The notes beneath the pieces were generated by a model. It saw only the letters and a program-made list of their open reading frames with translations, made no database searches and was not told where the DNA came from. From Candidatus Proelusimicrobium excrementi (GTDB lineage Bacteria; Elusimicrobiota; Elusimicrobia; Elusimicrobiales; Elusimicrobiaceae): a stretch of DNA of 64,000 bases. Below are positions 1 through 64,000 of this stretch, one piece after another. Positions within the stretch are counted from its first letter, which is position 1. Every line of letters begins with the position of its first letter. The stretch spans positions 258,692-322,691 of the forward strand of contig CAKUBV010000001.1 of the NCBI GenBank assembly GCA_934643455.1. Direction: 5' to 3'. The position numbers were made by a program, and so were the translations under genes.

Positions 1-29
1 TTTTAAAAGTCGTCCCCAAGTGGGCGAGC

Positions 30-1484
30 GTGGTTTCAGCCATAACTACGCCTAAAACCGAAAAGTGGCATACCCTTACCACAACGGAAAAATATTTTAA
101 CGAAAAGTATTCCTCCTGGCTTGACGCCGCGAACGAAACGCTGTTTTCCCGCAGGTACGCCGTAAAAGCCAAGTTCGAAGCCGCCAACCGCGAAAGCCTT
201 ATGCTCTTGGGCCTTTACGGCGGCGCGGCCATGAGCCTTATGCGCCCTTCCGGGGAAAGCAAAGGCAATTTTTATAAAACCTGGCCGCTTAAAGAATGGT
301 ATGTGGATGTCAATTTTCAGGGGGAAGTCGACACTTTTTACCGCGTATACGAAACTTCCAAAAGGCGTTTTCTGCAGGAATTTGATTTGGAAACCCTGCC
401 CGAGGAAAGCAAAAGGATTATAAACGAAGCTAGTGAAGATAAAAAATTTAACGTAATCTGCGCCGTATATCCCAATGAATATTACGACGCCGAGGTTTAC
501 CGCGCAAAATATAAAAAGTGGGCCATAGTCTATATTTTGGAAGAAAGCAAAGAAATTATAGAAGAAGGCGGAAGCGAAGTCGCCCCCGTATTCTACCAGC
601 GTTACGACGTTATCCCCGATTTAAACGACCCTTACCCGTACAGCCCGGTTATGATGGTGCTTGCCGACCAAGCCATGCTTAACGTAATGGCGCGGGCCCT
701 TGCGGAAGCTTCCGACAGGGCCGCGCGGCCTATGCTTCTGGGCGTGAATGAACAGATAATCAACCCCGCCAATATAAGGGACGGCAGATATATACCCGGC
801 GCAGTAAGCGAGCAGGGCCAGCCGCTGATTATGCCTATGCAATATCAAGGCTCTTTGCCTTACACCTTGGAAACGATAAACCTCTATAAAAACGGAATTA
901 ACGAAGCTTACGGGCTGGATTTATTCCAGGCTTTAATGCAAAAGCCGAATATGACCGCCACCGAAATTTTGCAGCAGTCCCAAATGCAAGGTATAGTTAT
1001 GGGCCCCGTGGCCGAAAGACGCGAAAGCGAATTTTTGGGCCCAATGATAGAACTGGAACTTTATCAGGCTTTTTTGGACGGGGAACTGCCAATGATGCCG
1101 CCGGAACTGGCAAAGGCCTTTTTAAGCAAAGAAGCCGAGCTTAAAATAGAATACGAAAGCCCCGTAAGGCGTGCGCAAAGAAGCGGAGAACTGCAAGGGC
1201 TTTTGGAAGTTATCAACCTGGCTTTGCAGCTTTCCGAGGCGGACCCTTCCGCCCGCAACCTTATAAACCCGGAAGCCGCTTTAAGAAAATACGCCCGCGT
1301 GAAAGGCGTTTTGGAAAGCGACGTTTTCCGCACAAAAGAAGAGGCGGAAGCTTTAAACGAGAAGGCCGCGCTGACCGCGCAGGAGCAAAACTCTTTGGCG
1401 GCGGGGCAGGGTGAAGCCGCCATGGCCAAAGATTTGGCGCAGGCCGAAGCTTTGTCGGCGCAAAATAATGAGGTTGCCGGATGA
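30..1484 (+). CDS. Putative phage portal protein (T7 gp8-like), N-terminus may lie upstream of the window
   Basis: About 484 aa as first gene of a T7-ordered structural block (portal-scaffold-capsid-tube A-tube B); size close to T7 gp8. Confidence 0.45.
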   Translation: MVSAITTPKTEKWHTLTTTEKYFNEKYSSWLDAANETLFSRRYAVKAKFEAANRESLMLLGLYGGAAMSLMRPSGESKGNFYKTWPLKEWYVDVNFQGEVDTFYRVYETSKRRFLQEFDLETLPEESKRIINEASEDKKFNVICAVYPNEYYDAEVYRAKYKKWAIVYILEESKEIIEEGGSEVAPVFYQRYDVIPDLNDPYPYSPVMMVLADQAMLNVMARALAEASDRAARPMLLGVNEQIINPANIRDGRYIPGAVSEQGQPLIMPMQYQGSLPYTLETINLYKNGINEAYGLDLFQALMQKPNMTATEILQQSQMQGIVMGPVAERRESEFLGPMIELELYQAFLDGELPMMPPELAKAFLSKEAELKIEYESPVRRAQRSGELQGLLEVINLALQLSEADPSARNLINPEAALRKYARVKGVLESDVFRTKEEAEALNEKAALTAQEQNSLAAGQGEAAMAKDLAQAEALSAQNNEVAG

Positions 1485-1774
1485 GAAATATTCTTGACGG
1501 AGTGTTTAACAGGATAAAGAAAAGGCTCTTTTTTAAAGAAGTGTTTAAAAAAGAGACCGAAGCGGTTCAAAACGTTATGGCCGATTTGGATAAATTCTGC
1601 GACAGAAACGTTTGCCGCTGCGCCGGCTATCCGATAGACGAAAAAACGGTTTTTATCGCCATAGGCCGCCGGCAGGTTTTTGATTACATACAGCGTATGG
1701 CGGATATAAGCGATGAAGAAATAAACAAAATGATTGAGCAGGAGAAGAAGAACAATGAACGAAATAACTTTTAA
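1481..1774 (+). CDS. Hypothetical phage protein
   Basis: ATGA start/stop overlap with upstream portal gene suggests translational coupling. Confidence 0.3.
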   Translation: MRNILDGVFNRIKKRLFFKEVFKKETEAVQNVMADLDKFCDRNVCRCAGYPIDEKTVFIAIGRRQVFDYIQRMADISDEEINKMIEQEKKNNERNNF

Positions 1775-2489
1775 CGAAGACGGAAGCGCGGTTTTAAACA
1801 TCGCGCCGGAAAATGCGGAAAGTTTTAAAGCTTTTAAAACCGACGCGGATTTAAGCGGGTTTATAAAAAGCTCAGCGGCAAAGATTGCTTTGCCGGGGGA
1901 AAACGCCTCAGCCGAGGAAATAGCCGCCTTTAACAAAGCTTTGGGCGTGCCCGATAAGCCGGAAGATTACGGCATAACGTTTAAAGACGAAGCCGAGGCC
2001 GCCCTGTTTAAAAAGAACCTGGAAGAACTGCAAAAAGCCGGAGTTCCAAAAAAACAGGCCGAAAATCTTATTAAAGGCTGGCAGGGGGAAATAGAAGCCA
2101 AAAAGGCCGAAATAGCCCAAAAATACGAAAACAGCGAAAAAGAACTTTCCGCCGAGTGGAAAGAACAAAAAGAAAACAATAAAGCCGAAGCGTTGAAAGC
2201 CGCGGCTTTGCTGGGTTTTGACAAAGACGTTTTGGGCGCGATAGAACAAATTATCGGCCCTAAAGAAACTTGGATCAGGTTTTATGATTTAAGCCTTAAA
2301 ATGAAAGATTCCGCCCTTAAAGGCGGGCGGCAACCCGCGCCGAATTACGCCGACAAAGGGGAAGCTGTTAAAAAACTTTCCGAACTCATCAACGACCCCG
2401 CCTTCCGCGAAAGATTGATTAAAGGCGACCCGGCCGCAAAAAAACAATGGGACGAACTTAACAGGAGTTCATCCGGGGCGGGAATATGA
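1734..2489 (+). CDS. Putative scaffolding protein
   Basis: K/E/A-rich predicted coiled-coil protein between portal and capsid genes, position of T7 gp9. Confidence 0.4.
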   Translation: MSRRRRTMNEITFNEDGSAVLNIAPENAESFKAFKTDADLSGFIKSSAAKIALPGENASAEEIAAFNKALGVPDKPEDYGITFKDEAEAALFKKNLEELQKAGVPKKQAENLIKGWQGEIEAKKAEIAQKYENSEKELSAEWKEQKENNKAEALKAAALLGFDKDVLGAIEQIIGPKETWIRFYDLSLKMKDSALKGGRQPAPNYADKGEAVKKLSELINDPAFRERLIKGDPAAKKQWDELNRSSSGAGI

Positions 2490-2818
2490 AGAGGAGCGTG
2501 GATTTAAGCTTGATTCTCTTTAAGCTGAAGCAAATCACGCGGCCGGAATTTTTACAGCGAGGGACGTTCTGCATTTACTTCCGCCTTAAAGAGATTATCG
2601 CCGAAATGGAAAAAGACCCGGATTATATGGACGCCGTGGCGGCGGAATTTGACGGCTCTTCTTTGATAAACGAAGACACAAAAGCCGAAATAAGGGAAAC
2701 CCTTTTTAAGAAGAGCCCGCTTTTTAGAAAGCGCGCCGCCGAAAACCCGGAAGGCGAAGAATTTAAAAGTTTAAAAGAATACACCAAAAAACTTTTAAGC
2801 TTTTTTAAGACGAAATAA
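2486..2818 (+). CDS. Hypothetical phage protein
   Basis: ORF coupled to upstream gene; no recognisable motifs. Confidence 0.3.
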   Translation: MKRSVDLSLILFKLKQITRPEFLQRGTFCIYFRLKEIIAEMEKDPDYMDAVAAEFDGSSLINEDTKAEIRETLFKKSPLFRKRAAENPEGEEFKSLKEYTKKLLSFFKTK

Positions 2819-2875
2819 ACGTTTCGCCGAGAGCGGAACAAAGATTTTAAAAAATTAAAAAAGGAGAGTGAAACT

Positions 2876-3769
2876 ATGGATTATGCAGAAGTGGCCAAAT
2901 TGGCGACTGTTTCCTTCGGCAACAGCGTAAAACTGCTTGCCCAGCAGGAAACTTCCGTGTTGGAAAATACCGTTATGGTCAAAAGCGGACTTAAAGGACG
3001 CTCGGCCGTGGCGGCGGACTTCGTGGGAAAATTCCCCACGGAACAGGTAACCTCCCGCTTGAAAGATACTCCGCTTAACGACGTTTTAAGAGAACGCCGC
3101 TGGATGGAGTACAGAATGTACGGCGGTGCGGTGCCTGTGGATAAAATGGATGAAATGAACACCTCTTACGACCCGACCGACGGGCTTGTAAGGGCCGCCG
3201 TGGCAACATATTGCCGCGATATCGACGCGGAAATTATAAGGGGAATTTTCGGCGCGAATACAATCGGCGAATACAGAGAAGGCAAAAAGCTTTTCCCGGA
3301 AAGCAATATCCTTGAGGTAAGCGCCGCCGATACCAACGCAATGATTTACGGTCTTGAAGACGCTTTGGCCCTCTTAAAGAAAAACCAAGTAACCGTCGCG
3401 GCAGAGCAGATTTTTTGCGTGGTGGACAGCTACGGAGCAAAAAAACTGCGCTCGGAAGGCGTTTATATAAATTCCGATTATATGGACAACAAAGTCCTTA
3501 CCGGAAGCAGACTTACGCCTTATGCAGGCATAAACTTTGTGGAATACGAAGGCTGCCCCGTTTATAAAAACGGTTCTTCAAAGAACGTGCACAAATATCC
3601 CGTCTATTGCAAAAGCGGCGTAGCTTTGGGCAAATGGCAGGATATGTTCACCGATATTACCCGCCGCGCGGATAAATCTTACGCCTGGCAGGTGTATGTC
3701 GATTACGCTCTCGGCGCGACCAGGCTTGAAGAAGCCAAAGTCCTTAGCTTGGAACTGACCGAAAAATAA
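2876..3769 (+). CDS. Putative major capsid protein
   Basis: Strong RBS AAGGAGAG upstream; 297 aa in the gp10 position of the T7-like order. Confidence 0.45.
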   Translation: MDYAEVAKLATVSFGNSVKLLAQQETSVLENTVMVKSGLKGRSAVAADFVGKFPTEQVTSRLKDTPLNDVLRERRWMEYRMYGGAVPVDKMDEMNTSYDPTDGLVRAAVATYCRDIDAEIIRGIFGANTIGEYREGKKLFPESNILEVSAADTNAMIYGLEDALALLKKNQVTVAAEQIFCVVDSYGAKKLRSEGVYINSDYMDNKVLTGSRLTPYAGINFVEYEGCPVYKNGSSKNVHKYPVYCKSGVALGKWQDMFTDITRRADKSYAWQVYVDYALGATRLEEAKVLSLELTEK

Positions 3770-3779
3770 GGAGAGATTT

Positions 3780-4244
3780 ATGGCTGAACACAAAAGCATC
3801 GAACTTACCGAAACGGAAAATATTGATTCTTCCAAACAAATGCAGGCGCAGACGGCTTACGACGCCAAATTGCGCCGCTTTACGGCTTTGCTGGATTTAA
3901 GCAAAACCGCCGTAGCCGACGGCGACACCGTGCTTATAGCGCGCGTGCCGCAGGCTTACAGATTCGCTTACGGGCTTATAACTTCAAGCGTTTCTTTGGC
4001 TACGTCCACTTTGGCCGTAAGCGCAAGGCATATCGACCCCGCAACGAAAGCGGAAGTCAAAAACTCCGGCAAATACCGCGCCGCCGCCGTTGTTACCACG
4101 GCGCAGGTGCCTTTGCTCTTCGGCAAGGCCGGGGCCGGTGCGGAAAAAGACGCGCCGGAAGAAGTTTATTTGGAAGCCGGAACCGCGGCTTTCCCTTCCT
4201 CCGGGCTTTTGCAGGTGGATTTGTTCTTCTCCGCCGCGCTGTAA
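3780..4244 (+). CDS. Putative minor capsid/decoration protein
   Basis: Immediately downstream of capsid gene, followed by strong hairpin terminator. Confidence 0.3.
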   Translation: MAEHKSIELTETENIDSSKQMQAQTAYDAKLRRFTALLDLSKTAVADGDTVLIARVPQAYRFAYGLITSSVSLATSTLAVSARHIDPATKAEVKNSGKYRAAAVVTTAQVPLLFGKAGAGAEKDAPEEVYLEAGTAAFPSSGLLQVDLFFSAAL

Positions 4245-4245
4245 A

Positions 4246-4278
4246 AAGACGGGGCGGCGTAAAAACCGCCCCGCCTTA
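4246..4278 (+). terminator. Rho-independent terminator after capsid module
   Basis: GACGGGGCGGCG-taaaaa-CCGCCCCGCC stem-loop; position analogous to T7 T-phi after gene 10. Confidence 0.5.
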
Positions 4279-4292
4279 AAAGGACCCTTTTT

Positions 4293-4907
4293 ATGAACAG
4301 ACTTCAAATTATCAATAAAACTTTGGCCAAGCTGGGCCAAGACCCGGTAAACGCTTTAAACGCGCCCGAAAAACGCCTTAAAACCGCTTTAACTTTTTTT
4401 GACGGAGTAAGAGATGAGCTTATGGAAAGCTACCCTTGGAATTTCTGCACGGCGCGCGCCGAAATTTACCCCGCCGCCGTTGAAGACGAAAGCGGACGTA
4501 AAATTTATTTAAAACCGGCTTACGGCTATAAATACCAGTACCGTCTGCCGAAAGATTTTTTAAGGCTTCTTGACTGCGCCGAACTGAATTATTCCTGGTG
4601 CGGATCGGAAGAATACCCCGTAATAGAAGGCTGTTTTTTATTGGCCGACGCGGCCGGGCCTTTGCATATACGCTACTGCCGCTCGGAAATAAACGAAATT
4701 AAATGGCCGCCTTTGTTTGTAAACGCTTTTTGCGCCAAGCTGGCTTATGAGCTTTGCCCAAACGTAGAGCAAAGCAAAGCCGACAGGGCAATGCTCTTTC
4801 AGGATTTTGCCCAGGCCGTGGCGCAGGCAAAAAGGGTTAACGCCATGCAAAACCCTTCCTACTCTCTGCCGCCGACTGATTTTGAACTGGGCCGATACGG
4901 AGTGTAA
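4293..4907 (+). CDS. Tail tubular protein A (T7 gp11-like)
   Basis: 204 aa; N-terminus INKTLAKLGQDPVNAL ... WNF resembles recalled T7 gp11 VNDILASIGEPPVSTL ... WTF; correct position and size. Confidence 0.55.
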   Translation: MNRLQIINKTLAKLGQDPVNALNAPEKRLKTALTFFDGVRDELMESYPWNFCTARAEIYPAAVEDESGRKIYLKPAYGYKYQYRLPKDFLRLLDCAELNYSWCGSEEYPVIEGCFLLADAAGPLHIRYCRSEINEIKWPPLFVNAFCAKLAYELCPNVEQSKADRAMLFQDFAQAVAQAKRVNAMQNPSYSLPPTDFELGRYGV

Positions 4908-4909
4908 TT

Positions 4910-7510
4910 ATGCCAAGAGCTTTTAAATACCCAAGGACGAATTTTTCGGCCGGGCTTTTAAACCCCGCGGCCGAAGGCAAAATATCCAACGCTATATTGG
5001 AAGCTTCCCTGCGCCAAGCCGACAACTGCCGCCTTGATAAAAACGGGAACGTAACCTCCGCCCCCGGAACGGAATTTAAAGCCGACTTAAACGCTTTGAC
5101 GGGACAAAACGGCCCTTTTGCCAAAGTGGAATTTAAAGTTTCAAACGAACTTGCCTATACGCTTGTTTTTGCCGGGAAAATAATTTACGTCAAAAAAGCC
5201 GGAGAATATTTAAAAGACGAAGACGGCAATTTGATAACGCTTTTCAGCCCTTATAAAACGGAAGATTTGTTTACCGAAAACGGCGTTTCTAGAATAAAAT
5301 ACGTGCAATCCGCCGATGTTTTATATCTCGCTCACGAAAATTACAATTTACATAAAATTATGCGCAAAAGCGAAACAAAGTGGGATATCGCGCAAGTTGA
5401 ATTTAAAAACGGGCCTTGGGGCAAAATGAACGAAGATAAGAACCTTTTAATAAACGCTTCCGGCACCGAAGGCATTGTGGATTTAAAAGCCCGCACCGGC
5501 AAAAACCCCATTATTAAGGATTGGCATATAACATCTTCCTCGGCAGTACAAGGTTGGACAACATTTAGGCTGAGGATTTATATCGGCGGGCATAACGGTG
5601 CCGGGGAAAAAATATATGAGATTGATATGGCTCCATCAAGCAGTTTGACGGGGAGATGGGCGGAGTATGTTGCAAACATTTTAAATACTTTTCCTCAATT
5701 TAAAGCGACTAATCCTACAAGAACAACTTTAACGGTGGAAGCGGTTTCCAATCAATCGGAATACAACGGCAAACAAATAAGTATTTACATTGAAACAGCC
5801 GTTTCCGGGGCAGGGTTCTCTGCTTGGGTATACAATAACGGGGAATTTTCCACCGTTGAAACCTCGGCTGATATTTTTAAACCCGAAGACGTGGGCAGAT
5901 ATATACGCCTGTTTGAAGCGCCCGATTATGTAATTACGGCTTGGCGCGCAGGGCTTACAAATATTATAGCCAACACTACCGTATGCACTTACGGGAATAA
6001 TGAATATTTGGCGCAAACCGGCGGCACAGCCGGGCTTATACCGCCTGTCCATACGGAAGGTTCCCGCTCGGACGGGCAAATTGTTTGGAAGTATCTTAAC
6101 AGCTCCAGCGGGTGGGGCCAAATTATAGAATATATAGACCCTACACACGTTAAACTGAAAGTTTGGAGCGCAAGCCTGCCCGTCGGCCTTAAAGAAACTA
6201 ACGGGACTTATCTTTTTCAATGGGATATCGGCAAAGAAACGCACCCCGTTTGCGTGGAATTTTATAAGGACAGGCTGTTTTTGGGCATTAACGACGCTTC
6301 CGGGCCGATAATCGCCGCCAGTAATACCGGCGATTATGAAAATTTTGACGATTTGGAATACGGAGAGCAGCTTTCCACTTCCGCCTTAAGCTTTACGCCG
6401 CAGCTTGGTTTAAACAAACTTCTGTGGTTTAAAGCCGTAAACGATATTTTGTTTGTGGGGACTTCCGGCGCGGTTTTGGCCGTACAGCCTTTAAACCCTT
6501 CCGACGTTTTGGGCCCCAATAACGTAACTTATAAACCAGTCGCTTTTATACCTTGCGCGCCTTTGCCGCCGATAGTGTTTGAAACCCTTTTGCTTTTTAT
6601 AGAAGCTTCGCAAACAAAAATATTTTCCGTTCAGTACAGCTATGATTTGCAAGCTTTTACGCCGGCGGAAGTCAGCGCAAATAACGACTGGTTTTTGCAA
6701 GGGAAAATAATAAGCTGGGCCCTTTTATATACGCCCGATAAAAACATTTTAGCCGTTACCGGCGCGGGGGAAGTTTTGGATTTAAGGCTTCTGTCCGCGG
6801 ATATTATCAGCCTTGTAAAACATAAAACCGATAAGCGTTTTAAGCAGGTTGTAAGCCTTTTTGACCCCGCCTTAAACAAAGACAAAGCCGGCTTTATCAG
6901 CTTTGCCGGCGGGAAATGGCTTGACGAAGAAGCCGGGCAAACCCCGCTTGAAATGAGCGTAAAAGCACAGCTTGAGTTTAACGAAAGCGGCAAAGCCGTT
7001 TCAGTTTGCGCGCCGGAAGTTTTGCGCGGCAGAGAGCTGTTTTTGATTGCGGCGGGCAAAGTTTACGGCCCGCTTAAGCCAGGGGGAAGCGGGAGTATAG
7101 ACCTGAGCGGGTTTAATATTGCGGCGGACCAGCAGGATTATAAAGCATATTTGGGATTTTTCAGCCCTGCGGTAATTGAGTTTATGCCGGTTACCGGCGG
7201 AGGCCAAAGCCCGCAGATAGCCACGTCCGCGGGGCAAAGAATAGTAAGCGTTACGGCGCGCGTATGGCAAAGCAAAAGGTTTAAGTTCGGATGTGATTTA
7301 AAAGAACTTTGGCCCGCCGCCGCGCTTGAAGAAGACACCGCCAAAAACGGCGATATTGTGCTGGATGTAAGCTCAAGCACAACTTATCCGGCAGCTTCAC
7401 CCAGCGGGGCGGTAAACAGCACGGGGGCGCGGTTTTTTATCTTGCAGGATAGGCCCCTTGACTTCTGTCTTTGCGGTTTATTTTATGACATTTCTATATC
7501 GGAGGGATAA
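4910..7510 (+). CDS. Tail tubular protein B (T7 gp12-like)
   Basis: 866 aa directly after gp11-like gene; size and order match gp12. Confidence 0.45.
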   Translation: MPRAFKYPRTNFSAGLLNPAAEGKISNAILEASLRQADNCRLDKNGNVTSAPGTEFKADLNALTGQNGPFAKVEFKVSNELAYTLVFAGKIIYVKKAGEYLKDEDGNLITLFSPYKTEDLFTENGVSRIKYVQSADVLYLAHENYNLHKIMRKSETKWDIAQVEFKNGPWGKMNEDKNLLINASGTEGIVDLKARTGKNPIIKDWHITSSSAVQGWTTFRLRIYIGGHNGAGEKIYEIDMAPSSSLTGRWAEYVANILNTFPQFKATNPTRTTLTVEAVSNQSEYNGKQISIYIETAVSGAGFSAWVYNNGEFSTVETSADIFKPEDVGRYIRLFEAPDYVITAWRAGLTNIIANTTVCTYGNNEYLAQTGGTAGLIPPVHTEGSRSDGQIVWKYLNSSSGWGQIIEYIDPTHVKLKVWSASLPVGLKETNGTYLFQWDIGKETHPVCVEFYKDRLFLGINDASGPIIAASNTGDYENFDDLEYGEQLSTSALSFTPQLGLNKLLWFKAVNDILFVGTSGAVLAVQPLNPSDVLGPNNVTYKPVAFIPCAPLPPIVFETLLLFIEASQTKIFSVQYSYDLQAFTPAEVSANNDWFLQGKIISWALLYTPDKNILAVTGAGEVLDLRLLSADIISLVKHKTDKRFKQVVSLFDPALNKDKAGFISFAGGKWLDEEAGQTPLEMSVKAQLEFNESGKAVSVCAPEVLRGRELFLIAAGKVYGPLKPGGSGSIDLSGFNIAADQQDYKAYLGFFSPAVIEFMPVTGGGQSPQIATSAGQRIVSVTARVWQSKRFKFGCDLKELWPAAALEEDTAKNGDIVLDVSSSTTYPAASPSGAVNSTGARFFILQDRPLDFCLCGLFYDISISEG

Positions 7511-7512
7511 TT

Positions 7513-7968
7513 ATGGCTTTACCAATAGCTATACCTTTGGCCATGACGGCTTTAAGCGGAATATTTAACGGAGTAGGCAATTATAAAGCGCGCAAATCCG
7601 CCGCCAAACAATATGAGGAAGAAGCCCGCATAGCGGATTATAACGCCGATTTAACGGCTTACAATACCGCTTATAATGAAAATATTATGCGCCAAATGCA
7701 AAGGCAAAACTTGGCGCAAATTGCCGGACAGCAAAGCGAAAACGGACTGGGCGGCAGCGGCATGGCTTTGCTTTCCTACGGGCAAAGCGCGCTTCATTCC
7801 GAAAAGGACATTATGGCGGAAAGGAATAAAGGCCTTACACAAATGTTTAACTTCCGCCGGCGCGCGCAGGCGGCGCGCTATAACGCCCGGGCCGCCAAAA
7901 ATTCCGCCCGCTGGGGCATAGCCGGAGACGTGCTGAATACCGGCGCAAGCATGATGAGCTTCTTTTGA
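7513..7968 (+). CDS. Putative internal virion protein
   Basis: 151 aa with hydrophobic N-terminus, gp13/gp14 position. Confidence 0.35.
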   Translation: MALPIAIPLAMTALSGIFNGVGNYKARKSAAKQYEEEARIADYNADLTAYNTAYNENIMRQMQRQNLAQIAGQQSENGLGGSGMALLSYGQSALHSEKDIMAERNKGLTQMFNFRRRAQAARYNARAAKNSARWGIAGDVLNTGASMMSFF

Positions 7969-9662
7969 GGTGTTTTATGAGCATTGAAACTATACAGCAG
8001 AAAAACTTTGCGGCAGGGCAAATCGCCGAGGCCGACGTTTCTTCCGGCGAAAAGTTGCAGGCACAGGCTTTAAGCTCCTTCGGGCAGGGCTTGGCGAACG
8101 TTGGGCAGGCTTTTAACGCTTTGCGCCTTAGACAGGAAAAACTGCGCAATATGCAGTTTGAAACGGACCTTGCCTTATACGATAAGGAATTTAAAAGCAA
8201 ACTTTCCTCCGTCGAGTGGGACAAAACGGACGCGCAAAGCCTGATAAAAGAATATGAAAAAGGCATAGACGCTTTGGGGGGAGAAAAGCTGGGTAAAGAC
8301 GGCTATCAAAACTGGAGCAAAGAGCGCGGCTACGGCTTTAAAGAAACCGCTTCGCTCTCTTTGGCCGAAGATATTGCCGGGCGGCAGGATAAATATAATT
8401 ACGCCAAATTAAACGAAATAGGCGCGCAAAAGGCCGTCTTGGCCGTAAACAGCCCGGAGGAAGCGCAAGGCATAATAAATGATTTCTTCGGCGATATAGA
8501 AGAAAGCGTAGGGGATGTTTCCCTCAAACAGAAAATCAAAGAAAATTTTAAGGGCGAATACGCCCTGGCACAGGCTTTAAGGGATATCGAAACAAAACCA
8601 AGCGCGGCTTTATCCAAACTTAAAAACGAAAAAGAATACGACGGCCTTGGCGCGGTGCAAAGGGAAAGGCTTTTAAAGCAGGCTCAGGCCCGCCTTAAAG
8701 CCGTGGAAGGCACCGCCTTGCAGGAGAAAGTAAAGGCCTCCGTATCGGCTTGGAACGAACTCTATAACACCGATTATGAAAAAGCCGTTAAATATTATGA
8801 AGCTTACGCCAAAACCTTAAATCAAAAGCAGGCCGCGGGGGACGGGCTTACCAGGCTTGAGGCTTCCGCCTTTTTGGATTATATGGAAGGCGTTTTGGGC
8901 AAGGATATATCTTATACGGCTTCCAAAAATAATTTGGAGCGGCAAAACAATATCGCCAAGGAAATGTCTTGGCAGGAGTTTAAGACGGATTTTAATTCCT
9001 TTGATTGGGATAAAAAAAGCGGGCGCGCGCTTGATAAGGATTTGGCTTCTTTAAGCGGAGTTACTTCGTTTATCGAAAAAATTGACGCCGCCTTGGAAAA
9101 CGGACTCTTTCCCCAAAGCCATAACGACGAACTTTTGGAAATGCGCGGAAAGTTGGCTTTTGAACTTGGCCAAATTATAATGCAAGGCGATAAAAGGACA
9201 AAATCCAAAGCGGATAAAATATTTTTCAGGAACTCGGCCAAGCAAAAGGTTGAAGAGCCTTATATCGATAATTCCGGCTTGATACCAAGAATGATTTACA
9301 GAGATTTCAGCAATGAGGAATATTTAAAAGCCGAACTTAAAAATATAGCGCAAAACAAGGGCATGTTCAACGCCCTTTCCGGCGGGGAAAACGCCGTGGG
9401 TACAAAAAACTTGGGGCTTTTGTATCAATCCGCTTACCGCACTTTAAGGCAAAAAGGCGTGGATTTAAAGTCGGCTTCTTTTAAGGGCAAAACCGCCGCG
9501 CAAAACGTGGTAAACGACCTGTACCGCCAAATGGTGCGGACGCAAAATAATTTGCCTCCCGGCGAGTACCAAGCCGCCTTGGTGGGGGAAAATATAACCT
9601 TGCTGAACAAAGACGGCTCGCCCCAAGGCATAGAAATAGAAGAATATAAAAAAGGGTTGTAA
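7965..9662 (+). CDS. Putative internal virion/core protein
   Basis: 565 aa alpha-helical protein in gp15 position; no gp16-like giant gene follows. Confidence 0.35.
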   Translation: MRCFMSIETIQQKNFAAGQIAEADVSSGEKLQAQALSSFGQGLANVGQAFNALRLRQEKLRNMQFETDLALYDKEFKSKLSSVEWDKTDAQSLIKEYEKGIDALGGEKLGKDGYQNWSKERGYGFKETASLSLAEDIAGRQDKYNYAKLNEIGAQKAVLAVNSPEEAQGIINDFFGDIEESVGDVSLKQKIKENFKGEYALAQALRDIETKPSAALSKLKNEKEYDGLGAVQRERLLKQAQARLKAVEGTALQEKVKASVSAWNELYNTDYEKAVKYYEAYAKTLNQKQAAGDGLTRLEASAFLDYMEGVLGKDISYTASKNNLERQNNIAKEMSWQEFKTDFNSFDWDKKSGRALDKDLASLSGVTSFIEKIDAALENGLFPQSHNDELLEMRGKLAFELGQIIMQGDKRTKSKADKIFFRNSAKQKVEEPYIDNSGLIPRMIYRDFSNEEYLKAELKNIAQNKGMFNALSGGENAVGTKNLGLLYQSAYRTLRQKGVDLKSASFKGKTAAQNVVNDLYRQMVRTQNNLPPGEYQAALVGENITLLNKDGSPQGIEIEEYKKGL

Positions 9663-9692
9663 AGGCATAATACGAATATAAACCCCGGCACT

Positions 9693-9725
9693 TAAAAAGC
9701 GCCGGGGTTTTGATTTTTACCTATA
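9693..9725. terminator. Bidirectional hairpin terminator between structural block and integrase
   Basis: CCCCGGC-acttaaaaagc-GCCGGGG followed by T-run. Confidence 0.5.
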
Positions 9726-9729
9726 ACCT

Positions 9730-10641
9730 TTAAAACTTGGGCATGTGCGCCGCCGCGCGGCGGTGGTCGTCAAATTCCAAATGTGCGTAGCGCGCGGTTG
9801 TGGCTATGCTGCTGTGGCCCATCATTTCGCTTACGGCTTTAAGTTCAGCGTCGTGCTGCAGTAATTGGCTGGCAAATGTGTGCCGCCATATATGCGGGAA
9901 GGACTTAAGCCCGGGAAAATTGCTTTTAATAAAGCTCCTGTAACGTCCGTATATATATGCGTAAGACACCCGTTTTTTGCGCCGACGGCCGAAGTTTATT
10001 ATATATTTGCTTTCCTCCGGCGCGCGTTTTATGCTGGCGATAACGGCGGCTTCGCTTTCCGGCTGTAAAGGAACAGTCCTTTCCGAAGCGGCCGTTTTCG
10101 GCTGCCAATATTTTTTGGGACGGATAGTTACAGCGTGCAGATCGGGGCGGTAGTCCGCTTTTTCCAAATAGGTTATTTCGCCCTTGCGCAGGCCCGCCTG
10201 CGTCCCCAAAAGAAAGCAGGTGTATAAATCACCTTTCTTTTTTATACGGGCTTTTATCTCCGAAAGTATCGGCAGGGAATGGTATTCCTTGCGGAACTTT
10301 TTGGAAGGCTCGCCTTTAATGCTTGTATAATCACGTTTTTTTAGAAACTTCTTTTCTTCCGCATAACGCATCATTTTTAAAATCAAGTTTATATAATGGT
10401 TGCGGCTTACGGCGTTTGGTTTGTTGTTGTTCTTTCTTGCTTTATTTTGCAAGTGCGCCCTAAACCCCAGCAGGAAAGAGGGGGTTATTTCCCGCAGGTA
10501 ATAAGGCCTTTTGTATTTTTCCATTTGCATAAGAGCATTATTGTAGTTGCGCAAAGTTTCTTTCCTGCGGTGTTTTTTTAAATGCTTCTGGAAGTAAGCT
10601 TTGTAGTCTTCGTATAAAATAACGTCTTTTTTTCGCGTCAT
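9730..10641 (-). CDS. int: Tyrosine site-specific integrase/recombinase
   Basis: 303 aa; catalytic signature R (GLRKGE), HxxR (HIWRHTF), H..Y (GHSSIATTARYAHL). Confidence 0.85.
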   Translation of the reverse strand: MTRKKDVILYEDYKAYFQKHLKKHRRKETLRNYNNALMQMEKYKRPYYLREITPSFLLGFRAHLQNKARKNNNKPNAVSRNHYINLILKMMRYAEEKKFLKKRDYTSIKGEPSKKFRKEYHSLPILSEIKARIKKKGDLYTCFLLGTQAGLRKGEITYLEKADYRPDLHAVTIRPKKYWQPKTAASERTVPLQPESEAAVIASIKRAPEESKYIINFGRRRKKRVSYAYIYGRYRSFIKSNFPGLKSFPHIWRHTFASQLLQHDAELKAVSEMMGHSSIATTARYAHLEFDDHRRAAAHMPKF

Positions 10642-10805
10642 AATTCCTCCTTATGCCCACAAGTAAAAGCGGGCCTAAGCGAAAATAAAGACGCTTCCCG
10701 CGCAAAAATGCGCGCGGTATCTTTATTAAACGCAAACGGGCCCACTTTTATCAAGTGAGCCCGTTTCTCGTTGCTTTTATTTTATATTATTTTAATTAAA
10801 TTTAA

Positions 10806-11414
10806 TTATATTTTATAGCGTAAAGCCAAAGCCCCGCCGTAGTTATAGGCGTCTTTCATGCGGGAATGGTCCGAAAGAATTGAATTATATGTAAAAGATA
10901 AGTCCAAGGTAAGACGCTCGCAAAGTTTATAATCCGCGCCCAAATAGAAAGCGTAAGCGAAATTGTTTTGGCTTATGTTTAATAAAGCCAAGTCCGTTAC
11001 TTTATATTTACTCCAGCCCCAGCCCGCACCCGCGCCCAAATAGGGGGAAACTATCCAATCGCTGAACGGGTGGTAATAAGCGTTTATTAAAACGGTGTGC
11101 TGTTTTAAAGATTCTCTTAGATTTATGGGCAGTCCATATATATCTCTTACGTCAAGCCCCTTGCGGAGGGAATTGTCAAACTTGTAATTGTATGCTATTT
11201 CCGCGCGGAGCTTATCCGTAAACCAATGCCCGGCCGCCAAGCCGAAAACGGCGTTATCCGCGTCATACATTTTTGAAGATGATATCCACTCATTAGCTTT
11301 ATATTTTTGATAACCGTATTCATAACCGCCCTTTATTGACAAGTAAGGATTAAGCGCGCAAAAAGCTGGTATTGCGAACAACAAAGCAACAACCGTTATT
11401 ACTATTTTCTTCAT
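10806..11414 (-). CDS. Outer-membrane beta-barrel protein, Lom/Ail/OmpX-like
   Basis: Signal peptide MKKIVITVVALLFAIPAFC; alternating aromatic/hydrophobic beta-strand pattern; about 200 aa, similar in size to lambda Lom; next to integrase. Confidence 0.55.
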   Translation of the reverse strand: MKKIVITVVALLFAIPAFCALNPYLSIKGGYEYGYQKYKANEWISSSKMYDADNAVFGLAAGHWFTDKLRAEIAYNYKFDNSLRKGLDVRDIYGLPINLRESLKQHTVLINAYYHPFSDWIVSPYLGAGAGWGWSKYKVTDLALLNISQNNFAYAFYLGADYKLCERLTLDLSFTYNSILSDHSRMKDAYNYGGALALRYKI

Positions 11415-11443
11415 TTCATTTTCTCCTTAATAATATAATTAAA

Positions 11444-12010
11444 TTAGAATATTCCCAATTCGTTTTGCAATTTATTGCGTAACTGTTCAATTTGTATACC
11501 TAAAATAAACTTTTGCTTTTCTATGTTTATTTTTTCTTCACTTCTGCATAACGTAGAAAAATCTAAAGTTTCAATAGTATCTTTTACGTTAAGCAGAAGA
11601 TTATAAATATCTTTGTTAATATAAATTCCGTACTCAGTCATTAGGTCAAATAATTTATGATAATCAGAATTATATTTTGCTCGCTTTTCTTTATCTTCAA
11701 AGTAAACCAAAAATTTAAAGTGGTCTTCTATATGCACCAGTAAGAAGAATATTTTTTCATACCCCTCAATGCGTTTATTGTTCACAATTAAAGATTTTTC
11801 TTTTTCTATTTCAAAAGGTATTGAGAAAAACGGCAAAGAGAGCGCCCCTCCAGAAAGAGTTAATATTCCTGTGCCCAATTCGTTTAAACCTTTACAAAAA
11901 GAAAAAATAGCCGCACTTATCAATATTAATAAAACAGATATCCACCAAATCATATATGTAACAAGATTTTGTCTTAGTAAGATGTTTAACCTATTAATTA
12001 GTTTTTTCAT
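11444..12010 (-). CDS. Membrane protein (2 TM + cytoplasmic domain), unknown function
   Basis: Two N-terminal hydrophobic helices; very AT-rich codons; 17-nt overlap with upstream HTH gene. Confidence 0.5.
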   Translation of the reverse strand: MKKLINRLNILLRQNLVTYMIWWISVLLILISAAIFSFCKGLNELGTGILTLSGGALSLPFFSIPFEIEKEKSLIVNNKRIEGYEKIFFLLVHIEDHFKFLVYFEDKEKRAKYNSDYHKLFDLMTEYGIYINKDIYNLLLNVKDTIETLDFSTLCRSEEKINIEKQKFILGIQIEQLRNKLQNELGIF

Positions 12011-12329
12011 TTTTTAACTTTGTTATTTCGTCTTTTAGTTTCTCTATTTCATTGCGCAAGAACATAACTTCCACTTCAAGATTTTTTTCTACAGAGTTAC
12101 CAGGCATAAAAAAACTTAAATCTTTGCCGGTTATTTCCGCTATTCTTTTTAATGTTCTCACCGTAGGTCGATGTTTTCCATTAACAAATCTACTGAATGT
12201 TGCAGGTGTTATTCCCATTTTAGCAGCAAGTTCAGCATGTGTTAATCCCGCATCCCTTGCGGCTTCTTTAATCCTTTCTTTTTCTATCATAGTTAGCCCC
12301 GCATCTATTCTGCTTGACAAAATTAGCAT
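11994..12329 (-). CDS. XRE-family HTH transcriptional regulator with C-terminal coiled coil
   Basis: HTH motif THAELAAKMGITPATFSRFVNGKHRPTVRTLKRIA; heptad leucine C-terminus; real start may be the internal Met at 12290. Confidence 0.6.
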   Translation of the reverse strand: MLILSSRIDAGLTMIEKERIKEAARDAGLTHAELAAKMGITPATFSRFVNGKHRPTVRTLKRIAEITGKDLSFFMPGNSVEKNLEVEVMFLRNEIEKLKDEITKLKNEKTN

Positions 12330-12342
12330 TATTTGCTAATTT
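12324..12342. promoter_or_regulatory. Perfect 7-5-7 palindrome ATTAGCA-aataa-TGCTAAT overlapping HTH gene start; candidate operator
   Basis: Read directly in sequence. Confidence 0.35.
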
Positions 12343-12417
12343 TTTACTAATAAGTAGAATTTGCAGAAGCAAAAAAAATTCTAGGCGGGCGCAAAAAAGC
12401 CCCGCTGAAACATAACA

Positions 12418-12460
12418 CCTAGATATGTACCGTCTCTGCAAAAGTTGATACATATCTAGG
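12418..12460. repeat. 12-bp perfect inverted repeat CCTAGATATGTA ... TACATATCTAGG with 19-nt spacer
   Basis: Read directly; lies in AT-rich non-coding DNA between acquired module and host RDD gene. Confidence 0.45.
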
Positions 12461-12640
12461 GAAATTTTAAGAAATATTTAGTAAAAAGTAAACTCTAAAT
12501 TTAAAGAGTTTTTCAGGTTCATTTGATAATCTTTTTTGGCTAGTTGATTTGACTGTTTCTCAAAACGGGCAAAAATGAGCTCTTTTCTCGTTGCAAAATT
12601 CTTATAAAAAATATATATAATAATAAACGGAAAGATTTAT

Positions 12641-13504
12641 TTGCAGGGGGATATCGTTATGTTTCACCAGACCCAATATTACGCCCAGCCGGAACAGGAA
12701 AATCAGCCTCAGGCACAGGAGTTTCCCAGAGCGGGCATATTTGAAAGGGCCGTTGCGTTCGCCATAGATATTTTAGGGCTTTTTGCGGTTATTTATATTG
12801 CGGGTTATATTCTGATAAGAAAAACGGGGATTATAGCTTCAGACAATTATTGGATAATTTTAATTTTCTTTTATGCTCTTTTTGCTCTTTACTGCGCTGT
12901 ATTTACAAGCGGCGGCAGGCAGACTTTGGGCAAATTCCTGGTGGGCATAAAAGTTATAGACCGCAAAACCGGCGAGGGTTTGACTTTCGTCAAAGCTTTG
13001 CTGAGGGGGCTTACTTACTTTGTTAATCTGTTTACGCTGTTTATAGGCTTCGGCATAGCTTTGCTCAATAAGAAACGCCTTACGCTGGAAGATTTAGTCG
13101 CCGGCAGCGAAGTTATTACGGTAAGGGAAAAATCCCCCAACGAATTTATCGCGCTTTCCGCTTTGGGCACCATGCTTATCGGCGGAGTTATATTTTACGT
13201 TTACTATTTATTTTTTATTACGCCCAGCGTTTATCAGCGCGAACTGGTGGATAACGCCCGCGAGCAATTAAACAAATTGGCCTATTTGGAAGAAGTGCAT
13301 AAAGAACATTTCGGCCGTTATACTTCCGATTTGATGCGCCTTGCCCTTATCAGCGGCGATCCCGTCCAGCTGCAAAGGGATATCCAAAAGAATTTAAGAA
13401 GGCGCGGCTTCAGCATAGGCACAAACCGCGAAGGATACCAAATCAGCGCGATTGCCAAAGACAAGGAAGAAACAATCGTAACGGTTAACAATAAAAAAGA
13501 TTAA
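12641..13504 (+). CDS. RDD-family membrane protein
   Basis: RDD-like N-terminal region with 3 TM segments. Confidence 0.55.
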   Translation: MQGDIVMFHQTQYYAQPEQENQPQAQEFPRAGIFERAVAFAIDILGLFAVIYIAGYILIRKTGIIASDNYWIILIFFYALFALYCAVFTSGGRQTLGKFLVGIKVIDRKTGEGLTFVKALLRGLTYFVNLFTLFIGFGIALLNKKRLTLEDLVAGSEVITVREKSPNEFIALSALGTMLIGGVIFYVYYLFFITPSVYQRELVDNAREQLNKLAYLEEVHKEHFGRYTSDLMRLALISGDPVQLQRDIQKNLRRRGFSIGTNREGYQISAIAKDKEETIVTVNNKKD

Positions 13505-13581
13505 CCTGATAAAATTTAAAATATAAAACCCCGTCGTAAATTTCGGCGGGGTTTTGTTTTTCGGATTTACGGTATGCCGGG

Positions 13582-14058
13582 CTAAAGATTTTTGGTGCGC
13601 TCCCATTCGTCGGCTTCTTCGGCCCAGTTGGCTTTTACGTCCGCCGGCATTTTGTAAAGCAGAGCGGTGCCCTTTGCGCTTACTTCGCCCGAAGGCAGCA
13701 GAATTTCGGCTTCCACCATCGCTTTGGAAGTACCGCCTCTTAAAATCCTTCCTACAAGTTTTAAAGGCGTATTGGTGGGGGTAACTTTTTTATAGACAAC
13801 TTCCAACTTTAAAGTTACCATAAGATTGTCAAAATCGCCGTTAAGCATTATCGCGCGGCCGGAGGTTTCATCAAGCAAAGCGGCCACTATTCCGCCGTGC
13901 ACCACGCCGGGATAGGAACGGTAATTTTCGGAAACCGCAACTTCGGCTTCCACCGTGTTGTTTTCGTTATTGTTAAACCAAACTATTTTAAGACCCAAAG
14001 GATTATCCTTCCCGCATAAAAAACAACCGCAGGAGGTGGGCTGACGTTTTTTATTCAT
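13582..14058 (-). CDS. PaaI/4HBT-family hotdog thioesterase
   Basis: CGCFLCGKDNPLGL and GGIVAALLDE motifs; AAGGAG RBS 7 nt before the Met at 14058. Confidence 0.65.
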   Translation of the reverse strand: MNKKRQPTSCGCFLCGKDNPLGLKIVWFNNNENNTVEAEVAVSENYRSYPGVVHGGIVAALLDETSGRAIMLNGDFDNLMVTLKLEVVYKKVTPTNTPLKLVGRILRGGTSKAMVEAEILLPSGEVSAKGTALLYKMPADVKANWAEEADEWERTKNL

Positions 14059-14106
14059 AATAAAGCTCCTTTTTTTTAGTATATTATATTTTGCTATCAT
14101 TTAATA

Positions 14107-14727
14107 ATGGAACACATTGAAACGGAATATAAATGGGCCGTAAACAAACGCTCAGATTTTAAAAAACTTAAAAATATTTTGGCCGCGCAGGGCTGGGACT
14201 GCGCTTTTTACGCCCCGGTTTTGCTTGACTCTTATTTCGACGCTCCGGGCGGAGCGCTGAGCGCGGAGAAATCAGCCCTTCGTCTGAGAAAAACCGTTTT
14301 AGACGGCAAAACTTTTTACGAACTTACGCTTAAAAGCGCGTCCGAGGTAATAAACGGCCTGGCCCGCAGAAAGGAAATTACCGTTGCGCTGAACGCGCAA
14401 AACCGCCGTGAAGCTTTAACAAAATTCCGCGCGGAAGCCGCAAAATTAAACAAAAAAGCGGTTTCTCTGGGGAGATTATTTTCAATAGCAAACAAGCGCA
14501 AAACTTTTTTAATAAACGCGCCGGAGTTTAAAGCGGAACTTTCTTTTGACGACTGTCTTATCAAATCCGGAACGCATAAAAAACTGCTGGAAGCCGAACT
14601 TGAATTTAAGGGGGGGCAAATATCGGCTTTTAACGCTTTTGCCGCATATTTGGGGCGGGAAAGCGGGCTTAAAGCCCCGATAAAATCAAAAGTGGCTACG
14701 GCGCGGGCTCTCTTGGAGAATCGGTAA
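14107..14727 (+). CDS. CYTH-domain protein (triphosphate tunnel metalloenzyme family)
   Basis: N-terminal EHIETEYKW (ExExK-type CYTH start). Confidence 0.5.
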   Translation: MEHIETEYKWAVNKRSDFKKLKNILAAQGWDCAFYAPVLLDSYFDAPGGALSAEKSALRLRKTVLDGKTFYELTLKSASEVINGLARRKEITVALNAQNRREALTKFRAEAAKLNKKAVSLGRLFSIANKRKTFLINAPEFKAELSFDDCLIKSGTHKKLLEAELEFKGGQISAFNAFAAYLGRESGLKAPIKSKVATARALLENR

Positions 14728-14803
14728 ACCGCCCCGTGCATTTGCCGCCTTTAAAATAGTATAATAATATTGAGGAAAATATTAATTTATAAGGAGAAGT
14801 AAT

Positions 14804-14977
14804 ATGGCTTACAAAGTAAATCCTGACGTTTGCGTAAACTGCGGCGCTTGCGAATCCGCCTGCCCCGTCGGAGCTATTTCCGAGCAGAACGATAAAAGAT
14901 TTATCGACGCCGGCAAATGCATTGACTGCGGTTCCTGCGCCGGTACCTGCCCGGTAAGCGCAATCGCGCAGAACTAA
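14804..14977 (+). CDS. 2x[4Fe-4S] ferredoxin (57 aa; not in ORF track)
   Basis: Two CxxCxxCxxxCP motifs: CVNCGACESACP and CIDCGSCAGTCP; strong AAGGAGAAG RBS. Confidence 0.75.
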   Translation: MAYKVNPDVCVNCGACESACPVGAISEQNDKRFIDAGKCIDCGSCAGTCPVSAIAQN

Positions 14978-14995
14978 TTAAGTTTTAATAAAAAA

Positions 14996-15022
14996 GCCCC
15001 GGTTTTTAAGCCGGGGTTTTTT
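14996..15022 (+). terminator. Rho-independent terminator after ferredoxin
   Basis: GCCCCGG-loop-CCGGGG followed by TTTTTT. Confidence 0.6.
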
Positions 15023-15240
15023 GATATCCGCTAAAATCCGCCGGCCAAGGCCGGGGTTTTAGTAAAAAACAGTTTTATCAGTCCGCCGCTGCGGCCGCCG
15101 CCGGCATATAATCAAAGCCGGGCGCGTCTTCAAGCTCCTCCCTGTTTTGCAGAGCAAAGAAACCAACCAAAGCAAAAGCCGAAATTAAAACTGCTATAAC
15201 TATTATTATGTGAAGCTTTTTCATAATCCGTCCTTTTTAT

Positions 15241-16683
15241 TTAAAGGCGGGGCGCTTTTACCGCCCATTCAAAAAAAGCCCGCCATTTGGCGTAAAGCTC
15301 TTTACTTTCAATAGGCGTAACAGCGGGTTTAAAATCCTTGTATTCCTCTTTCAGCCAATCCGATACGTCAAAGCCTTCATGCTTTGCCGCCAGCAGGGCC
15401 GAGCCTATTAGCGTGGTATTAAGCCTTTTGCTTTGCCTGATCGGCATTCCCAGCACATCGCTTTGGGTCTGAGGCAAAATATCGTTAAGGCTTAAGCCGC
15501 CGCCGGATTGTATTTCTTCTATGTTAAAACCCGCTTTAGCCACATAAAAAACTATATCCGCCATCAAGAAACAAAGGCTCCTTAAAGCGCCGAATATGAT
15601 ATCCTCCCGCTTGGTTTCTATTTTAAAACCGGCCATTGCCGGCGCGGCCGAAAAATCCCAGTACGGAGCGCCTAGGCCGCCCAAAGCGGGCAGCAGATAA
15701 ACGGGATTTTTCGCTTTTAAAGCGTATTCGTCCAGCTTGGAAAGTTCCGCATCAACGCCTATTTCTTTAAGCCAGGTAAACAGAGAACCGGCGGCGTTTA
15801 TCTGGCCTTCTAAAAGGAACTGCGGCTTATCTTTTTCCGAAGCGGCGGAAATTGAAGTTAAAATCCCTTTAACGCCTTTGGGCTCCTCCCCTATATTCAA
15901 AAGGAAAAATGCGCCCGTACCGTAATTTATACAGGCTTTTGCGCGTTTGTCAAGCCCGCAGGCCAATGCGGCGGCTTGCTGATCGCCGGTAAAAGCCGCT
16001 ATTTTTATGCCTTTATATTCGCCGAAGTTACCGGCGGAAGGAACAGGCGTAGGCAAAATTGAGGCCGGTATTCCGAAAGATTTTAAAATTTCCCCGTCCC
16101 AATCAAGAGTGTTTATATTAAAAAGCAAAGTGCGCTGGGCGCAGGCGTAATCGCAGGCGAAGGTCTTGCCGCCCGTCATATGCCAAATTATATAACTGCC
16201 GACGGGCCCGGCCAAGAGCGTCCCGTTGTTAAGAGCCTGCTTTACCTCAGGATAGTTTTGCAGGCACCAAGCTATTTTTGGCGCAGAAAAAAACGGCGTC
16301 TTATAAAGCCCCGTTTTGGAGTGTACAACTTCTTGGGAAAGCGGATTTCGCGCGCTTATTTCAGCGGCTCTGCCGTCGGCCCAGCTTAAAGCGGGGCAAA
16401 GCGGTTTGCCGGTATTTTTATCCCATAAGACTATCGTCGAACGCTGGCAGGAAAGGGCAATGGCGGCTATTTTGTCGCCGGCTCTTAAGGAGGAAAGCAC
16501 CCGCTCCAAAGCTTCTATTTGGGTGTTAAGCAAATCTTCCGCGCTGTACTCGTAAATATTGCCTTCCGCCCTGAAAGGAACAGGCTTTTGCGTTTCTTTC
16601 AAAATAACGCCGCCCGCGGTTATCGCCGCCGCTTTAGAAGAAGAACTGCCTTGGTCCAAGGCTATTATAATGCTATTTTCCAT
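15241..16683 (-). CDS. FGGY-family carbohydrate kinase (glycerol kinase-like)
   Basis: N-terminal ALDQGSSSSKAAAI ATPase motif; about 480 aa. Confidence 0.7.
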   Translation of the reverse strand: MENSIIIALDQGSSSSKAAAITAGGVILKETQKPVPFRAEGNIYEYSAEDLLNTQIEALERVLSSLRAGDKIAAIALSCQRSTIVLWDKNTGKPLCPALSWADGRAAEISARNPLSQEVVHSKTGLYKTPFFSAPKIAWCLQNYPEVKQALNNGTLLAGPVGSYIIWHMTGGKTFACDYACAQRTLLFNINTLDWDGEILKSFGIPASILPTPVPSAGNFGEYKGIKIAAFTGDQQAAALACGLDKRAKACINYGTGAFFLLNIGEEPKGVKGILTSISAASEKDKPQFLLEGQINAAGSLFTWLKEIGVDAELSKLDEYALKAKNPVYLLPALGGLGAPYWDFSAAPAMAGFKIETKREDIIFGALRSLCFLMADIVFYVAKAGFNIEEIQSGGGLSLNDILPQTQSDVLGMPIRQSKRLNTTLIGSALLAAKHEGFDVSDWLKEEYKDFKPAVTPIESKELYAKWRAFFEWAVKAPRL

Positions 16684-18613
16684 TTTTAAACCATTTGTTA
16701 GAAGATATTAAAGTCAAAGCGGCTTTATCCAAAGAGAGTAAAGTTTCCTCCGCTTTGGCTTTATCAAATTTATCGTTTTTGGCTTCCGCGGAAAGTATTT
16801 TGCCGCGGTTATGCCTTATCGCGCCGTCTTTGGTTATAAGCCCGATATTAATCCCTTCCGAAACGAAAGCCGCGCGTTTTTCCGGGTGTGAGGCGTCAAA
16901 CAAGTCGCGGCCGAAAGCCGTATAAGGGTAATTTAAACCGGCCAAAGCGTAGAGCGTGGGCGCAATATCCAACTGCGAAGCCACATAATCTATCCTAGCG
17001 GGTTTTAGGAGTTTCGGCGCGTAAAAGACCAGGGGAATATTGAATTTTTCATAAAGGGAATCGCGCTTTTCTTTAAGGCTGTGATCCGAAACGAAAACAA
17101 ACACAGTATCGTCAAACCAGCCGTCTTCCTTAGCTTTATTTAAAAATTCGCCCAAAGCCCAGTCAGCATAGTAAAGAGTGTTTCTGTATTCGTCGTTCCA
17201 AGAGCCGCTTGTAAACTTGTAAAACCGCTCCTGCGTTTTGGCGAAAGGCTCATGAGTCGTCCCGGTAAACACTGCGGCAAGGAAATTATTTTTACCGCGT
17301 TTTTTTATTTTGTCGGCCGCAAGCATATAAGCCTCGTAATCATATCCGTAGAAAGGCTCTTCAAGATAGTCAAGCAGCATAGGCATATCTTCCCAGCCGA
17401 ATGTTTCCTCGGCACCCAAATAGGAAGCCAAAGAACACATCCTGAAAGAATGCCTTAAAGAAGTCTGCGCGTAAAAAGTATAATAACCGGCTTTTTTAAA
17501 AGCCTCGAAAAGGGGAGAAAATTCCGTAAGTTCCAAGCCGTAGCCGAAAACCGGCAAATCCGGGATAAGCGGCACCGAAGCGAAGGCCCCCGCAAACCCC
17601 AAAATGCTTCTTGCCCCTACGGAGTAGGCGTTTGTAAACAAAACGCCGTTTTTGATAATATCGTCAAAGACGGGCGTCGCCCCGGTTTTTCCGCCGCTCA
17701 TTGCGTCTATATAGGCGGGAATCCAGCCTTCAAAAAGGACTATTACAAAGTTTATTTTTTGGGGATTTGGCGCGGATGCCGGCCTGCGCATCAGCGGATA
17801 GGCCGGGTCAAAGCTTTCTTCGCCGGATTTAAAAAGAAGCGCTTTGACGTTTTCCACGGCTTTTTCCGCCGGAAAATTGTTTTTATCCAAAGAAGCCGAA
17901 CCTTTCCTTAGTATATGGAAAGCTATAAAAGGAGCATTACCCACCAAAGAAGCCTGCGCCGGGGTTTTGGCGTAATCGTAAATATCGGCTATGCCTATGG
18001 CTTTTCCGTCTATTTTACCGCGTATAAAAAGCACGGCGAAACCAGCGATAAGCAGAAGTTTTACGATATCCTTCCAAAGCGGACGCTTAAAAGAAGAATG
18101 CCTTTTATAATACTTTAAAACCAAAACAACAATCAAAGCGGAAACGGACGCGGCAATCAAAAGAAAAACAAAGTTCCACACCTGCAGGACGTAATTAATC
18201 AAAAAGCCCCAGTCGTTGTTTAAATGCAGGAGTTCGTCCGAAATATGGCGGTTGACCTCCGGGAAGTAGAGCAAATCCGCGTAAGAGTAAACGGCAAAAG
18301 CAAAAAACAGAAAGCCAGTCAAAGCCAGCCAAAAAGCGTTATAATATTTGTTCTTCACCGGGATATTGAAGAAGAACAAAGGCGCGGCTAAAAATACGGC
18401 GGTAATTGATAAATCAAAACGCAGGCCGGAAAAGAAAGAAGATATTTTTACCCATAAATCTATATCCTCAAAACGGGAGGGATAACATAACAGCAAAGCC
18501 AAGCGGGCCGCCGCAAAAAGCAGGATAAACAAGCCTATTACGGCCAAAGTCAGCCGTAATTTATAATCAGGCTGAAAAAAGTTTTTAATTTTAGTCGCTG
18601 TTTTTGGCGTCAT
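16673..18613 (-). CDS. LtaS/EptA-like sulfatase-fold membrane transferase
   Basis: Five N-terminal TM helices plus extracytoplasmic alkaline-phosphatase-superfamily domain. Confidence 0.6.
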   Translation of the reverse strand: MTPKTATKIKNFFQPDYKLRLTLAVIGLFILLFAAARLALLLCYPSRFEDIDLWVKISSFFSGLRFDLSITAVFLAAPLFFFNIPVKNKYYNAFWLALTGFLFFAFAVYSYADLLYFPEVNRHISDELLHLNNDWGFLINYVLQVWNFVFLLIAASVSALIVVLVLKYYKRHSSFKRPLWKDIVKLLLIAGFAVLFIRGKIDGKAIGIADIYDYAKTPAQASLVGNAPFIAFHILRKGSASLDKNNFPAEKAVENVKALLFKSGEESFDPAYPLMRRPASAPNPQKINFVIVLFEGWIPAYIDAMSGGKTGATPVFDDIIKNGVLFTNAYSVGARSILGFAGAFASVPLIPDLPVFGYGLELTEFSPLFEAFKKAGYYTFYAQTSLRHSFRMCSLASYLGAEETFGWEDMPMLLDYLEEPFYGYDYEAYMLAADKIKKRGKNNFLAAVFTGTTHEPFAKTQERFYKFTSGSWNDEYRNTLYYADWALGEFLNKAKEDGWFDDTVFVFVSDHSLKEKRDSLYEKFNIPLVFYAPKLLKPARIDYVASQLDIAPTLYALAGLNYPYTAFGRDLFDASHPEKRAAFVSEGINIGLITKDGAIRHNRGKILSAEAKNDKFDKAKAEETLLSLDKAALTLISSNKWFKNGK

Positions 18614-20570
18614 TTTCTTTCTCCGAAGGGTACCAGCGGTCTTCCTTTATCAAAGTAAATACGGTTTTATCCAAAGAAAGCAATTCTTCTTCCGCTTTTG
18701 TTTTGTCAAAAGTTCCTTCGTATGTTTCTTCTTCCAAGGCCTTTTCCCTGGTGTGCCTTATCGCGCCGCCATTTTTGATAAGCCCTATCGTATAGCCGTC
18801 GGCAAAGAGAGCGCGTCTTTCTCCGTCTTCCGCAAACAGCGTTTTGCCGGCCGCGGAATAAGGCTCCTGCAGGCGGAGCAGGTCAAAAAGCGTAGGCAGA
18901 ATATCCAGCTGAGATCCCAGCGTATCGCTTTTTTGCGCTTTAACGTATTTCGGCGCATATATAAGGAAAGGTATATGATATTTTTCCTTAATATTGCCGT
19001 TTCGGTTGAAAGTGTGATCCGCCACAAAAATAAATACGGTATCGTAGAACCAAGGTTCTTTGCGGGCCTCTTCAATAAAGTAACCTATGGAATAATCCGC
19101 AAACAAGAGGGAATTTAAGTATTTGTTTTCCTCGGTGGTATTAGGATATTTGTCAAAACCTTCCAAATAGCCCAAATAGGGCGTATGCGTAATACCCGTG
19201 AAAGCGAAAACAAAGAAGGGCTCCTCCCGTCCGCGCAGTTTTTCTGCCAAGAGGTGATACATATCATAATCATATCCGTATCCCTCCGCTTTGGCGTAAT
19301 TAAATTGCTTTGGCATATCTTCCATGCCGTAAATTTCTTCAAAGCCCAGCAGCTCGGCGGATTTATCCAAATTAAAGGAAGAACGCTGGGAAGTCTGCGC
19401 GAATATCGTCCTGTATCCCTTGTTTTTCAAGATTTGAGGAAGTTTCGTCATGGAAGTGTTTTGAAGGCCGTAGCCGAGTTTTTGCATTTTCGGCAGAGCC
19501 GGTATCCCGGTTAAAACAGCCGTTATGCCCTGCAGGCTTCTTAATTCAAAAGCGTAAAAATTATTAAAGTAGCTGCCGTACTTTACCAATTTGTCGAAAT
19601 TCGGCGTAACGCCGTAAGCTGTACCGTTGACGGAATCTATGTAATTGGGCACCCATGATTCCAGCGCGACTATCACCACGTTAAGCGGTTTTTTATAGGG
19701 CTTCGCGTTTTTAAATTTACGCATCAGCGGGTACTGATAAGGCATGGGGGATTCTTCCCTTTCGGAAGAAAGCATTTTTACGGTTTCTTCGGTAGCTAGG
19801 TTTATATCGCGCGCATTTTCGGCCATATAGTTGCCCTGGCTGATAACGCTGTAAGAAGTAAAAATGCCGTTTAAAGCCAAATCGGCCGCCATGCTGGTAT
19901 CGGCGTTTTTATAAGCGTCGGGGATATTTAAAGGCGTTTTGCCGGCTTTGCCGTATATGCCGAAAGCCGCCAAAAGTATGAAGATAAAATAAAACAGAAT
20001 TTCCTTCCGGCCCATAAATTTCGGCTTGTCGTAATAAATGTTTATTATCGTATTGACCAGCCAAATAAAGAACGCGAAAGCGAAAATCAACAACAGCAAA
20101 ATCCATAAACCGGGGCCGAAAGCGTAGCCGACTATAAAAGAAAAGTCATTGCCCAAACTTAAAAGCTCTTCGCCCATGTGGCGTTTTACGTAACCGAAGT
20201 ATATCAAATCCGCGGTAAGAAGCGCGCCCGACAAAACAAATTCAGCGCAGAGGGCGAAAGTCCACGTCTTAAGCCATTTCCTCGATTTTACGGGCAAAAT
20301 CATCATAAAAATCAAAGGAAAGACGAATAAAGCTATGGCGGAAAAATCAAACCTGAGCCCGCTTAAAAAAGCCGTAAAAGTCTGCCAAAAAGAGAGCTTT
20401 TCGAAAAAAGAATAATTAAAACAAAAAAGCAAAAATCTTTCAAAGCTGAACAGCGCAAAGAAAGCAAAGACAAAAAACAGCGCGGCTTTAAACCTAAGCT
20501 GAAGCGTGGCGCCGCGTCTGGCCAATTTTATGTGTCGGTATCTCATTTTTAATCTTCCGTTTTTGAACAA
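18591..20570 (-). CDS. LtaS/EptA-like sulfatase-fold membrane transferase (paralog)
   Basis: Same architecture as adjacent gene; overlapping start/stop. Confidence 0.6.
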   Translation of the reverse strand: MFKNGRLKMRYRHIKLARRGATLQLRFKAALFFVFAFFALFSFERFLLFCFNYSFFEKLSFWQTFTAFLSGLRFDFSAIALFVFPLIFMMILPVKSRKWLKTWTFALCAEFVLSGALLTADLIYFGYVKRHMGEELLSLGNDFSFIVGYAFGPGLWILLLLIFAFAFFIWLVNTIINIYYDKPKFMGRKEILFYFIFILLAAFGIYGKAGKTPLNIPDAYKNADTSMAADLALNGIFTSYSVISQGNYMAENARDINLATEETVKMLSSEREESPMPYQYPLMRKFKNAKPYKKPLNVVIVALESWVPNYIDSVNGTAYGVTPNFDKLVKYGSYFNNFYAFELRSLQGITAVLTGIPALPKMQKLGYGLQNTSMTKLPQILKNKGYRTIFAQTSQRSSFNLDKSAELLGFEEIYGMEDMPKQFNYAKAEGYGYDYDMYHLLAEKLRGREEPFFVFAFTGITHTPYLGYLEGFDKYPNTTEENKYLNSLLFADYSIGYFIEEARKEPWFYDTVFIFVADHTFNRNGNIKEKYHIPFLIYAPKYVKAQKSDTLGSQLDILPTLFDLLRLQEPYSAAGKTLFAEDGERRALFADGYTIGLIKNGGAIRHTREKALEEETYEGTFDKTKAEEELLSLDKTVFTLIKEDRWYPSEKENDAKNSD

Positions 20571-21745
20571 ATTATTTTATATTCTTCAGTAAATTCCGCC
20601 AAGTCCGAAAGTATTTTATGCTGCTCGGGCGTAAGCGAACCGCTCTCAAGCAAAGCTTTAATACTGCCCAAAGTGGGCACTAAAGTTTTGCCGAGCAAAT
20701 TTAAACTTTTTAAGGTTTGGACGGTCTTTTCTTTATCTTTAAAATCAATATTGCGGGTTTTTTGAAGGGAAACTTCAAACTCCTTGCCGAAATGCCTGTT
20801 AAGCCCGTTGTCTTTCATGGCGGAAGTTATTTCCTTTTCCAGTTTTTTCGCTTCGGCCAAAGCTTTGCCGTAAGCGTCTATCTTTGATGAAAGCGCCTCA
20901 AGCGGGTCCTGCGGGGGCAAAGGCTCTTGCCCGTAATCTTCCGCGGAGAACCCCTGTTCCTCCGCCGGGCTTAAACGCCAAACCGGGCACATATCTTTAT
21001 AATCGCAGAAGCGGCATTTCGTTTCGCCCGGATCCGGTGCGAATTTGCCGGCCTTTATATCGGCCGCTACGCCCAAAACGCGGGCCCAAAACTCGTCCAT
21101 TTCTTCCTTGGAAGCCGGCTCAAAAACCTGGGAATCCAAACTGGGCAAATGGTAAAAAGCCATATTGCCGAATTCTATTTTTTCCGCTTCGGGGTGGCGC
21201 GCTTTTACGATATCTTCCAGCTCTTTGTTGCCCGTCATGAGTTTTTGGTACATCATAAGCTGGTCCGGCTCGCGCGATATTTTTTTGCCGGTTTTATAAT
21301 CCAGTATTGAAACTTTTCCATCGCCCAAATAGTCAATGCGGTCCACTATGCCGATTACCGAAAGCCCGTCTATATCGACGGTGGTTCTAAATTCAGTCGC
21401 AATGGGGGAAAGGGTATCCGCAACGTGCTTGGCGTAATAAGCTTTTATTATTCTTACGCCTTCAAAGTATCCTTCGCTCTCTTTTAATTTGGAAGCGTAT
21501 CCTTTATCGGAATAGGAAGTGGACTCCCAGTCGTTTTTAAAAAAAGCCAAAACGTTTTCCAAAGGGGGGAAAGGCGGCTTTAAAGAGGAATAAAGATATT
21601 CCATGGTTTTATGCAAAGCCGAACCGAAAGCGAAATAATATTTAGGTTTTTCCGGCAGTTTCAGAACATAACGAAACTTGTATTTTTGCGGACATTCTTT
21701 ATACATGCCCATTTTTGAATAAGAAAAGCTTAATTTGCCGGCCAT
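20549..21745 (-). CDS. PD-(D/E)XK nuclease superfamily protein, Cas4/AddB-like with Fe-S cysteines
   Basis: N-terminal YSKMGMYKECPQKYKFRY, DRID...ILDYKTGK core, C-terminal CRFCDYKDMCP; about 150-aa coiled-coil extension. Confidence 0.55.
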   Translation of the reverse strand: MAGKLSFSYSKMGMYKECPQKYKFRYVLKLPEKPKYYFAFGSALHKTMEYLYSSLKPPFPPLENVLAFFKNDWESTSYSDKGYASKLKESEGYFEGVRIIKAYYAKHVADTLSPIATEFRTTVDIDGLSVIGIVDRIDYLGDGKVSILDYKTGKKISREPDQLMMYQKLMTGNKELEDIVKARHPEAEKIEFGNMAFYHLPSLDSQVFEPASKEEMDEFWARVLGVAADIKAGKFAPDPGETKCRFCDYKDMCPVWRLSPAEEQGFSAEDYGQEPLPPQDPLEALSSKIDAYGKALAEAKKLEKEITSAMKDNGLNRHFGKEFEVSLQKTRNIDFKDKEKTVQTLKSLNLLGKTLVPTLGSIKALLESGSLTPEQHKILSDLAEFTEEYKIICSKTED

Positions 21746-21852
21746 AAAATCTCCTAAATATATCTAAATACATTTTAACATTTTATATTTAAATAAAAAC
21801 AATTAAGCCGCCGTATTTTACGGCGGCTTTAAAATTTACGGTTTGCTTCAGT

Positions 21853-22908
21853 TTAAAACAGCGTTGAAGCCCAATAAGCCGCGGCCGCTATCAAAGCGGA
21901 AGCCGGTATCGTTACCACCCACGCCCAGACGATTTTCCTGGCTACGCCCCAGCGCACCGCAGAAAATCTTTTGAAAGAACCTATCCCGACTATGCCGCCG
22001 GTTATGGTGTGCGTAGTGCTTACGGGTATGCCCAGCCAGGAAGACACAAACAAAGATATGGCCGCGCCCGATTCTGCGCAGAAGCCGTCTATAGGTTTTA
22101 TGCGGGTTACTTTTTGGCCCATGGTTTTTACTATGCGCCAGCCGCCGCTTAAAGTGCCCAAGGCGATGGCCAGCTGGCAGAGTACCGCCACAGATATAGG
22201 GATAAAGAAATCTTCCCCTGCGGCGTAGCGGGCTGCTTCGGAAGAAGTCATAAAAAAGTCCCTCACCATGCTGATATCGCCCGAGCCGGAGGCTATGCCC
22301 CCAAATAAAATCATAGATATCATACCCATGGTTTTCTGAGCGTCGTTGCCGCCGTGCCCCAAACTGTAAGCCGCAGCGGAAAAAAGCTGTCCTTTGCGGA
22401 ATATCCCGTCCACTTTAAAAGGATTGGAATGGGCGAAAATCCTAAAGACTATACTTGCTATAACTATGCCCATTACAAAGCCCATTACCGGGGCTATAAC
22501 GATAAAAGCCACGGTTTTAAGTATGCCGGAAGTTACCAAACTGGCCGGGCCGGCTTTAACCAAAGCCGCGCCGATAAGCCCGCCTATCAAAGCGTGCGAG
22601 GAGCTTGAAGGCAGCCCCCACCACCAAGTAAGCAAATTCCATATACACGCGCCCATAAGCGCGCCGAAGACCAAATTTGCGTCCACTATGGAAATATCGA
22701 CTATGCCGCTGCCTATGGTTTTTGCAACGCCCGTATGGAAGACGAACAAAGCCGCAAAGTTAAAAAATGCGGCCCACCATACGGCCAAGCGCGGGGATAA
22801 CACCCTCGTGGCCACCACGGTGGAAACGGAATTTGCGGCATCGTGAAAGCCGTTTAAATAATCAAAAAACAAAGCCAAAGCTATAAGGAAGAGTATCCAA
22901 ATCGCCAT
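21853..22908 (-). CDS. pitA: Inorganic phosphate transporter, PiT family
   Basis: GFHDAANSVSTVVATR signature plus C-terminal repeat of it. Confidence 0.8.
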   Translation of the reverse strand: MAIWILFLIALALFFDYLNGFHDAANSVSTVVATRVLSPRLAVWWAAFFNFAALFVFHTGVAKTIGSGIVDISIVDANLVFGALMGACIWNLLTWWWGLPSSSSHALIGGLIGAALVKAGPASLVTSGILKTVAFIVIAPVMGFVMGIVIASIVFRIFAHSNPFKVDGIFRKGQLFSAAAYSLGHGGNDAQKTMGMISMILFGGIASGSGDISMVRDFFMTSSEAARYAAGEDFFIPISVAVLCQLAIALGTLSGGWRIVKTMGQKVTRIKPIDGFCAESGAAISLFVSSWLGIPVSTTHTITGGIVGIGSFKRFSAVRWGVARKIVWAWVVTIPASALIAAAAYWASTLF

Positions 22909-22917
22909 AATCGCCTC

Positions 22918-23541
22918 TTAATTGTTCTTAACTATTATAGATTCCACTACGTTTGCCACGTGTTCGCACATATCGGTGACGTTTTCGGCTTCTTCAAAAA
23001 GTTCCTTTTGTTTGATTACGAGTATCGGGTTTGCGTTCGCGTCGTTAAGTATGCGGGATATGGCTTCGTCGCGGATTTCGTCGGCCATATTTTCCAAACG
23101 GTTGATTTCCACGCACTGTTTAAGCGTGTCTTTCATATTTTTGTTGCTTCTTAAAAAGTTTACCACTTTGCATACCGCTTTGGCGGAATTTTCAATTATT
23201 GAAGCCAATTTTTTGCTTTCTTCGGCCGGGGTGAATATTTTGTAAAGATAAAAGCGGTTGGTTATCATATAGATTCCGTCGATGATATTATCCATATTCT
23301 GCGCCAGGGAAAAGATGTCTTCCCGGTCAAACGGGGTAATAAAGCTCTCGTTTAGCATATTTAAGATATTATGGTTGATTTCGTCGCCGCGGTGTTCTAT
23401 GGCGTGCATTTTATCCACATTGTCGCGGCTGATATCGGGCGTATTGATTATTTTGTTAAAAAGCTGGGCGCCATCCAGCAGATTTTCGGCCTGTTTATCG
23501 AACAAGTCGAAGAATTTTACTTCTTTAGGCATAAATAACAT
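22918..23541 (-). CDS. PhoU-like/DUF47 phosphate-transport regulator
   Basis: Adjacent to pitA; AAGGAG RBS before Met at 23541; helical PhoU-like repeats. Confidence 0.55.
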   Translation of the reverse strand: MLFMPKEVKFFDLFDKQAENLLDGAQLFNKIINTPDISRDNVDKMHAIEHRGDEINHNILNMLNESFITPFDREDIFSLAQNMDNIIDGIYMITNRFYLYKIFTPAEESKKLASIIENSAKAVCKVVNFLRSNKNMKDTLKQCVEINRLENMADEIRDEAISRILNDANANPILVIKQKELFEEAENVTDMCEHVANVVESIIVKNN

Positions 23542-23823
23542 ATGTGTTTCTCCTTTATTTTTTATCCTTATTTGAAATCCGTTATAAAAAAAGAGCAGAC
23601 GCAAAAGTCTGCTCTATATACGCAACAAATTTGATACCCCGTTAAGCGGGATTGAATTGCTTGGTTTTGTTATTTTTGAACTTCGCTTATGATATTTCAT
23701 AAATTTAAGATATCTACCAAAATTATAACATAATTTTTTTACAAGTTAATAGGTCTTTGGACCCACGGGGATTTAGGGCCTTTTTCACTTGTAGCGGCGC
23801 GCCATATTAATTAATATAAGAAT

Positions 23824-26800
23824 ATGGGAGCGTATTTAAAGAAGTTTACCGCCGCGATTTTGGCTCTGTCTATGTTGATTCAGGGCGGGCTTCCGCTCCG
23901 CGCCGAGCCGAACTCTTTCGCTCCTGATTTTGAAAGTTCCTCTCAAGATTCCGGCAAACTGCTTATAAACACAAAATTCGCCTCTTTGGGCAATACTCTT
24001 TCTTTTGCGGCTTTTAAATACACAATGAACGGCGGAAACATCTTCGCTAAGACGGACGACGCCGCAATGAAAGCCTTATATTTTGACTACAAAAAATCCG
24101 TCGTTGCGGAAGAAGAAGCCGTAAGCGCGGCTTACGCCCATATAAACAAAGTGCACAAATACGGCCCCAAAAGCGCGTTAAATGTCTTAAAAAAAGGGAA
24201 AAACCAAAAAGGCGAAATTTGCGACTCCGGCAAATGCTTTGACGAAACCATTTACAACCGTGCGCTTTTAAGGGCTTTTTTAAGGTACGGCGCGGGCCTT
24301 GACAAGAGCAATAAAAAATGGCGTTGGAACCGCGAAATAATGCTTGAATACGCCAAGAATATTTATTTTCTCCTCAACGGCTACGGCGCAAGCGCGAACG
24401 ACACCGCTTTTGCACAAAAATACCTTCGCTATTTAATAGAAAAGACCGGCGACTGGTGCGACAATGACGTTTATATGGCCGATATCATGCCCGGCCTGGC
24501 GGGAGGAGGAGGCCGAGCCGACGCCAGAATCGGCAAAGAACGCCGCAAAAATTATTGCGAGAAAATGGGCTACGCCGCGCTGTCTTTGGCCTTGCTGGAA
24601 AATTTATCCGCGCAGGACTCTGATTTTAACGCCCGCCTGCTTTACAAGCAGTTAAAAGACAATTACCGTGAAGATTACGGCGCAATGGTTTTGGGCAATT
24701 ATGTAACAGCTTTATTGATGACGGGCACAAATACGTCCTTTTCCCTCTTGGAAAAGTTCTTGCTTAAAGACAGTCTTGCCGACGGCCTGAGGGTAGGCGG
24801 CGTTTGGCAGATTTTGGGCAGAGCTTTTGACATTATTTCAATAAAAGCGTGGGTGGATAAATTTACAGACGCAAACAACAAATTAAGAGGCCGCGGCGGC
24901 AGATATTTAAACGAAGTCGGCCTGCGCTTTCAGTATATAGACGAAGACACCGCCCGCTCATTCGGGTTTTCTTCTTTCAGCGTGTCTTTGGCGAAAGACG
25001 GCGTAAGCGGCTATAATATGCCTTACGGCAATATCCTTGAAGATTTGGGCGAACTTGTGGCCATGTGGCCGGATAAACGCGCGCTGAAAATCGCCAATAA
25101 GGCCGTAAACAATTACGCCTACGCTTTAAGGAAAGGCGACGCCGGCTACGCCTACGCGCATACCCCTTTTGTCGCGGGCGCAATAAAAAGCGGACGCGTA
25201 AAATCATACGAAGCCGCTTATACGGTAAACAAGCTTTATTCTCTTGACTGGTGGGACCTGAACGAAGGCACCCAACGCCGCATAAACAATTTGGCGGCGA
25301 AAGTTTCACGCGTATACGGAGCCGGCTATAAAGCGGAAAAAACAAAAGACGCCATGAAAGCCGCACGCGCCGCAAGAAACAAAAAAATATCCGAACTCGC
25401 CGTTTGGGGCGATATCCTTGTAAGCGCGGTGCTGATGACTTCTTTCGTAATCAGCATACCGTCTTTGGCGAGGGGGGCCTCTTCCTTTATAAAAAGTTTT
25501 TCGGCTTCAAGATCTTTAAGGGCGGCGCGCATAGCAAAAATAAGAGCCGCCGGAAAAGGAAATTTGCTTCATAAGGTAAGCTCCGGCAAAAGAGTTCCCG
25601 CGGCGGCCTCCACGGTAAAAACCGGCGCAGCAAAGCCTGCGGGAGCCAAACCGCGCACAGCAGCGCCCGCACCAAAAAAATCTCCCGCGGCAGCAAAGGG
25701 GCCAAAAGCTAAAAAAGCCGAAACTCTTTCTTCTGTAGCCAAGAAGCGCAGAGCGGCCGACAGACCCGTCAACCCGGCCTCTCCCAAGAAAGGCGCAGAG
25801 CCCGCCAATCAAACCGTTACGGGCCAAGTCAACCTTTCCGAACAAGCAGGGCAAAACATTACGGATATGTCTGCACGCCCCGAGAATCTGACAGTTTCAA
25901 TCGGGGAAGGCTCAGGTGGGGGGACACACGGCGGAGCATCGGCACGGCTTACAAGGGAACAGAGGCTTCTCAGAGCAAAGATTGAAGCCGAACAGAAACT
26001 CCGCCTTGCGCAGGAAGCCATTGAACTCAGCCAGCCTTTCGGCCCGCAAAAACCGTTTAAAGGCGGTTGGTTTTTTAATAAGCCTTATAAAGAACTGCCG
26101 GCTTGGAAGCGTTTTGCTTTTGATAATTATTTTGCTTGGGTTTTGCCCTCTTTTGATATTACAGCGCAAACGGCGGCGGGGGCGATAAGAAATCCCGGCA
26201 AAGCCGTTTCGGGCTTAAGTTTAAGCGGTGCGCCGGCCGTAAATTTATTTACGCCTTCCGTGGCGATAGTTCAGTACGAACGCGCTCCGCAGGCAATAGC
26301 CAACGCCGCTTATTTGCTTAAAGAAAGCGCGGATATACCTTTGACGATAACCCGCGTTACGCCTTCTTTAACCACGGTGGAAGCTTTTTCTGGCGCGCTT
26401 AAAACGGCCGGAACGGCGGGGCAAAGCGCGAATGCCGGGCATAGGGTTTTATCCATACTTTCTCTGCCGCGCATAGAAGGCGTTTTAAATGAATTTCACG
26501 GCGGTAATTCCGGCAGGATCGACAATTACCGCGGCCGCGGATTTACGCCTGCGGCAGGCAATTACTTTACAGTTTCGGCGGGGACGAATTTAACCGCGCC
26601 GATTCAGTCCCCGTTTGATATAAAGGCTCCGGCGCCGGTTAAAAAAGCGGAAAAAGGCTTTGCCGCTTGTGAACGTTTCGCCGCCCAAATACTGAAAAAA
26701 CGCTCCAATAACAAGGCCAACAGGGCAAGATATTCCAATCTTATGAGCATAGCGAAATATATCTCGCCCAGGCTCAGCGCGGAACTTATAGAAATAATAG

Positions 26801-28719
26801 ATCAAAACCCTTACGGCACTCAGACTTTCGACAGTTTCTTTGAAGCCGTTTTAAACCTGCTTGAAGATTTGCGGCCCGGCCAAATTATAGCGCTTGCGGC
26901 CGATAAAATACCCTCGCCCAGAACCGCCCCCTTGGAAGATTCCGCCGTGGCGAATATGCTTATCATAGAAGATACCCCCCTTGAAGATGTTTTTAACTAT
27001 GTATCCTCTTCCGGTAATTTTATGGTGGCTTCCGCTTTAAACAGAGCTTTGCAGCTGCCGCGCGAAGCGCAGGACAGAGTTCTTTCCAATTTAATTGACA
27101 TCGCTTTGCAGAAGAGAAGCGCCGGCGCGCCTAAGAAATCTTATCTTATAGGCGTCAGCGGGGACGCTTACGAATGGGAAGATTTTTCAAAAGACGACTT
27201 GGTCGAACTTGCTTTGGGCAAGGAGGTTAAAAAAGATTTAATAAAGGAACTTTCCATTAAAAAAGGACGCGGCGATTATAAGCATTTTCTTTCCGGATAC
27301 AAAGACTGGCTGGTATCCGTACTCGGCGCAACGCGCGAAACCCCGGCCGTTATATTTGAAAACGCCCAAGGCACCTTCTTTATTTACAGCCATGACGGTC
27401 TCCGCCGCATAAGAATAGGCGGGCATGAACTGCTGCTTTCAAGAAAGGTAAACTACCATTTCCATCTAGAATACAGAAACGGCGTTGACGGCGCGTGGCA
27501 GGGGCCTTTAAATTACGTATACGCTTGGTCCAACCAAAATATGCTGCCTTCGGATGTACTGCGTGATATGCTGGAAACCCCGGTCCAATCCATGAAGTCG
27601 CGCGGAGTTTTAATTGACAAAACCGATTTCGACCGGCAGTTTAGAAGCAATTTTATTCCGCAGGCCCCGGGCGGCGGCGATGCGGATTTTATCAGCGGTC
27701 TTTATCTCTCCGCATATCCCGAAAAGCCGGCCTCGTCCGGCGTGGCTCCTTTCGCGGGCAAGTTTAAAGGTTGGCAAAACGCCCTTATCCCCAATATGAC
27801 GATGAGGGGGCTCTCATACGTACCGGCAAGAACGCCGGAACGACAAGCTTTCTACGCGGGAATAAAAAAGGATTTGGCGGGGCTTTTCGGACGGGAAGAT
27901 TATCTTGCGCCATGGCGCAATAAGCTTGGCGGATATGACGTTTCTGCTTATAAAAACAGTACATTTTCCGTCATTACGCCTTCTTATATGACGGGTACGG
28001 CATTCTTTACGGAATATTTGGGAATGCGCTTACTGCTTACAAACAGCCATGTGGTGGGCAAATCAAAAAGCGTAACTTTGACGGACTCGGACGGGGAAGA
28101 ATTTGAAGCCGACGTAATAGCCAGAACCACGGAGCGCGACGCATTGGATTTGGCCCTTCTTCTTCCGCGCAAGCAAAGTATTTTTGAGGGCCGCACGCCT
28201 TTAAATCTTTCTTTACGCCCTATTGAAGGGTTTGGCAGCGAACTTTATCTTATGGGATACCCGGGCGACGCGCGGGCTTTTAATAAAAAAGCCATGCTCT
28301 TTATAGAACAGGATTATACCGGCCGCTACCCCGCTTTAACCGCCGTACCCGCGGCGACGGGCGGCAATTCCGGCGGGCCTTTAATGGTGAGGACCCAAAA
28401 CAGCGATTACGCAGCCGGCATTATGCAAAGTTCCAGCCAGGTAAGCAGCCATTTTATACCGTCTTCAACCGTAAAAAGCTTTTTAAAGAAAACGGTAAAA
28501 CTCGGTCTTTCCAACCCTGAGTTTGACAATAATATTTTTTACGGAGCCGGGCTTTTTGCACCGAGGCCTTCCCTAAGGCAAATGTTTACGATTGACGCAG
28601 GCTTTTGGAGACAAAGCCTTTTAGAGGGCGGCGGCAAAGCGGTGCCCGGTTTCGGTTTTACTCCGGGCGCAAAAATAGAAAGCAAATATATGCCGGTAAT
28701 TCTTACGCCAAATAAATAA
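23824..28719 (+). CDS. Very large exported/membrane protein with C-terminal HtrA-like trypsin serine protease domain
   Basis: N-terminal signal peptide; internal TM near residue 520; K/A/P-rich linker; TNSHVV (His), DLALL (Asp), GNSGGPL (Ser) triad at C-terminus. Confidence 0.5.
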   Translation: MGAYLKKFTAAILALSMLIQGGLPLRAEPNSFAPDFESSSQDSGKLLINTKFASLGNTLSFAAFKYTMNGGNIFAKTDDAAMKALYFDYKKSVVAEEEAVSAAYAHINKVHKYGPKSALNVLKKGKNQKGEICDSGKCFDETIYNRALLRAFLRYGAGLDKSNKKWRWNREIMLEYAKNIYFLLNGYGASANDTAFAQKYLRYLIEKTGDWCDNDVYMADIMPGLAGGGGRADARIGKERRKNYCEKMGYAALSLALLENLSAQDSDFNARLLYKQLKDNYREDYGAMVLGNYVTALLMTGTNTSFSLLEKFLLKDSLADGLRVGGVWQILGRAFDIISIKAWVDKFTDANNKLRGRGGRYLNEVGLRFQYIDEDTARSFGFSSFSVSLAKDGVSGYNMPYGNILEDLGELVAMWPDKRALKIANKAVNNYAYALRKGDAGYAYAHTPFVAGAIKSGRVKSYEAAYTVNKLYSLDWWDLNEGTQRRINNLAAKVSRVYGAGYKAEKTKDAMKAARAARNKKISELAVWGDILVSAVLMTSFVISIPSLARGASSFIKSFSASRSLRAARIAKIRAAGKGNLLHKVSSGKRVPAAASTVKTGAAKPAGAKPRTAAPAPKKSPAAAKGPKAKKAETLSSVAKKRRAADRPVNPASPKKGAEPANQTVTGQVNLSEQAGQNITDMSARPENLTVSIGEGSGGGTHGGASARLTREQRLLRAKIEAEQKLRLAQEAIELSQPFGPQKPFKGGWFFNKPYKELPAWKRFAFDNYFAWVLPSFDITAQTAAGAIRNPGKAVSGLSLSGAPAVNLFTPSVAIVQYERAPQAIANAAYLLKESADIPLTITRVTPSLTTVEAFSGALKTAGTAGQSANAGHRVLSILSLPRIEGVLNEFHGGNSGRIDNYRGRGFTPAAGNYFTVSAGTNLTAPIQSPFDIKAPAPVKKAEKGFAACERFAAQILKKRSNNKANRARYSNLMSIAKYISPRLSAELIEIIDQNPYGTQTFDSFFEAVLNLLEDLRPGQIIALAADKIPSPRTAPLEDSAVANMLIIEDTPLEDVFNYVSSSGNFMVASALNRALQLPREAQDRVLSNLIDIALQKRSAGAPKKSYLIGVSGDAYEWEDFSKDDLVELALGKEVKKDLIKELSIKKGRGDYKHFLSGYKDWLVSVLGATRETPAVIFENAQGTFFIYSHDGLRRIRIGGHELLLSRKVNYHFHLEYRNGVDGAWQGPLNYVYAWSNQNMLPSDVLRDMLETPVQSMKSRGVLIDKTDFDRQFRSNFIPQAPGGGDADFISGLYLSAYPEKPASSGVAPFAGKFKGWQNALIPNMTMRGLSYVPARTPERQAFYAGIKKDLAGLFGREDYLAPWRNKLGGYDVSAYKNSTFSVITPSYMTGTAFFTEYLGMRLLLTNSHVVGKSKSVTLTDSDGEEFEADVIARTTERDALDLALLLPRKQSIFEGRTPLNLSLRPIEGFGSELYLMGYPGDARAFNKKAMLFIEQDYTGRYPALTAVPAATGGNSGGPLMVRTQNSDYAAGIMQSSSQVSSHFIPSSTVKSFLKKTVKLGLSNPEFDNNIFYGAGLFAPRPSLRQMFTIDAGFWRQSLLEGGGKAVPGFGFTPGAKIESKYMPVILTPNK

Positions 28720-28727
28720 CTCTCGGC

Positions 28728-30080
28728 TTAATGCGGGGGAAAAAGGCTTTCTTCCTCGTCTTCCTCTTTTATAAGTTTAGGTTGAGCCGGCAGGGTTTCC
28801 GCAGCAGTCAAAGCTGCGTTCTGCGGGAGCTTTTTCGTCGTCTTTACGCCTATTTCCTTCAGCTTCCTGGCCGAGGTTAAAAGCCCTTGATTGCCTTCAA
28901 GGTTCAGCATCGCTCCGCCAAAAGCCTTATCGGCGTCGGTAAGGCCTTTTTTGATTTTCTGCATATTCTCATAGAAGTTGGCTATTCTGTCGTGCAGCTG
29001 CCCGCCTATTTTGACTATTTCGTCTATATTTTTTTGGCTTACGCTTATGCGCCACAGGCTTTCCACGGTTTTAAGTATCGGTATCAAAGAAGAAGCCGTT
29101 ACAAGAGCTATTTTTTTGCCGCCGGCGAAAACGCCCAAGCCCGGTTTGGCTTCAAGCGCGGCCATATAGGCGTATTCAACGGGTATGAACAAAAGAACAA
29201 AATCCGGCGTGCGGCCTTTAATTTCTTTCAAATCCTGATACTTTTTCTTGGAAAGTTCGTCAATATGGTGCTCTATGGAAGATATATGCGCGTTTAGATA
29301 TTCGGCCTTTTTTTCGGGATCTTTTTCATTAACGTAATTGGTATACGCCGTTAAGGACATTTTGGAATCAATTACGACGTATCTTTCGTCTGGCATATTT
29401 ATAAGGCAGTCGGGCTGCCTGTCCGCGCGCACGGCCGAGCCGTCTTCGGAATGCATGGCCGTTTGCGTTTCATAATGAACGCCCTTTTTAAGCCCGCTGG
29501 CTATAAGCACGTCTTCCAAAATCATTTCGCCGAAGTTGCCCTGCGTTTTGTTTTTAAACTGCAAGGCATTGGCCAAATTGCCGGCTTCTTTCTGTAAACC
29601 TTCGTTAAGGTTTTGCATACGGGCAAGCTTTTCCTGCAGTTTCTCCAGATTATCGTTAAGAGGGGCGACGATGTCCTTGCTTTCGGTTTTAAGTTCGCCT
29701 ATTTTAACTTTAAACACTTCGTCTGCCAATTGGCGGAAATTATCCTTGGCGGAAGCCTGAAGCCTGTCAAAAGCGGCCTGCTGGCGGGAAATATTTTCCT
29801 CAAGGTTGTTTTTAACCGCGTTAAGCTCGGCCTCTTTGGCTTTAAAGGCGGAAATTTCTTCTTTAAGGCCGTCATTTGCGGCGCGGCAGGCTTTTAGCTC
29901 AGCTTCGGTCTGAGCGTTCAACGCGGCCAAGTTTTTATTTTCATTTTCAAGAGCGGCTGATTTGGAAGAAATCTCCAAAATATTTTTATTTTTAGTGTCC
30001 GCTTCTTTCTTAAGAAGAAACGTCCACGCCGCCAAAAAGACGGAAAGGACTGCCAAAATGATAATCAGTGTAATTTGCAT
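28728..30080 (-). CDS. rmuC: DNA recombination protein RmuC
   Basis: N-terminal TM, long coiled coil, conserved RmuC C-terminal domain. Confidence 0.7.
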   Translation of the reverse strand: MQITLIIILAVLSVFLAAWTFLLKKEADTKNKNILEISSKSAALENENKNLAALNAQTEAELKACRAANDGLKEEISAFKAKEAELNAVKNNLEENISRQQAAFDRLQASAKDNFRQLADEVFKVKIGELKTESKDIVAPLNDNLEKLQEKLARMQNLNEGLQKEAGNLANALQFKNKTQGNFGEMILEDVLIASGLKKGVHYETQTAMHSEDGSAVRADRQPDCLINMPDERYVVIDSKMSLTAYTNYVNEKDPEKKAEYLNAHISSIEHHIDELSKKKYQDLKEIKGRTPDFVLLFIPVEYAYMAALEAKPGLGVFAGGKKIALVTASSLIPILKTVESLWRISVSQKNIDEIVKIGGQLHDRIANFYENMQKIKKGLTDADKAFGGAMLNLEGNQGLLTSARKLKEIGVKTTKKLPQNAALTAAETLPAQPKLIKEEDEEESLFPPH

Positions 30081-30159
30081 AGATATATATTATCAAAATA
30101 GCAAACAATATGTTAAATCAGAATTTGCGGGAGCGTAAACGCCCCAAACCGCCTTGGCG

Positions 30160-30195
30160 GGGCATACAAAAACCCCCGGCTTTTATAGGCCGGGG
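30160..30195 (-). terminator. Hairpin terminator downstream of pfp
   Basis: CCCCCGGC-cttttatag-GCCGGGGG with T-run on minus strand. Confidence 0.5.
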
Positions 30196-30211
30196 GCTGT
30201 CAAACTGATTT

Positions 30212-31915
30212 TTATTTCTTTTTGCTCTGTTCGTACCTGAGGGTTTCGGTCGTCATATCCGTAACGTCTTCCGGCCCGAAGAACTGCATAGGCCCGGGGA
30301 ACAGATAGCTTTCCGTAGCCGCCCAAACTTCTCTGTTTTTGACAAGCTGTTTAAACGGTTCGCCTTTAAGGTCTACCAAAGCTTTTCTTATAACCGGTTT
30401 TTCTTTGCCTTTTCTTCTTTCGATGTTCATCATCATCGTCAAAGGAATACCGCCGCAAGCCCAGTCTTTAGGGTTCTTGACGAGTTTCTTTACTGAAGAA
30501 AGATAACCGCTGCATTTATTTAAAGCCAAAACGGCGGCGTTATAGCCCAAAGCGTAAGTATAGTTGGCGTCAAAGTTTGAAGGTACGCCGCAGCGGCCTT
30601 CATAACCGAAGAAATGCGTTATGGCGGAGAATTTACCGCTATATTTGCCGTCTTTCTTAAGCTGGGCCAATCTCGCGCGGAGCATTTCAATCAAAAGTTT
30701 TTCGGTTTCAATCAAAGAAACCTGAACATTGCCGTGCGGATCTCTGTCCAGCATAAGCTGGGCGGCGATGCCCTCGGGGAGGGATTTCATCAAATCGGCC
30801 AGTTTCGCCGGCAGTTTGGAAATTACAAAAGCTTTCTTTTCCGCTACGGAATTAAGCTTAGAAAGTTCGGCTTCGTTATCTGCCAAAAGGTCGTTCAAAG
30901 CGGAAATAAGTTCTTTCATTTCCGGGATGAATTCGATTAAGCCTTCCGGCACCAAAACCACGCCGAAGTTCTTGCCTTCTTTAGCCCTGGCGACGACGAT
31001 TTTGGCCAAGTAGTCTATCACCTGCGCCAAAGTCATTTTTTTGGACAGCACTTCCTCGCCCACCAAAGTTACGTTCGGCTGGGTTTTCAAAGCCACTTCC
31101 AAAGTGATGTGGGATGCGCTTCTGCCCATTAAGCGGACAAAATGCCAATATTTCCTGGCGGAGTTTACGTCGCGGCAGATATTGCCGACCATTTCGGAAT
31201 AAATCTTGGTGGCGGTATCAAAACCGAAAGAGGTTTCTATATGCTCGTTTTTCAAATCGCCGTCAATCGTCTTCGGTACGCCGATAACGCTTGCGTCGAC
31301 GCCTTCTTTTTTAAGATATTCGGCTATTACGCCGGCATTGGTGTTGGAATCGTCGCCGCCGACCACCACAAAAGCGGAAATTTTGTGTTTAAGCAGGTTT
31401 TCCTTAGCTTGGCCGAGCTGTTCGTCCGTTTCGATTTTGGTTCTGCCGGATTGAATTAAGTCAAAGCCGCCCGTATTTCTGTATTTTTCCATCAGGGCGG
31501 GGGTAATTTCAATAAATTTGCCTTCTATTACGCCGCTGGGGCCGCCCAAAAATCCGTAAAGTTTGTTTTTGGAATTGGCCTTTTTAAAGCCGTCCAAAAG
31601 GCCGGCTATGACGTTATGCCCGCCGGGCGCCTGCCCGCCGGAAAGCACCACCGCGGCGTTAATCGGTTTTTTTGATACAGTCGAATTATTGCCTTTTACG
31701 AAAGATATTTCCGGCATGCCGTAGGTATGGGGGAAAATCTTTTTTACTTTAGCCTGATCGGCTACGCTTTTGGTCGGTTTGCCGGCTTTTACTTTTACGG
31801 AAGCCGGGCCGCTCTTTAAAATATTGGGAAGTACAGGTTTGAACTTACCCCTTTGACGCTGCAGCTGAGAGCAGGCCTGGGTTTTGCCTTTCGTATTGCA
31901 CTTTTTAGTGGCCAT
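30212..31915 (-). CDS. pfp: Pyrophosphate-dependent 6-phosphofructokinase (long form)
   Basis: 567 aa; GGDDS motif (VVGGDDSNTNAGV); PFK fold. Confidence 0.8.
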   Translation of the reverse strand: MATKKCNTKGKTQACSQLQRQRGKFKPVLPNILKSGPASVKVKAGKPTKSVADQAKVKKIFPHTYGMPEISFVKGNNSTVSKKPINAAVVLSGGQAPGGHNVIAGLLDGFKKANSKNKLYGFLGGPSGVIEGKFIEITPALMEKYRNTGGFDLIQSGRTKIETDEQLGQAKENLLKHKISAFVVVGGDDSNTNAGVIAEYLKKEGVDASVIGVPKTIDGDLKNEHIETSFGFDTATKIYSEMVGNICRDVNSARKYWHFVRLMGRSASHITLEVALKTQPNVTLVGEEVLSKKMTLAQVIDYLAKIVVARAKEGKNFGVVLVPEGLIEFIPEMKELISALNDLLADNEAELSKLNSVAEKKAFVISKLPAKLADLMKSLPEGIAAQLMLDRDPHGNVQVSLIETEKLLIEMLRARLAQLKKDGKYSGKFSAITHFFGYEGRCGVPSNFDANYTYALGYNAAVLALNKCSGYLSSVKKLVKNPKDWACGGIPLTMMMNIERRKGKEKPVIRKALVDLKGEPFKQLVKNREVWAATESYLFPGPMQFFGPEDVTDMTTETLRYEQSKKK

Positions 31916-32003
31916 GATATAATTCTCCTATATAAAAGTTATAACTTTATAATATTATAACTTTTTTCCCGTGGGAGAGTATCATTTTTCCGCTCGGCGC
32001 GTT

Positions 32004-33296
32004 TTAGAATTTTTTTTGAATTCTGCGGTAAAGAATCCACTCCGCCAAACCTCTTAGCGTCAAATAAACCAAAAATGAAAGCCACAGCGCGTTATTGCCC
32101 AAACGTGAAGCCAGCAGGAAATAAAGCCCGAAGAACCCCGCCGCCGCCGAGAGCATGGCGTCGCGCATCTGCCTTGAAGCCGTTATCCCTACAAATATTC
32201 CGTCCCATAAAAAAGCCGCAAAGCCGGCCAGCGGTACCAATACGGCCCAAGCTTTATATTTAAGCGCGGCGGAAACGACTTCGCTCTTATCCGTCAAAAG
32301 CCCCAATATCCCGCCGGCGAAAACGGCGTAAACCGCCGTAAACATAAGGCTCAGCGCAATGCCCCAAGTAAATATTCTGCGGACAATAAACTTAAGTTTG
32401 CCGAAATCGCGCGCGCCGAAACACTTGCCGCTTAAAGCTTCCGCCGCAAAAGCGAAGCCGTCCATAATGTAAGAAAACAAAATAAAAAACTGCATCAGCA
32501 GATTGTTTGCGGAAAGATATATATCGCCGCTTCTGGCGGAAACCGACGTAAAAAACACCGTAACCGCTATAAGGGCGAAGCTTCTTAAAAATATGTCGCT
32601 GTTGACTTTAAAAAACGCGGCGAAACCGCGGAGGGATTTTAAAACCTCAAAGGAAATATATTTTTTTAGTTTTCCGTAAAATTTAAACCAAATGAAAGCC
32701 GATAAAATAAAAGCGAAAATCTGCGCCGCCAAAGAACCTAAAGCTATCCCCTTAATGTTTAGGCGAAAGACAAACACGAAAAGCAGACTGCATATGATAT
32801 TTACGACGTTCGCGCTTATTGATATCACCATTGGGACTTTGGCGTTTTGCATACCGATAAACCAGCCCGTAAACGCGAACATTGCCAAAGCGAAAGGAGC
32901 GGACCATATGTATATGAAAAAGTATTCCGCCGCTAAAGCTTGGGTCTGCGGGGAAGCCTGCAAAAAGAAGAAAGCCGCCTTAAATATAAAACTTTGCAAA
33001 AGTATTAAAATTACGCCGGCCGAAACCGCCGTAAAAAGCGCGCGCATAAGCACGTTTACGCATTCTTGTTCATTATTTGCGCCTACGGCCTGCGCCGTAA
33101 AGCCGCTGGTGCCCATCCTCAGGAAAGAAAAGTTCCAATACAGAAAATTGAATATTACGCCAGCCGCGCTTACGGCCCCTATATAAAGGAAAGAAGGCAA
33201 ATGCCCCGCTATGGCGGTATCGGCCATAGCCAAAAGCGGAACCGTAATATTGGTAATAATGTTCGGCACGGCCAAACGCAGAATTTCTTTATCCAT
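32004..33296 (-). CDS. MATE-family efflux transporter
   Basis: 12 TM; MATE-like N-terminus. Confidence 0.7.
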   Translation of the reverse strand: MDKEILRLAVPNIITNITVPLLAMADTAIAGHLPSFLYIGAVSAAGVIFNFLYWNFSFLRMGTSGFTAQAVGANNEQECVNVLMRALFTAVSAGVILILLQSFIFKAAFFFLQASPQTQALAAEYFFIYIWSAPFALAMFAFTGWFIGMQNAKVPMVISISANVVNIICSLLFVFVFRLNIKGIALGSLAAQIFAFILSAFIWFKFYGKLKKYISFEVLKSLRGFAAFFKVNSDIFLRSFALIAVTVFFTSVSARSGDIYLSANNLLMQFFILFSYIMDGFAFAAEALSGKCFGARDFGKLKFIVRRIFTWGIALSLMFTAVYAVFAGGILGLLTDKSEVVSAALKYKAWAVLVPLAGFAAFLWDGIFVGITASRQMRDAMLSAAAGFFGLYFLLASRLGNNALWLSFLVYLTLRGLAEWILYRRIQKKF

Positions 33297-33409
33297 ATAT
33301 TAAATTATAGAAAAAACCTCTTCAATAGTTCCGCAAAAGAAAACAATGGAAAAATATCTTATGATTTTCTAATATTATGGTTGATTATATATTTTGAGAG
33401 GTTACCCCC

Positions 33410-34804
33410 ATGCCAAGCCAAAAAAACGCCGCGGAAAACGAAAAACAAATTCCCGCCGGGCCCAACTCCGCAAACACGACAACCGGAGAAAACCTAAACG
33501 CTTCTTCCGAACAGCAGCTTCAGGGAACTTTCGGAGCGGATTCAAAAGCGCGGCCTCTTTCAGACGTTACCGCCGCGGCCAACTCCGGCAAACCGGCCCA
33601 AGGCAATTTGGCGCAAAATCCTTTTGTGGTGCCTGTCCCCGCGATACCCACGCAGGAAGGCCCTCTTGGCATACGCTATGATTTTAACGACGGCGCGCGC
33701 GTGCTTCTGCCGAAAGGCAAGTGGCATGTTCAGATAGAAGACGCCGAAAGCGACAATATCATTTTTGCCTGCGACAGCGGCGCGGGCTGGGTTTTAAGCG
33801 CGAAGAAATATTATATACCTTTCAGAATAAAAGTTTGGATACAGGGGGAAAAGGACCCCGTCCTTAATCACACTTTGGACTTAAGCGGAAAAGAAGTCCA
33901 AATAAAATTCCCGGTAGGCACTTTGGGCGATATAATCGGGTGGCTTCCTTACGCGGAAAAATTCCAAAAGAAGCACAACTGCGCGGCGGAGCTTACCCTG
34001 GCGCAGAATATGGTTGATTTATTTTCCGCTCAGTATCCCCAGATGTTTTTTACCGCTGTTCCGGGGAAAGTAAAATTCGAAAAGCCTTACGCCAGTTACC
34101 GCCTGGGTTTGTTTTTTAAGGGGAATAACACTGACCAGCCGGTTGATTTCCGCATGGTCGGCCTGCATAAAACGGCCGCTTATATTTTGGGCGTGGACCC
34201 CAGGGAAGAAGCGCCCCGCGTGCGCCTTGGCAATGAAAGAAAAATCAAAGAAAGATACGTTTGCATAGCCGTAAAATCCAGCTCTCAGGCTAAATTTTGG
34301 AACAACGGCTGCGGCTGGGAGCAAGTTGTAAAACATCTTAAAGACATGGGCTACCGCGTGCTTTGCATTGATAAAGAGCCCGTCGTCGGGCAAGGCTTTG
34401 TATGGAACCGTATGCCGCACGGCGCGGAAGATTTCACCGGCAATATTTCCCTGCAGGAAAGAGTGGCCCTTCTTGAACACGCCGATTTTTTTATAGGTCT
34501 TTCTTCCGGCTTAAGCTGGCTGGCATGGTGTACGCATATCCCCGTAATACTGATAAGCGGCTTTACATTGCCGATATGCGAGTTTTACACTCCTTACCGC
34601 GTCTACAGCAGCCACGGATGTATGGGCTGCTGGGATGATATAAACCTTAACTTTGACCATTACGATTTTCTATGGTGTCCTAGGTTTAAAAATACGGAAA
34701 GGCAGTACGAATGCACCCGCCTTATAACCGGCAAACAGGTTATAGGACATATAGACAGACTGATGAAAGAGAACAATTTAACTGCTCCTTCAAAAAAGAA
34801 TTAA
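33410..34804 (+). CDS. Autotransporter O-heptosyltransferase (TibC/Aah BAHT family), GT9-like, with about 90-aa low-complexity N-terminal extension
   Basis: GT9-like C-terminal half; immediately upstream of AIDA-type repeat autotransporter. Confidence 0.6.
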   Translation: MPSQKNAAENEKQIPAGPNSANTTTGENLNASSEQQLQGTFGADSKARPLSDVTAAANSGKPAQGNLAQNPFVVPVPAIPTQEGPLGIRYDFNDGARVLLPKGKWHVQIEDAESDNIIFACDSGAGWVLSAKKYYIPFRIKVWIQGEKDPVLNHTLDLSGKEVQIKFPVGTLGDIIGWLPYAEKFQKKHNCAAELTLAQNMVDLFSAQYPQMFFTAVPGKVKFEKPYASYRLGLFFKGNNTDQPVDFRMVGLHKTAAYILGVDPREEAPRVRLGNERKIKERYVCIAVKSSSQAKFWNNGCGWEQVVKHLKDMGYRVLCIDKEPVVGQGFVWNRMPHGAEDFTGNISLQERVALLEHADFFIGLSSGLSWLAWCTHIPVILISGFTLPICEFYTPYRVYSSHGCMGCWDDINLNFDHYDFLWCPRFKNTERQYECTRLITGKQVIGHIDRLMKENNLTAPSKKN

Positions 34805-34813
34805 AAATAAGAT

Positions 34814-37800
34814 TTGGAGATTATTATGGCTATACCCGAAACAAGCGCGTATATAGAAAAATTGGAATACACTTACTGCCGCAGCAGGAGCGCGGCGGCC
34901 TGCGGTTTAAGTTCAGGCGCGGCCAAAACAAGATGCGCCAGAATAATAAACGGCGGCAAAAAAGCCGTTTATACGGCCGCGGTAATAGCCATGTTAAACA
35001 ACAATTTTACGCCTTACGCATATGCAGGCGTCGTCGTACCCGCGGGGGAAACGGCTTCCGGCGTGATAGTTCAGGGCACCGATGAAGAGGTGAACGCCAT
35101 GCACGTTTACGGCTCCGCGCAAAATACCGAAGTTAATTATAACGGTTACCAGTATATTTATTCCGGCGGGGCGGCGGGGCAGACTACCGTCAATTCCGCG
35201 GGATACCAAATCATTTTCGGCGGCGGAAGGGCCGAAAACACCACAATCACCAACGGCGGCGAGCAAATTATTTCAAGCGGAGCGACGGCCGACGGCACCG
35301 ACGTTAATTACGGTGCATTTCAAACGGTTTACGCGGGCGGAAGTTCTTTAGCCGTCAGCCAAAACGGCGGAACGATAAACGCCTCCGCGGGCCAAAGCGG
35401 CGAAAACGCCGCCACGTATATCAGCGGCGTAAACCAAAACGGGGAAGTTTTTACGCTTCAAAATGGTTCGGCAAACAATTTTATAATTAATTCCGGCGGA
35501 TATCTAAACGTAAATTCCGACGGACGGGCTGACAACACGATAGTAAATTACCAAGGCGCGCACGGAGTTGAGGCCGGCGGTCAATCTTTAAACATTACCC
35601 AAAACGCCGGCGGCAACATAAACGCGTCCGCAGGTAAAGACTCCGCCAATATCACAACGGTAATAAGCGGCGTAAACCAAAACGGGGAAGTTTTTACGCT
35701 TTCCGGCGGCGCGGCGCAAAACTTTGTCGTTAATTCCGGCGGCGCACATACCGTAACGGCCGGGGGGAGTTCCCTCAATTTGGTGCAGAACGCCGGCGGC
35801 AACATAAACGCCGATATCGGCGCGGACGAGAGCCGTATTTCCACATATATCAGCGGCGTAAACCAAAACGGTCAAAACCTTACTTTGGAAAACGGATCCG
35901 CCAATAATTTTATTATCAATTCCGGCGGCTGGCAAAATATATTTTCCGGCGGACTGGTAAACAATACCGTTATAAACGGTTACGGTTCACAAGCGGTGTC
36001 TTTAGGCGGGAAGGCTTTAAATACGGTAATAAACTCCTACGGAAGCCAAGCCGTATATGAAGGCGGCTCCGCCGTGAGTGCGGTTGTAAGCGGAACAAGC
36101 GCTTACCAAACTATTTATTCCGGCGGAAAAGCCGAAAACGTTTTGCTGGCGGACTACGCCGTACAGAATATAGGCGCGGGAGCTTCGGCCGAAAATACGG
36201 TTATAGAAAAAGACGGCCTTCAGCGGATAGATTCTACCGGCGCGGCTTTTAACACTGAGGTAAATTCCGGCGGGGCCCAAAGCGTACTGGCGGGGGGAAG
36301 TTCCTTAAACGTAACACAAAACGCCGGCGGGAACGTCAATGCGGCGATAGGCGGCGACGGAGCTTATATAAGCGGCGTGAACCAGAACGGGGAAGTTTTT
36401 ACGCTTTCCGGCGGCGTCGCAAACAATTTTATACTAAATGACGGCGGATATCACTATGTGGCGGCGGGCGGAAGTTCTTTAAATCTTACGCAAAACGGCG
36501 GATATATAAACGCGGACGTCGCCAAAGACGGCGCAAATATTAACACCTATATCAACGGCGTCAACCAAAGCGGAATCGCCATGGCTCTTTCAAACGGAGA
36601 AGCCGAAAACTTTATAATCAACAAAGGGTCGCAGAGAGTTTCTTCCGGCGGGATTACCGTTTCAACCGTGTTAAATAATTCCTCATATCAATACGTCGGC
36701 CCGGGCGGAACGGCAAGTTCCACCGCAGTACACAGCGAGGCCGAACAGCATATATCTTCCGGCGGGGCGGCTTACGGAGCGGTTTTAAGCGGATTTTCCG
36801 CATATCAAATAATTTCCGAGGGCGGCCAGGCTCAGGAATCGGTACTTAACTCCGGCGCGATGCAATACGTCCTTTCGGGTGGATATGCCAGCCGGGCGGA
36901 AATCAACTCCGGCGCAAGCCAGGTAATTTCCTTCGGCGGTTACGCTTACGGCGCGCAGATTAATTCCGGCGGGGTGCAATACATTTCCACAGGCGGATAC
37001 GTAGATTCTTCCTACGTTAACGAACGCGCAAACCAAGCGATAGAATCGGGCGCGACGGCTACAAACACCGTTTTGGCTTCCGGCGCAAAATTAAACGTTT
37101 TTGCGGGCGGAAGTTCCTTAAACGTAATACAAAACTCCGGCGCAAACATTAACGCAAGTATAGGCGCGGGAAGCGAATATGCCGGCACATATATTACGGG
37201 CACCAATGAAGACGGCAACGATTTTATGCTTTCCGGTTCCGTAGCGAGCGGATTTATAATCAATGCCGGCGGAATGCAGCTTGTTGACTTAGGCGGATCG
37301 GCTGTTGATACCGTTATTAATTCCAACGGATATCAGAATATCTCGGCCGGGGGAAGCTCCTTAAATGTAACACAAAACGCCGGCGGGAATATAGACGTAA
37401 TAGTCGGCCAAGACTCCGCAAATGCAGGCACTTACGTCAGCGGTGTAAATCAGGACGGTGCGGATTTAAGCCTAATAAGCGGCGTCGCCAGCAATTTTAT
37501 AGTAAACTCCGGCGGTTCCCATACGGTATTATCAGGCGGAAAATCATTGGACGTCGTCATTAATTCCGGCGGGAACATCTATGCGGTAGTGGCAAAAGAC
37601 GAAGCCAATATCAATACTTACGTCAGCGGTATTAACCAAGAGGGGGCGGAATTAACTCTTTCCGGCGGCGTGGCGAGCAATTTTATAGTAAATTACTTCG
37701 GCAAGCAAATAATATCTTCCGGCGGAGAAGCTTACGATACGATTGTAAATGCGGACGGCCAGCAATGGATATCCGACGGCGGAAGCGCATATAACGCTCA

Positions 37801-40800
37801 AATCAATGAAGGCGGCGTACAGCAAATATCCGCCGGCGGTTATGCGAATAATACCGACCTTAAAGGATTGCAGATTATATCTGCCGGAGGTTCGGCGGAC
37901 GCTACGGCTATAAACGGCGGCATACAAAAGATTTCCGGCGGTACGGCAGAAACCACTTTAATAAATTCGGGAAGCCAGTTTATATATGCCGGCGGTTCGG
38001 CCATAGGGACGCAGGTGGCTTCGGGCGGATATCAAATAGTAGACGTGGGCGGCTTGGCCGACGGCACGGTATTATCTTCCGGCGGGGTCCAGCAGGTTTC
38101 AGCCGGAGGCAGCGCAGTTAATTTGGTGCAAAACGCCGGCGCGTATATAACCGCGGACGTAGCCAAAGACGAAGCCAATATTTCCACCTATATACAGGGC
38201 GTAAACCAAAGCGGAGCGGATTTAAGCCTTATAAGCGGAGTCGCAAGCAATTTTATAGTCAGCGCGGGCGGAGCGCAAAACGTCTACTCGGGCGGTATAG
38301 CTTTTGACACGGTTGTAGAATCAGGCGGCAGGCAAAGCGTTACGCAGGGCGGAAGCACGGTAAACGTAATACAAAATTCCGGCGCGTATATAGACGTTGA
38401 CGTCGCCAAAGACGCCGCCAATATCAATACGGCCGTAACGGGAACCAACCAAAACGGCGGCGCGATGAGCCTTTCAAACGGCGTAGCGGAAAACTTTGTA
38501 ATAAATACCGGCGGGAAACAGAACGTCTACTCCGGCGGTATAGCCAACAACACTCTTGTAAGCGGCGTACAGACGGTGGTCATGGGCGGCTCGGCCAATT
38601 ATACGGAAGTGGCGGGCGGATTTCAGCTTGTTTCTTCCGGCGGTTTGGCTAAAAACGCTTCCGTAAGCATGATGGGCGTACAGGACGTTACCGGCGGCAC
38701 TGCCGAAGGCACGATTATAGGCGGCTTCGGCACGCAGACCGTGGCCGCGGGCGGAAGCGCAGTAAGCGCGGTTATAAACGCGGGCGGACTGCAGAATGTA
38801 TCTTCCGGCGGAACCGTAAATGATACTCAAGCCAATGATTCGGCCGTGCAAAACATTATGGGCGGCGTAGCCAATTCCACCTCGCTTAATTCCGGCGCGG
38901 TGCAGAATATAACCGCCGGCGGTACGGCAAGAAATACGGAAGCCGCCGGGGCCGTGCAGAACGTCATCAGGGGCATCGCCATAAACACAAATCTTAACGA
39001 AGGCGCGGCCCAAAACGTATCTTCCGGCGGCGTAACAAGCCACACTTATGTAAATTCCGGCGCGGTTCAAAACGTATATGAGGGCGGTACGGCCGTATCA
39101 GCTGCGCTAAGCGGCGGCGTTCAGAATATAGCCGGCCTGGCCAGCGGAGCTTTAATAGCCCAAGGCGGCGTACAAAATATTTTAGCCGGCGGATATGCCG
39201 AGGACGTAACTGCGGCTTCCGGCGGAACCCAAAACATCAACGCTTCCGCTTCAGCCAAAAACGTATATGCGGAGAGCGGAACCGTCAACCTGCTTTCAGG
39301 CGGTTCTTTGCAGGGCTATTCCGCGCAAGGCGGACTGCTGAACGTATACGGGGATAATCATATTTCCGGCGATATGGTTTTAAGTGCCGGCGCGGCAGTT
39401 AATATAGCGCAAGATTCCGCGGGATTTACAAATTTAAGCGCAGATAATATCCAGGCCGATAACGCCTTAATCAAAATGAACGTAAACCTTGAAACCGGGG
39501 AAAGCGACAGGCTGACCGTAAACGGAAATTATAAAGGCCAAACGGTACTTGCCTTAAGCAATACCGCAGATGTCGCCAAAGAAACAACCGGCGACGGCAT
39601 AAAACTGGTGGAGTTTGCTTTCGGCGCGCAAGTTGACGGAGATTTTGAATTGTTGGGCGGCAAATGGGACGAAGGCGGCTATGAGTATCTTTTGCACCAA
39701 GGCACGGCGGCGGGGGAAGGTTCGGATTATTACCTGCGCAATTCCATGGTATATACCGACGTGTTTAAGAGTATGCTTAATATCCCTTTGATGAACAGCG
39801 TAATAGCCAGAAGCGGAATGAACTCCCTGCAAAAAAGAATGGGCGATTTGCGAAATATGACGGAAGGCTCCAACCAAAACGGAATATGGGCCAGAACCTA
39901 TTATAAGGATATGCGCGTAAAAGACCTCGTTGAAACGGATATGAGCCTTTTCGGCGTTGAAGCGGGTTATGACTGGCTTTTTACGCCCAATGAACCCACC
40001 AAACTATACGCCGGCGTCATGATAGGCTACGCAAACGCGGGTTCAATAAAAACCGAAAAAGAAAACGGCTCCGTCTACGGCGACGGAAAAGGAACATCGC
40101 CGAGCGTCGGTATATACGCCACTTTGGTAAATGACGACAAATGGTTTGTGGATTTAGCGGCAAGAAACTTTTGGACCAAACTGGATATGACGCACTACTC
40201 AGCTTCCGGCAGTCAGCTTAAATTTGAGCCGGAGCGAAGCATTTTCGCCGTAAGTTTGGAAGGCGGCAAGGAATTTACTCAGGATTTGGGCGGGGATTCC
40301 TTTATCCGCATAGAACCAAAAGCGGAAATTGAGTATATGTCCGCTTCTTCCGACGAAACAAAAGTAAAAGGCGGAACCGGCCCCTTGGCATATGATAAAG
40401 CCAATTATTTAAGCGCAAAAGGCGCGCTTATGGTTGCTTACAGCATGCGCCAGGCCAACGGACTGCTTATAGAGCCGCTTTTGGAACTTGCCTACAGATA
40501 TGAGTTTATGGGCGAAGGCGACGTAAGCTACGGCGGAGCCAAAGAAACCACAAGCCTTAAAGGCGGCACGCTTGAAGCGGGGCTCGGTATAAATATGCAG
40601 CTTACGGAAAACCTCTACTGGCACGCCGTCGGCAACTATGAAGCCGGCGACAAATTGCAAGGCTGGGGCGTAAACGCCGGCATCAGGTACGCTTTCGGGG
40701 GGATTTCCTTTGGCGGCGGAAGCAAAAACAGCAAGAAAGCCCGCAAAGAATCTTTCTACGAATACAACAAATACGACCGTGGCTATTACGACCGTGATTA

Positions 40801-40924
40801 TGACGAAAAGCCTAAAAAGGAAAAACAAAAAAAGGTAAAGAAGACCAAAAAGAACGATAAAACTTACGAAAATAAAACCGACAGCAACGAAATACGCAAC
40901 GTAAGAAGACGTTATGAGTTTTAA
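34814..40924 (+). CDS. AIDA-I/TibA-like autotransporter adhesin (2036 aa)
   Basis: Dozens of imperfect about 19-aa SGG...N/T...V repeats; C-terminal beta-barrel (GIWARTYY ... NAGIRYAF); extended N-terminal signal region. Confidence 0.7.
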   Translation: MEIIMAIPETSAYIEKLEYTYCRSRSAAACGLSSGAAKTRCARIINGGKKAVYTAAVIAMLNNNFTPYAYAGVVVPAGETASGVIVQGTDEEVNAMHVYGSAQNTEVNYNGYQYIYSGGAAGQTTVNSAGYQIIFGGGRAENTTITNGGEQIISSGATADGTDVNYGAFQTVYAGGSSLAVSQNGGTINASAGQSGENAATYISGVNQNGEVFTLQNGSANNFIINSGGYLNVNSDGRADNTIVNYQGAHGVEAGGQSLNITQNAGGNINASAGKDSANITTVISGVNQNGEVFTLSGGAAQNFVVNSGGAHTVTAGGSSLNLVQNAGGNINADIGADESRISTYISGVNQNGQNLTLENGSANNFIINSGGWQNIFSGGLVNNTVINGYGSQAVSLGGKALNTVINSYGSQAVYEGGSAVSAVVSGTSAYQTIYSGGKAENVLLADYAVQNIGAGASAENTVIEKDGLQRIDSTGAAFNTEVNSGGAQSVLAGGSSLNVTQNAGGNVNAAIGGDGAYISGVNQNGEVFTLSGGVANNFILNDGGYHYVAAGGSSLNLTQNGGYINADVAKDGANINTYINGVNQSGIAMALSNGEAENFIINKGSQRVSSGGITVSTVLNNSSYQYVGPGGTASSTAVHSEAEQHISSGGAAYGAVLSGFSAYQIISEGGQAQESVLNSGAMQYVLSGGYASRAEINSGASQVISFGGYAYGAQINSGGVQYISTGGYVDSSYVNERANQAIESGATATNTVLASGAKLNVFAGGSSLNVIQNSGANINASIGAGSEYAGTYITGTNEDGNDFMLSGSVASGFIINAGGMQLVDLGGSAVDTVINSNGYQNISAGGSSLNVTQNAGGNIDVIVGQDSANAGTYVSGVNQDGADLSLISGVASNFIVNSGGSHTVLSGGKSLDVVINSGGNIYAVVAKDEANINTYVSGINQEGAELTLSGGVASNFIVNYFGKQIISSGGEAYDTIVNADGQQWISDGGSAYNAQINEGGVQQISAGGYANNTDLKGLQIISAGGSADATAINGGIQKISGGTAETTLINSGSQFIYAGGSAIGTQVASGGYQIVDVGGLADGTVLSSGGVQQVSAGGSAVNLVQNAGAYITADVAKDEANISTYIQGVNQSGADLSLISGVASNFIVSAGGAQNVYSGGIAFDTVVESGGRQSVTQGGSTVNVIQNSGAYIDVDVAKDAANINTAVTGTNQNGGAMSLSNGVAENFVINTGGKQNVYSGGIANNTLVSGVQTVVMGGSANYTEVAGGFQLVSSGGLAKNASVSMMGVQDVTGGTAEGTIIGGFGTQTVAAGGSAVSAVINAGGLQNVSSGGTVNDTQANDSAVQNIMGGVANSTSLNSGAVQNITAGGTARNTEAAGAVQNVIRGIAINTNLNEGAAQNVSSGGVTSHTYVNSGAVQNVYEGGTAVSAALSGGVQNIAGLASGALIAQGGVQNILAGGYAEDVTAASGGTQNINASASAKNVYAESGTVNLLSGGSLQGYSAQGGLLNVYGDNHISGDMVLSAGAAVNIAQDSAGFTNLSADNIQADNALIKMNVNLETGESDRLTVNGNYKGQTVLALSNTADVAKETTGDGIKLVEFAFGAQVDGDFELLGGKWDEGGYEYLLHQGTAAGEGSDYYLRNSMVYTDVFKSMLNIPLMNSVIARSGMNSLQKRMGDLRNMTEGSNQNGIWARTYYKDMRVKDLVETDMSLFGVEAGYDWLFTPNEPTKLYAGVMIGYANAGSIKTEKENGSVYGDGKGTSPSVGIYATLVNDDKWFVDLAARNFWTKLDMTHYSASGSQLKFEPERSIFAVSLEGGKEFTQDLGGDSFIRIEPKAEIEYMSASSDETKVKGGTGPLAYDKANYLSAKGALMVAYSMRQANGLLIEPLLELAYRYEFMGEGDVSYGGAKETTSLKGGTLEAGLGINMQLTENLYWHAVGNYEAGDKLQGWGVNAGIRYAFGGISFGGGSKNSKKARKESFYEYNKYDRGYYDRDYDEKPKKEKQKKVKKTKKNDKTYENKTDSNEIRNVRRRYEF
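35030..39300 (+). repeat. Array of about 57-bp imperfect tandem coding repeats (AIDA-type 19-aa repeats)
   Basis: Recurrent GGCGG...AATTCCGGCGG / SGG.A.NT.VNSGG.Q.V periodicity. Confidence 0.6.
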
Positions 40925-40985
40925 ACGGCCCGTAAGTTAAACCCGTCATCTTGAAAAAAGCGTTTTCCGCTTTAATATATTCTCT

Positions 40986-41435
40986 ATGACGCGGATAAAT
41001 TTAATAGAGCCGGAAAAACTTTACGATCAACACCTTATTGCCGAATACAGGGAAATTTTTATGGTGCCCGCCGCTTTAAAAGGCTCTTTAAAGGCGAAAA
41101 ACGGCGCGCGCCTTGATGACATTCCCCAAAGTTTTACTTTGGGAAAAGGGCACGTAAGATTTTTCTATGATAAAGGCAAGTATCTTTACAAACGCTACGC
41201 GCTTTTGCGGGCGGAAATGATAAAGCGCGGTTTTAAGCCGGATATAAACAGGAAATTCCCCAAAGAAATATTTATAGAAAACAAATTATTTAACGACTGG
41301 CGGCCTGATAAACGCGCCATCACCGTTATTACTCAAAGACTTAAGCAAAAGATTGCCCAAAAGCCCGCTTGGTACCGCAAAAGCGTGCAGGGGAAAATGA
41401 CAGAAAATAAAAAACAAATCAAATCATTGGGATAA
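40986..41435 (+). CDS. denV: Pyrimidine-dimer DNA glycosylase (T4 endonuclease V family)
   Basis: MTRINLIEPEKLYDQHLIAEYREI ... GHVRFFYDK ... RGF closely matches recalled T4 DenV MTRINL..DQHLMAEYRE..GHVTFFYDK..RGF. Confidence 0.75.
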   Translation: MTRINLIEPEKLYDQHLIAEYREIFMVPAALKGSLKAKNGARLDDIPQSFTLGKGHVRFFYDKGKYLYKRYALLRAEMIKRGFKPDINRKFPKEIFIENKLFNDWRPDKRAITVITQRLKQKIAQKPAWYRKSVQGKMTENKKQIKSLG

Positions 41436-41669
41436 ATTTTAGGGCCATAAAAATAAATTTATGGGCTTAATTATATCGCTAAAATCAATTTTTACGCCAA
41501 AGCTTTCACATATTCCGCTGACAAGTGCTTAATTTTATTTACATAAATAAACAGGGCCAAAAAACCTATATGCAAAGCGGAAATTTAACTTTTAATAAAA
41601 ATCGGGCAAAATTTTGATAAATTTTATATAATATTTATGTCAAAGAAATACAATTTGCAGTTTTAACAC

Positions 41670-41741
41670 GCCCCCATAGCTCAATGGATAGAGCACCTGC
41701 CTTCTAAGCAGGGGATATAAGTTCGATTCTTATTGGGGGTA
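41670..41741 (+). tRNA. tRNA-Arg (anticodon TCT)
   Basis: Cloverleaf folded by hand: 7-bp acceptor (G1-U72 wobble), D stem GCTC/GAGC, anticodon stem CCTGC/GCAGG with loop CTTCTAA, T arm ATAAG-TTCGATT-CTTAT; no encoded CCA. Confidence 0.8.
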
Positions 41742-41803
41742 TGATTTTTGGAATATAGTTGAAAATTTTGTGCCTTTTTTAGGGCACAAACGGACACAAA
41801 AAG

Positions 41804-41830
41804 GGGGATAATGGATGCTATCCCCTTTTT
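41804..41830 (+). terminator. Rho-independent terminator downstream of tRNA
   Basis: GGGGATA-atggatgc-TATCCCC then TTTTT. Confidence 0.45.
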
Positions 41831-42024
41831 ATCTTTTTAGCCTTTTTTTCCTATCAATTTGATAGATTTTGATAATTACCGATAATTGCTTTTAGCACCT
41901 ATGTTTTTTGAAGCTTGCCCCGGTTGTATACGGGGCTTTTTTGCGGGGTTTGGGACAAAATGTCAAATAAATTATAAATATAATAAATATTTTTGTATTT
42001 ATAAAAATAATTAAAAAATATTAC

Positions 42025-42053
42025 TTGACAAACTGTCAAATATTTATTATAAT
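42025..42053 (+). promoter_or_regulatory. Perfect consensus sigma70-type promoter (TTGACA-17 nt-TATAAT) with palindromic -35 (TTGACAaacTGTCAA)
   Basis: Read directly; drives small ORF at 42097. Confidence 0.55.
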
Positions 42054-42096
42054 ATTAGTGTAAGGTAAAGAAAACCTTACAAGTGAGGACCAAAAA

Positions 42097-42186
42097 ATGA
42101 AAAAGGAAAAACAAGCAAACAAAAAACTGCCGACGGTGAAAGTAAAAAAAATAGTAGTTACCTTGGTAGTAAGCGACAATAAATAA
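42097..42186 (+). CDS. 29-aa lysine-rich small protein MKKEKQANKKLPTVKVKKIVVTLVVSDNK (not in ORF track)
   Basis: GAGGA SD 9 nt upstream; consensus promoter upstream; hairpin terminator immediately downstream. Confidence 0.3.
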   Translation: MKKEKQANKKLPTVKVKKIVVTLVVSDNK

Positions 42187-42193
42187 TTAGCTT

Positions 42194-42219
42194 GGGGGAG
42201 CAAGCCTCCCCCTGTTTTT
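42194..42219 (+). terminator. Rho-independent terminator after small ORF
   Basis: GGGGGAG-caagc-CTCCCCC then TGTTTTT. Confidence 0.5.
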
Positions 42220-42316
42220 CCTAGCAGAAATTTTTTTAAAAAGATACAATTTAATTGCCTTTTATAGGGGAGACTCTTTGCACATTGTCGCTGAGTTGGT
42301 CCTCACGCGATAACGC

Positions 42317-42347
42317 AGGGGACGGTTTTACCCGTCCCCTAATTTTT
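42317..42347 (+). terminator. Hairpin plus T-run; possible 3' end of a small RNA
   Basis: AGGGGACGG-ttttac-CCGTCCCCT then AATTTTT. Confidence 0.35.
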
Positions 42348-42447
42348 AAAAATAAAGAAAAGCCCCGGGTGTTGGAGCACCCGGGGCAAAGTCGGAGCTT
42401 GCATTCCCGACTGTCTTTATTATATCAATTTGCCAAGGTAAAGCACT

Positions 42448-42615
42448 ATGACCATAAAAGAACTTTTAGAGAGAGATTTTAACGGCAATGTTTCAGCTTT
42501 TGCCAAGTATTACGATATTTCACGCCAGACGGCTTATAACCTTTTGGACGGAAAAACCAAACCCCAGCTTAAGCTGAGGGCAAGGCTTAAAAGAAAGGGC
42601 GTTAAGTTTGATTAA
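42448..42615 (+). CDS. Small HTH DNA-binding protein (55 aa), phage regulator-like (not in ORF track)
   Basis: MTIKELLERDFNGNVSAFAKYYDISRQTAYNLLDGKT HTH-like motif. Confidence 0.4.
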   Translation: MTIKELLERDFNGNVSAFAKYYDISRQTAYNLLDGKTKPQLKLRARLKRKGVKFD

Positions 42616-42642
42616 CAGCTTTCTTTATATGTGGGTGGGGGA

Positions 42643-42828
42643 TTATTCCCCGCACCCGCAGGTAAAATGCTTTCTAAGTTTGTATTCTTCTCTTTTGCCT
42701 TTGTTCCAACACTGAACCGGGCGCAAATACCCCACCACGCGGCTGAAAACCTCGCACGGTGTGCCTTTGGCCTGCCCTTTTAATTTCTTAAGCTCCGCTA
42801 TTTTAGCGGCTATTTCACTTCTTTCCAT
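42643..42828 (-). CDS. Standalone NrdD C-terminal-like glycyl-radical mini-protein (61 aa)
   Basis: SRVVGYLRPVQCWNKGKREEYKLRKHF resembles recalled NrdD C-terminus RRVCGYLGSPDARPFNAGKQEEVKRRVKHL; 4 Cys. Confidence 0.4.
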   Translation of the reverse strand: MERSEIAAKIAELKKLKGQAKGTPCEVFSRVVGYLRPVQCWNKGKREEYKLRKHFTCGCGE

Positions 42829-42837
42829 TTCCTTTAT

Positions 42838-43059
42838 TTACTCCTTACAAGCTTTGTTTTTAGGTTCGCAAACGCAGGCTATGCCTACCACCTTGCCCCA
42901 GTTGCTGGCGTTAAGCTTCATTATTGCCGGATCGGCAAAATCCCACGGCGGGAAGCATACCGCCGCGTTACTTCTTGGAGAGGAAGCGGCGCACCCACTC
43001 ATTACGCTCATTATCAGACATAGCAGCACCGCTTTTATAGCCGTTTTCATATCTCTCAC
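42838..43059 (-). CDS. Outer-membrane lipoprotein, o-spanin (Rz1-like) candidate
   Basis: Lipobox LIMSVMSG-C; embedded out of frame in the 3' half of the upstream TM-coiled-coil gene. Confidence 0.4.
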   Translation of the reverse strand: MRDMKTAIKAVLLCLIMSVMSGCAASSPRSNAAVCFPPWDFADPAIMKLNASNWGKVVGIACVCEPKNKACKE

Positions 43060-43225
43060 GCTCCTTTATCTCTTGCTTTAAAGCTTTACGCTTTTGGGCC
43101 TCTTTTCCGCTGGCCCGGCCATTTAGATATATCCAAACGCACAAAAGCCCAAGGGCGGCGATTATGCCGCCCCAAAAGTACCCGCTGCCCATAAGCGGGC
43201 TAATCAAGCTTATTAGTGCCGACAT
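42968..43225 (-). CDS. i-spanin (Rz-like) candidate: N-terminal TM plus charged coiled coil
   Basis: Architecture and overlap with lipoprotein gene. Confidence 0.4.
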   Translation of the reverse strand: MSALISLISPLMGSGYFWGGIIAALGLLCVWIYLNGRASGKEAQKRKALKQEIKERERYENGYKSGAAMSDNERNEWVRRFLSKK

Positions 43226-43520
43226 CAGCCGCCCCTAATTTTTCTATTTTCCCTTTAATAAGCTTGTCATAGCCAAGCTGCGCCGCCGCAACGGAGCAAA
43301 GCCACACAAGCCAGAAAGAAGTTTTTATAAACTCCTTCGCGCCGTCTTGGACGACAACCGCGCAACCGCCGGCTATGGCAAGCATAATAATGAACTTTAC
43401 GGCCGCCGGCAGTTTATCAATGGCGGGGATTTGCTTCAGTCCCTCCATAATACCGTTGGTAAGCAAGGCTACTAATGCGCCTAAGAGCACAACGGATACA
43501 ACAAACGTCAATATACTCAT
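43200..43520 (-). CDS. Holin candidate (multi-TM, about 106 aa)
   Basis: 2-3 TM helices, small size, directly upstream of spanin pair. Confidence 0.4.
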   Translation of the reverse strand: MSILTFVVSVVLLGALVALLTNGIMEGLKQIPAIDKLPAAVKFIIMLAIAGGCAVVVQDGAKEFIKTSFWLVWLCSVAAAQLGYDKLIKGKIEKLGAADVGTNKLD

Positions 43521-43597
43521 GTTTACTACCTCCTTATTTATTTTTGATTATTTTAATTTGCTACAATAAATTAACTTTAAAATGGCAGGTAAATGCT

Positions 43598-44428
43598 ATG
43601 ACAAACTTAACATCTAATATAAATCCCTTTGAGGGGATAAAATTTGTAGATAATGCTGGTGTGGAACGTTGGTCCGCAAGAGATTTGGCTGTTCTTATAG
43701 GTTATGAAGAATGGCGCAACTTTGAAAATGTTCTAGAAAAAGCAATAATTTCTGCTGAAAACAGTGGGGCTAATAGAGATCATCATTTCGTTGAAGCCAC
43801 CAAAATGATAAATTTACCTAAAAATGCTATTAGAGAAATTAAGGACTATGCCCTTTCCCGTTATGCTTGTTACCTTATTATCCAAAACGCAGATCCTTCC
43901 AAACCTATGGTAGCAGCTGGTCAAACATATTTTGCGATACAAACACGTCGTCAAGAGCTAACGGATACACAACCACAATTAAATGAGGATAAGAAACGGC
44001 TTCTTTTGCGTGATGAGATGAAATTTCACAATAAGCAATTAGCCTCTGCCGCAAAAAATGCAGGTGTTGACTCTCCGTTAGACTATGCAATCTTTCAAGA
44101 TTATGGCTATAAGGGTCTTTATGGCGGTCTTGGAATGAAAGATATAAAAAGCAGAAAAGGCCTCAAAAAAAGCCAAAGCATATTAGACCACATGGGTAGC
44201 ACAGAGCTCGCCGCCAATTTATTTAGAGCGACACAAACAGAGGAAAAAATCCGTCGTGATAACATACAAGGCAAGGCTAAAGCAAGTCAAGTCCACCATG
44301 AAATAGGGCGTAAGGTTAGGCAAACAATAAAGGATATAGGCGGAACTATGCCAGAAAATCTCCCAACTCCAAAAGAAAGTATCAAACAAGTAGAACGTAA
44401 AGTAAAAAAACTAGAAAATAAGAAATAA
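43598..44428 (+). CDS. DinD/Bro-N-like DNA-damage-inducible protein D family (antirepressor-like)
   Basis: ERWSARDLAVLIGYEEWRNFENVLEKA Bro-N-like N-terminus; 276 aa similar to DinD; start chosen at in-frame ATG 43598. Confidence 0.6.
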   Translation: MTNLTSNINPFEGIKFVDNAGVERWSARDLAVLIGYEEWRNFENVLEKAIISAENSGANRDHHFVEATKMINLPKNAIREIKDYALSRYACYLIIQNADPSKPMVAAGQTYFAIQTRRQELTDTQPQLNEDKKRLLLRDEMKFHNKQLASAAKNAGVDSPLDYAIFQDYGYKGLYGGLGMKDIKSRKGLKKSQSILDHMGSTELAANLFRATQTEEKIRRDNIQGKAKASQVHHEIGRKVRQTIKDIGGTMPENLPTPKESIKQVERKVKKLENKK

Positions 44429-44614
44429 TTTCTCAAAAAGAGTAAGCCCCGCCCGCAAGAGCGGGGCTTTTTACTCTCTAATTTCAAATTGTCAAAGAAC
44501 AAAAGCTTAAAAATCGTTCACATCTTGGGGTAAATATGAACTAAAAGGGCGTTTTCGTTCATATTTGCCCGGTTATAGGCAAAATCTATTACTATTTAGG
44601 AAAAGTAATAGGTT

Positions 44615-45031
44615 TTAGCTTATTTCAATCTCCAGTTCCTCGCCGCCTAGATTTACCACCCAAAGCATTGTAAACAGCTTTTGAAACGTTTCGCGGCTGT
44701 CTAAAACCTTGCCCTTTACGCGGTTTTTGCCTACCAAAATACACCCTTCCGTGTCTTCCGGCGTATTGCCGGAATGGATAAGAACGCCGGTAAAGCCCGG
44801 CACATTTTCCAAACGCGGCATTAACTTGCCAAAGCGCAGGCTTTCGGTCAGCTTAATTTTGTACTTACCGGCGGGGATAGCCGTCTTGCCCGGGATTTTA
44901 ACCCCGGGCTTTCTTACGGTATCTTCCAGCGTATCGCAAAAATATTTGCCGTCTATGGACATCCGCCCGATAGTATAATCAGGCCCTTTAAATATACGTT
45001 TAATGATGATATTCATGGATACGCTCCTCAA
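44615..45031 (-). CDS. YkuD-like (L,D-peptidase fold) small protein; endolysin candidate
   Basis: LIHSGN ... TEGCILVG resembles L,D-transpeptidase HG ... SHGC(I/V)R active-site arrangement; adjacent to lysis genes. Confidence 0.3.
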   Translation of the reverse strand: MRSVSMNIIIKRIFKGPDYTIGRMSIDGKYFCDTLEDTVRKPGVKIPGKTAIPAGKYKIKLTESLRFGKLMPRLENVPGFTGVLIHSGNTPEDTEGCILVGKNRVKGKVLDSRETFQKLFTMLWVVNLGGEELEIEIS

Positions 45032-45239
45032 CTTCGTTTAAACGCTTATGCGCGCTCTTTACGCTTTCTTCTGTGCGCGTCATACGCTCCTGCAAATGAT
45101 TGTATCTATCCTGTTTCTTTTCCAGCTGGTCAAGGCGGAACTCCACCATTTTTTGAAATGTGTTCAGCTTTCCCACAAAGATCCCGATAGTGATTAACTG
45201 CGCCGCAATGCTTAAGCCAAGTTCAACGCTGATGTTCAT
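45000..45239 (-). CDS. Small TM plus coiled-coil phage protein
   Basis: N-terminal hydrophobic helix, charged helical C-terminus. Confidence 0.3.
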   Translation of the reverse strand: MNISVELGLSIAAQLITIGIFVGKLNTFQKMVEFRLDQLEKKQDRYNHLQERMTRTEESVKSAHKRLNEVEERIHEYHH

Positions 45240-45250
45240 TGTTATGCTCC

Positions 45251-46279
45251 TTAAGCCGCCTGAGGGACGAAAGTGCCCTCAAAAGTGGCGTTTGACATTG
45301 TAAAACCGTCGGCGTAAAATTTAACATTGTCGCCTTGCGCCACCTGTATAAGCGTTTCCCCGGCAAAGTTACTGCCGGCGTTATTGCTCCAAGTGTATGT
45401 AGTGGCGGAGCTGTTGGAAACATAATAATCCCGGATATCTTTGCCGTTTATGCTGATTTTGGCGTAACCCGCCGAAGTGGCAGCGGCGGTAAATACCGCG
45501 CTCCTTATTTGTATCCAGCCTGCCGCCGGGCAAGTATAATTTGCGTTTGCGGCTTTGCTGAACTCTACGGCGTTCGTATAATCGGGCGTCGGCGGCTTTG
45601 CGGCGGAAATAAGGCCCTCTAAATAGCTTACGGCGTCTGACAAAGCTTTGGAGCTGGGATAAGTGCCCGTGCCCGCGGCGGTATAATCTGATGTTTTGTT
45701 TGAGATGTTTTCTTTCTTCTCGTCGTGTAAATCGCTTACGCCGCTGTCCGCCAAAACAAAAGGTGCGCTCGCGGGCGTGTAATTCGTCAAATACTTTGCG
45801 GAGCGGCTTATCCTTAACTCGTCTATTACCATTCCGGCCTTGTCGCCGGCGGTTATACCGGACATATACCATCCGCGCAAATCCAAAGTTACGCCCTGCC
45901 AGCCAGTGCCGGACATTACCAACGAGCCGTTTTCATAGTAGTATAAAGTATCTCCGCTTCTTACTACGGCAACATTCTTTTTATTGGTGTTGATGTAATC
46001 AGCTACTGAGGATTTTAAAAACTTTCCGCCAAAGGCTATAGCCGCATAGCCGTGGCATTGTATCCCGTGCCTTGCGCTGGTGGCGGATAATGTTTCGTAA
46101 ACGATTTTATCCGTAAAATCCATTGTATATTCGCTGTTATAACCGGCTTTTGGGTTTTTAACCGTAAATTCAATGGTAAAATCCCCGGGCAGGACAAGGC
46201 TTTCATGGGCGTCAAATTGGAACAAAGCACCTGCGGACGACATAGCGTTTTTCGCCGCTAAGCCAAAGCCGGGCGTCAA
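45251..46279 (-). CDS. Tail fibre/receptor-binding protein with LamG-like jelly-roll domain
   Basis: FDAHESLVLPGDFTIEFTVKN LamG-like start; S/T/A/N-rich C-terminal half. Confidence 0.4.
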   Translation of the reverse strand: MTPGFGLAAKNAMSSAGALFQFDAHESLVLPGDFTIEFTVKNPKAGYNSEYTMDFTDKIVYETLSATSARHGIQCHGYAAIAFGGKFLKSSVADYINTNKKNVAVVRSGDTLYYYENGSLVMSGTGWQGVTLDLRGWYMSGITAGDKAGMVIDELRISRSAKYLTNYTPASAPFVLADSGVSDLHDEKKENISNKTSDYTAAGTGTYPSSKALSDAVSYLEGLISAAKPPTPDYTNAVEFSKAANANYTCPAAGWIQIRSAVFTAAATSAGYAKISINGKDIRDYYVSNSSATTYTWSNNAGSNFAGETLIQVAQGDNVKFYADGFTMSNATFEGTFVPQAA

Positions 46280-46317
46280 CTCCTCCCACGTTACATCGTT
46301 GGCGTCCGCAAGCTGAT

Positions 46318-46548
46318 TTATAACGGCTCCGCCGGCGTCGTTTTAAAAGTATAAACGGTTTCGCCTACGGTTACGGTGTCGCCGTCTGCGGGATTTGCGC
46401 TAAAAGAAATATCGCCCGTGGCGGCAATGTATACGGTTTCGTCCTTCGCTTTTACGATGTAACCGTGTACCCTGCGGGGAGTGTTATCGTAAAACTCGCC
46501 GGGTACGCCGATAGGTAATTCTTTATTTACAACAGTTTGTATAGCCAT
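46318..46548 (-). CDS. Hypothetical 76-aa phage structural protein (possible N-terminal part of fibre via frameshift)
   Basis: Only 38 nt separates it from downstream fibre ORF. Confidence 0.25.
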   Translation of the reverse strand: MAIQTVVNKELPIGVPGEFYDNTPRRVHGYIVKAKDETVYIAATGDISFSANPADGDTVTVGETVYTFKTTPAEPL

Positions 46549-48929
46549 TATTGGGCCTCCTCTAAATATTTTTTAAAAGCCGGGTCCGAAACGGGGAAAG
46601 CGTCGCAAGCTGCGTCTTTCTCTTCCCGGACGACGGCCTGCTTTTGCGCGCCGACCAAATAGCCTTCTAAAGCCGTTTGCGCGCCGTCTTCGGCTACGCC
46701 TTTAATGCCCAGCTTGTCGCAGGCGTATTTAGCCATTTGCGAAAGCGTCATGGGATTATGGTCAAAGCTGCCCGTAAAGGGGGAAACTTTCTCATAAAGA
46801 GCCGCTTTCTTGGCAAAATTGGCCGCGATGCGCGCTTCCATAGCGTCTTCGGCTTTATCCGCGTCTTTATCGGTTTTAGAGGGGTTGTCCTCGTCTTTAG
46901 CTTTGTCTTTGTCTTTGGCAGCGTCCTCGTCATTTGCGCCGCGTTCGGACTTTTTATAAGCCAGTTTCTCAGCCAAGCCCGCAATCGTTCTGATTTGCTC
47001 TTCTTTGCCGTCTTTAAATTCGTCGGCCGGCTTGGCGGCAATAGCCATAATTTCTTCTATTACCTTTCTTTTGTCCATTTTTATACTCTCCTTATCTTCG
47101 GGGGCGGCGCTTATGCCGTCCGTCCCGTTTGTTTTTGTACCTTTTACAGAATTAAAAATAGCTTCAAGCCACCCCCTATCCATTTGCTTGATATAGTCGT
47201 TTTGGCTTGCTCTTGTAAAAAAAACGCTTTTGGCGGACTGCGGGTTTGTATATGCCGTTTTGCTCCATTTAGATAAGCTCCTAGCTTCTGCAATCATTGC
47301 CGCTTGTTCGTCATTAGGGTTGTTTTCCATAGCTTTCTTATAGGCTGTTCCGGCTTCAAACTTCCCCGCACGGCGTTCTATTTCGGCTTTTTTAGCCGCT
47401 CTTTCTTCCTGTTTTCTTTTTATTTCAGCGGCCCCGCCGCCGCTCGTAAATTTTCCTTCTGCGTCCCTTTTATGCTTGCTTTCGTCCCATTCGTCGCCCG
47501 CGTGGTCTGCTTCTTCTATAAAAAGGTTCATGCCGTCTTCTGCGCTTTCCAACATTTCAGTTATGCTCATGTCTGATAATTCCTCCTTTTTTAAACTTTC
47601 TAAATCCTTGACAAAATCCTCTTTTGTTAGTATCTTATTTATAAGGCTTTGAGAGTGGAGAGGACGCGATTGGAGCGGGCCCCACAAATCAGAGCCTTTC
47701 TCTTTTATATAAATAATCCCGTTTTCGTTATTGGTTTTATTAACAAAATTTTCAAAATTCTTCTTATCATAAACACTTGGAATAAAATTAAAACCGCTTT
47801 CGCCCTTTTCATTGGGAGAAATCGCCGCTACAATCTGTTTGCCGTCTTTATTTACTGCATTTAATACCGCAACAAAACCTTTAGGGTTTGTTGACTCCAT
47901 AGAAGATTTAAAAACACCCTCAGGGTCGCTAATTAAGGCAGGTAAATTTTCCAATACTTCTTGTGGAACATCATGGGCGTGCCGCCCGCCTTTGCCAAGT
48001 GCCTTAAGCATTGTCATTTTATTTATATTTAATTTACTATCGGGCAACCCCAGTTTTATGTATAAAGGCGGTATAGTACCCATGTTAAGCAAATGATTTT
48101 TGCTAATACTATCGTCCGCCAAAACGGCTTGGACTTCTTTTTTAAATCTTTCCGCCAATTCCGCAGAGGGGGTAAAGATATCTTGCTTTTCTGTTTTTTC
48201 TTCGCTTTTGGCTTTGCCGCTCTCACCCTGTCCTTTAGGTGCAAATTTGCCGTCTTTCTTGCGGGGATGGTCGCTTTCTTGCCAGTCCTGAGCCTGCCCC
48301 GGTAAACTAAAAAGCTTAAGGGGTATATGCCCGGCGGGGAGCAAGGCCGAAACAAACGGCCCGGCAAGCTCCAAGCTGTCGCAGGCGTAAGAGGCCGCGC
48401 CGGCGGGCAAAGCGTCCATAACTCTAACATCATGCCCCATGCGCCCTAAAGGCACAATAGCCAAATGGTTACCCCTTATATTCTTTTGGACAAAATCATA
48501 ATGTTGGCCTTTATAATCGCCGCTTTCTTTGACCCATTGGCAAAAATAGCCTAAGGAAAGCTCTTTAAGGCCTTTGTCGATATCTTCCTTGGCCTGCTCG
48601 CTGGTTACTTTGATATTGGCGTATAGGGTATCGCCATCGGCAAAAACTTTTTCGCCGACTACTCCCTGCTGGGGGATTTTTTCCGCCGGGGTTAAGCCCT
48701 GTTCTTGCGGGCCAAGCATTCTGTGCCCTTTTGTAATAGGCAGAAGCTCAAAGCTTTTAATGGCTTCCGGGCTCATTAATTCCTGCTCAGAGCGCAAAAC
48801 ATAATAAATTTTGTTCGGCTCAAGGCCCGGATAGCCTATTTCCCGGCCAAGATACGGAAACACCCCGGTTTTACTTATCGGGTTCTTTTCTATGTACCAA
48901 AAATTATTGTGGTCTATTATTCTTCCCAT
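46548..48929 (-). CDS. DUF2213/prohead-protease-like N-terminal domain fused to long acidic/lysine-rich scaffold-like region
   Basis: N-terminal 170 aa resemble phage prohead-protease-like proteins (NHLAIV ... GR); remainder is low-complexity and charged. Confidence 0.35.
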   Translation of the reverse strand: MGRIIDHNNFWYIEKNPISKTGVFPYLGREIGYPGLEPNKIYYVLRSEQELMSPEAIKSFELLPITKGHRMLGPQEQGLTPAEKIPQQGVVGEKVFADGDTLYANIKVTSEQAKEDIDKGLKELSLGYFCQWVKESGDYKGQHYDFVQKNIRGNHLAIVPLGRMGHDVRVMDALPAGAASYACDSLELAGPFVSALLPAGHIPLKLFSLPGQAQDWQESDHPRKKDGKFAPKGQGESGKAKSEEKTEKQDIFTPSAELAERFKKEVQAVLADDSISKNHLLNMGTIPPLYIKLGLPDSKLNINKMTMLKALGKGGRHAHDVPQEVLENLPALISDPEGVFKSSMESTNPKGFVAVLNAVNKDGKQIVAAISPNEKGESGFNFIPSVYDKKNFENFVNKTNNENGIIYIKEKGSDLWGPLQSRPLHSQSLINKILTKEDFVKDLESLKKEELSDMSITEMLESAEDGMNLFIEEADHAGDEWDESKHKRDAEGKFTSGGGAAEIKRKQEERAAKKAEIERRAGKFEAGTAYKKAMENNPNDEQAAMIAEARSLSKWSKTAYTNPQSAKSVFFTRASQNDYIKQMDRGWLEAIFNSVKGTKTNGTDGISAAPEDKESIKMDKRKVIEEIMAIAAKPADEFKDGKEEQIRTIAGLAEKLAYKKSERGANDEDAAKDKDKAKDEDNPSKTDKDADKAEDAMEARIAANFAKKAALYEKVSPFTGSFDHNPMTLSQMAKYACDKLGIKGVAEDGAQTALEGYLVGAQKQAVVREEKDAACDAFPVSDPAFKKYLEEAQ

Positions 48930-48943
48930 TTGCTTTTTTCCTC

Positions 48944-49813
48944 TTAATCAAAAACTATTACCGGGCGTTTTATGCAGTGGCAGTTTATCAGGGTTCCCGG
49001 ATAGCCCTTTTCGCCGGTTTTAGGGTCGACTACAACGGGAAGCGCCAAATCCAATATTTGCCCGGCTAAAACATCCCTGTGATAAACCCTTTCCCATTGA
49101 GGCTTTTTGGAACCGTAAGTATAAACCCACTCATATTTGCTTACGCCCGCGTCCGCCAGTTTTGAGCGGCTTAAAGCTTCATACACTTTTTTGGTTTGGT
49201 CGGACGCTATCAAATCGATACGCTTATCCAATTTGCCGCTTATTTTGCTTAAGCCCTCTTTTAAAGAAGTTATGCCCTCGGCGTTTATTACGCTTCTAAA
49301 AACAAGCCCGGCTATTTCTTCAAAAAACTGGGAATTTATGCTCTTAATCAAATTAACATTCGCTTCTATGGACGCTTTGGCGGTCCGCCTGTCCGCCCGG
49401 CTGTAAAAATTATTTATAAAGTTAATCTCAAAATTAGTCTTTTCCCCGTTTATAAGCCCAAAGGATTTTAAAGAACTTTTGACGCTGATATTTGCGTAAT
49501 CTTCCTGCCGGGCTACAAAACCTTTTGCCAAACCCTCGGCTTTGCCGGTAAATACGGCGTAAAACTCTTTATTAAGCTTGTCCAGCTCCGCTTTTAAAAC
49601 TTCCGCGCTGTCCGCGTCCTGAGCGTAAAGCGCTTTAATATTTTCATTTTCCCGGCGGTAAACCTTTATAATATCGGCTATGGTCTTACGGCTCATTTCC
49701 GTGCTTAAAGCCGAAAGCTCCCGTTTATACCATTTGCGTATGCCCTCGCTGGGGAACAGTTCCCCGCCGTAAAGGATACTTTGCCTTTTTACTCTTCGCT
49801 CTTTGCTCGCCAT
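48944..49813 (-). CDS. Phage head morphogenesis protein, Mu F/SPP1 gp7 family
   Basis: C-terminal YHRDVLAGQILD ... CHCIKRP MuF-like motif; follows portal gene. Confidence 0.6.
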   Translation of the reverse strand: MASKERRVKRQSILYGGELFPSEGIRKWYKRELSALSTEMSRKTIADIIKVYRRENENIKALYAQDADSAEVLKAELDKLNKEFYAVFTGKAEGLAKGFVARQEDYANISVKSSLKSFGLINGEKTNFEINFINNFYSRADRRTAKASIEANVNLIKSINSQFFEEIAGLVFRSVINAEGITSLKEGLSKISGKLDKRIDLIASDQTKKVYEALSRSKLADAGVSKYEWVYTYGSKKPQWERVYHRDVLAGQILDLALPVVVDPKTGEKGYPGTLINCHCIKRPVIVFD

Positions 49814-49914
49814 CAGTTGAAATCCGCCTGTTTTTTAGCTATACTATTATTAGCGAAATAAGAACCGCCTAGGGCGTAGGGTTTAGGGTTGGCATTGCCA
49901 AAGCATTTTCCCGC

Positions 49915-52065
49915 TTATTTCGCTTTTCTTTTGTACATCGTTTTAGGCCTTAAATTCTTTTTTTTCTTTCCGCCTATACTTTCTGTGTAATAGTAAATGT
50001 CGCCAATTTTCTTTTTATACACAATTAATTTTTTATCCTCAGATAACCCTTCGCCAAGATAGACATCGTCAAAATTTGAAGTAATTTCTGGGATTAATGA
50101 GATGTCCTCGCGCGTTACAGCAATTTGCCCTCTGTTTGCCTCGGTCATTGCATTTCCATGTTGCTTAAATATGTGTCGTATATCTTGGGCTGTCAGTTCG
50201 TGCCTATAACCTTTTAAATCTATACCTATATTTTCCTTAAGTCTATTGGCTTCCTCTTGCTCTACGGTCCTGTAAGAAATAGCAGCTTCTTGGGATAAGT
50301 CTTTTTTACTAGAAAAAACCACATCAAGCAGATTGTTTATATTCGTATTTGTTATTTTATTTTCATTCTTTTTCTGTTTTTCTGTTTCTTCGGGCTTTTT
50401 GTTAAATCTGCCCAAGTCGTCCCGGTTGACTTTGCTCTCGTCAAATTCGTCGCCGGCTTGACTTTTGGCTTGTGAGGAGGGGGAGTTGCCGCCCTTTGCC
50501 CCGCCGCCGTTTTTATCTTTATCTTTCCCGGAAGCCAAGGCCTTTAATTCTTCTTCCTGCTGGGGCGTTATTAAAGCTTCCGGCGCGTCTTCCGGCAGCC
50601 AGGCAAAGCCGCTGTTTTCGTCTTCAATAAGGCTTTTGCGGCCCTCGTCGGGGCTTATTATACCCTTATCAATCAATGTGCCTAAATTCTGCGTCTTCTG
50701 CGTTAGCAAAGCCGCCTTTTCCGTTTGGTCGGTTAAGTCAAGTTCGTTAAAAGTGATATCCGTTTGCGTCTTTACGCCAAACTCGGAGCGCAAAATAATA
50801 TCTTCTATGCGCTCGATAAAAGGCTTATAGCCGTATTCCTGCAAAGAGCAGACTTCCAAACGGTAATCTTTGGTAGAAAACTCGCCTTTATTGCCCAGCC
50901 CGCCGCTGGGGTTGGTTTTCATTAATTTATGTTCCGGGATTTTGGCAACGGCGGCAACCAGCTTATATTGGTTGTCGATAATCTCGCAAAGGCCGGTTAA
51001 AGTCGTGTCCAGCTGGTGGACGTCGTAATCCGTAAGCCATATACCGAAATTGTTTAAAAGCTTCCTCATCCAAGTAAGCTTTTTGGCCGTTTCGTGCTCA
51101 TTTAACAAAGCCTCGTCCAAATTGGAGCTTTTGGCTATTGTAGAGCGCTTTGTAAGCAGTATTTCCGGCGCTTCGTTGGCGGATTTTTCCGCCGCGTAAA
51201 CCCTTTCGTAAATCTGCTGCGTCAGCGGAATGCCGCCGTAAATGTAACTTGGTTTTAAAATGTCGCTCGGTTCGTCGTTAAGCCAAATAAGCAGGTGGGA
51301 GCGGTGCACTCTGCGCCCGTTAAAAACGTAATAAGCCGGTTTAAAATAGTCCGGGTCTAAAGGGTTACGGACAGTGTCGGCGTCAAACTCCGGCATACAC
51401 CAATACGGATCTATCACGGCTATACCTTTGAAAGAACCGGGCTTTACGCCGTCTATATTAAAAGGCTTTTCCGTATCGACGCCGTCAATTACCGGGTAAG
51501 CCAAAGCCAGCCCGAAAATTTTGCGGTTCCTGCCCCACTTTAAAGCCTTTGCGTAAATATCGTATTTCTTATTTTCCGTATTGTTTAAATCTTGGAGTAA
51601 ATCGGCGTTATCCTTGCCGCCCGTGAGCGTCGTTTTCCAGCCGGGGCGCAAAGCGTCTTCGTTGGGGATTGTGCAGGCGTTGTTTATCAGCCAATGCTGC
51701 TGCAGAAGCGAACAGGCCTGATAGCCTATAAAGCCGTATTTTGCAAAGAAGGTAAAGATTATGTCCTGCTGAAAGCCCTCAAGCCCATACAGCGCGGGGG
51801 CTTTTATCGCCTCGCCTAAAGCGTCCTGCGCGTAAGCTTTGCCGGGAAGGGCGACAGTTTTAAAAGAAATGCTTTGTACAGGCTTTTGGAAAGAATAGCC
51901 CAAAAGGTTTTGCGCTTCTGAGGAGCTTAAAGTCTTGGGCAAAAAGGAAGAGCCGTAACCCAAACTAAGCGGCCTTTTTGCGTTTTTTGGCGCGGGTAAG
52001 CCCAAACGCGCCGCTATTTTATCGGCCATATCATTTACAAATTTATTTTTTAATTCTCTAAACAT
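49915..52065 (-). CDS. Phage portal protein with about 170-aa C-terminal extension
   Basis: Between TerL and MuF; portal-like core about 540 aa then G/K/S-rich linker and extra domain. Confidence 0.55.
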   Translation of the reverse strand: MFRELKNKFVNDMADKIAARLGLPAPKNAKRPLSLGYGSSFLPKTLSSSEAQNLLGYSFQKPVQSISFKTVALPGKAYAQDALGEAIKAPALYGLEGFQQDIIFTFFAKYGFIGYQACSLLQQHWLINNACTIPNEDALRPGWKTTLTGGKDNADLLQDLNNTENKKYDIYAKALKWGRNRKIFGLALAYPVIDGVDTEKPFNIDGVKPGSFKGIAVIDPYWCMPEFDADTVRNPLDPDYFKPAYYVFNGRRVHRSHLLIWLNDEPSDILKPSYIYGGIPLTQQIYERVYAAEKSANEAPEILLTKRSTIAKSSNLDEALLNEHETAKKLTWMRKLLNNFGIWLTDYDVHQLDTTLTGLCEIIDNQYKLVAAVAKIPEHKLMKTNPSGGLGNKGEFSTKDYRLEVCSLQEYGYKPFIERIEDIILRSEFGVKTQTDITFNELDLTDQTEKAALLTQKTQNLGTLIDKGIISPDEGRKSLIEDENSGFAWLPEDAPEALITPQQEEELKALASGKDKDKNGGGAKGGNSPSSQAKSQAGDEFDESKVNRDDLGRFNKKPEETEKQKKNENKITNTNINNLLDVVFSSKKDLSQEAAISYRTVEQEEANRLKENIGIDLKGYRHELTAQDIRHIFKQHGNAMTEANRGQIAVTREDISLIPEITSNFDDVYLGEGLSEDKKLIVYKKKIGDIYYYTESIGGKKKKNLRPKTMYKRKAK

Positions 52066-52073
52066 TTTTGCAC

Positions 52074-53492
52074 CTATAAAAAACTTTTCTTTATCACCCC
52101 TTGCAGGGGGTAAATCAACGCCGCGTCGACTTGGTCGTCATGCTTATGCGTTAAATCCGCGCTGAAACGCTGGCATTCGTTTATAAAATCTTTAAGCCAA
52201 GGCTTTTTTAAATCCTCGTGGGGTACGTAAAAACGGCCCGTTTCTATCAGCGGCAGAACATCGCAAAGCCTTTGAAATTTATCGGCGGTATATAAATTGC
52301 CTTGGCTGTCCTGCGCTTTTGGCTCTATCGCAAGAACTGGGATACCCTCCCGCCTTAAAGTCTGTATAAGCCCGATACCGCTTGCCTTATTTTCAATATT
52401 TAAAGACCGCGGCGGACGGTAAAAACTTTTGCACTTGCGCCAAACCTCGCGCGCCATTGCCAAAAGTTCCGGGCTTTCCCATTGTCCGCGCCATAAATCC
52501 AACAAATAAACGTCTTGCGCTTTCGTGTAGCCCACCAAAGCAAATACGCTATAGTCCGCACTTGTCTTGGCCGTCATTGCCGTATCGGCGTAAATCTTGG
52601 TATAAAGCAAATCTAAAGGCTCTTGCCGGTAGCGGCGGAATTTTTCCGTTTTTATTACATTGCCGCCCTCAAGCATAGGCTCCTGCTGATATAAAGCTTC
52701 CCAAGAATACACGTCCATAGCCGCTTTTGTTTCTTTAAGCTTTTCGGCCGGGTGCAGCTTGGGGTGCAGAGCTTCGCCCTTTTCATTTAAAGCGGGGAAT
52801 TTTAACACCTTAACTCTGCCGCTTTCTCCGCCCTGTTTCTGCAGGATATAGCCGATTAAATCCTCTTCGTGCCACCTGGTCGCCATTATCAGCTGTCCGC
52901 TTTTGCGGCTCAAACGCGTTAAAAATACGCTTTGATACCACTCCTGTAAAAACATTTGGGTGGCTTCGCTCCGGGCTTCCTGCATGTTCTTTGTCGGGTC
53001 GTCTATTATCCCGATGTCCACGCTTTGCCCCGTTAAAGGCCCGCCTACGCCCGTACACAGGTAATACCCCGTCCCGCCCGGGATGTCGAAATGCTCGCTG
53101 TTTTTTAGCTTATTTCTGTCCGTCAGCGCGCTGCGGGGGAATATCCGCTGATATTCCGCGCTCGTCATAATGCGCTGGACATCCCTGTTTACCTTCGCCG
53201 CCAATGTCGCACTGTAAGAGCACCCCGCTACCCTTAAATTGGGGTTTATCCCAAACAAATAAGCCGGGAACTTGCGGCTTGCCAGCTCGCTTTTGCCGTG
53301 CTGAGGCGGAGCCTGTATAATCAGTATCGGACGCCTTTCGGCTTGGACATCCTCGTAAAATTGTAAAAGAGCGTCTAAAATCTTTAAGTTAAACGGCGCA
53401 AATATATAATCCCTTTGCGTCGCCTTTACAAAGTATCGGATATCGCGGCGGGCCAGTTCTTCTATAATTTCCCGCTTTAAATTATCCGCCAT
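52074..53492 (-). CDS. terL: Terminase large subunit
   Basis: Walker A PPQHGKSE, Walker B IGIIDDP, C-terminal nuclease region. Confidence 0.75.
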   Translation of the reverse strand: MADNLKREIIEELARRDIRYFVKATQRDYIFAPFNLKILDALLQFYEDVQAERRPILIIQAPPQHGKSELASRKFPAYLFGINPNLRVAGCSYSATLAAKVNRDVQRIMTSAEYQRIFPRSALTDRNKLKNSEHFDIPGGTGYYLCTGVGGPLTGQSVDIGIIDDPTKNMQEARSEATQMFLQEWYQSVFLTRLSRKSGQLIMATRWHEEDLIGYILQKQGGESGRVKVLKFPALNEKGEALHPKLHPAEKLKETKAAMDVYSWEALYQQEPMLEGGNVIKTEKFRRYRQEPLDLLYTKIYADTAMTAKTSADYSVFALVGYTKAQDVYLLDLWRGQWESPELLAMAREVWRKCKSFYRPPRSLNIENKASGIGLIQTLRREGIPVLAIEPKAQDSQGNLYTADKFQRLCDVLPLIETGRFYVPHEDLKKPWLKDFINECQRFSADLTHKHDDQVDAALIYPLQGVIKKSFL

Positions 53493-53496
53493 TTGC

Positions 53497-53850
53497 TTAT
53501 ACCTCGTCTTCTATGTCCACCGCCGCCGCTTTCGCCATTTTTATGAGCGTTTCCGTGCTTAGCTTGCTTAAATCCTTGCCGACGCTTATTTCCGTCTTGC
53601 TTTCTACCTTATCCGCCGGCTTTTGCCCTATCGTGTCCCTGATAACTTCAAAAGCTTTAATATTGCCGTTTTCCGCGGTTTTTATCAGCTTTAAGGCTAT
53701 GTACTCCGCCCGGGTGTAACTCTTGCCGCTTTCCGTTTTTATTTCTTGCCTGAGCCCCGCTTCCAGCAAGTCTTTAAAGGCCTTTAACTCCCGCCTTTTC
53801 TTGCCGCTCGCTACACCGCCTTTACGGCCCTTTTTTCTCGCTTCGCTCAC
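53497..53850 (-). CDS. Putative terminase small subunit
   Basis: 117 aa, basic N-terminus, immediately upstream of terL. Confidence 0.35.
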   Translation of the reverse strand: MSEARKKGRKGGVASGKKRRELKAFKDLLEAGLRQEIKTESGKSYTRAEYIALKLIKTAENGNIKAFEVIRDTIGQKPADKVESKTEISVGKDLSKLSTETLIKMAKAAAVDIEDEV

Positions 53851-53878
53851 GCTTCGAACGGGTTTTAAGTTCTTTGCA

Positions 53879-54388
53879 TTAGCTATTTTTAAACTGCCTC
53901 TTGGGGGCTGTGCACCCGCATTTGGGGCAAGAAAGCAATTCTTCCGTTTTAGCCGCTTCCCGTCCGTCCTCCGCGCCTAAATCCGCGGGGGGGATAATAT
54001 CCTCAAGGCCTAAATCCGGCAAATCTTCCAAATCGAAATCGGCGGAAATATTGTCCAAATCGTAAGTTACCTTATCGGATGTTGAGTTATCCAACAAAGC
54101 AAGCTTCTTGCGCTTTTTGTCGCAGGTGTTTAAATCGGTTCTTTTAACGGCAATAAGGGTTTTGCCGTCCGTTTCTACGATCTTTACCGGGATGTTTTGC
54201 GCAAGGGCGTTTTTATACGTGGCGTTGCCGGCGATAATTTCATTATCGGCGTCAATAAGAATAGAACGCCCGGTCCCGCATTCCTTTAAGCTTTTGCCGA
54301 TAAGCTTTAAGTTGCGCTCGTCATGGTTGCGGTAATTGTGCCCGTCAAATTTTATTCCCGTTTCTTCCATAGATTTAAAACCCCTCAT
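53879..54388 (-). CDS. ParB-like nuclease domain protein
   Basis: ParB/Srx-like N-terminal pattern; typical companion of phage terminase genes; C-terminal CPKCGC zinc ribbon. Confidence 0.35.
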   Translation of the reverse strand: MRGFKSMEETGIKFDGHNYRNHDERNLKLIGKSLKECGTGRSILIDADNEIIAGNATYKNALAQNIPVKIVETDGKTLIAVKRTDLNTCDKKRKKLALLDNSTSDKVTYDLDNISADFDLEDLPDLGLEDIIPPADLGAEDGREAAKTEELLSCPKCGCTAPKRQFKNS

Positions 54389-54719
54389 AAAAATTGATTA
54401 AGCAAATATTTATCTTTAGCCAGCTTTTCGGATATATCGCCCAATGCGTTTAAAAGGCCTTGCTTAAACACTGTTTCTTCGCCGGTTATTTCTGCGGCGG
54501 ATTTTTCAATCAAAACGCCCAAATCATCCAAAATCAAAATGCAGTTATTTATCATTAGGGGGATGTTCTGCGTATCGGTGCTATCCGGGATTTGTCCGCA
54601 AAATTTGCCAGCCGATTGTAAAGAGTTTAAAGCTACGGCTATTTTTTTGTTTTCAAAAATGCAAATCGACAGTTCTTTAAGGCGGTCGGCGGAGAAATTC
54701 CCTTGGGCAAAAAAGAATT

Positions 54720-54970
54720 TTTCTTTTCTGGATTTATTTGAGGGCATAGTCGTTTCGGGGGAGGAAAAAGTAATCAAGCCGAACCCGGAGATTTACAAAC
54801 GTCTTTTAACCCGTTACAATCTTAAAGCCGAAGACTGCGTTTTTATAGACGACAACGCCGCCAACGTCGAAGCGGCCCGCGCGCTGGGGATGGCCGGGAT
54901 TCGTTTTACTTCTCCCGCCCGGCTGAAAGAAGAACTTTCCGCTTTGGATAATCGGCCTTTGCAAAAATAG
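54720..54970 (+). pseudogene. 5'-truncated HAD-family hydrolase remnant (motifs III and IV only)
   Basis: VIKPNPEIY (motif III Lys) and CVFIDDNAANV (motif IV) present; DxD motif I region absent; abuts prophage end. Confidence 0.5.
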
Positions 54971-55043
54971 GGCAACTTGAACCTTTGCCAAAATGTTTTA
55001 TACTATCAAACGTGGGCAATAAATTATAAAGGAGAGTAATTAA

Positions 55044-55358
55044 ATGGAATTGTTTAAAAAATATTTCGTTAACATCGTAACCAAAAAATACATTGCTTTT
55101 GAAGGAACGGCCGGCAGGGAAGAATTTTGGTACTTCACTCTTTTCGCCGCAATAATCAGCTTGGTTTTAGGTTTGATTTTCGCTTTCTTGGCGGGGCTTT
55201 TTAATTTGGCGATATTGCTGCCGTGGCTCAGCGTGGCCGCAAGACGTCTTAGAAACGCCGGCCACAGCCCTTGGTGGTTGCTGAGCTTGATTTTCGGCAT
55301 AGGTATTTTTATAGTGCTTTTCTTATGCGCTTTGCCGAGCAAAAAAGCTTCAAAATAA
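55044..55358 (+). CDS. DUF805-family inner-membrane protein
   Basis: GREEFWYFTLF ... RRLRNAGHSPWW signature. Confidence 0.5.
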   Translation: MELFKKYFVNIVTKKYIAFEGTAGREEFWYFTLFAAIISLVLGLIFAFLAGLFNLAILLPWLSVAARRLRNAGHSPWWLLSLIFGIGIFIVLFLCALPSKKASK

Positions 55359-55380
55359 CCAAATTCAAACTGTTAAAAAG

Positions 55381-55410
55381 GCGGCTTTTAAAGGCCGCCT
55401 TTTTGCTTTG
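55381..55410. terminator. Bidirectional terminator between convergent genes
   Basis: AGGCGGC-ttttaaag-GCCGCCT then TTTTT. Confidence 0.5.
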
Positions 55411-55431
55411 ACAAATTGCTTCCTGCGCGGA

Positions 55432-56427
55432 TTAATCGGCGGAAGATATTTTATCTATTTCTTCAAGTTCTTCCTCGGTAAAAGAAGGGAACGCCATTAC
55501 GCCCAGATTTTCTTTGACTTGTTCCGGGCGGCTCGCGCCGATAATCACGCTTGTAACGGCTTCGTCGCGCAAAACCCAGTTTAAGGCCATTTGCGCCAAA
55601 GTCTGCCCGCGTTTTTCGGCGACTTTGTTTAAAGCTACTATCTGCAAAAGCCTTTCGGGCGTCAAATCCGCGCGTTTTAAAAATCTGCCGTCTTTGGCGA
55701 TACGGCTGTCCGAGGGAACGCCGTTTAAATATCTGCCTGTAAGAAGCCCCTGCGCCAAAGGGCTGAAAGCTATCAGGCCGAGGCCGTTTTTCAAAGCGTA
55801 TTTTTTAAGCCCGTTTTGCTCTATGGTTCTGTCAAATATGGAATATCTTATTTGGTTAATTACGAAAGGGCAATGAAGCTCTTTTAATATCTCCGCGGCT
55901 TTTGCCGTCGTTTCGGCGTCATAGTTGGAAATGCCGGCGTACAAAGCCTTGCCGGATTTAACGGCTTGGTTCAGCGCGCCCATAGTTTCTTCAAGCGGGG
56001 TTTCCTTGTCCATACGGTGAGAGTAAAATATATCCACGTACTCAAGACCCATGCGTTTAAGGCTTTGATCAAGGCTGGCCAGCAGGTATTTGCGGCTGCC
56101 GTTGTCGCCGTAAGGGCCGGGCCACATCAAATATCCGGCTTTGGTGCTGATTATAAGCTCGTCGCGGTAAGGCTTTAAATCGCCGTTGATTATTTTACCG
56201 AAATTTTCTTCCGCCGAGCCCGGAACCGGGCCGTAATTGTTGGCAAGATCAAAATGCGTTATCCCGTTGTCAAAAGCCGTAAAACAAATGGCTTTCATAT
56301 TGTCAAAATCGTCATTGGTGCCGAAATTGTGCCACAGCCCCAAAGAAACCGCCGGCAGTTTAAGCCCGCTAAGCCCGCAGCGGTTGAACTTCATTTTTGA
56401 ATATCTGCTTTCTTCAGCTTTGTACAT
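55432..56427 (-). CDS. Aldo/keto reductase
   Basis: AKR fold motifs (DLANNYG, IGASRPEQ). Confidence 0.8.
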   Translation of the reverse strand: MYKAEESRYSKMKFNRCGLSGLKLPAVSLGLWHNFGTNDDFDNMKAICFTAFDNGITHFDLANNYGPVPGSAEENFGKIINGDLKPYRDELIISTKAGYLMWPGPYGDNGSRKYLLASLDQSLKRMGLEYVDIFYSHRMDKETPLEETMGALNQAVKSGKALYAGISNYDAETTAKAAEILKELHCPFVINQIRYSIFDRTIEQNGLKKYALKNGLGLIAFSPLAQGLLTGRYLNGVPSDSRIAKDGRFLKRADLTPERLLQIVALNKVAEKRGQTLAQMALNWVLRDEAVTSVIIGASRPEQVKENLGVMAFPSFTEEELEEIDKISSAD

Positions 56428-56437
56428 GACCCCTCCG

Positions 56438-57445
56438 TTACAACAAATTTATCCCGTTTTTTGAACATTCTTCCCGCATACCTTCCGGCCATAAAGAGGC
56501 CTGAACCTCCCCTATATGAGCCTTGCCCAAAAGCAACATACACAAACGGCTTTGGCCTATGCCGCCGCCTATCGTAAGCGGCAGTTTGCCTTCCAAAATT
56601 AATTTATGGTAAAGATGTTTTTTGCGCCCGGGGCAGCCTGCCGCATTAAGCTGCTTTTCCAAAGAATCCGCGTCCACGCGTATGCCCATGGAGGAAAGCT
56701 CAAAAGCGTCCTCAAGCACTTCATTATAGATAAGCAAATCACCGTTTAAAGACCAATCGTCATAATCCGGCGCGCGTCCGTCATGGGGAAGTCCGTTTTT
56801 TAAAGGCCAGCCTATGCCGGATACGAACACCGTTTTATGTTCTTTGGTTACGGCCCTTTCCCTTTCTTTGGGGGTAAGCGCGGGGTACCTGGCTTCCAAC
56901 TCGGCGGCGGAAATAAAATAAACTTCGCGGCTGATTTCGGTTTTTACGGCGGGATACTTCGCCTTAAGCTCACGCAAGGTATCCGCCAAAACGCCGGTTA
57001 TGTTTAGGACCGTTTCTTTAAGCGTATCCGCAGTGCGCCGCTCTTTATCGATTATAAGTTCCCAGTCCCATTGGTCTACGTAGACGGAATGAAGATTATC
57101 GGTTTCTTCGTCGCGGCGTATGGCGTTCATATCGGTATACAAGCCTTCGCCCGGGGCGAAAGAGTAAAGCTTAAGTGCCATGCGCTTCCATTTTGCCAAG
57201 GAGTGCACTATAACGGCTTTTACGCCGGTCTGTTTTAAATCAAAAGGAACGGGCCTTTCGACTCCGTTTAAATCGTCGTTGAGCCCGCTGGCCTCTTCAA
57301 CAAAAAGCGGAGCCGACACCCTTTCCAAATTAAGCGCCGATGCCAGCTTGCGCTGGAATGTGTCTTTGATAAATTTTATCGCTCTTTGAGTTTGCCTTAA
57401 ATCCGTAGAGCTTTTATAGTTTTCCGGGAGTATAAGTTTCTTCAT
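56438..57445 (-). CDS. asnA: Aspartate--ammonia ligase (asparagine synthetase A)
   Basis: 335 aa; AsnA-like N-terminus and class II aaRS-like core. Confidence 0.75.
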   Translation of the reverse strand: MKKLILPENYKSSTDLRQTQRAIKFIKDTFQRKLASALNLERVSAPLFVEEASGLNDDLNGVERPVPFDLKQTGVKAVIVHSLAKWKRMALKLYSFAPGEGLYTDMNAIRRDEETDNLHSVYVDQWDWELIIDKERRTADTLKETVLNITGVLADTLRELKAKYPAVKTEISREVYFISAAELEARYPALTPKERERAVTKEHKTVFVSGIGWPLKNGLPHDGRAPDYDDWSLNGDLLIYNEVLEDAFELSSMGIRVDADSLEKQLNAAGCPGRKKHLYHKLILEGKLPLTIGGGIGQSRLCMLLLGKAHIGEVQASLWPEGMREECSKNGINLL

Positions 57446-57558
57446 TAATAAATTGTATAAAAAAGCCCGGCAAAAGTGGGGAAATTGACAAAAACCTCGT
57501 TTTTTGATATTTTTTCCTCAGGGAGAGCCTCATATAAAGTTTAATATGAGGTTTTTTA

Positions 57559-57864
57559 ATGCTTATAACAGATCTTTCCCAAAATCCCGCCGTAAACAAA
57601 AGCGTAAAACTGACGGCAATCGCCGCTTGCACCAACGGCAGAAGCGAATGCGTCAGCCTTTTGGCCACAGGCTCCGTCAGCGGCGGAGAAATAAAATTGC
57701 AGGTAAGCCAAGACGACGCAAATTATTATCCGCTCACCGATGAAAACGGCGTTCAGATTATTTTAAAACCCAATACTCCTTTATACCTTAAATTCGCCAA
57801 TTTGTATTTAAAGTGCGATTTAAGCGGCATTTCTTCCGACAATCTTAAAATAACGGTGCAGTAA
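57559..57864 (+). CDS. Hypothetical protein, first of 3 coupled genes
   Basis: Start/stop overlap with next gene. Confidence 0.3.
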   Translation: MLITDLSQNPAVNKSVKLTAIAACTNGRSECVSLLATGSVSGGEIKLQVSQDDANYYPLTDENGVQIILKPNTPLYLKFANLYLKCDLSGISSDNLKITVQ

Positions 57865-57865
57865 A

Positions 57866-58984
57866 ATGCGGACTTCCCTTATAACATCTCTTAAAGGGGG
57901 CCTGAGCTTTAAGGCCGCGCGCGGTTTTGTTTCCACGGAGTTTAACTGGACAAAACCGGCTTCCTGGCCGGAACTGCGCCACATTACGCCGAAAGGATCT
58001 TTGGGGTTTCTCCTGAGCGATAAATATCCCGCTTTCGCCTTTTCGGCCAAAGCCGAAGGGGGGTATAAAGTTCTTCTTAACGGGGGGGACTTCGGCGTTT
58101 ACGCAAGCGGCGGGCAATGTGCGCTGAATATTGCGGATCTTCCGTCTTCCGCCGCAACGCTGGTCAGCTGCCCGGAAGCCCTTTCCGTATATGTTTTTAC
58201 CGTGAGCCCGGTTAAAGAAAATGCGGAAATAAAAAACTTCAAATGCGAAAGAAGCTCCGATTCCGGCACGCAGGAACAAGGGCTTTTATGGCTCCATAGC
58301 ACGGTAAGCGGGCTGATGGATAGAATTTCCGTATCGGATGACAATGACAGCAAAAAAGTACGCAACAGGATTATTGAGGCCGTAACTTGCTCCAGAGAGG
58401 AAATAAAAGTAAAAGACGTTTACGGGGCGTTTAACGAGTGTTCCGCGCTTAAATACTGCGCTCCGCTGAACTATATGGAGAACGCTTCAAAAAATTACTG
58501 CACTTTCAGGAATTGCTCCAACTTGAAAAAGCTTATATTCCGCAACTTCAAACCGCTGGATATGATAAATATGTTCGCGAATATGTCTTCCCTTGAAACG
58601 GCGGCGTTCGAAAATGCGGATTTTTCCGCCTTAACCAGCGCGATAGGGGCTTTTATTAACGCGGAAAGCCTGCAAATGTCCCGCTGGGACTTATCCGAAG
58701 CCGCGCAGCTTAAAAAGGTGGAATGCCGCGGAACCCGCCAAAAGCCGATACCCGGCTTTAAAGGGCTGAAAGTTTCATCTTCCGCGCCTTTTAACGAAAG
58801 TGCGCCGCAAATAGACGTTTCCTATACGGGCATGGATAAAAACGCCGTTCTGGAGCTTTTTGACTCTCTGCCCCAGGTTCAAAGCGGGCAGAAAATCAAT
58901 ATCGCAGGCACGCCCGCCTGCGAAACGCTGAGCGAAGGGGACTTGCAAACCGCCGTAAATAAAGGCTGGGAGGTGCTGCAATGA
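57866..58984 (+). CDS. BspA-type leucine-rich-repeat protein
   Basis: Repeated F..C..L......F.NCSNL / AF.NA pattern typical of BspA/TpLRR repeats. Confidence 0.4.
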   Translation: MRTSLITSLKGGLSFKAARGFVSTEFNWTKPASWPELRHITPKGSLGFLLSDKYPAFAFSAKAEGGYKVLLNGGDFGVYASGGQCALNIADLPSSAATLVSCPEALSVYVFTVSPVKENAEIKNFKCERSSDSGTQEQGLLWLHSTVSGLMDRISVSDDNDSKKVRNRIIEAVTCSREEIKVKDVYGAFNECSALKYCAPLNYMENASKNYCTFRNCSNLKKLIFRNFKPLDMINMFANMSSLETAAFENADFSALTSAIGAFINAESLQMSRWDLSEAAQLKKVECRGTRQKPIPGFKGLKVSSSAPFNESAPQIDVSYTGMDKNAVLELFDSLPQVQSGQKINIAGTPACETLSEGDLQTAVNKGWEVLQ

Positions 58985-59172
58985 TGTATCAGGCGACAGA
59001 AAACGAACAGGGTCTTTATTTTTGCCCTAAAGACGGCAAAAGCTATGATTTACTCTCATGCAATAAAGCGACCGGCCCCAAAGGCGTAAACGCCGGCTGG
59101 AAAGAGTATAAATCCCTAAAAAACGCCTTAAAAGGATTCGGACTTAAAGAAAAGAATCCCGGAAAAGTTTAA
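58981..59172 (+). CDS. Hypothetical small protein
   Basis: Coupled to upstream gene; terminator follows. Confidence 0.25.
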   Translation: MMYQATENEQGLYFCPKDGKSYDLLSCNKATGPKGVNAGWKEYKSLKNALKGFGLKEKNPGKV

Positions 59173-59223
59173 AGGCACAAAAAATCCCTCCTTAAAAGGG
59201 GGGATTTTTTATAATTTAAAATT

Positions 59224-59688
59224 TTAGGCCGCCGAAACCTTTTTAAAAACGGCCTCCGCGGCCTCTTTGAGCCTGTTCATGATTTTTTCAAAACCGCGGC
59301 CGCTTTTTGATATGGGATCGGGCATATCCTCTTCCAAGCCGAAAGCGTAATCCAAAAGAAGAAAGATTTTGTCGGCGTACTGAGGGAACTTATCCATAAT
59401 AAGATCAAGCTGATCTTCCGTCATAACAAGCAGCAGATCCGCCCGTTCGGCGTCTTCCCTGCCCAGCAAAGTGGAGCAATGCCCCTGCCAGGAGGCCCCG
59501 TTATCTTCCAAAAATTTTTTTATTTTGGAGGGGATCTCATAAGCGGGGGAAGCGTAAACGCCCCTGGAAAAGGCTTTAAGATTACTCTTCCCGTTCTTTT
59601 CCGCGAGAGCGTTAAACAGCCTTTCAGCGGCGAAACTGCGGCATATATTGGCGTGACATATAAAACAAATATTCATAGTATATTTCAA
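59224..59688 (-). CDS. wzb: Low-molecular-weight protein-tyrosine phosphatase
   Basis: CHANICRS (C-x5-R-S P-loop) near N-terminus; adjacent to Wza/Wzc genes. Confidence 0.7.
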   Translation of the reverse strand: MKYTMNICFICHANICRSFAAERLFNALAEKNGKSNLKAFSRGVYASPAYEIPSKIKKFLEDNGASWQGHCSTLLGREDAERADLLLVMTEDQLDLIMDKFPQYADKIFLLLDYAFGLEEDMPDPISKSGRGFEKIMNRLKEAAEAVFKKVSAA

Positions 59689-59719
59689 TATATCAAATTT
59701 TTATACAATATTAATTAAT

Positions 59720-61342
59720 ATGGATCTGTTTTTTAAAGGTTTTTTAGCCCTGCTTATAATGTTTGCGGTTTTAGCTTTCGCCGGAACCGCGCCTTGGGCT
59801 TTCGCCGTGTTTCAGGGGGGGATTTTTCTTTTGTCCGCTTTGATGTTATTTAGAAGAGGCGCGGCACTTTCAAAACCTTTTAAGGCCGGGGCTTTCGGCC
59901 TTTTGTTCCTGATACTTTACACTTTGCTTCAAGCCTGTTTTACAACCACTTTCATAGACCCCGTTCCGCCGTATCCTTCCACCATGATGAGGCTTTACAC
60001 CTTAGAGCACGTTTCAATTTTTACAACGTGGCTTTGCCTCTTTTTCATAGGCGCGGATATAGCTAAGGATTTTAAAGCCTCAAGAAATATTTTATGGGTA
60101 TTTCTGCTGCCGGCGGTTGTTACGGCCGTTTTGAATATGGCTCTTCCCGGCGTATACCTTAAACTTCTTACCGGGATAAGCGAGGGCGTCGGCCCGTTTG
60201 TTAACCGCAATCACGGCGGATGTTTTTTGGCCGCCGCTTCAATACTCTGCGCGGCGTTGGCGGCTTCGCACTTCGCCTTAAAAGCGGAATATCTGCGGGA
60301 AAATAAAAAAAACGATTTCTACGCAAAACAGCTGATTTTAATTTTTATTTTTCTGTTTTTGGCCCTTTCCGCCGTGTTTACGCGTTCAAGAGGAGCTATG
60401 ACGGCATTGGCGGCGGGTATAACGGTTTATGCGGTTAGCCTTTCCTTTATATTTTTAAAAAACATTAAAATTAAAATCTGCGCGCTGCTCCTTATAGCCG
60501 CTTTGGGATTAAGCGGAGCCTTTGCCGTTTACTCCAATGAAAATAAAATCAACGCATTCGCACAAAGAAGTTCTTCCGTTTCAACCGATATCAGGAAAGA
60601 TTTGTACCGTTCCGCCTTTGAAGCTTTAAAAGACAGGCCCGTATTCGGCACAGGCGCAGGCGCATTGCCGGTTATGATAACAAATTACACTAAACCGCTT
60701 AACAGCTATATTGAACGCCTGCACAGCGATCCTTTGGAAATATTGCTGGGCGCGGGCATTGCCGGCTTCTTGCCGCCGCTCATCTGCGCCGCCGCGTTTA
60801 TAATATTTCTTTTAGGCAGGATAAAAGCTCTGCCCGCAAAGAAACAAGCCCTTTTTACCGGCATATTTTGCGCTTGCATATCATTTTGTGTAAGTTCGGC
60901 GGTGGACTTTTCCTTGTTCATACCGGCCTGCGCCTCGCTCTTTTTCACCTCCGCGGGCCTCTTATGCGGGGTTACCTTTTGGCGGGAGGAATACTCCCGC
61001 ATTCGCTTTAACGCATTTTTCAAAGCGGCCGTTTTATTATTTTTGGCGGCTTGTTTTTGGTTTTCGGCCCAAAAAGCGGCGGCGTGGCGTTTTCATCATT
61101 TCGCGGACGGATTTAAGTTTGAAAGAAAAACTCTTTACTATCAAAAAGCTTTGGCTTATTATCCTTCCCCGCGTTACGCCTTAAGCCTCGGCGTGGAATA
61201 TTATAATAAAAGCTTGGACGCTTCCCTGCCGCCGGAACAAAGGGCCGAACTCAGGAAAAAAGCCTTTGATTTGGCGAAAACTTACCTAAAAAAATACCCG
61301 CGCGAAAAAGAACTTTCCAAGCTATACATGAACACTTTATAA
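59720..61342 (+). CDS. O-antigen ligase/polymerase-like (Wzy_C/WaaL family) membrane protein with C-terminal TPR-like tail
   Basis: About 12 TM with a large loop; C-terminal soluble helical repeats. Confidence 0.5.
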   Translation: MDLFFKGFLALLIMFAVLAFAGTAPWAFAVFQGGIFLLSALMLFRRGAALSKPFKAGAFGLLFLILYTLLQACFTTTFIDPVPPYPSTMMRLYTLEHVSIFTTWLCLFFIGADIAKDFKASRNILWVFLLPAVVTAVLNMALPGVYLKLLTGISEGVGPFVNRNHGGCFLAAASILCAALAASHFALKAEYLRENKKNDFYAKQLILIFIFLFLALSAVFTRSRGAMTALAAGITVYAVSLSFIFLKNIKIKICALLLIAALGLSGAFAVYSNENKINAFAQRSSSVSTDIRKDLYRSAFEALKDRPVFGTGAGALPVMITNYTKPLNSYIERLHSDPLEILLGAGIAGFLPPLICAAAFIIFLLGRIKALPAKKQALFTGIFCACISFCVSSAVDFSLFIPACASLFFTSAGLLCGVTFWREEYSRIRFNAFFKAAVLLFLAACFWFSAQKAAAWRFHHFADGFKFERKTLYYQKALAYYPSPRYALSLGVEYYNKSLDASLPPEQRAELRKKAFDLAKTYLKKYPREKELSKLYMNTL

Positions 61343-61384
61343 ACCTTTTATGTTACCTCTATAATTTTGTAAAATATAGAGTAT

Positions 61385-62029
61385 ATGAAAACTTATAACA
61401 TTATCGCCCTTTTATCAGTTGTTTTACTGCTTAACGCATGCGCCGGCGCGCAAAAAAACGCCGAAAGCGGCTTAACGGAAATTAATCCGCGCGAAGTGGC
61501 GCAAAATTTAAACGATTTAAAAGCTTCTTCCGATTATATTTTACAGCCCGGCGACCTTGTTGAAATACAGGTCTTTATGGAAGAAGATATGAAACGCACC
61601 CTGCGTATCGCCACAAACGGAACAATCACTTATCCGCTTGTCGGCAACGTTAAGATAGCCGGATATTCTTTATCCAAGGCGGAAGAAAAGCTCTCTTCGG
61701 CTTTAAAAACGTATATTAAAAACCCGCAGGTTTCCATGCTGATACAGGAATACGGCAATAAAACCGTATACGTATTGGGCCAAGTGCAAAAGCCGGCGGC
61801 CATACAAATCCCGCCGGAAAAGCCGCTTACCGTGCTTGAGGCCATAACTTCCGTAGGCGGATTTACCGATATCGCGGCGCTTTCAAAAGTAAGAGTGCTG
61901 CGTATGGAAAACGGCAAACAAACCGCAATAGACGTTGACGTAACCCAAATAACCAAACAAGGCAATAAATCTTTGGATATTCCGCTTATGCCGGGGGATG
62001 TCGTCTTTGTGCCCCAAAGTATGTTCTAG
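61385..62029 (+). CDS. wza: Polysaccharide export outer-membrane protein
   Basis: Lipoprotein-like signal (LLNAC); Poly_export motif YILQPGDLVEIQVF ... YPLVGNVKIAG and SLBB-like C-terminus. Confidence 0.7.
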   Translation: MKTYNIIALLSVVLLLNACAGAQKNAESGLTEINPREVAQNLNDLKASSDYILQPGDLVEIQVFMEEDMKRTLRIATNGTITYPLVGNVKIAGYSLSKAEEKLSSALKTYIKNPQVSMLIQEYGNKTVYVLGQVQKPAAIQIPPEKPLTVLEAITSVGGFTDIAALSKVRVLRMENGKQTAIDVDVTQITKQGNKSLDIPLMPGDVVFVPQSMF

Positions 62030-62032
62030 AGG

Positions 62033-63751
62033 ATGATTATGCAAGAAGAATTAAACAATGAAGAGATAAATTTCAGTTACTATATAGAAATACTGCTTAA
62101 GCATTGCTGGGTTATAATTTGCTTTATAGCTTTGGGGGCTTTCTGCGCCGTTATGCTTAACACCTTTATGAGGCCGGCTTACAAAGCCACGGCCCTTATG
62201 ATGATAAATCAGGAAAACGCCGGCAAGCTGGAAACAAGCCCATATACGTCTTTCACCGCCGAGGAAGACTATTACCGCACGCAGTACAAACTGCTTGAAA
62301 GCCGCAACCTTTTACACAAAGTATATACTCAAATGAATTTAGGCCAATATGAGGAATTTGAAAACCCTTCCGGCCTTAAAAAACTGACAAAAGCCATAGA
62401 CGTATCGCCGATAGCCCGCTCCCGTTTGGTAAACCTTTCGGTAACCAGTTACGATCCCGCCCTTGCGACGGAAATCGTCAACAATATCGCGCAGACTTTC
62501 GTGGCGGAAAACATCAGCAACCGCATTTCAATGGGCCAAGACGTAATAAAAGCTTTGGAAAGCACCCAGCGCAGCAAAGGCGAGCAGGAACTTTTAAACT
62601 CCATGCCGCAAGTGGTAAACAGCGACTTTATAAAAAGCCTTAAACTGCAGGAAACTACCTTGCTAAATAAGCAAGCGGAACTTTCTTCCAAGTACACGGC
62701 CGTCCACCCGGAAGTCATCTCCGTAAAAAGGCAGCTTTCCGCGGTACAAAATAAAATCGCGTTGGAAACGCAAAGGCTAGTTCAAAGTATTAAGATTGAA
62801 CTTTCAGGGCAGTTTTCCGGCAATAATATACGCATAGTGGATAATGCCGTCGTGCCGGAAAAGCCTATCCGCCCCAGAAAGCTGCTTAATCTTGCCATAG
62901 GGCTTTGCGCCGGCGCGCTTTTTGGCGTTTTGTTCGCTTTTATAATGGAGTTTTTTGATCAAACCGTTAAGAATTCCGAAGATTTGGAAAACAAATTAAA
63001 ATTGCCGTTCCTCGGTTTCGTTCCCAAAGAAAAACTTAAAAAGAATGAAGCGGAATACGCTTTTATGCTTAAAAAAGGCAATTTCCTGCTGGCGGAAAAC
63101 GTAAGGAATATCAGGACGATGCTTGCGTTTGCAAAAGCGCAGGAACCGAACGCGCCGATACTTATAACCAGCTCTTTGCAAGGCGAAGGCAAAAGCAATC
63201 TTTCCACCAATCTTTCGGTGGCTTTGGCTCAGGCCGGTTCAAAGGTGCTTATAGTGGACGGCGATTTGCGCCGCTCCCGCCTGCACAGAACCTTCCGTCT
63301 TTCGCCCGAACTGGGGCTCAGCAATATTTGGACGAGCGAAGGGGAAAAAGCCGATTACGCCGCCAATATTCAGCCCGTAAAAGATGTTCCCAACCTGTTT
63401 GTAATGACGGCAGGGCAAAGGCCGCCAAACCCGGCGGAACTTTTAAATACGCCTAAACTGGCCGATTTTATCGACTGGGCCAAAAAGAATTATGACCAAG
63501 TTATAATCGACTGTCCGGCGATTGTGCCCGTATCCGATACCCTTTTATGGGGCAAATACATACCTTTGGCGGTGTTTGTTGTACGCTGCGGCCAAACCAA
63601 TGTACGCATAGCGCAAATCGGTATAGACAAACTTAACAAAGCCGGCATTAAGATATTGGGCGCGGTTATCGGCCATTACAAGACCGAGGGCCTTGCCTAC
63701 GGCAAATACGGATATTATAAGAAAAGCTACGGCTATTACGAAGATAAATAG
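62033..63751 (+). CDS. wzc: Polysaccharide co-polymerase/BY tyrosine kinase
   Basis: Wzz-like N-terminal TM and coiled coil; Walker A SSLQGEGKS; C-terminal Tyr cluster YGKYGYYKKSYGYYEDK. Confidence 0.75.
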   Translation: MIMQEELNNEEINFSYYIEILLKHCWVIICFIALGAFCAVMLNTFMRPAYKATALMMINQENAGKLETSPYTSFTAEEDYYRTQYKLLESRNLLHKVYTQMNLGQYEEFENPSGLKKLTKAIDVSPIARSRLVNLSVTSYDPALATEIVNNIAQTFVAENISNRISMGQDVIKALESTQRSKGEQELLNSMPQVVNSDFIKSLKLQETTLLNKQAELSSKYTAVHPEVISVKRQLSAVQNKIALETQRLVQSIKIELSGQFSGNNIRIVDNAVVPEKPIRPRKLLNLAIGLCAGALFGVLFAFIMEFFDQTVKNSEDLENKLKLPFLGFVPKEKLKKNEAEYAFMLKKGNFLLAENVRNIRTMLAFAKAQEPNAPILITSSLQGEGKSNLSTNLSVALAQAGSKVLIVDGDLRRSRLHRTFRLSPELGLSNIWTSEGEKADYAANIQPVKDVPNLFVMTAGQRPPNPAELLNTPKLADFIDWAKKNYDQVIIDCPAIVPVSDTLLWGKYIPLAVFVVRCGQTNVRIAQIGIDKLNKAGIKILGAVIGHYKTEGLAYGKYGYYKKSYGYYEDK

Positions 63752-63770
63752 CCCAGTTTTACGGATTAAA

Positions 63771-63798
63771 AAGGCCGGTTTAAAAGCCGGCCTTTTTT
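63771..63798 (+). terminator. Rho-independent terminator after wzc
   Basis: AAGGCCGG-tttaaaag-CCGGCCTT then TTTTTT. Confidence 0.55.
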
Positions 63799-64000
63799 AT
63801 TGCCCTAAAGCTAAACCTCCGCGGCCACGCCGGGGAATATTATTTTTATAATATTTTTGCGCCGCCGGCAAGGCGTAGAAGCTTAAGCAAAAGCCCTTTT
63901 ACGCCGCGCCTTTTATAGCGGGACATAATTTTATAAAAGCTTTCGCCTTTGCGGAAAGATTTAAAGAACTCTTCCCGGCAAGGGGAGGGGGAAGTTGAGC

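Follow-up and report, generated by a model that had tools for sequence, protein, structure and literature searches.

We examined two adjacent genes in a 64-kb stretch of DNA from a member of the Elusimicrobiaceae; we refer to the whole stretch that was analyzed as the window. Both open reading frames are present on the forward strand, separated by a 21-nt spacer. The features of the locus are as follows, with window positions, strand, and the supporting evidence.

33410..34804, + strand: gene for a BAHT-family O-heptosyltransferase, homolog of TibC and Aah, 464 aa (TIGR04414, PF21129, PF01075, identity to TibC)
33410..33616, + strand: N-terminal extension, residues 1-69, low-complexity and predicted to be disordered (pLDDT, no Pfam match)
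33617..34801, + strand: conserved BAHT core, comprising N-terminal beta-barrel, GT-B catalytic domain, and iron-finger (alignment to TibC)
34815..34818, + strand: ribosome-binding site (GGAG) for the adhesin, within the intergenic spacer (read directly)
34826..40924, + strand: gene for a type Va autotransporter adhesin, 2032 aa (Pfam, TIGR, gene calls, ATG)
34826..35026, + strand: extended Cys-containing leader with a hydrophobic end and a predicted AYA|G cleavage site (read from the sequence)
35069..39343, + strand: passenger with about 75 rungs, each a strand-loop-strand repeat of 19 aa and AIDA type (TIGR04415, PF16168, autocorrelation)
39398..39694, + strand: autochaperone (AC_1 / pertactin-like) region (PF18883, 49 bits; PF03212, 38 bits)
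39884..40696, + strand: 12-stranded autotransporter beta-barrel with last strand "...GVNAGIRYAF" (PF03797, 96 bits; AlphaFold2)
40697..40921, + strand: 75-aa post-barrel tail, rich in Lys, Tyr, Arg, and Glu, ending in ...RRRYEF (pLDDT, present in P0121)

The transferase gene has a ribosome-binding site (GAGAGG) about 9 nt upstream of its ATG. The mechanical open reading frame of the adhesin (34814-40924) begins at TTG; judging from the sequence, the start is likely to be the ATG at 34826, which is 7 nt after the GGAG, and the gene calls on six contigs of the same species begin at this ATG. The gene calls for contig L081 divide the adhesin into two genes (1859 aa and 141 aa), which we ruled out because that scaffold contains runs of N. 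Scans for promoters and terminators across positions 33200-41800 found about as many candidates as in shuffled sequence, so we do not claim any regulatory element.

The transferase

[quoted passage not shown] It scores 582.1 bits against TIGR04414 (hepto_Aah_TibC), an equivalog model with a curated cut-off of 200 bits, and it matches model positions 2-373 of 374. Pfam identifies TibC_1st (PF21129, 111 bits) and GT9 (PF01075, 33 bits). The match to the TibC structures 4RB4/4RAP has E = 4e-173: residues 5-388 of TibC align over 385 residues at 61% identity (516 bits), with a single 1-residue gap. As in the TibC-TibA pair of enterotoxigenic E. coli (4RAP/4RB4; PMC4358343), a repeat autotransporter gene follows the transferase gene directly. 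Aah, from the Aah-AIDA-I pair of diffusely adhering E. coli, falls under the same family model.

We also considered whether the enzyme might be a heptosyltransferase of the LPS inner core (WaaC/WaaF/WaaQ type) whose gene lies next to the adhesin gene by chance, as it contains the GT9 domain and has weak matches to models for RfaQ and heptosyltransferase I/III. However, these matches (TIGR02193, TIGR02201, and NF007742) are just 15-25 bits, compared to cut-offs of 170-467, and BLASTP gives 24.6 bits to E. coli WaaC and 21.2 bits to WaaF versus 516 bits to TibC. Besides this low similarity (21-25 bits), WaaC and WaaF share with the transferase a distant GT-B/GT9 fold and a presumed ADP-heptose donor, but they lack the TibC-specific N-terminal barrel and four-Cys iron-finger, both of which are found here, and their acceptor is a lipid-linked sugar, where this enzyme would use a protein serine. 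Furthermore, in each of the 22 Elusimicrobiota loci, the BAHT gene is directly followed by an ORF with AIDA repeats in the same orientation. The probability that this is an LPS enzyme is close to nil, as the sequence comparisons already refute it. The original prediction of a TibC/Aah-type enzyme encoded directly upstream of a 19-aa-repeat autotransporter thus stands.

In TibC, D110 is the catalytic base, and T226, K230, R286, and W305 bind the sugar nucleotide; D110, K230, R286, W305, and the four cysteines are needed, as determined by mutagenesis (PMC4358343). All of the needed residues are retained in the transferase: they align with D174, K295, R351, and W370, and the iron-finger cysteines C339/342/358/370 align with C404/C407/C423/C435. 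Across an alignment of 25 sequences from at least 5 phyla, the catalytic base, the ADP-heptose-contacting residues, and the four cysteines are invariant. The iron-finger (1Fe-0S type) is therefore kept, and iron binding is predicted. The protein also has the flattened N-terminal beta-barrel and the GT-B (GT9) domain of TibC, and AlphaFold2 models strands across residues 89-166 at a pLDDT of more than 90. We noticed two substitutions relative to TibC: T226 is replaced by S291, which is conservative, and P300, at the stereoselectivity position, is replaced by S365. Aah also has serine at the stereoselectivity position (S294).

The transferase has an N-terminal extension, which was originally described as 90 disordered residues that set this gene apart. 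The extension is real and is predicted to be disordered (pLDDT below 50), but it is about 65-69 residues long: residue 69 of the transferase pairs with residue 5 of TibC, so that about 64 residues are extra. AlphaFold2 gives residues 1-69 a pLDDT of 22-38 and no secondary structure, and a Pfam scan of the extension found no match. Nor does it single out this gene: outside the Enterobacterales, BAHTs as a rule have long N-termini that are variable and of low complexity, and the short N-terminus of TibC and Aah is the exception. The extension varies among homologs except for a motif, "S.A....DVTA..N", that is common to the Elusimicrobiaceae.

The donor sugar would be ADP-heptose, as for TibC. 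Since the organism may not make ADP-heptose, the transferase might instead use another donor sugar or have a non-catalytic role in chaperoning or targeting. We used E. coli GmhA, GmhB, HldE, and HldD as queries; neither the ORFs of the 64-kb window nor those lying up to 8 kb from any of 86 related loci gave a credible match, and the search yielded just two weak matches to generic epimerases. Also, the Burkholderia BAHT homolog BimC is reported to be required for actin-based motility that depends on BimA, a different kind of autotransporter, so that the partners of this family extend beyond repeat adhesins of the AIDA type. The literature that we searched contained nothing usable on heptose in Elusimicrobia and no biochemistry of non-proteobacterial BAHTs. 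However, the window is a 64-kb part of the genome, and even E. coli usually has its heptose genes unlinked; and the invariance of the catalytic base and of the ADP-heptose-contacting residues argues against a different donor or a non-catalytic role, which we consider highly unlikely. We favor the transfer of heptose.

The adhesin

The passenger of the adhesin is built from 19-aa repeats. TIGR04415 (O_hepto_targRPT) matches 25 stretches (439 bits) and PF16168 (AIDA) matches 16 stretches (296 bits). The residue identity at lag 19 is 0.235, versus 0.096 +/- 0.007 in shuffled sequences; this is about 19 standard deviations above the shuffles, so the period is far beyond chance. Autocorrelation is maximal at lags of 19, 62, and 81, as 43-aa inserts interrupt the 19-aa rungs to give super-repeats of 62 and 81 aa. 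At the DNA level, the repeat families are 60-84% identical and all spacings between copies are multiples of 3 nt. Tandem Repeats Finder did not identify a tandem array in the adhesin gene, because its repeats have diverged too far in their DNA; only the protein shows the period. The protein is rich in glycine (17%) and alanine (12%) and contains 30 SGG motifs and 50 S[GA][GA] motifs. The mapped acceptor in TibA, Ser-313, lies within N-S-G-G, and the 30 SGG motifs fit this context.

Like AIDA-I, the adhesin has a 19-aa repeat passenger (PF16168, TIGR04415) followed by an autochaperone and a beta-barrel. However, it scores 484 bits against the AIDA-I model (NF033176) and 319 bits against the Ag43/Cah model (NF033177), and the curated whole-protein cut-off for both models is 1200 bits. 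On these scores, it is a relative of AIDA-I and Ag43 but not an ortholog of these or of any other characterized adhesin. The 43-aa inserts, with the resulting super-repeats, and the post-barrel tail also distinguish it from AIDA-I. Compared to TibA, it is about twice as long, its long leader is unrelated, and it has the 75-aa tail.

The less expected features of this locus are in the adhesin: the Cys-rich extended leader and the post-barrel tail. A Pfam scan of the leader found no match to ESPR. A leader pattern, "ENIYSS..VQALEQEYCSSCSAAVVSS...SRIYNGGR.AVYTATVGAMLANN", recurs among the partner adhesins of L001-L021, the Elusimicrobiaceae loci, with loose matches in the window's adhesin and in L007; it is not recognizable in the Endomicrobiaceae locus (L022).

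When the full-length adhesin is compared to Pfam, only AIDA is identified; the autochaperone and the beta-domain are seen when the C-terminal 541 aa are scanned alone. In the AlphaFold2 model of the barrel, pLDDT is mostly above 85 (means of 75-98 for 10-residue blocks) up to the terminal phenylalanine. The aromatic residue that ends the barrel ("...GIRYAF") is not the last residue of the protein, as 75 residues follow. By comparison, all 16 of the 16 autotransporters that we checked among BAHT partners from outside the Elusimicrobiota, seven of them enterobacterial, end in the barrel's terminal aromatic residue (F/W). The last 74 residues of the adhesin include 17 Lys, 8 Tyr, 7 Arg, 7 Glu, 6 Asn, and 6 Asp; a Pfam scan of the tail found no match, and AlphaFold2 gives it a pLDDT of about 30 and then a possible short helix in the last 12 residues. 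The tail is also present in P0121 (93% identical). Given its position, it would lie in the periplasm.

Relatives of the adhesin have post-barrel tails of 10-228 aa, some of which, in Elusimicrobia, include OmpA peptidoglycan-binding domains (L006, L009, and L022). We considered homology between the window's tail and a motif in the relatives, "DYS.MEEIER.WREGK", but visual inspection did not establish it, and a phmmer search gave no matches for the tail. Sequence that continues past the barrel into the periplasm is also a feature of trimeric autotransporters with C-terminal periplasmic domains (SLH in Veillonella, OmpA in Streptobacillus; bioRxiv 10.64898/2026.01.22.700529). Those are type Vc trimers, whereas the window's adhesin is of the monomeric type Va, and its tail is disordered and charged, may end in a helix, and has no recognizable domain.

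Elusimicrobiota might have their own subclass of BAHT-dependent type Va adhesins, defined by a Cys-rich leader, an internal barrel end-signal, and a periplasmic tail; we propose this tentatively, as somewhat more doubtful than probable. In such a subclass, the conserved Cys-rich extended leader may replace ESPR, and the end-signal of the barrel may be internal rather than C-terminal. Depending on the species, the end of the tail may be an OmpA peptidoglycan-binding domain, the conserved motif "DYS.MEEIER.WREGK", or, as in the window's adhesin, a charged stretch that finishes with phenylalanine. By analogy with the periplasmic domains of the trimeric autotransporters, the tail may tether or stabilize a huge glycosylated adhesin in the envelope, and the transferase's disordered extension with its DVTA motif may be part of the same lineage-specific adaptation.

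Distribution and origin

The window's host was predicted to lie outside the Enterobacteriaceae, and this is borne out: its PPi-PFK is 80-81% identical to those of Avelusimicrobium and Elusimicrobium minutum, and, among the genome matches listed, the best BAHT matches are Elusimicrobiaceae MAGs. The host belongs to an uncultured Elusimicrobiaceae lineage found in Hadza and other human gut metagenomes. It is a gut anaerobe and, unlike the host of TibC-TibA, is not known to be a pathogen. The identical transferase is present on at least 14 contigs, with lengths of 0.2-1 Mb; the six that we retrieved are all from metagenome assemblies and all have the same gene order.

The system was implied to be rare outside the Enterobacteriaceae, which the data do not support. 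BAHT homologs were confirmed in at least 561 species genomes (561 among the first 600 pattern matches). The matches listed include Elusimicrobiota, Lentisphaerota, Verrucomicrobiota, Planctomycetota, Desulfobacterota, Negativicutes, and Beta- and Gammaproteobacteria, and, of 80 loci in all, 52 have an AIDA-repeat ORF adjoining the BAHT gene. NCBI already names the copies in Elusimicrobia and Endomicrobia "autotransporter strand-loop-strand O-heptosyltransferase," and the literature of 2014 already includes Burkholderia and Laribacter (PMC4358343). The pair is an unambiguous but unremarkable example of a system that is already known and widespread.

Could the pair be a recent import from Enterobacteriaceae or other Proteobacteria, similar to a pathogenicity island, instead of a native system of Elusimicrobia? 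The transferase is as similar to TibC from E. coli (61% identity) as to homologs from Endomicrobium (60-63%). A tRNA-Arg gene and a prophage lie about 750 nt from the operon, and none of the flanking genes (MatE, PPi-PFK, RmuC, and Pyr_excise) recurs at another species' locus; a comparison with other Elusimicrobiaceae found no synteny around the pair. The GC content of the pair is 49-53%, versus about 46% around it. However, a higher GC content is expected because the repeat protein is rich in glycine and alanine, and the flanking genes are the same on those contigs of this species that reach them (L081 downstream and L082 upstream). In a neighbor-joining tree (built without bootstrap), the transferase lies inside a clade of 21 Elusimicrobiaceae species, beside Endomicrobia and apart from the enterobacterial clades. 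The leader and the post-barrel tail of the adhesin are lineage specific and common to those Elusimicrobiaceae species. A recent import therefore seems quite unlikely.

Proposed pathway and significance

Very probably, the two genes form an operon that encodes a cytoplasmic iron-finger BAHT glycosyltransferase and its substrate, a classical type Va autotransporter of 2032 aa. [quoted passage not shown] In the cytoplasm, it would take heptose from ADP-glycero-manno-heptose, by homology with TibC-TibA and Aah-AIDA-I, and attach it to serines where the 19-aa repeats turn (S-G-G or S-A-A contexts). The modified precursor would leave via Sec, using its long leader, and the C-terminal barrel would be inserted by BAM. 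The beta-helical passenger of about 1400 aa would then be displayed, perhaps as a glycosylated adhesin or aggregation factor.

To our knowledge, pathogenic Proteobacteria are the only bacteria in which the O-heptosylation of autotransporter adhesins in the cytoplasm has been studied. The practical value of this analysis is modest: it adds a well-supported annotation. It also provides natural variants for studies of structure and function in BAHTs and type Va autotransporters, namely the N-terminal extension, the serine at the stereoselectivity site, and the post-barrel tails. Together with its relatives in those 561 or more species genomes, this locus suggests that gut anaerobes of many phyla commonly use such an enzyme and its substrate as a module to decorate their surface. 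Provided that the system works, these commensals carry densely heptosylated proteins on their surface, which requires them to make ADP-heptose, a known agonist of innate immunity.

The transferase and its N-terminal extension

The original prediction placed a TibC/Aah-type transferase directly upstream of an AIDA-like repeat autotransporter. Domain and model matches on both ORFs confirm the pair:

33410-34804, + strand: transferase ORF (464 aa), co-directional with the adhesin ORF
34814-40924, + strand: adhesin ORF (2036 aa, counted from the first possible start)
40697-40921, + strand: post-barrel tail of the adhesin, 75 residues after the last strand (...GVNAGIRYAF)

The transferase matches the TibC N-terminal domain (PF21129, 111 bits) and GT9 (PF01075, 33 bits) in Pfam. 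It also scores 582 bits (cut-off, 200 bits) against TIGR04414, the NCBIfam equivalog "autotransporter strand-loop-strand O-heptosyltransferase," which represents the bacterial autotransporter heptosyltransferases (BAHTs). The closest solved structure is TibC (4RAP/4RB4; E = 4e-173), and the alignment to it covers residues 69-453 with just one gap, of 1 residue. The transferase is a BAHT rather than a relative of the lipopolysaccharide (LPS) heptosyltransferases WaaC and WaaF: by BLASTP, it is 61% identical to TibC (516 bits), versus 24.6 bits for WaaC and 21.2 bits for WaaF from E. coli MG1655. Models for LPS heptosyltransferases gave 15-25 bits, against cut-offs of 170-467.

PMC4358343 describes TibC residues that are important, by mutagenesis or structure, for catalysis, sugar-nucleotide binding, or iron ligation. 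The catalytic base (Asp-110) corresponds to D174; Lys-230, Arg-286, Trp-305, and Thr-226, which bind the sugar nucleotide, correspond to K295, R351, W370, and S291; and the iron ligands Cys-339, -342, -358, and -370 correspond to C404, C407, C423, and C435. Pro-300, which restricts TibC to ADP-D,D-heptose, is replaced by serine (S365), as it is in Aah. Like the P300S mutant of TibC, which takes both heptose epimers (PMC4358343), the window transferase is predicted, by inference from this residue, to tolerate both. We infer the transferred sugar, the supply of ADP-heptose, how the enzyme oligomerizes, and what the adhesin targets. A search for genes of the ADP-heptose pathway found none in the window, and none less than 8 kb from the transferase at any of 86 loci; even in E. 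coli, these genes are scattered.

The transferase was also thought to carry a 90-residue disordered N-terminal extension that could not be matched to known members of the BAHT family. The extension is real: GAGAGG lies about 9 nt before the ATG at 33410, the frame is open throughout, and independent gene calls in relatives have a similar length. It is also modelled as disordered (residues 1-69 have a pLDDT of 22-38 and no secondary structure). However, it is shorter than proposed, extending about 64 residues beyond TibC. It contains a short motif, S.A....DVTA..N, that is shared among Elusimicrobiaceae. It is not a signal peptide, because it lacks a hydrophobic segment. Nor is it unusual: the stretch between the most upstream Met and the conserved PTQ motif, which gives a crude upper bound, spans 79 residues in the window transferase, with medians of 62 in Elusimicrobiaceae (21 loci), 54 in Lentisphaerota (22 loci), 72 in Desulfobacterota, and 64 in Betaproteobacteria, versus 19-25 residues in Enterobacterales. 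On this measure, the outlier is the short N-terminus of TibC and Aah, not the window's extension.

The repeat adhesin

The probable start of the adhesin is the ATG at 34826, which lies 7 nt after GGAG and 21 nt after the transferase's stop codon and is used by the gene calls on six contigs with an identical transferase. Pfam's AIDA repeat domain matches 16 stretches of the adhesin, and TIGR04415, a repeat named as a heptosylation target, matches 25. When scanned alone, the C-terminus contains an autochaperone/pertactin region and an autotransporter beta-domain (PF03797). Glycine makes up 17% of the passenger (residues ~86-1510), alanine 12%, and serine and asparagine 11% each; cysteine is absent. 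At a lag of 19, residue identity reaches 0.235, versus 0.096 ± 0.007 in shuffles, and the adhesin is indeed a 19-aa-repeat autotransporter. A recurring 43-aa insert accounts for the secondary peaks, at lags of 62 and 81. The DNA copies are 60-84% identical, with every spacing a multiple of 3 nt; TRF detected no tandem array in the gene. In TibA, heptosylation was mapped to Ser-313 (N-S-G-G) and Ser-322 (T-S-A-A). The passenger has 160 serines, with 30 SGG and 50 S[GA][GA] motifs; candidate sites of the TibA type are plentiful. We rejected orthology with AIDA-I and with Ag43: the adhesin scores 484 bits on the AIDA-I model and 319 on the Ag43 model, both below the cut-off of 1200.

Contigs from independent metagenome assemblies of the same species (L081-L086) break at common points inside the adhesin gene (34826-40924). 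The gene is cut off after 209 aa in L082 and L085 and after 1849 aa in L083 and L084, while runs of N interrupt it in L081, near aa 1855 and within the tail. Paralogue-shared sequence or strain variation at those points is suggested.

Host, spread, and neighborhood

The host was correctly described as a non-enterobacterial anaerobe. The adjoining PPi-phosphofructokinase shares 80-81% identity with its counterparts in Candidatus Avelusimicrobium faecicola and Elusimicrobium minutum Pei191 and 78-80% with those in four further named Elusimicrobiaceae; the genomes that best match the transferase are 21 gut and rumen MAGs of Elusimicrobiaceae (67-80% identity); and an identical transferase is on at least 14 contigs, of which the 6 retrieved are from metagenome assemblies (one labelled as a Hadza sample). 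The annotation of the locus as a BAHT-adhesin operon of an Elusimicrobiaceae gut bacterium is correct and well supported.

The pair is not very unusual outside the enterobacteria, contrary to what the original prediction implied. Relatives were confirmed in at least 561 species genomes, among 600 pattern matches listed. The best 80 of these are from Elusimicrobiota, Lentisphaerota, Verrucomicrobiota, Planctomycetota, Desulfobacterota, Deferribacteres, Selenomonas, and Beta- and Gammaproteobacteria. Copies in Elusimicrobia and Endomicrobia already carry the BAHT product name in public sources, and similar copies are already machine-annotated in related genomes. In the literature searched, BAHT studies concern just E. 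coli, Citrobacter, and Burkholderia, and the search found no tie between BAHTs and Elusimicrobia.

In a neighbor-joining tree of the conserved core, the transferase lies within a monophyletic Elusimicrobiaceae clade, next to Endomicrobia and apart from the enterobacterial clades. As the tree has no bootstrap, it is indicative only; it favors a long-standing presence in the phylum rather than a recent import. In 22 of 22 Elusimicrobiota loci, the ORF directly after the transferase carries AIDA repeats; counting all loci, such an ORF adjoins the transferase in 52 of 80. The flanking genes (MatE, PPi-phosphofructokinase, RmuC, and pyrimidine-dimer glycosylase) recur on same-species contigs only, so the pair is in a variable neighborhood.

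Four Lentisphaerota/Victivallaceae loci (L061, L069, L072, and L073) have AIDA-repeat proteins beside BAHT genes. These may be secreted or anchored in another way, as they lack the autotransporter-type terminal aromatic and a search with the window's barrel as the query found no beta-domain in them.

Elsewhere in the window, positions 1-10641 cover the final part of a T7-like podovirus prophage (including a head-tail connector, scaffold-like protein, major capsid, gp14-like internal virion protein, and large unannotated proteins), finishing with a tyrosine integrase (9730-10641). The pyrimidine-dimer glycosylase gene (40986-41435) lies between the adhesin and tRNA-Arg(TCT) (41670-41741). After this tRNA comes a second prophage-like block (tRNA and block together, 41670-54800), with small holin-like ORFs, proteins of the Bro-N, DUF5675, DUF2213/MuF_C, and Mu F-like types, a large terminase, and a portal to which a PBECR3 nuclease domain is fused. 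Positions 16673-20570 encode two LtaS-like membrane proteins in tandem, each with a sulfatase domain. A 1631-aa protein (23824-28719), conserved on L082, has a C-terminal trypsin-like peptidase (residues 1391-1521) as its sole recognized domain; Pfam matches nothing in the ~1390 residues of its N-terminal part. A surface-polysaccharide set (Wzy_C/O-antigen-ligase-like, Wza-type Poly_export/SLBB, and Wzz/GNVR tyrosine-kinase-like proteins) lies at the right end (59720-63751).

The leader and tail of the adhesin

In Elusimicrobiaceae adhesins (loci L001-L021), a conserved Cys-rich region of ~45 aa lies ahead of the signal peptide's hydrophobic core. The window's leader (~67 aa; 34826-35026) has such a Cys-containing region: it reads ETSAYIEKLEYTYCRSRSAAACG...ARIINGGKKAVYTAAVIAMLNNN, and relatives have ENIYSS..VQALEQEYCSSCSAAVVSS...SRIYNGGR.AVYTATVGAMLANN. 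A Pfam scan of the leader found no match to ESPR (extended signal-peptide region).

The charged post-barrel tail is rich in Lys, Tyr, Arg, and Glu and ends in ...RRRYEF. In the model, it is disordered apart from a possible helix over the final 12 residues. P0121, a 93% identical adhesin, has the same tail. Tails of 10-228 residues follow the barrel in 14 of 14 complete Elusimicrobiota partner adhesins, and further relatives from the phylum are also tailed; the tailed adhesins include those at L006, L008, L009, L014, L015, L021, and L022 and proteins P0121-P0155. By contrast, 16 of 16 partner autotransporters from other phyla terminate exactly at F or W. Several tails terminate in a conserved motif (DYS.MEEIER.WREGK), and five contain an OmpA peptidoglycan-binding domain (one each in L006, L022, and P0145 and two in L009; 56-68 bits). 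In L009 (9349-16234), which is from an Elusimicrobiaceae MAG, one BAHT gene is followed by two tandem AIDA-repeat autotransporters, each with a C-terminal OmpA domain. C-terminal periplasmic domains were recently reported for trimeric autotransporters outside Proteobacteria (bioRxiv 10.64898/2026.01.22.700529); the literature search turned up no account of such domains in Elusimicrobia or in type Va proteins, the monomeric kind. The data allow the tail to bear on the adhesin's anchoring in the envelope, not on the glycosylation system. Along with the lineage-specific leader and the transferase's N-terminal extension, the tail is a lead for specialists.
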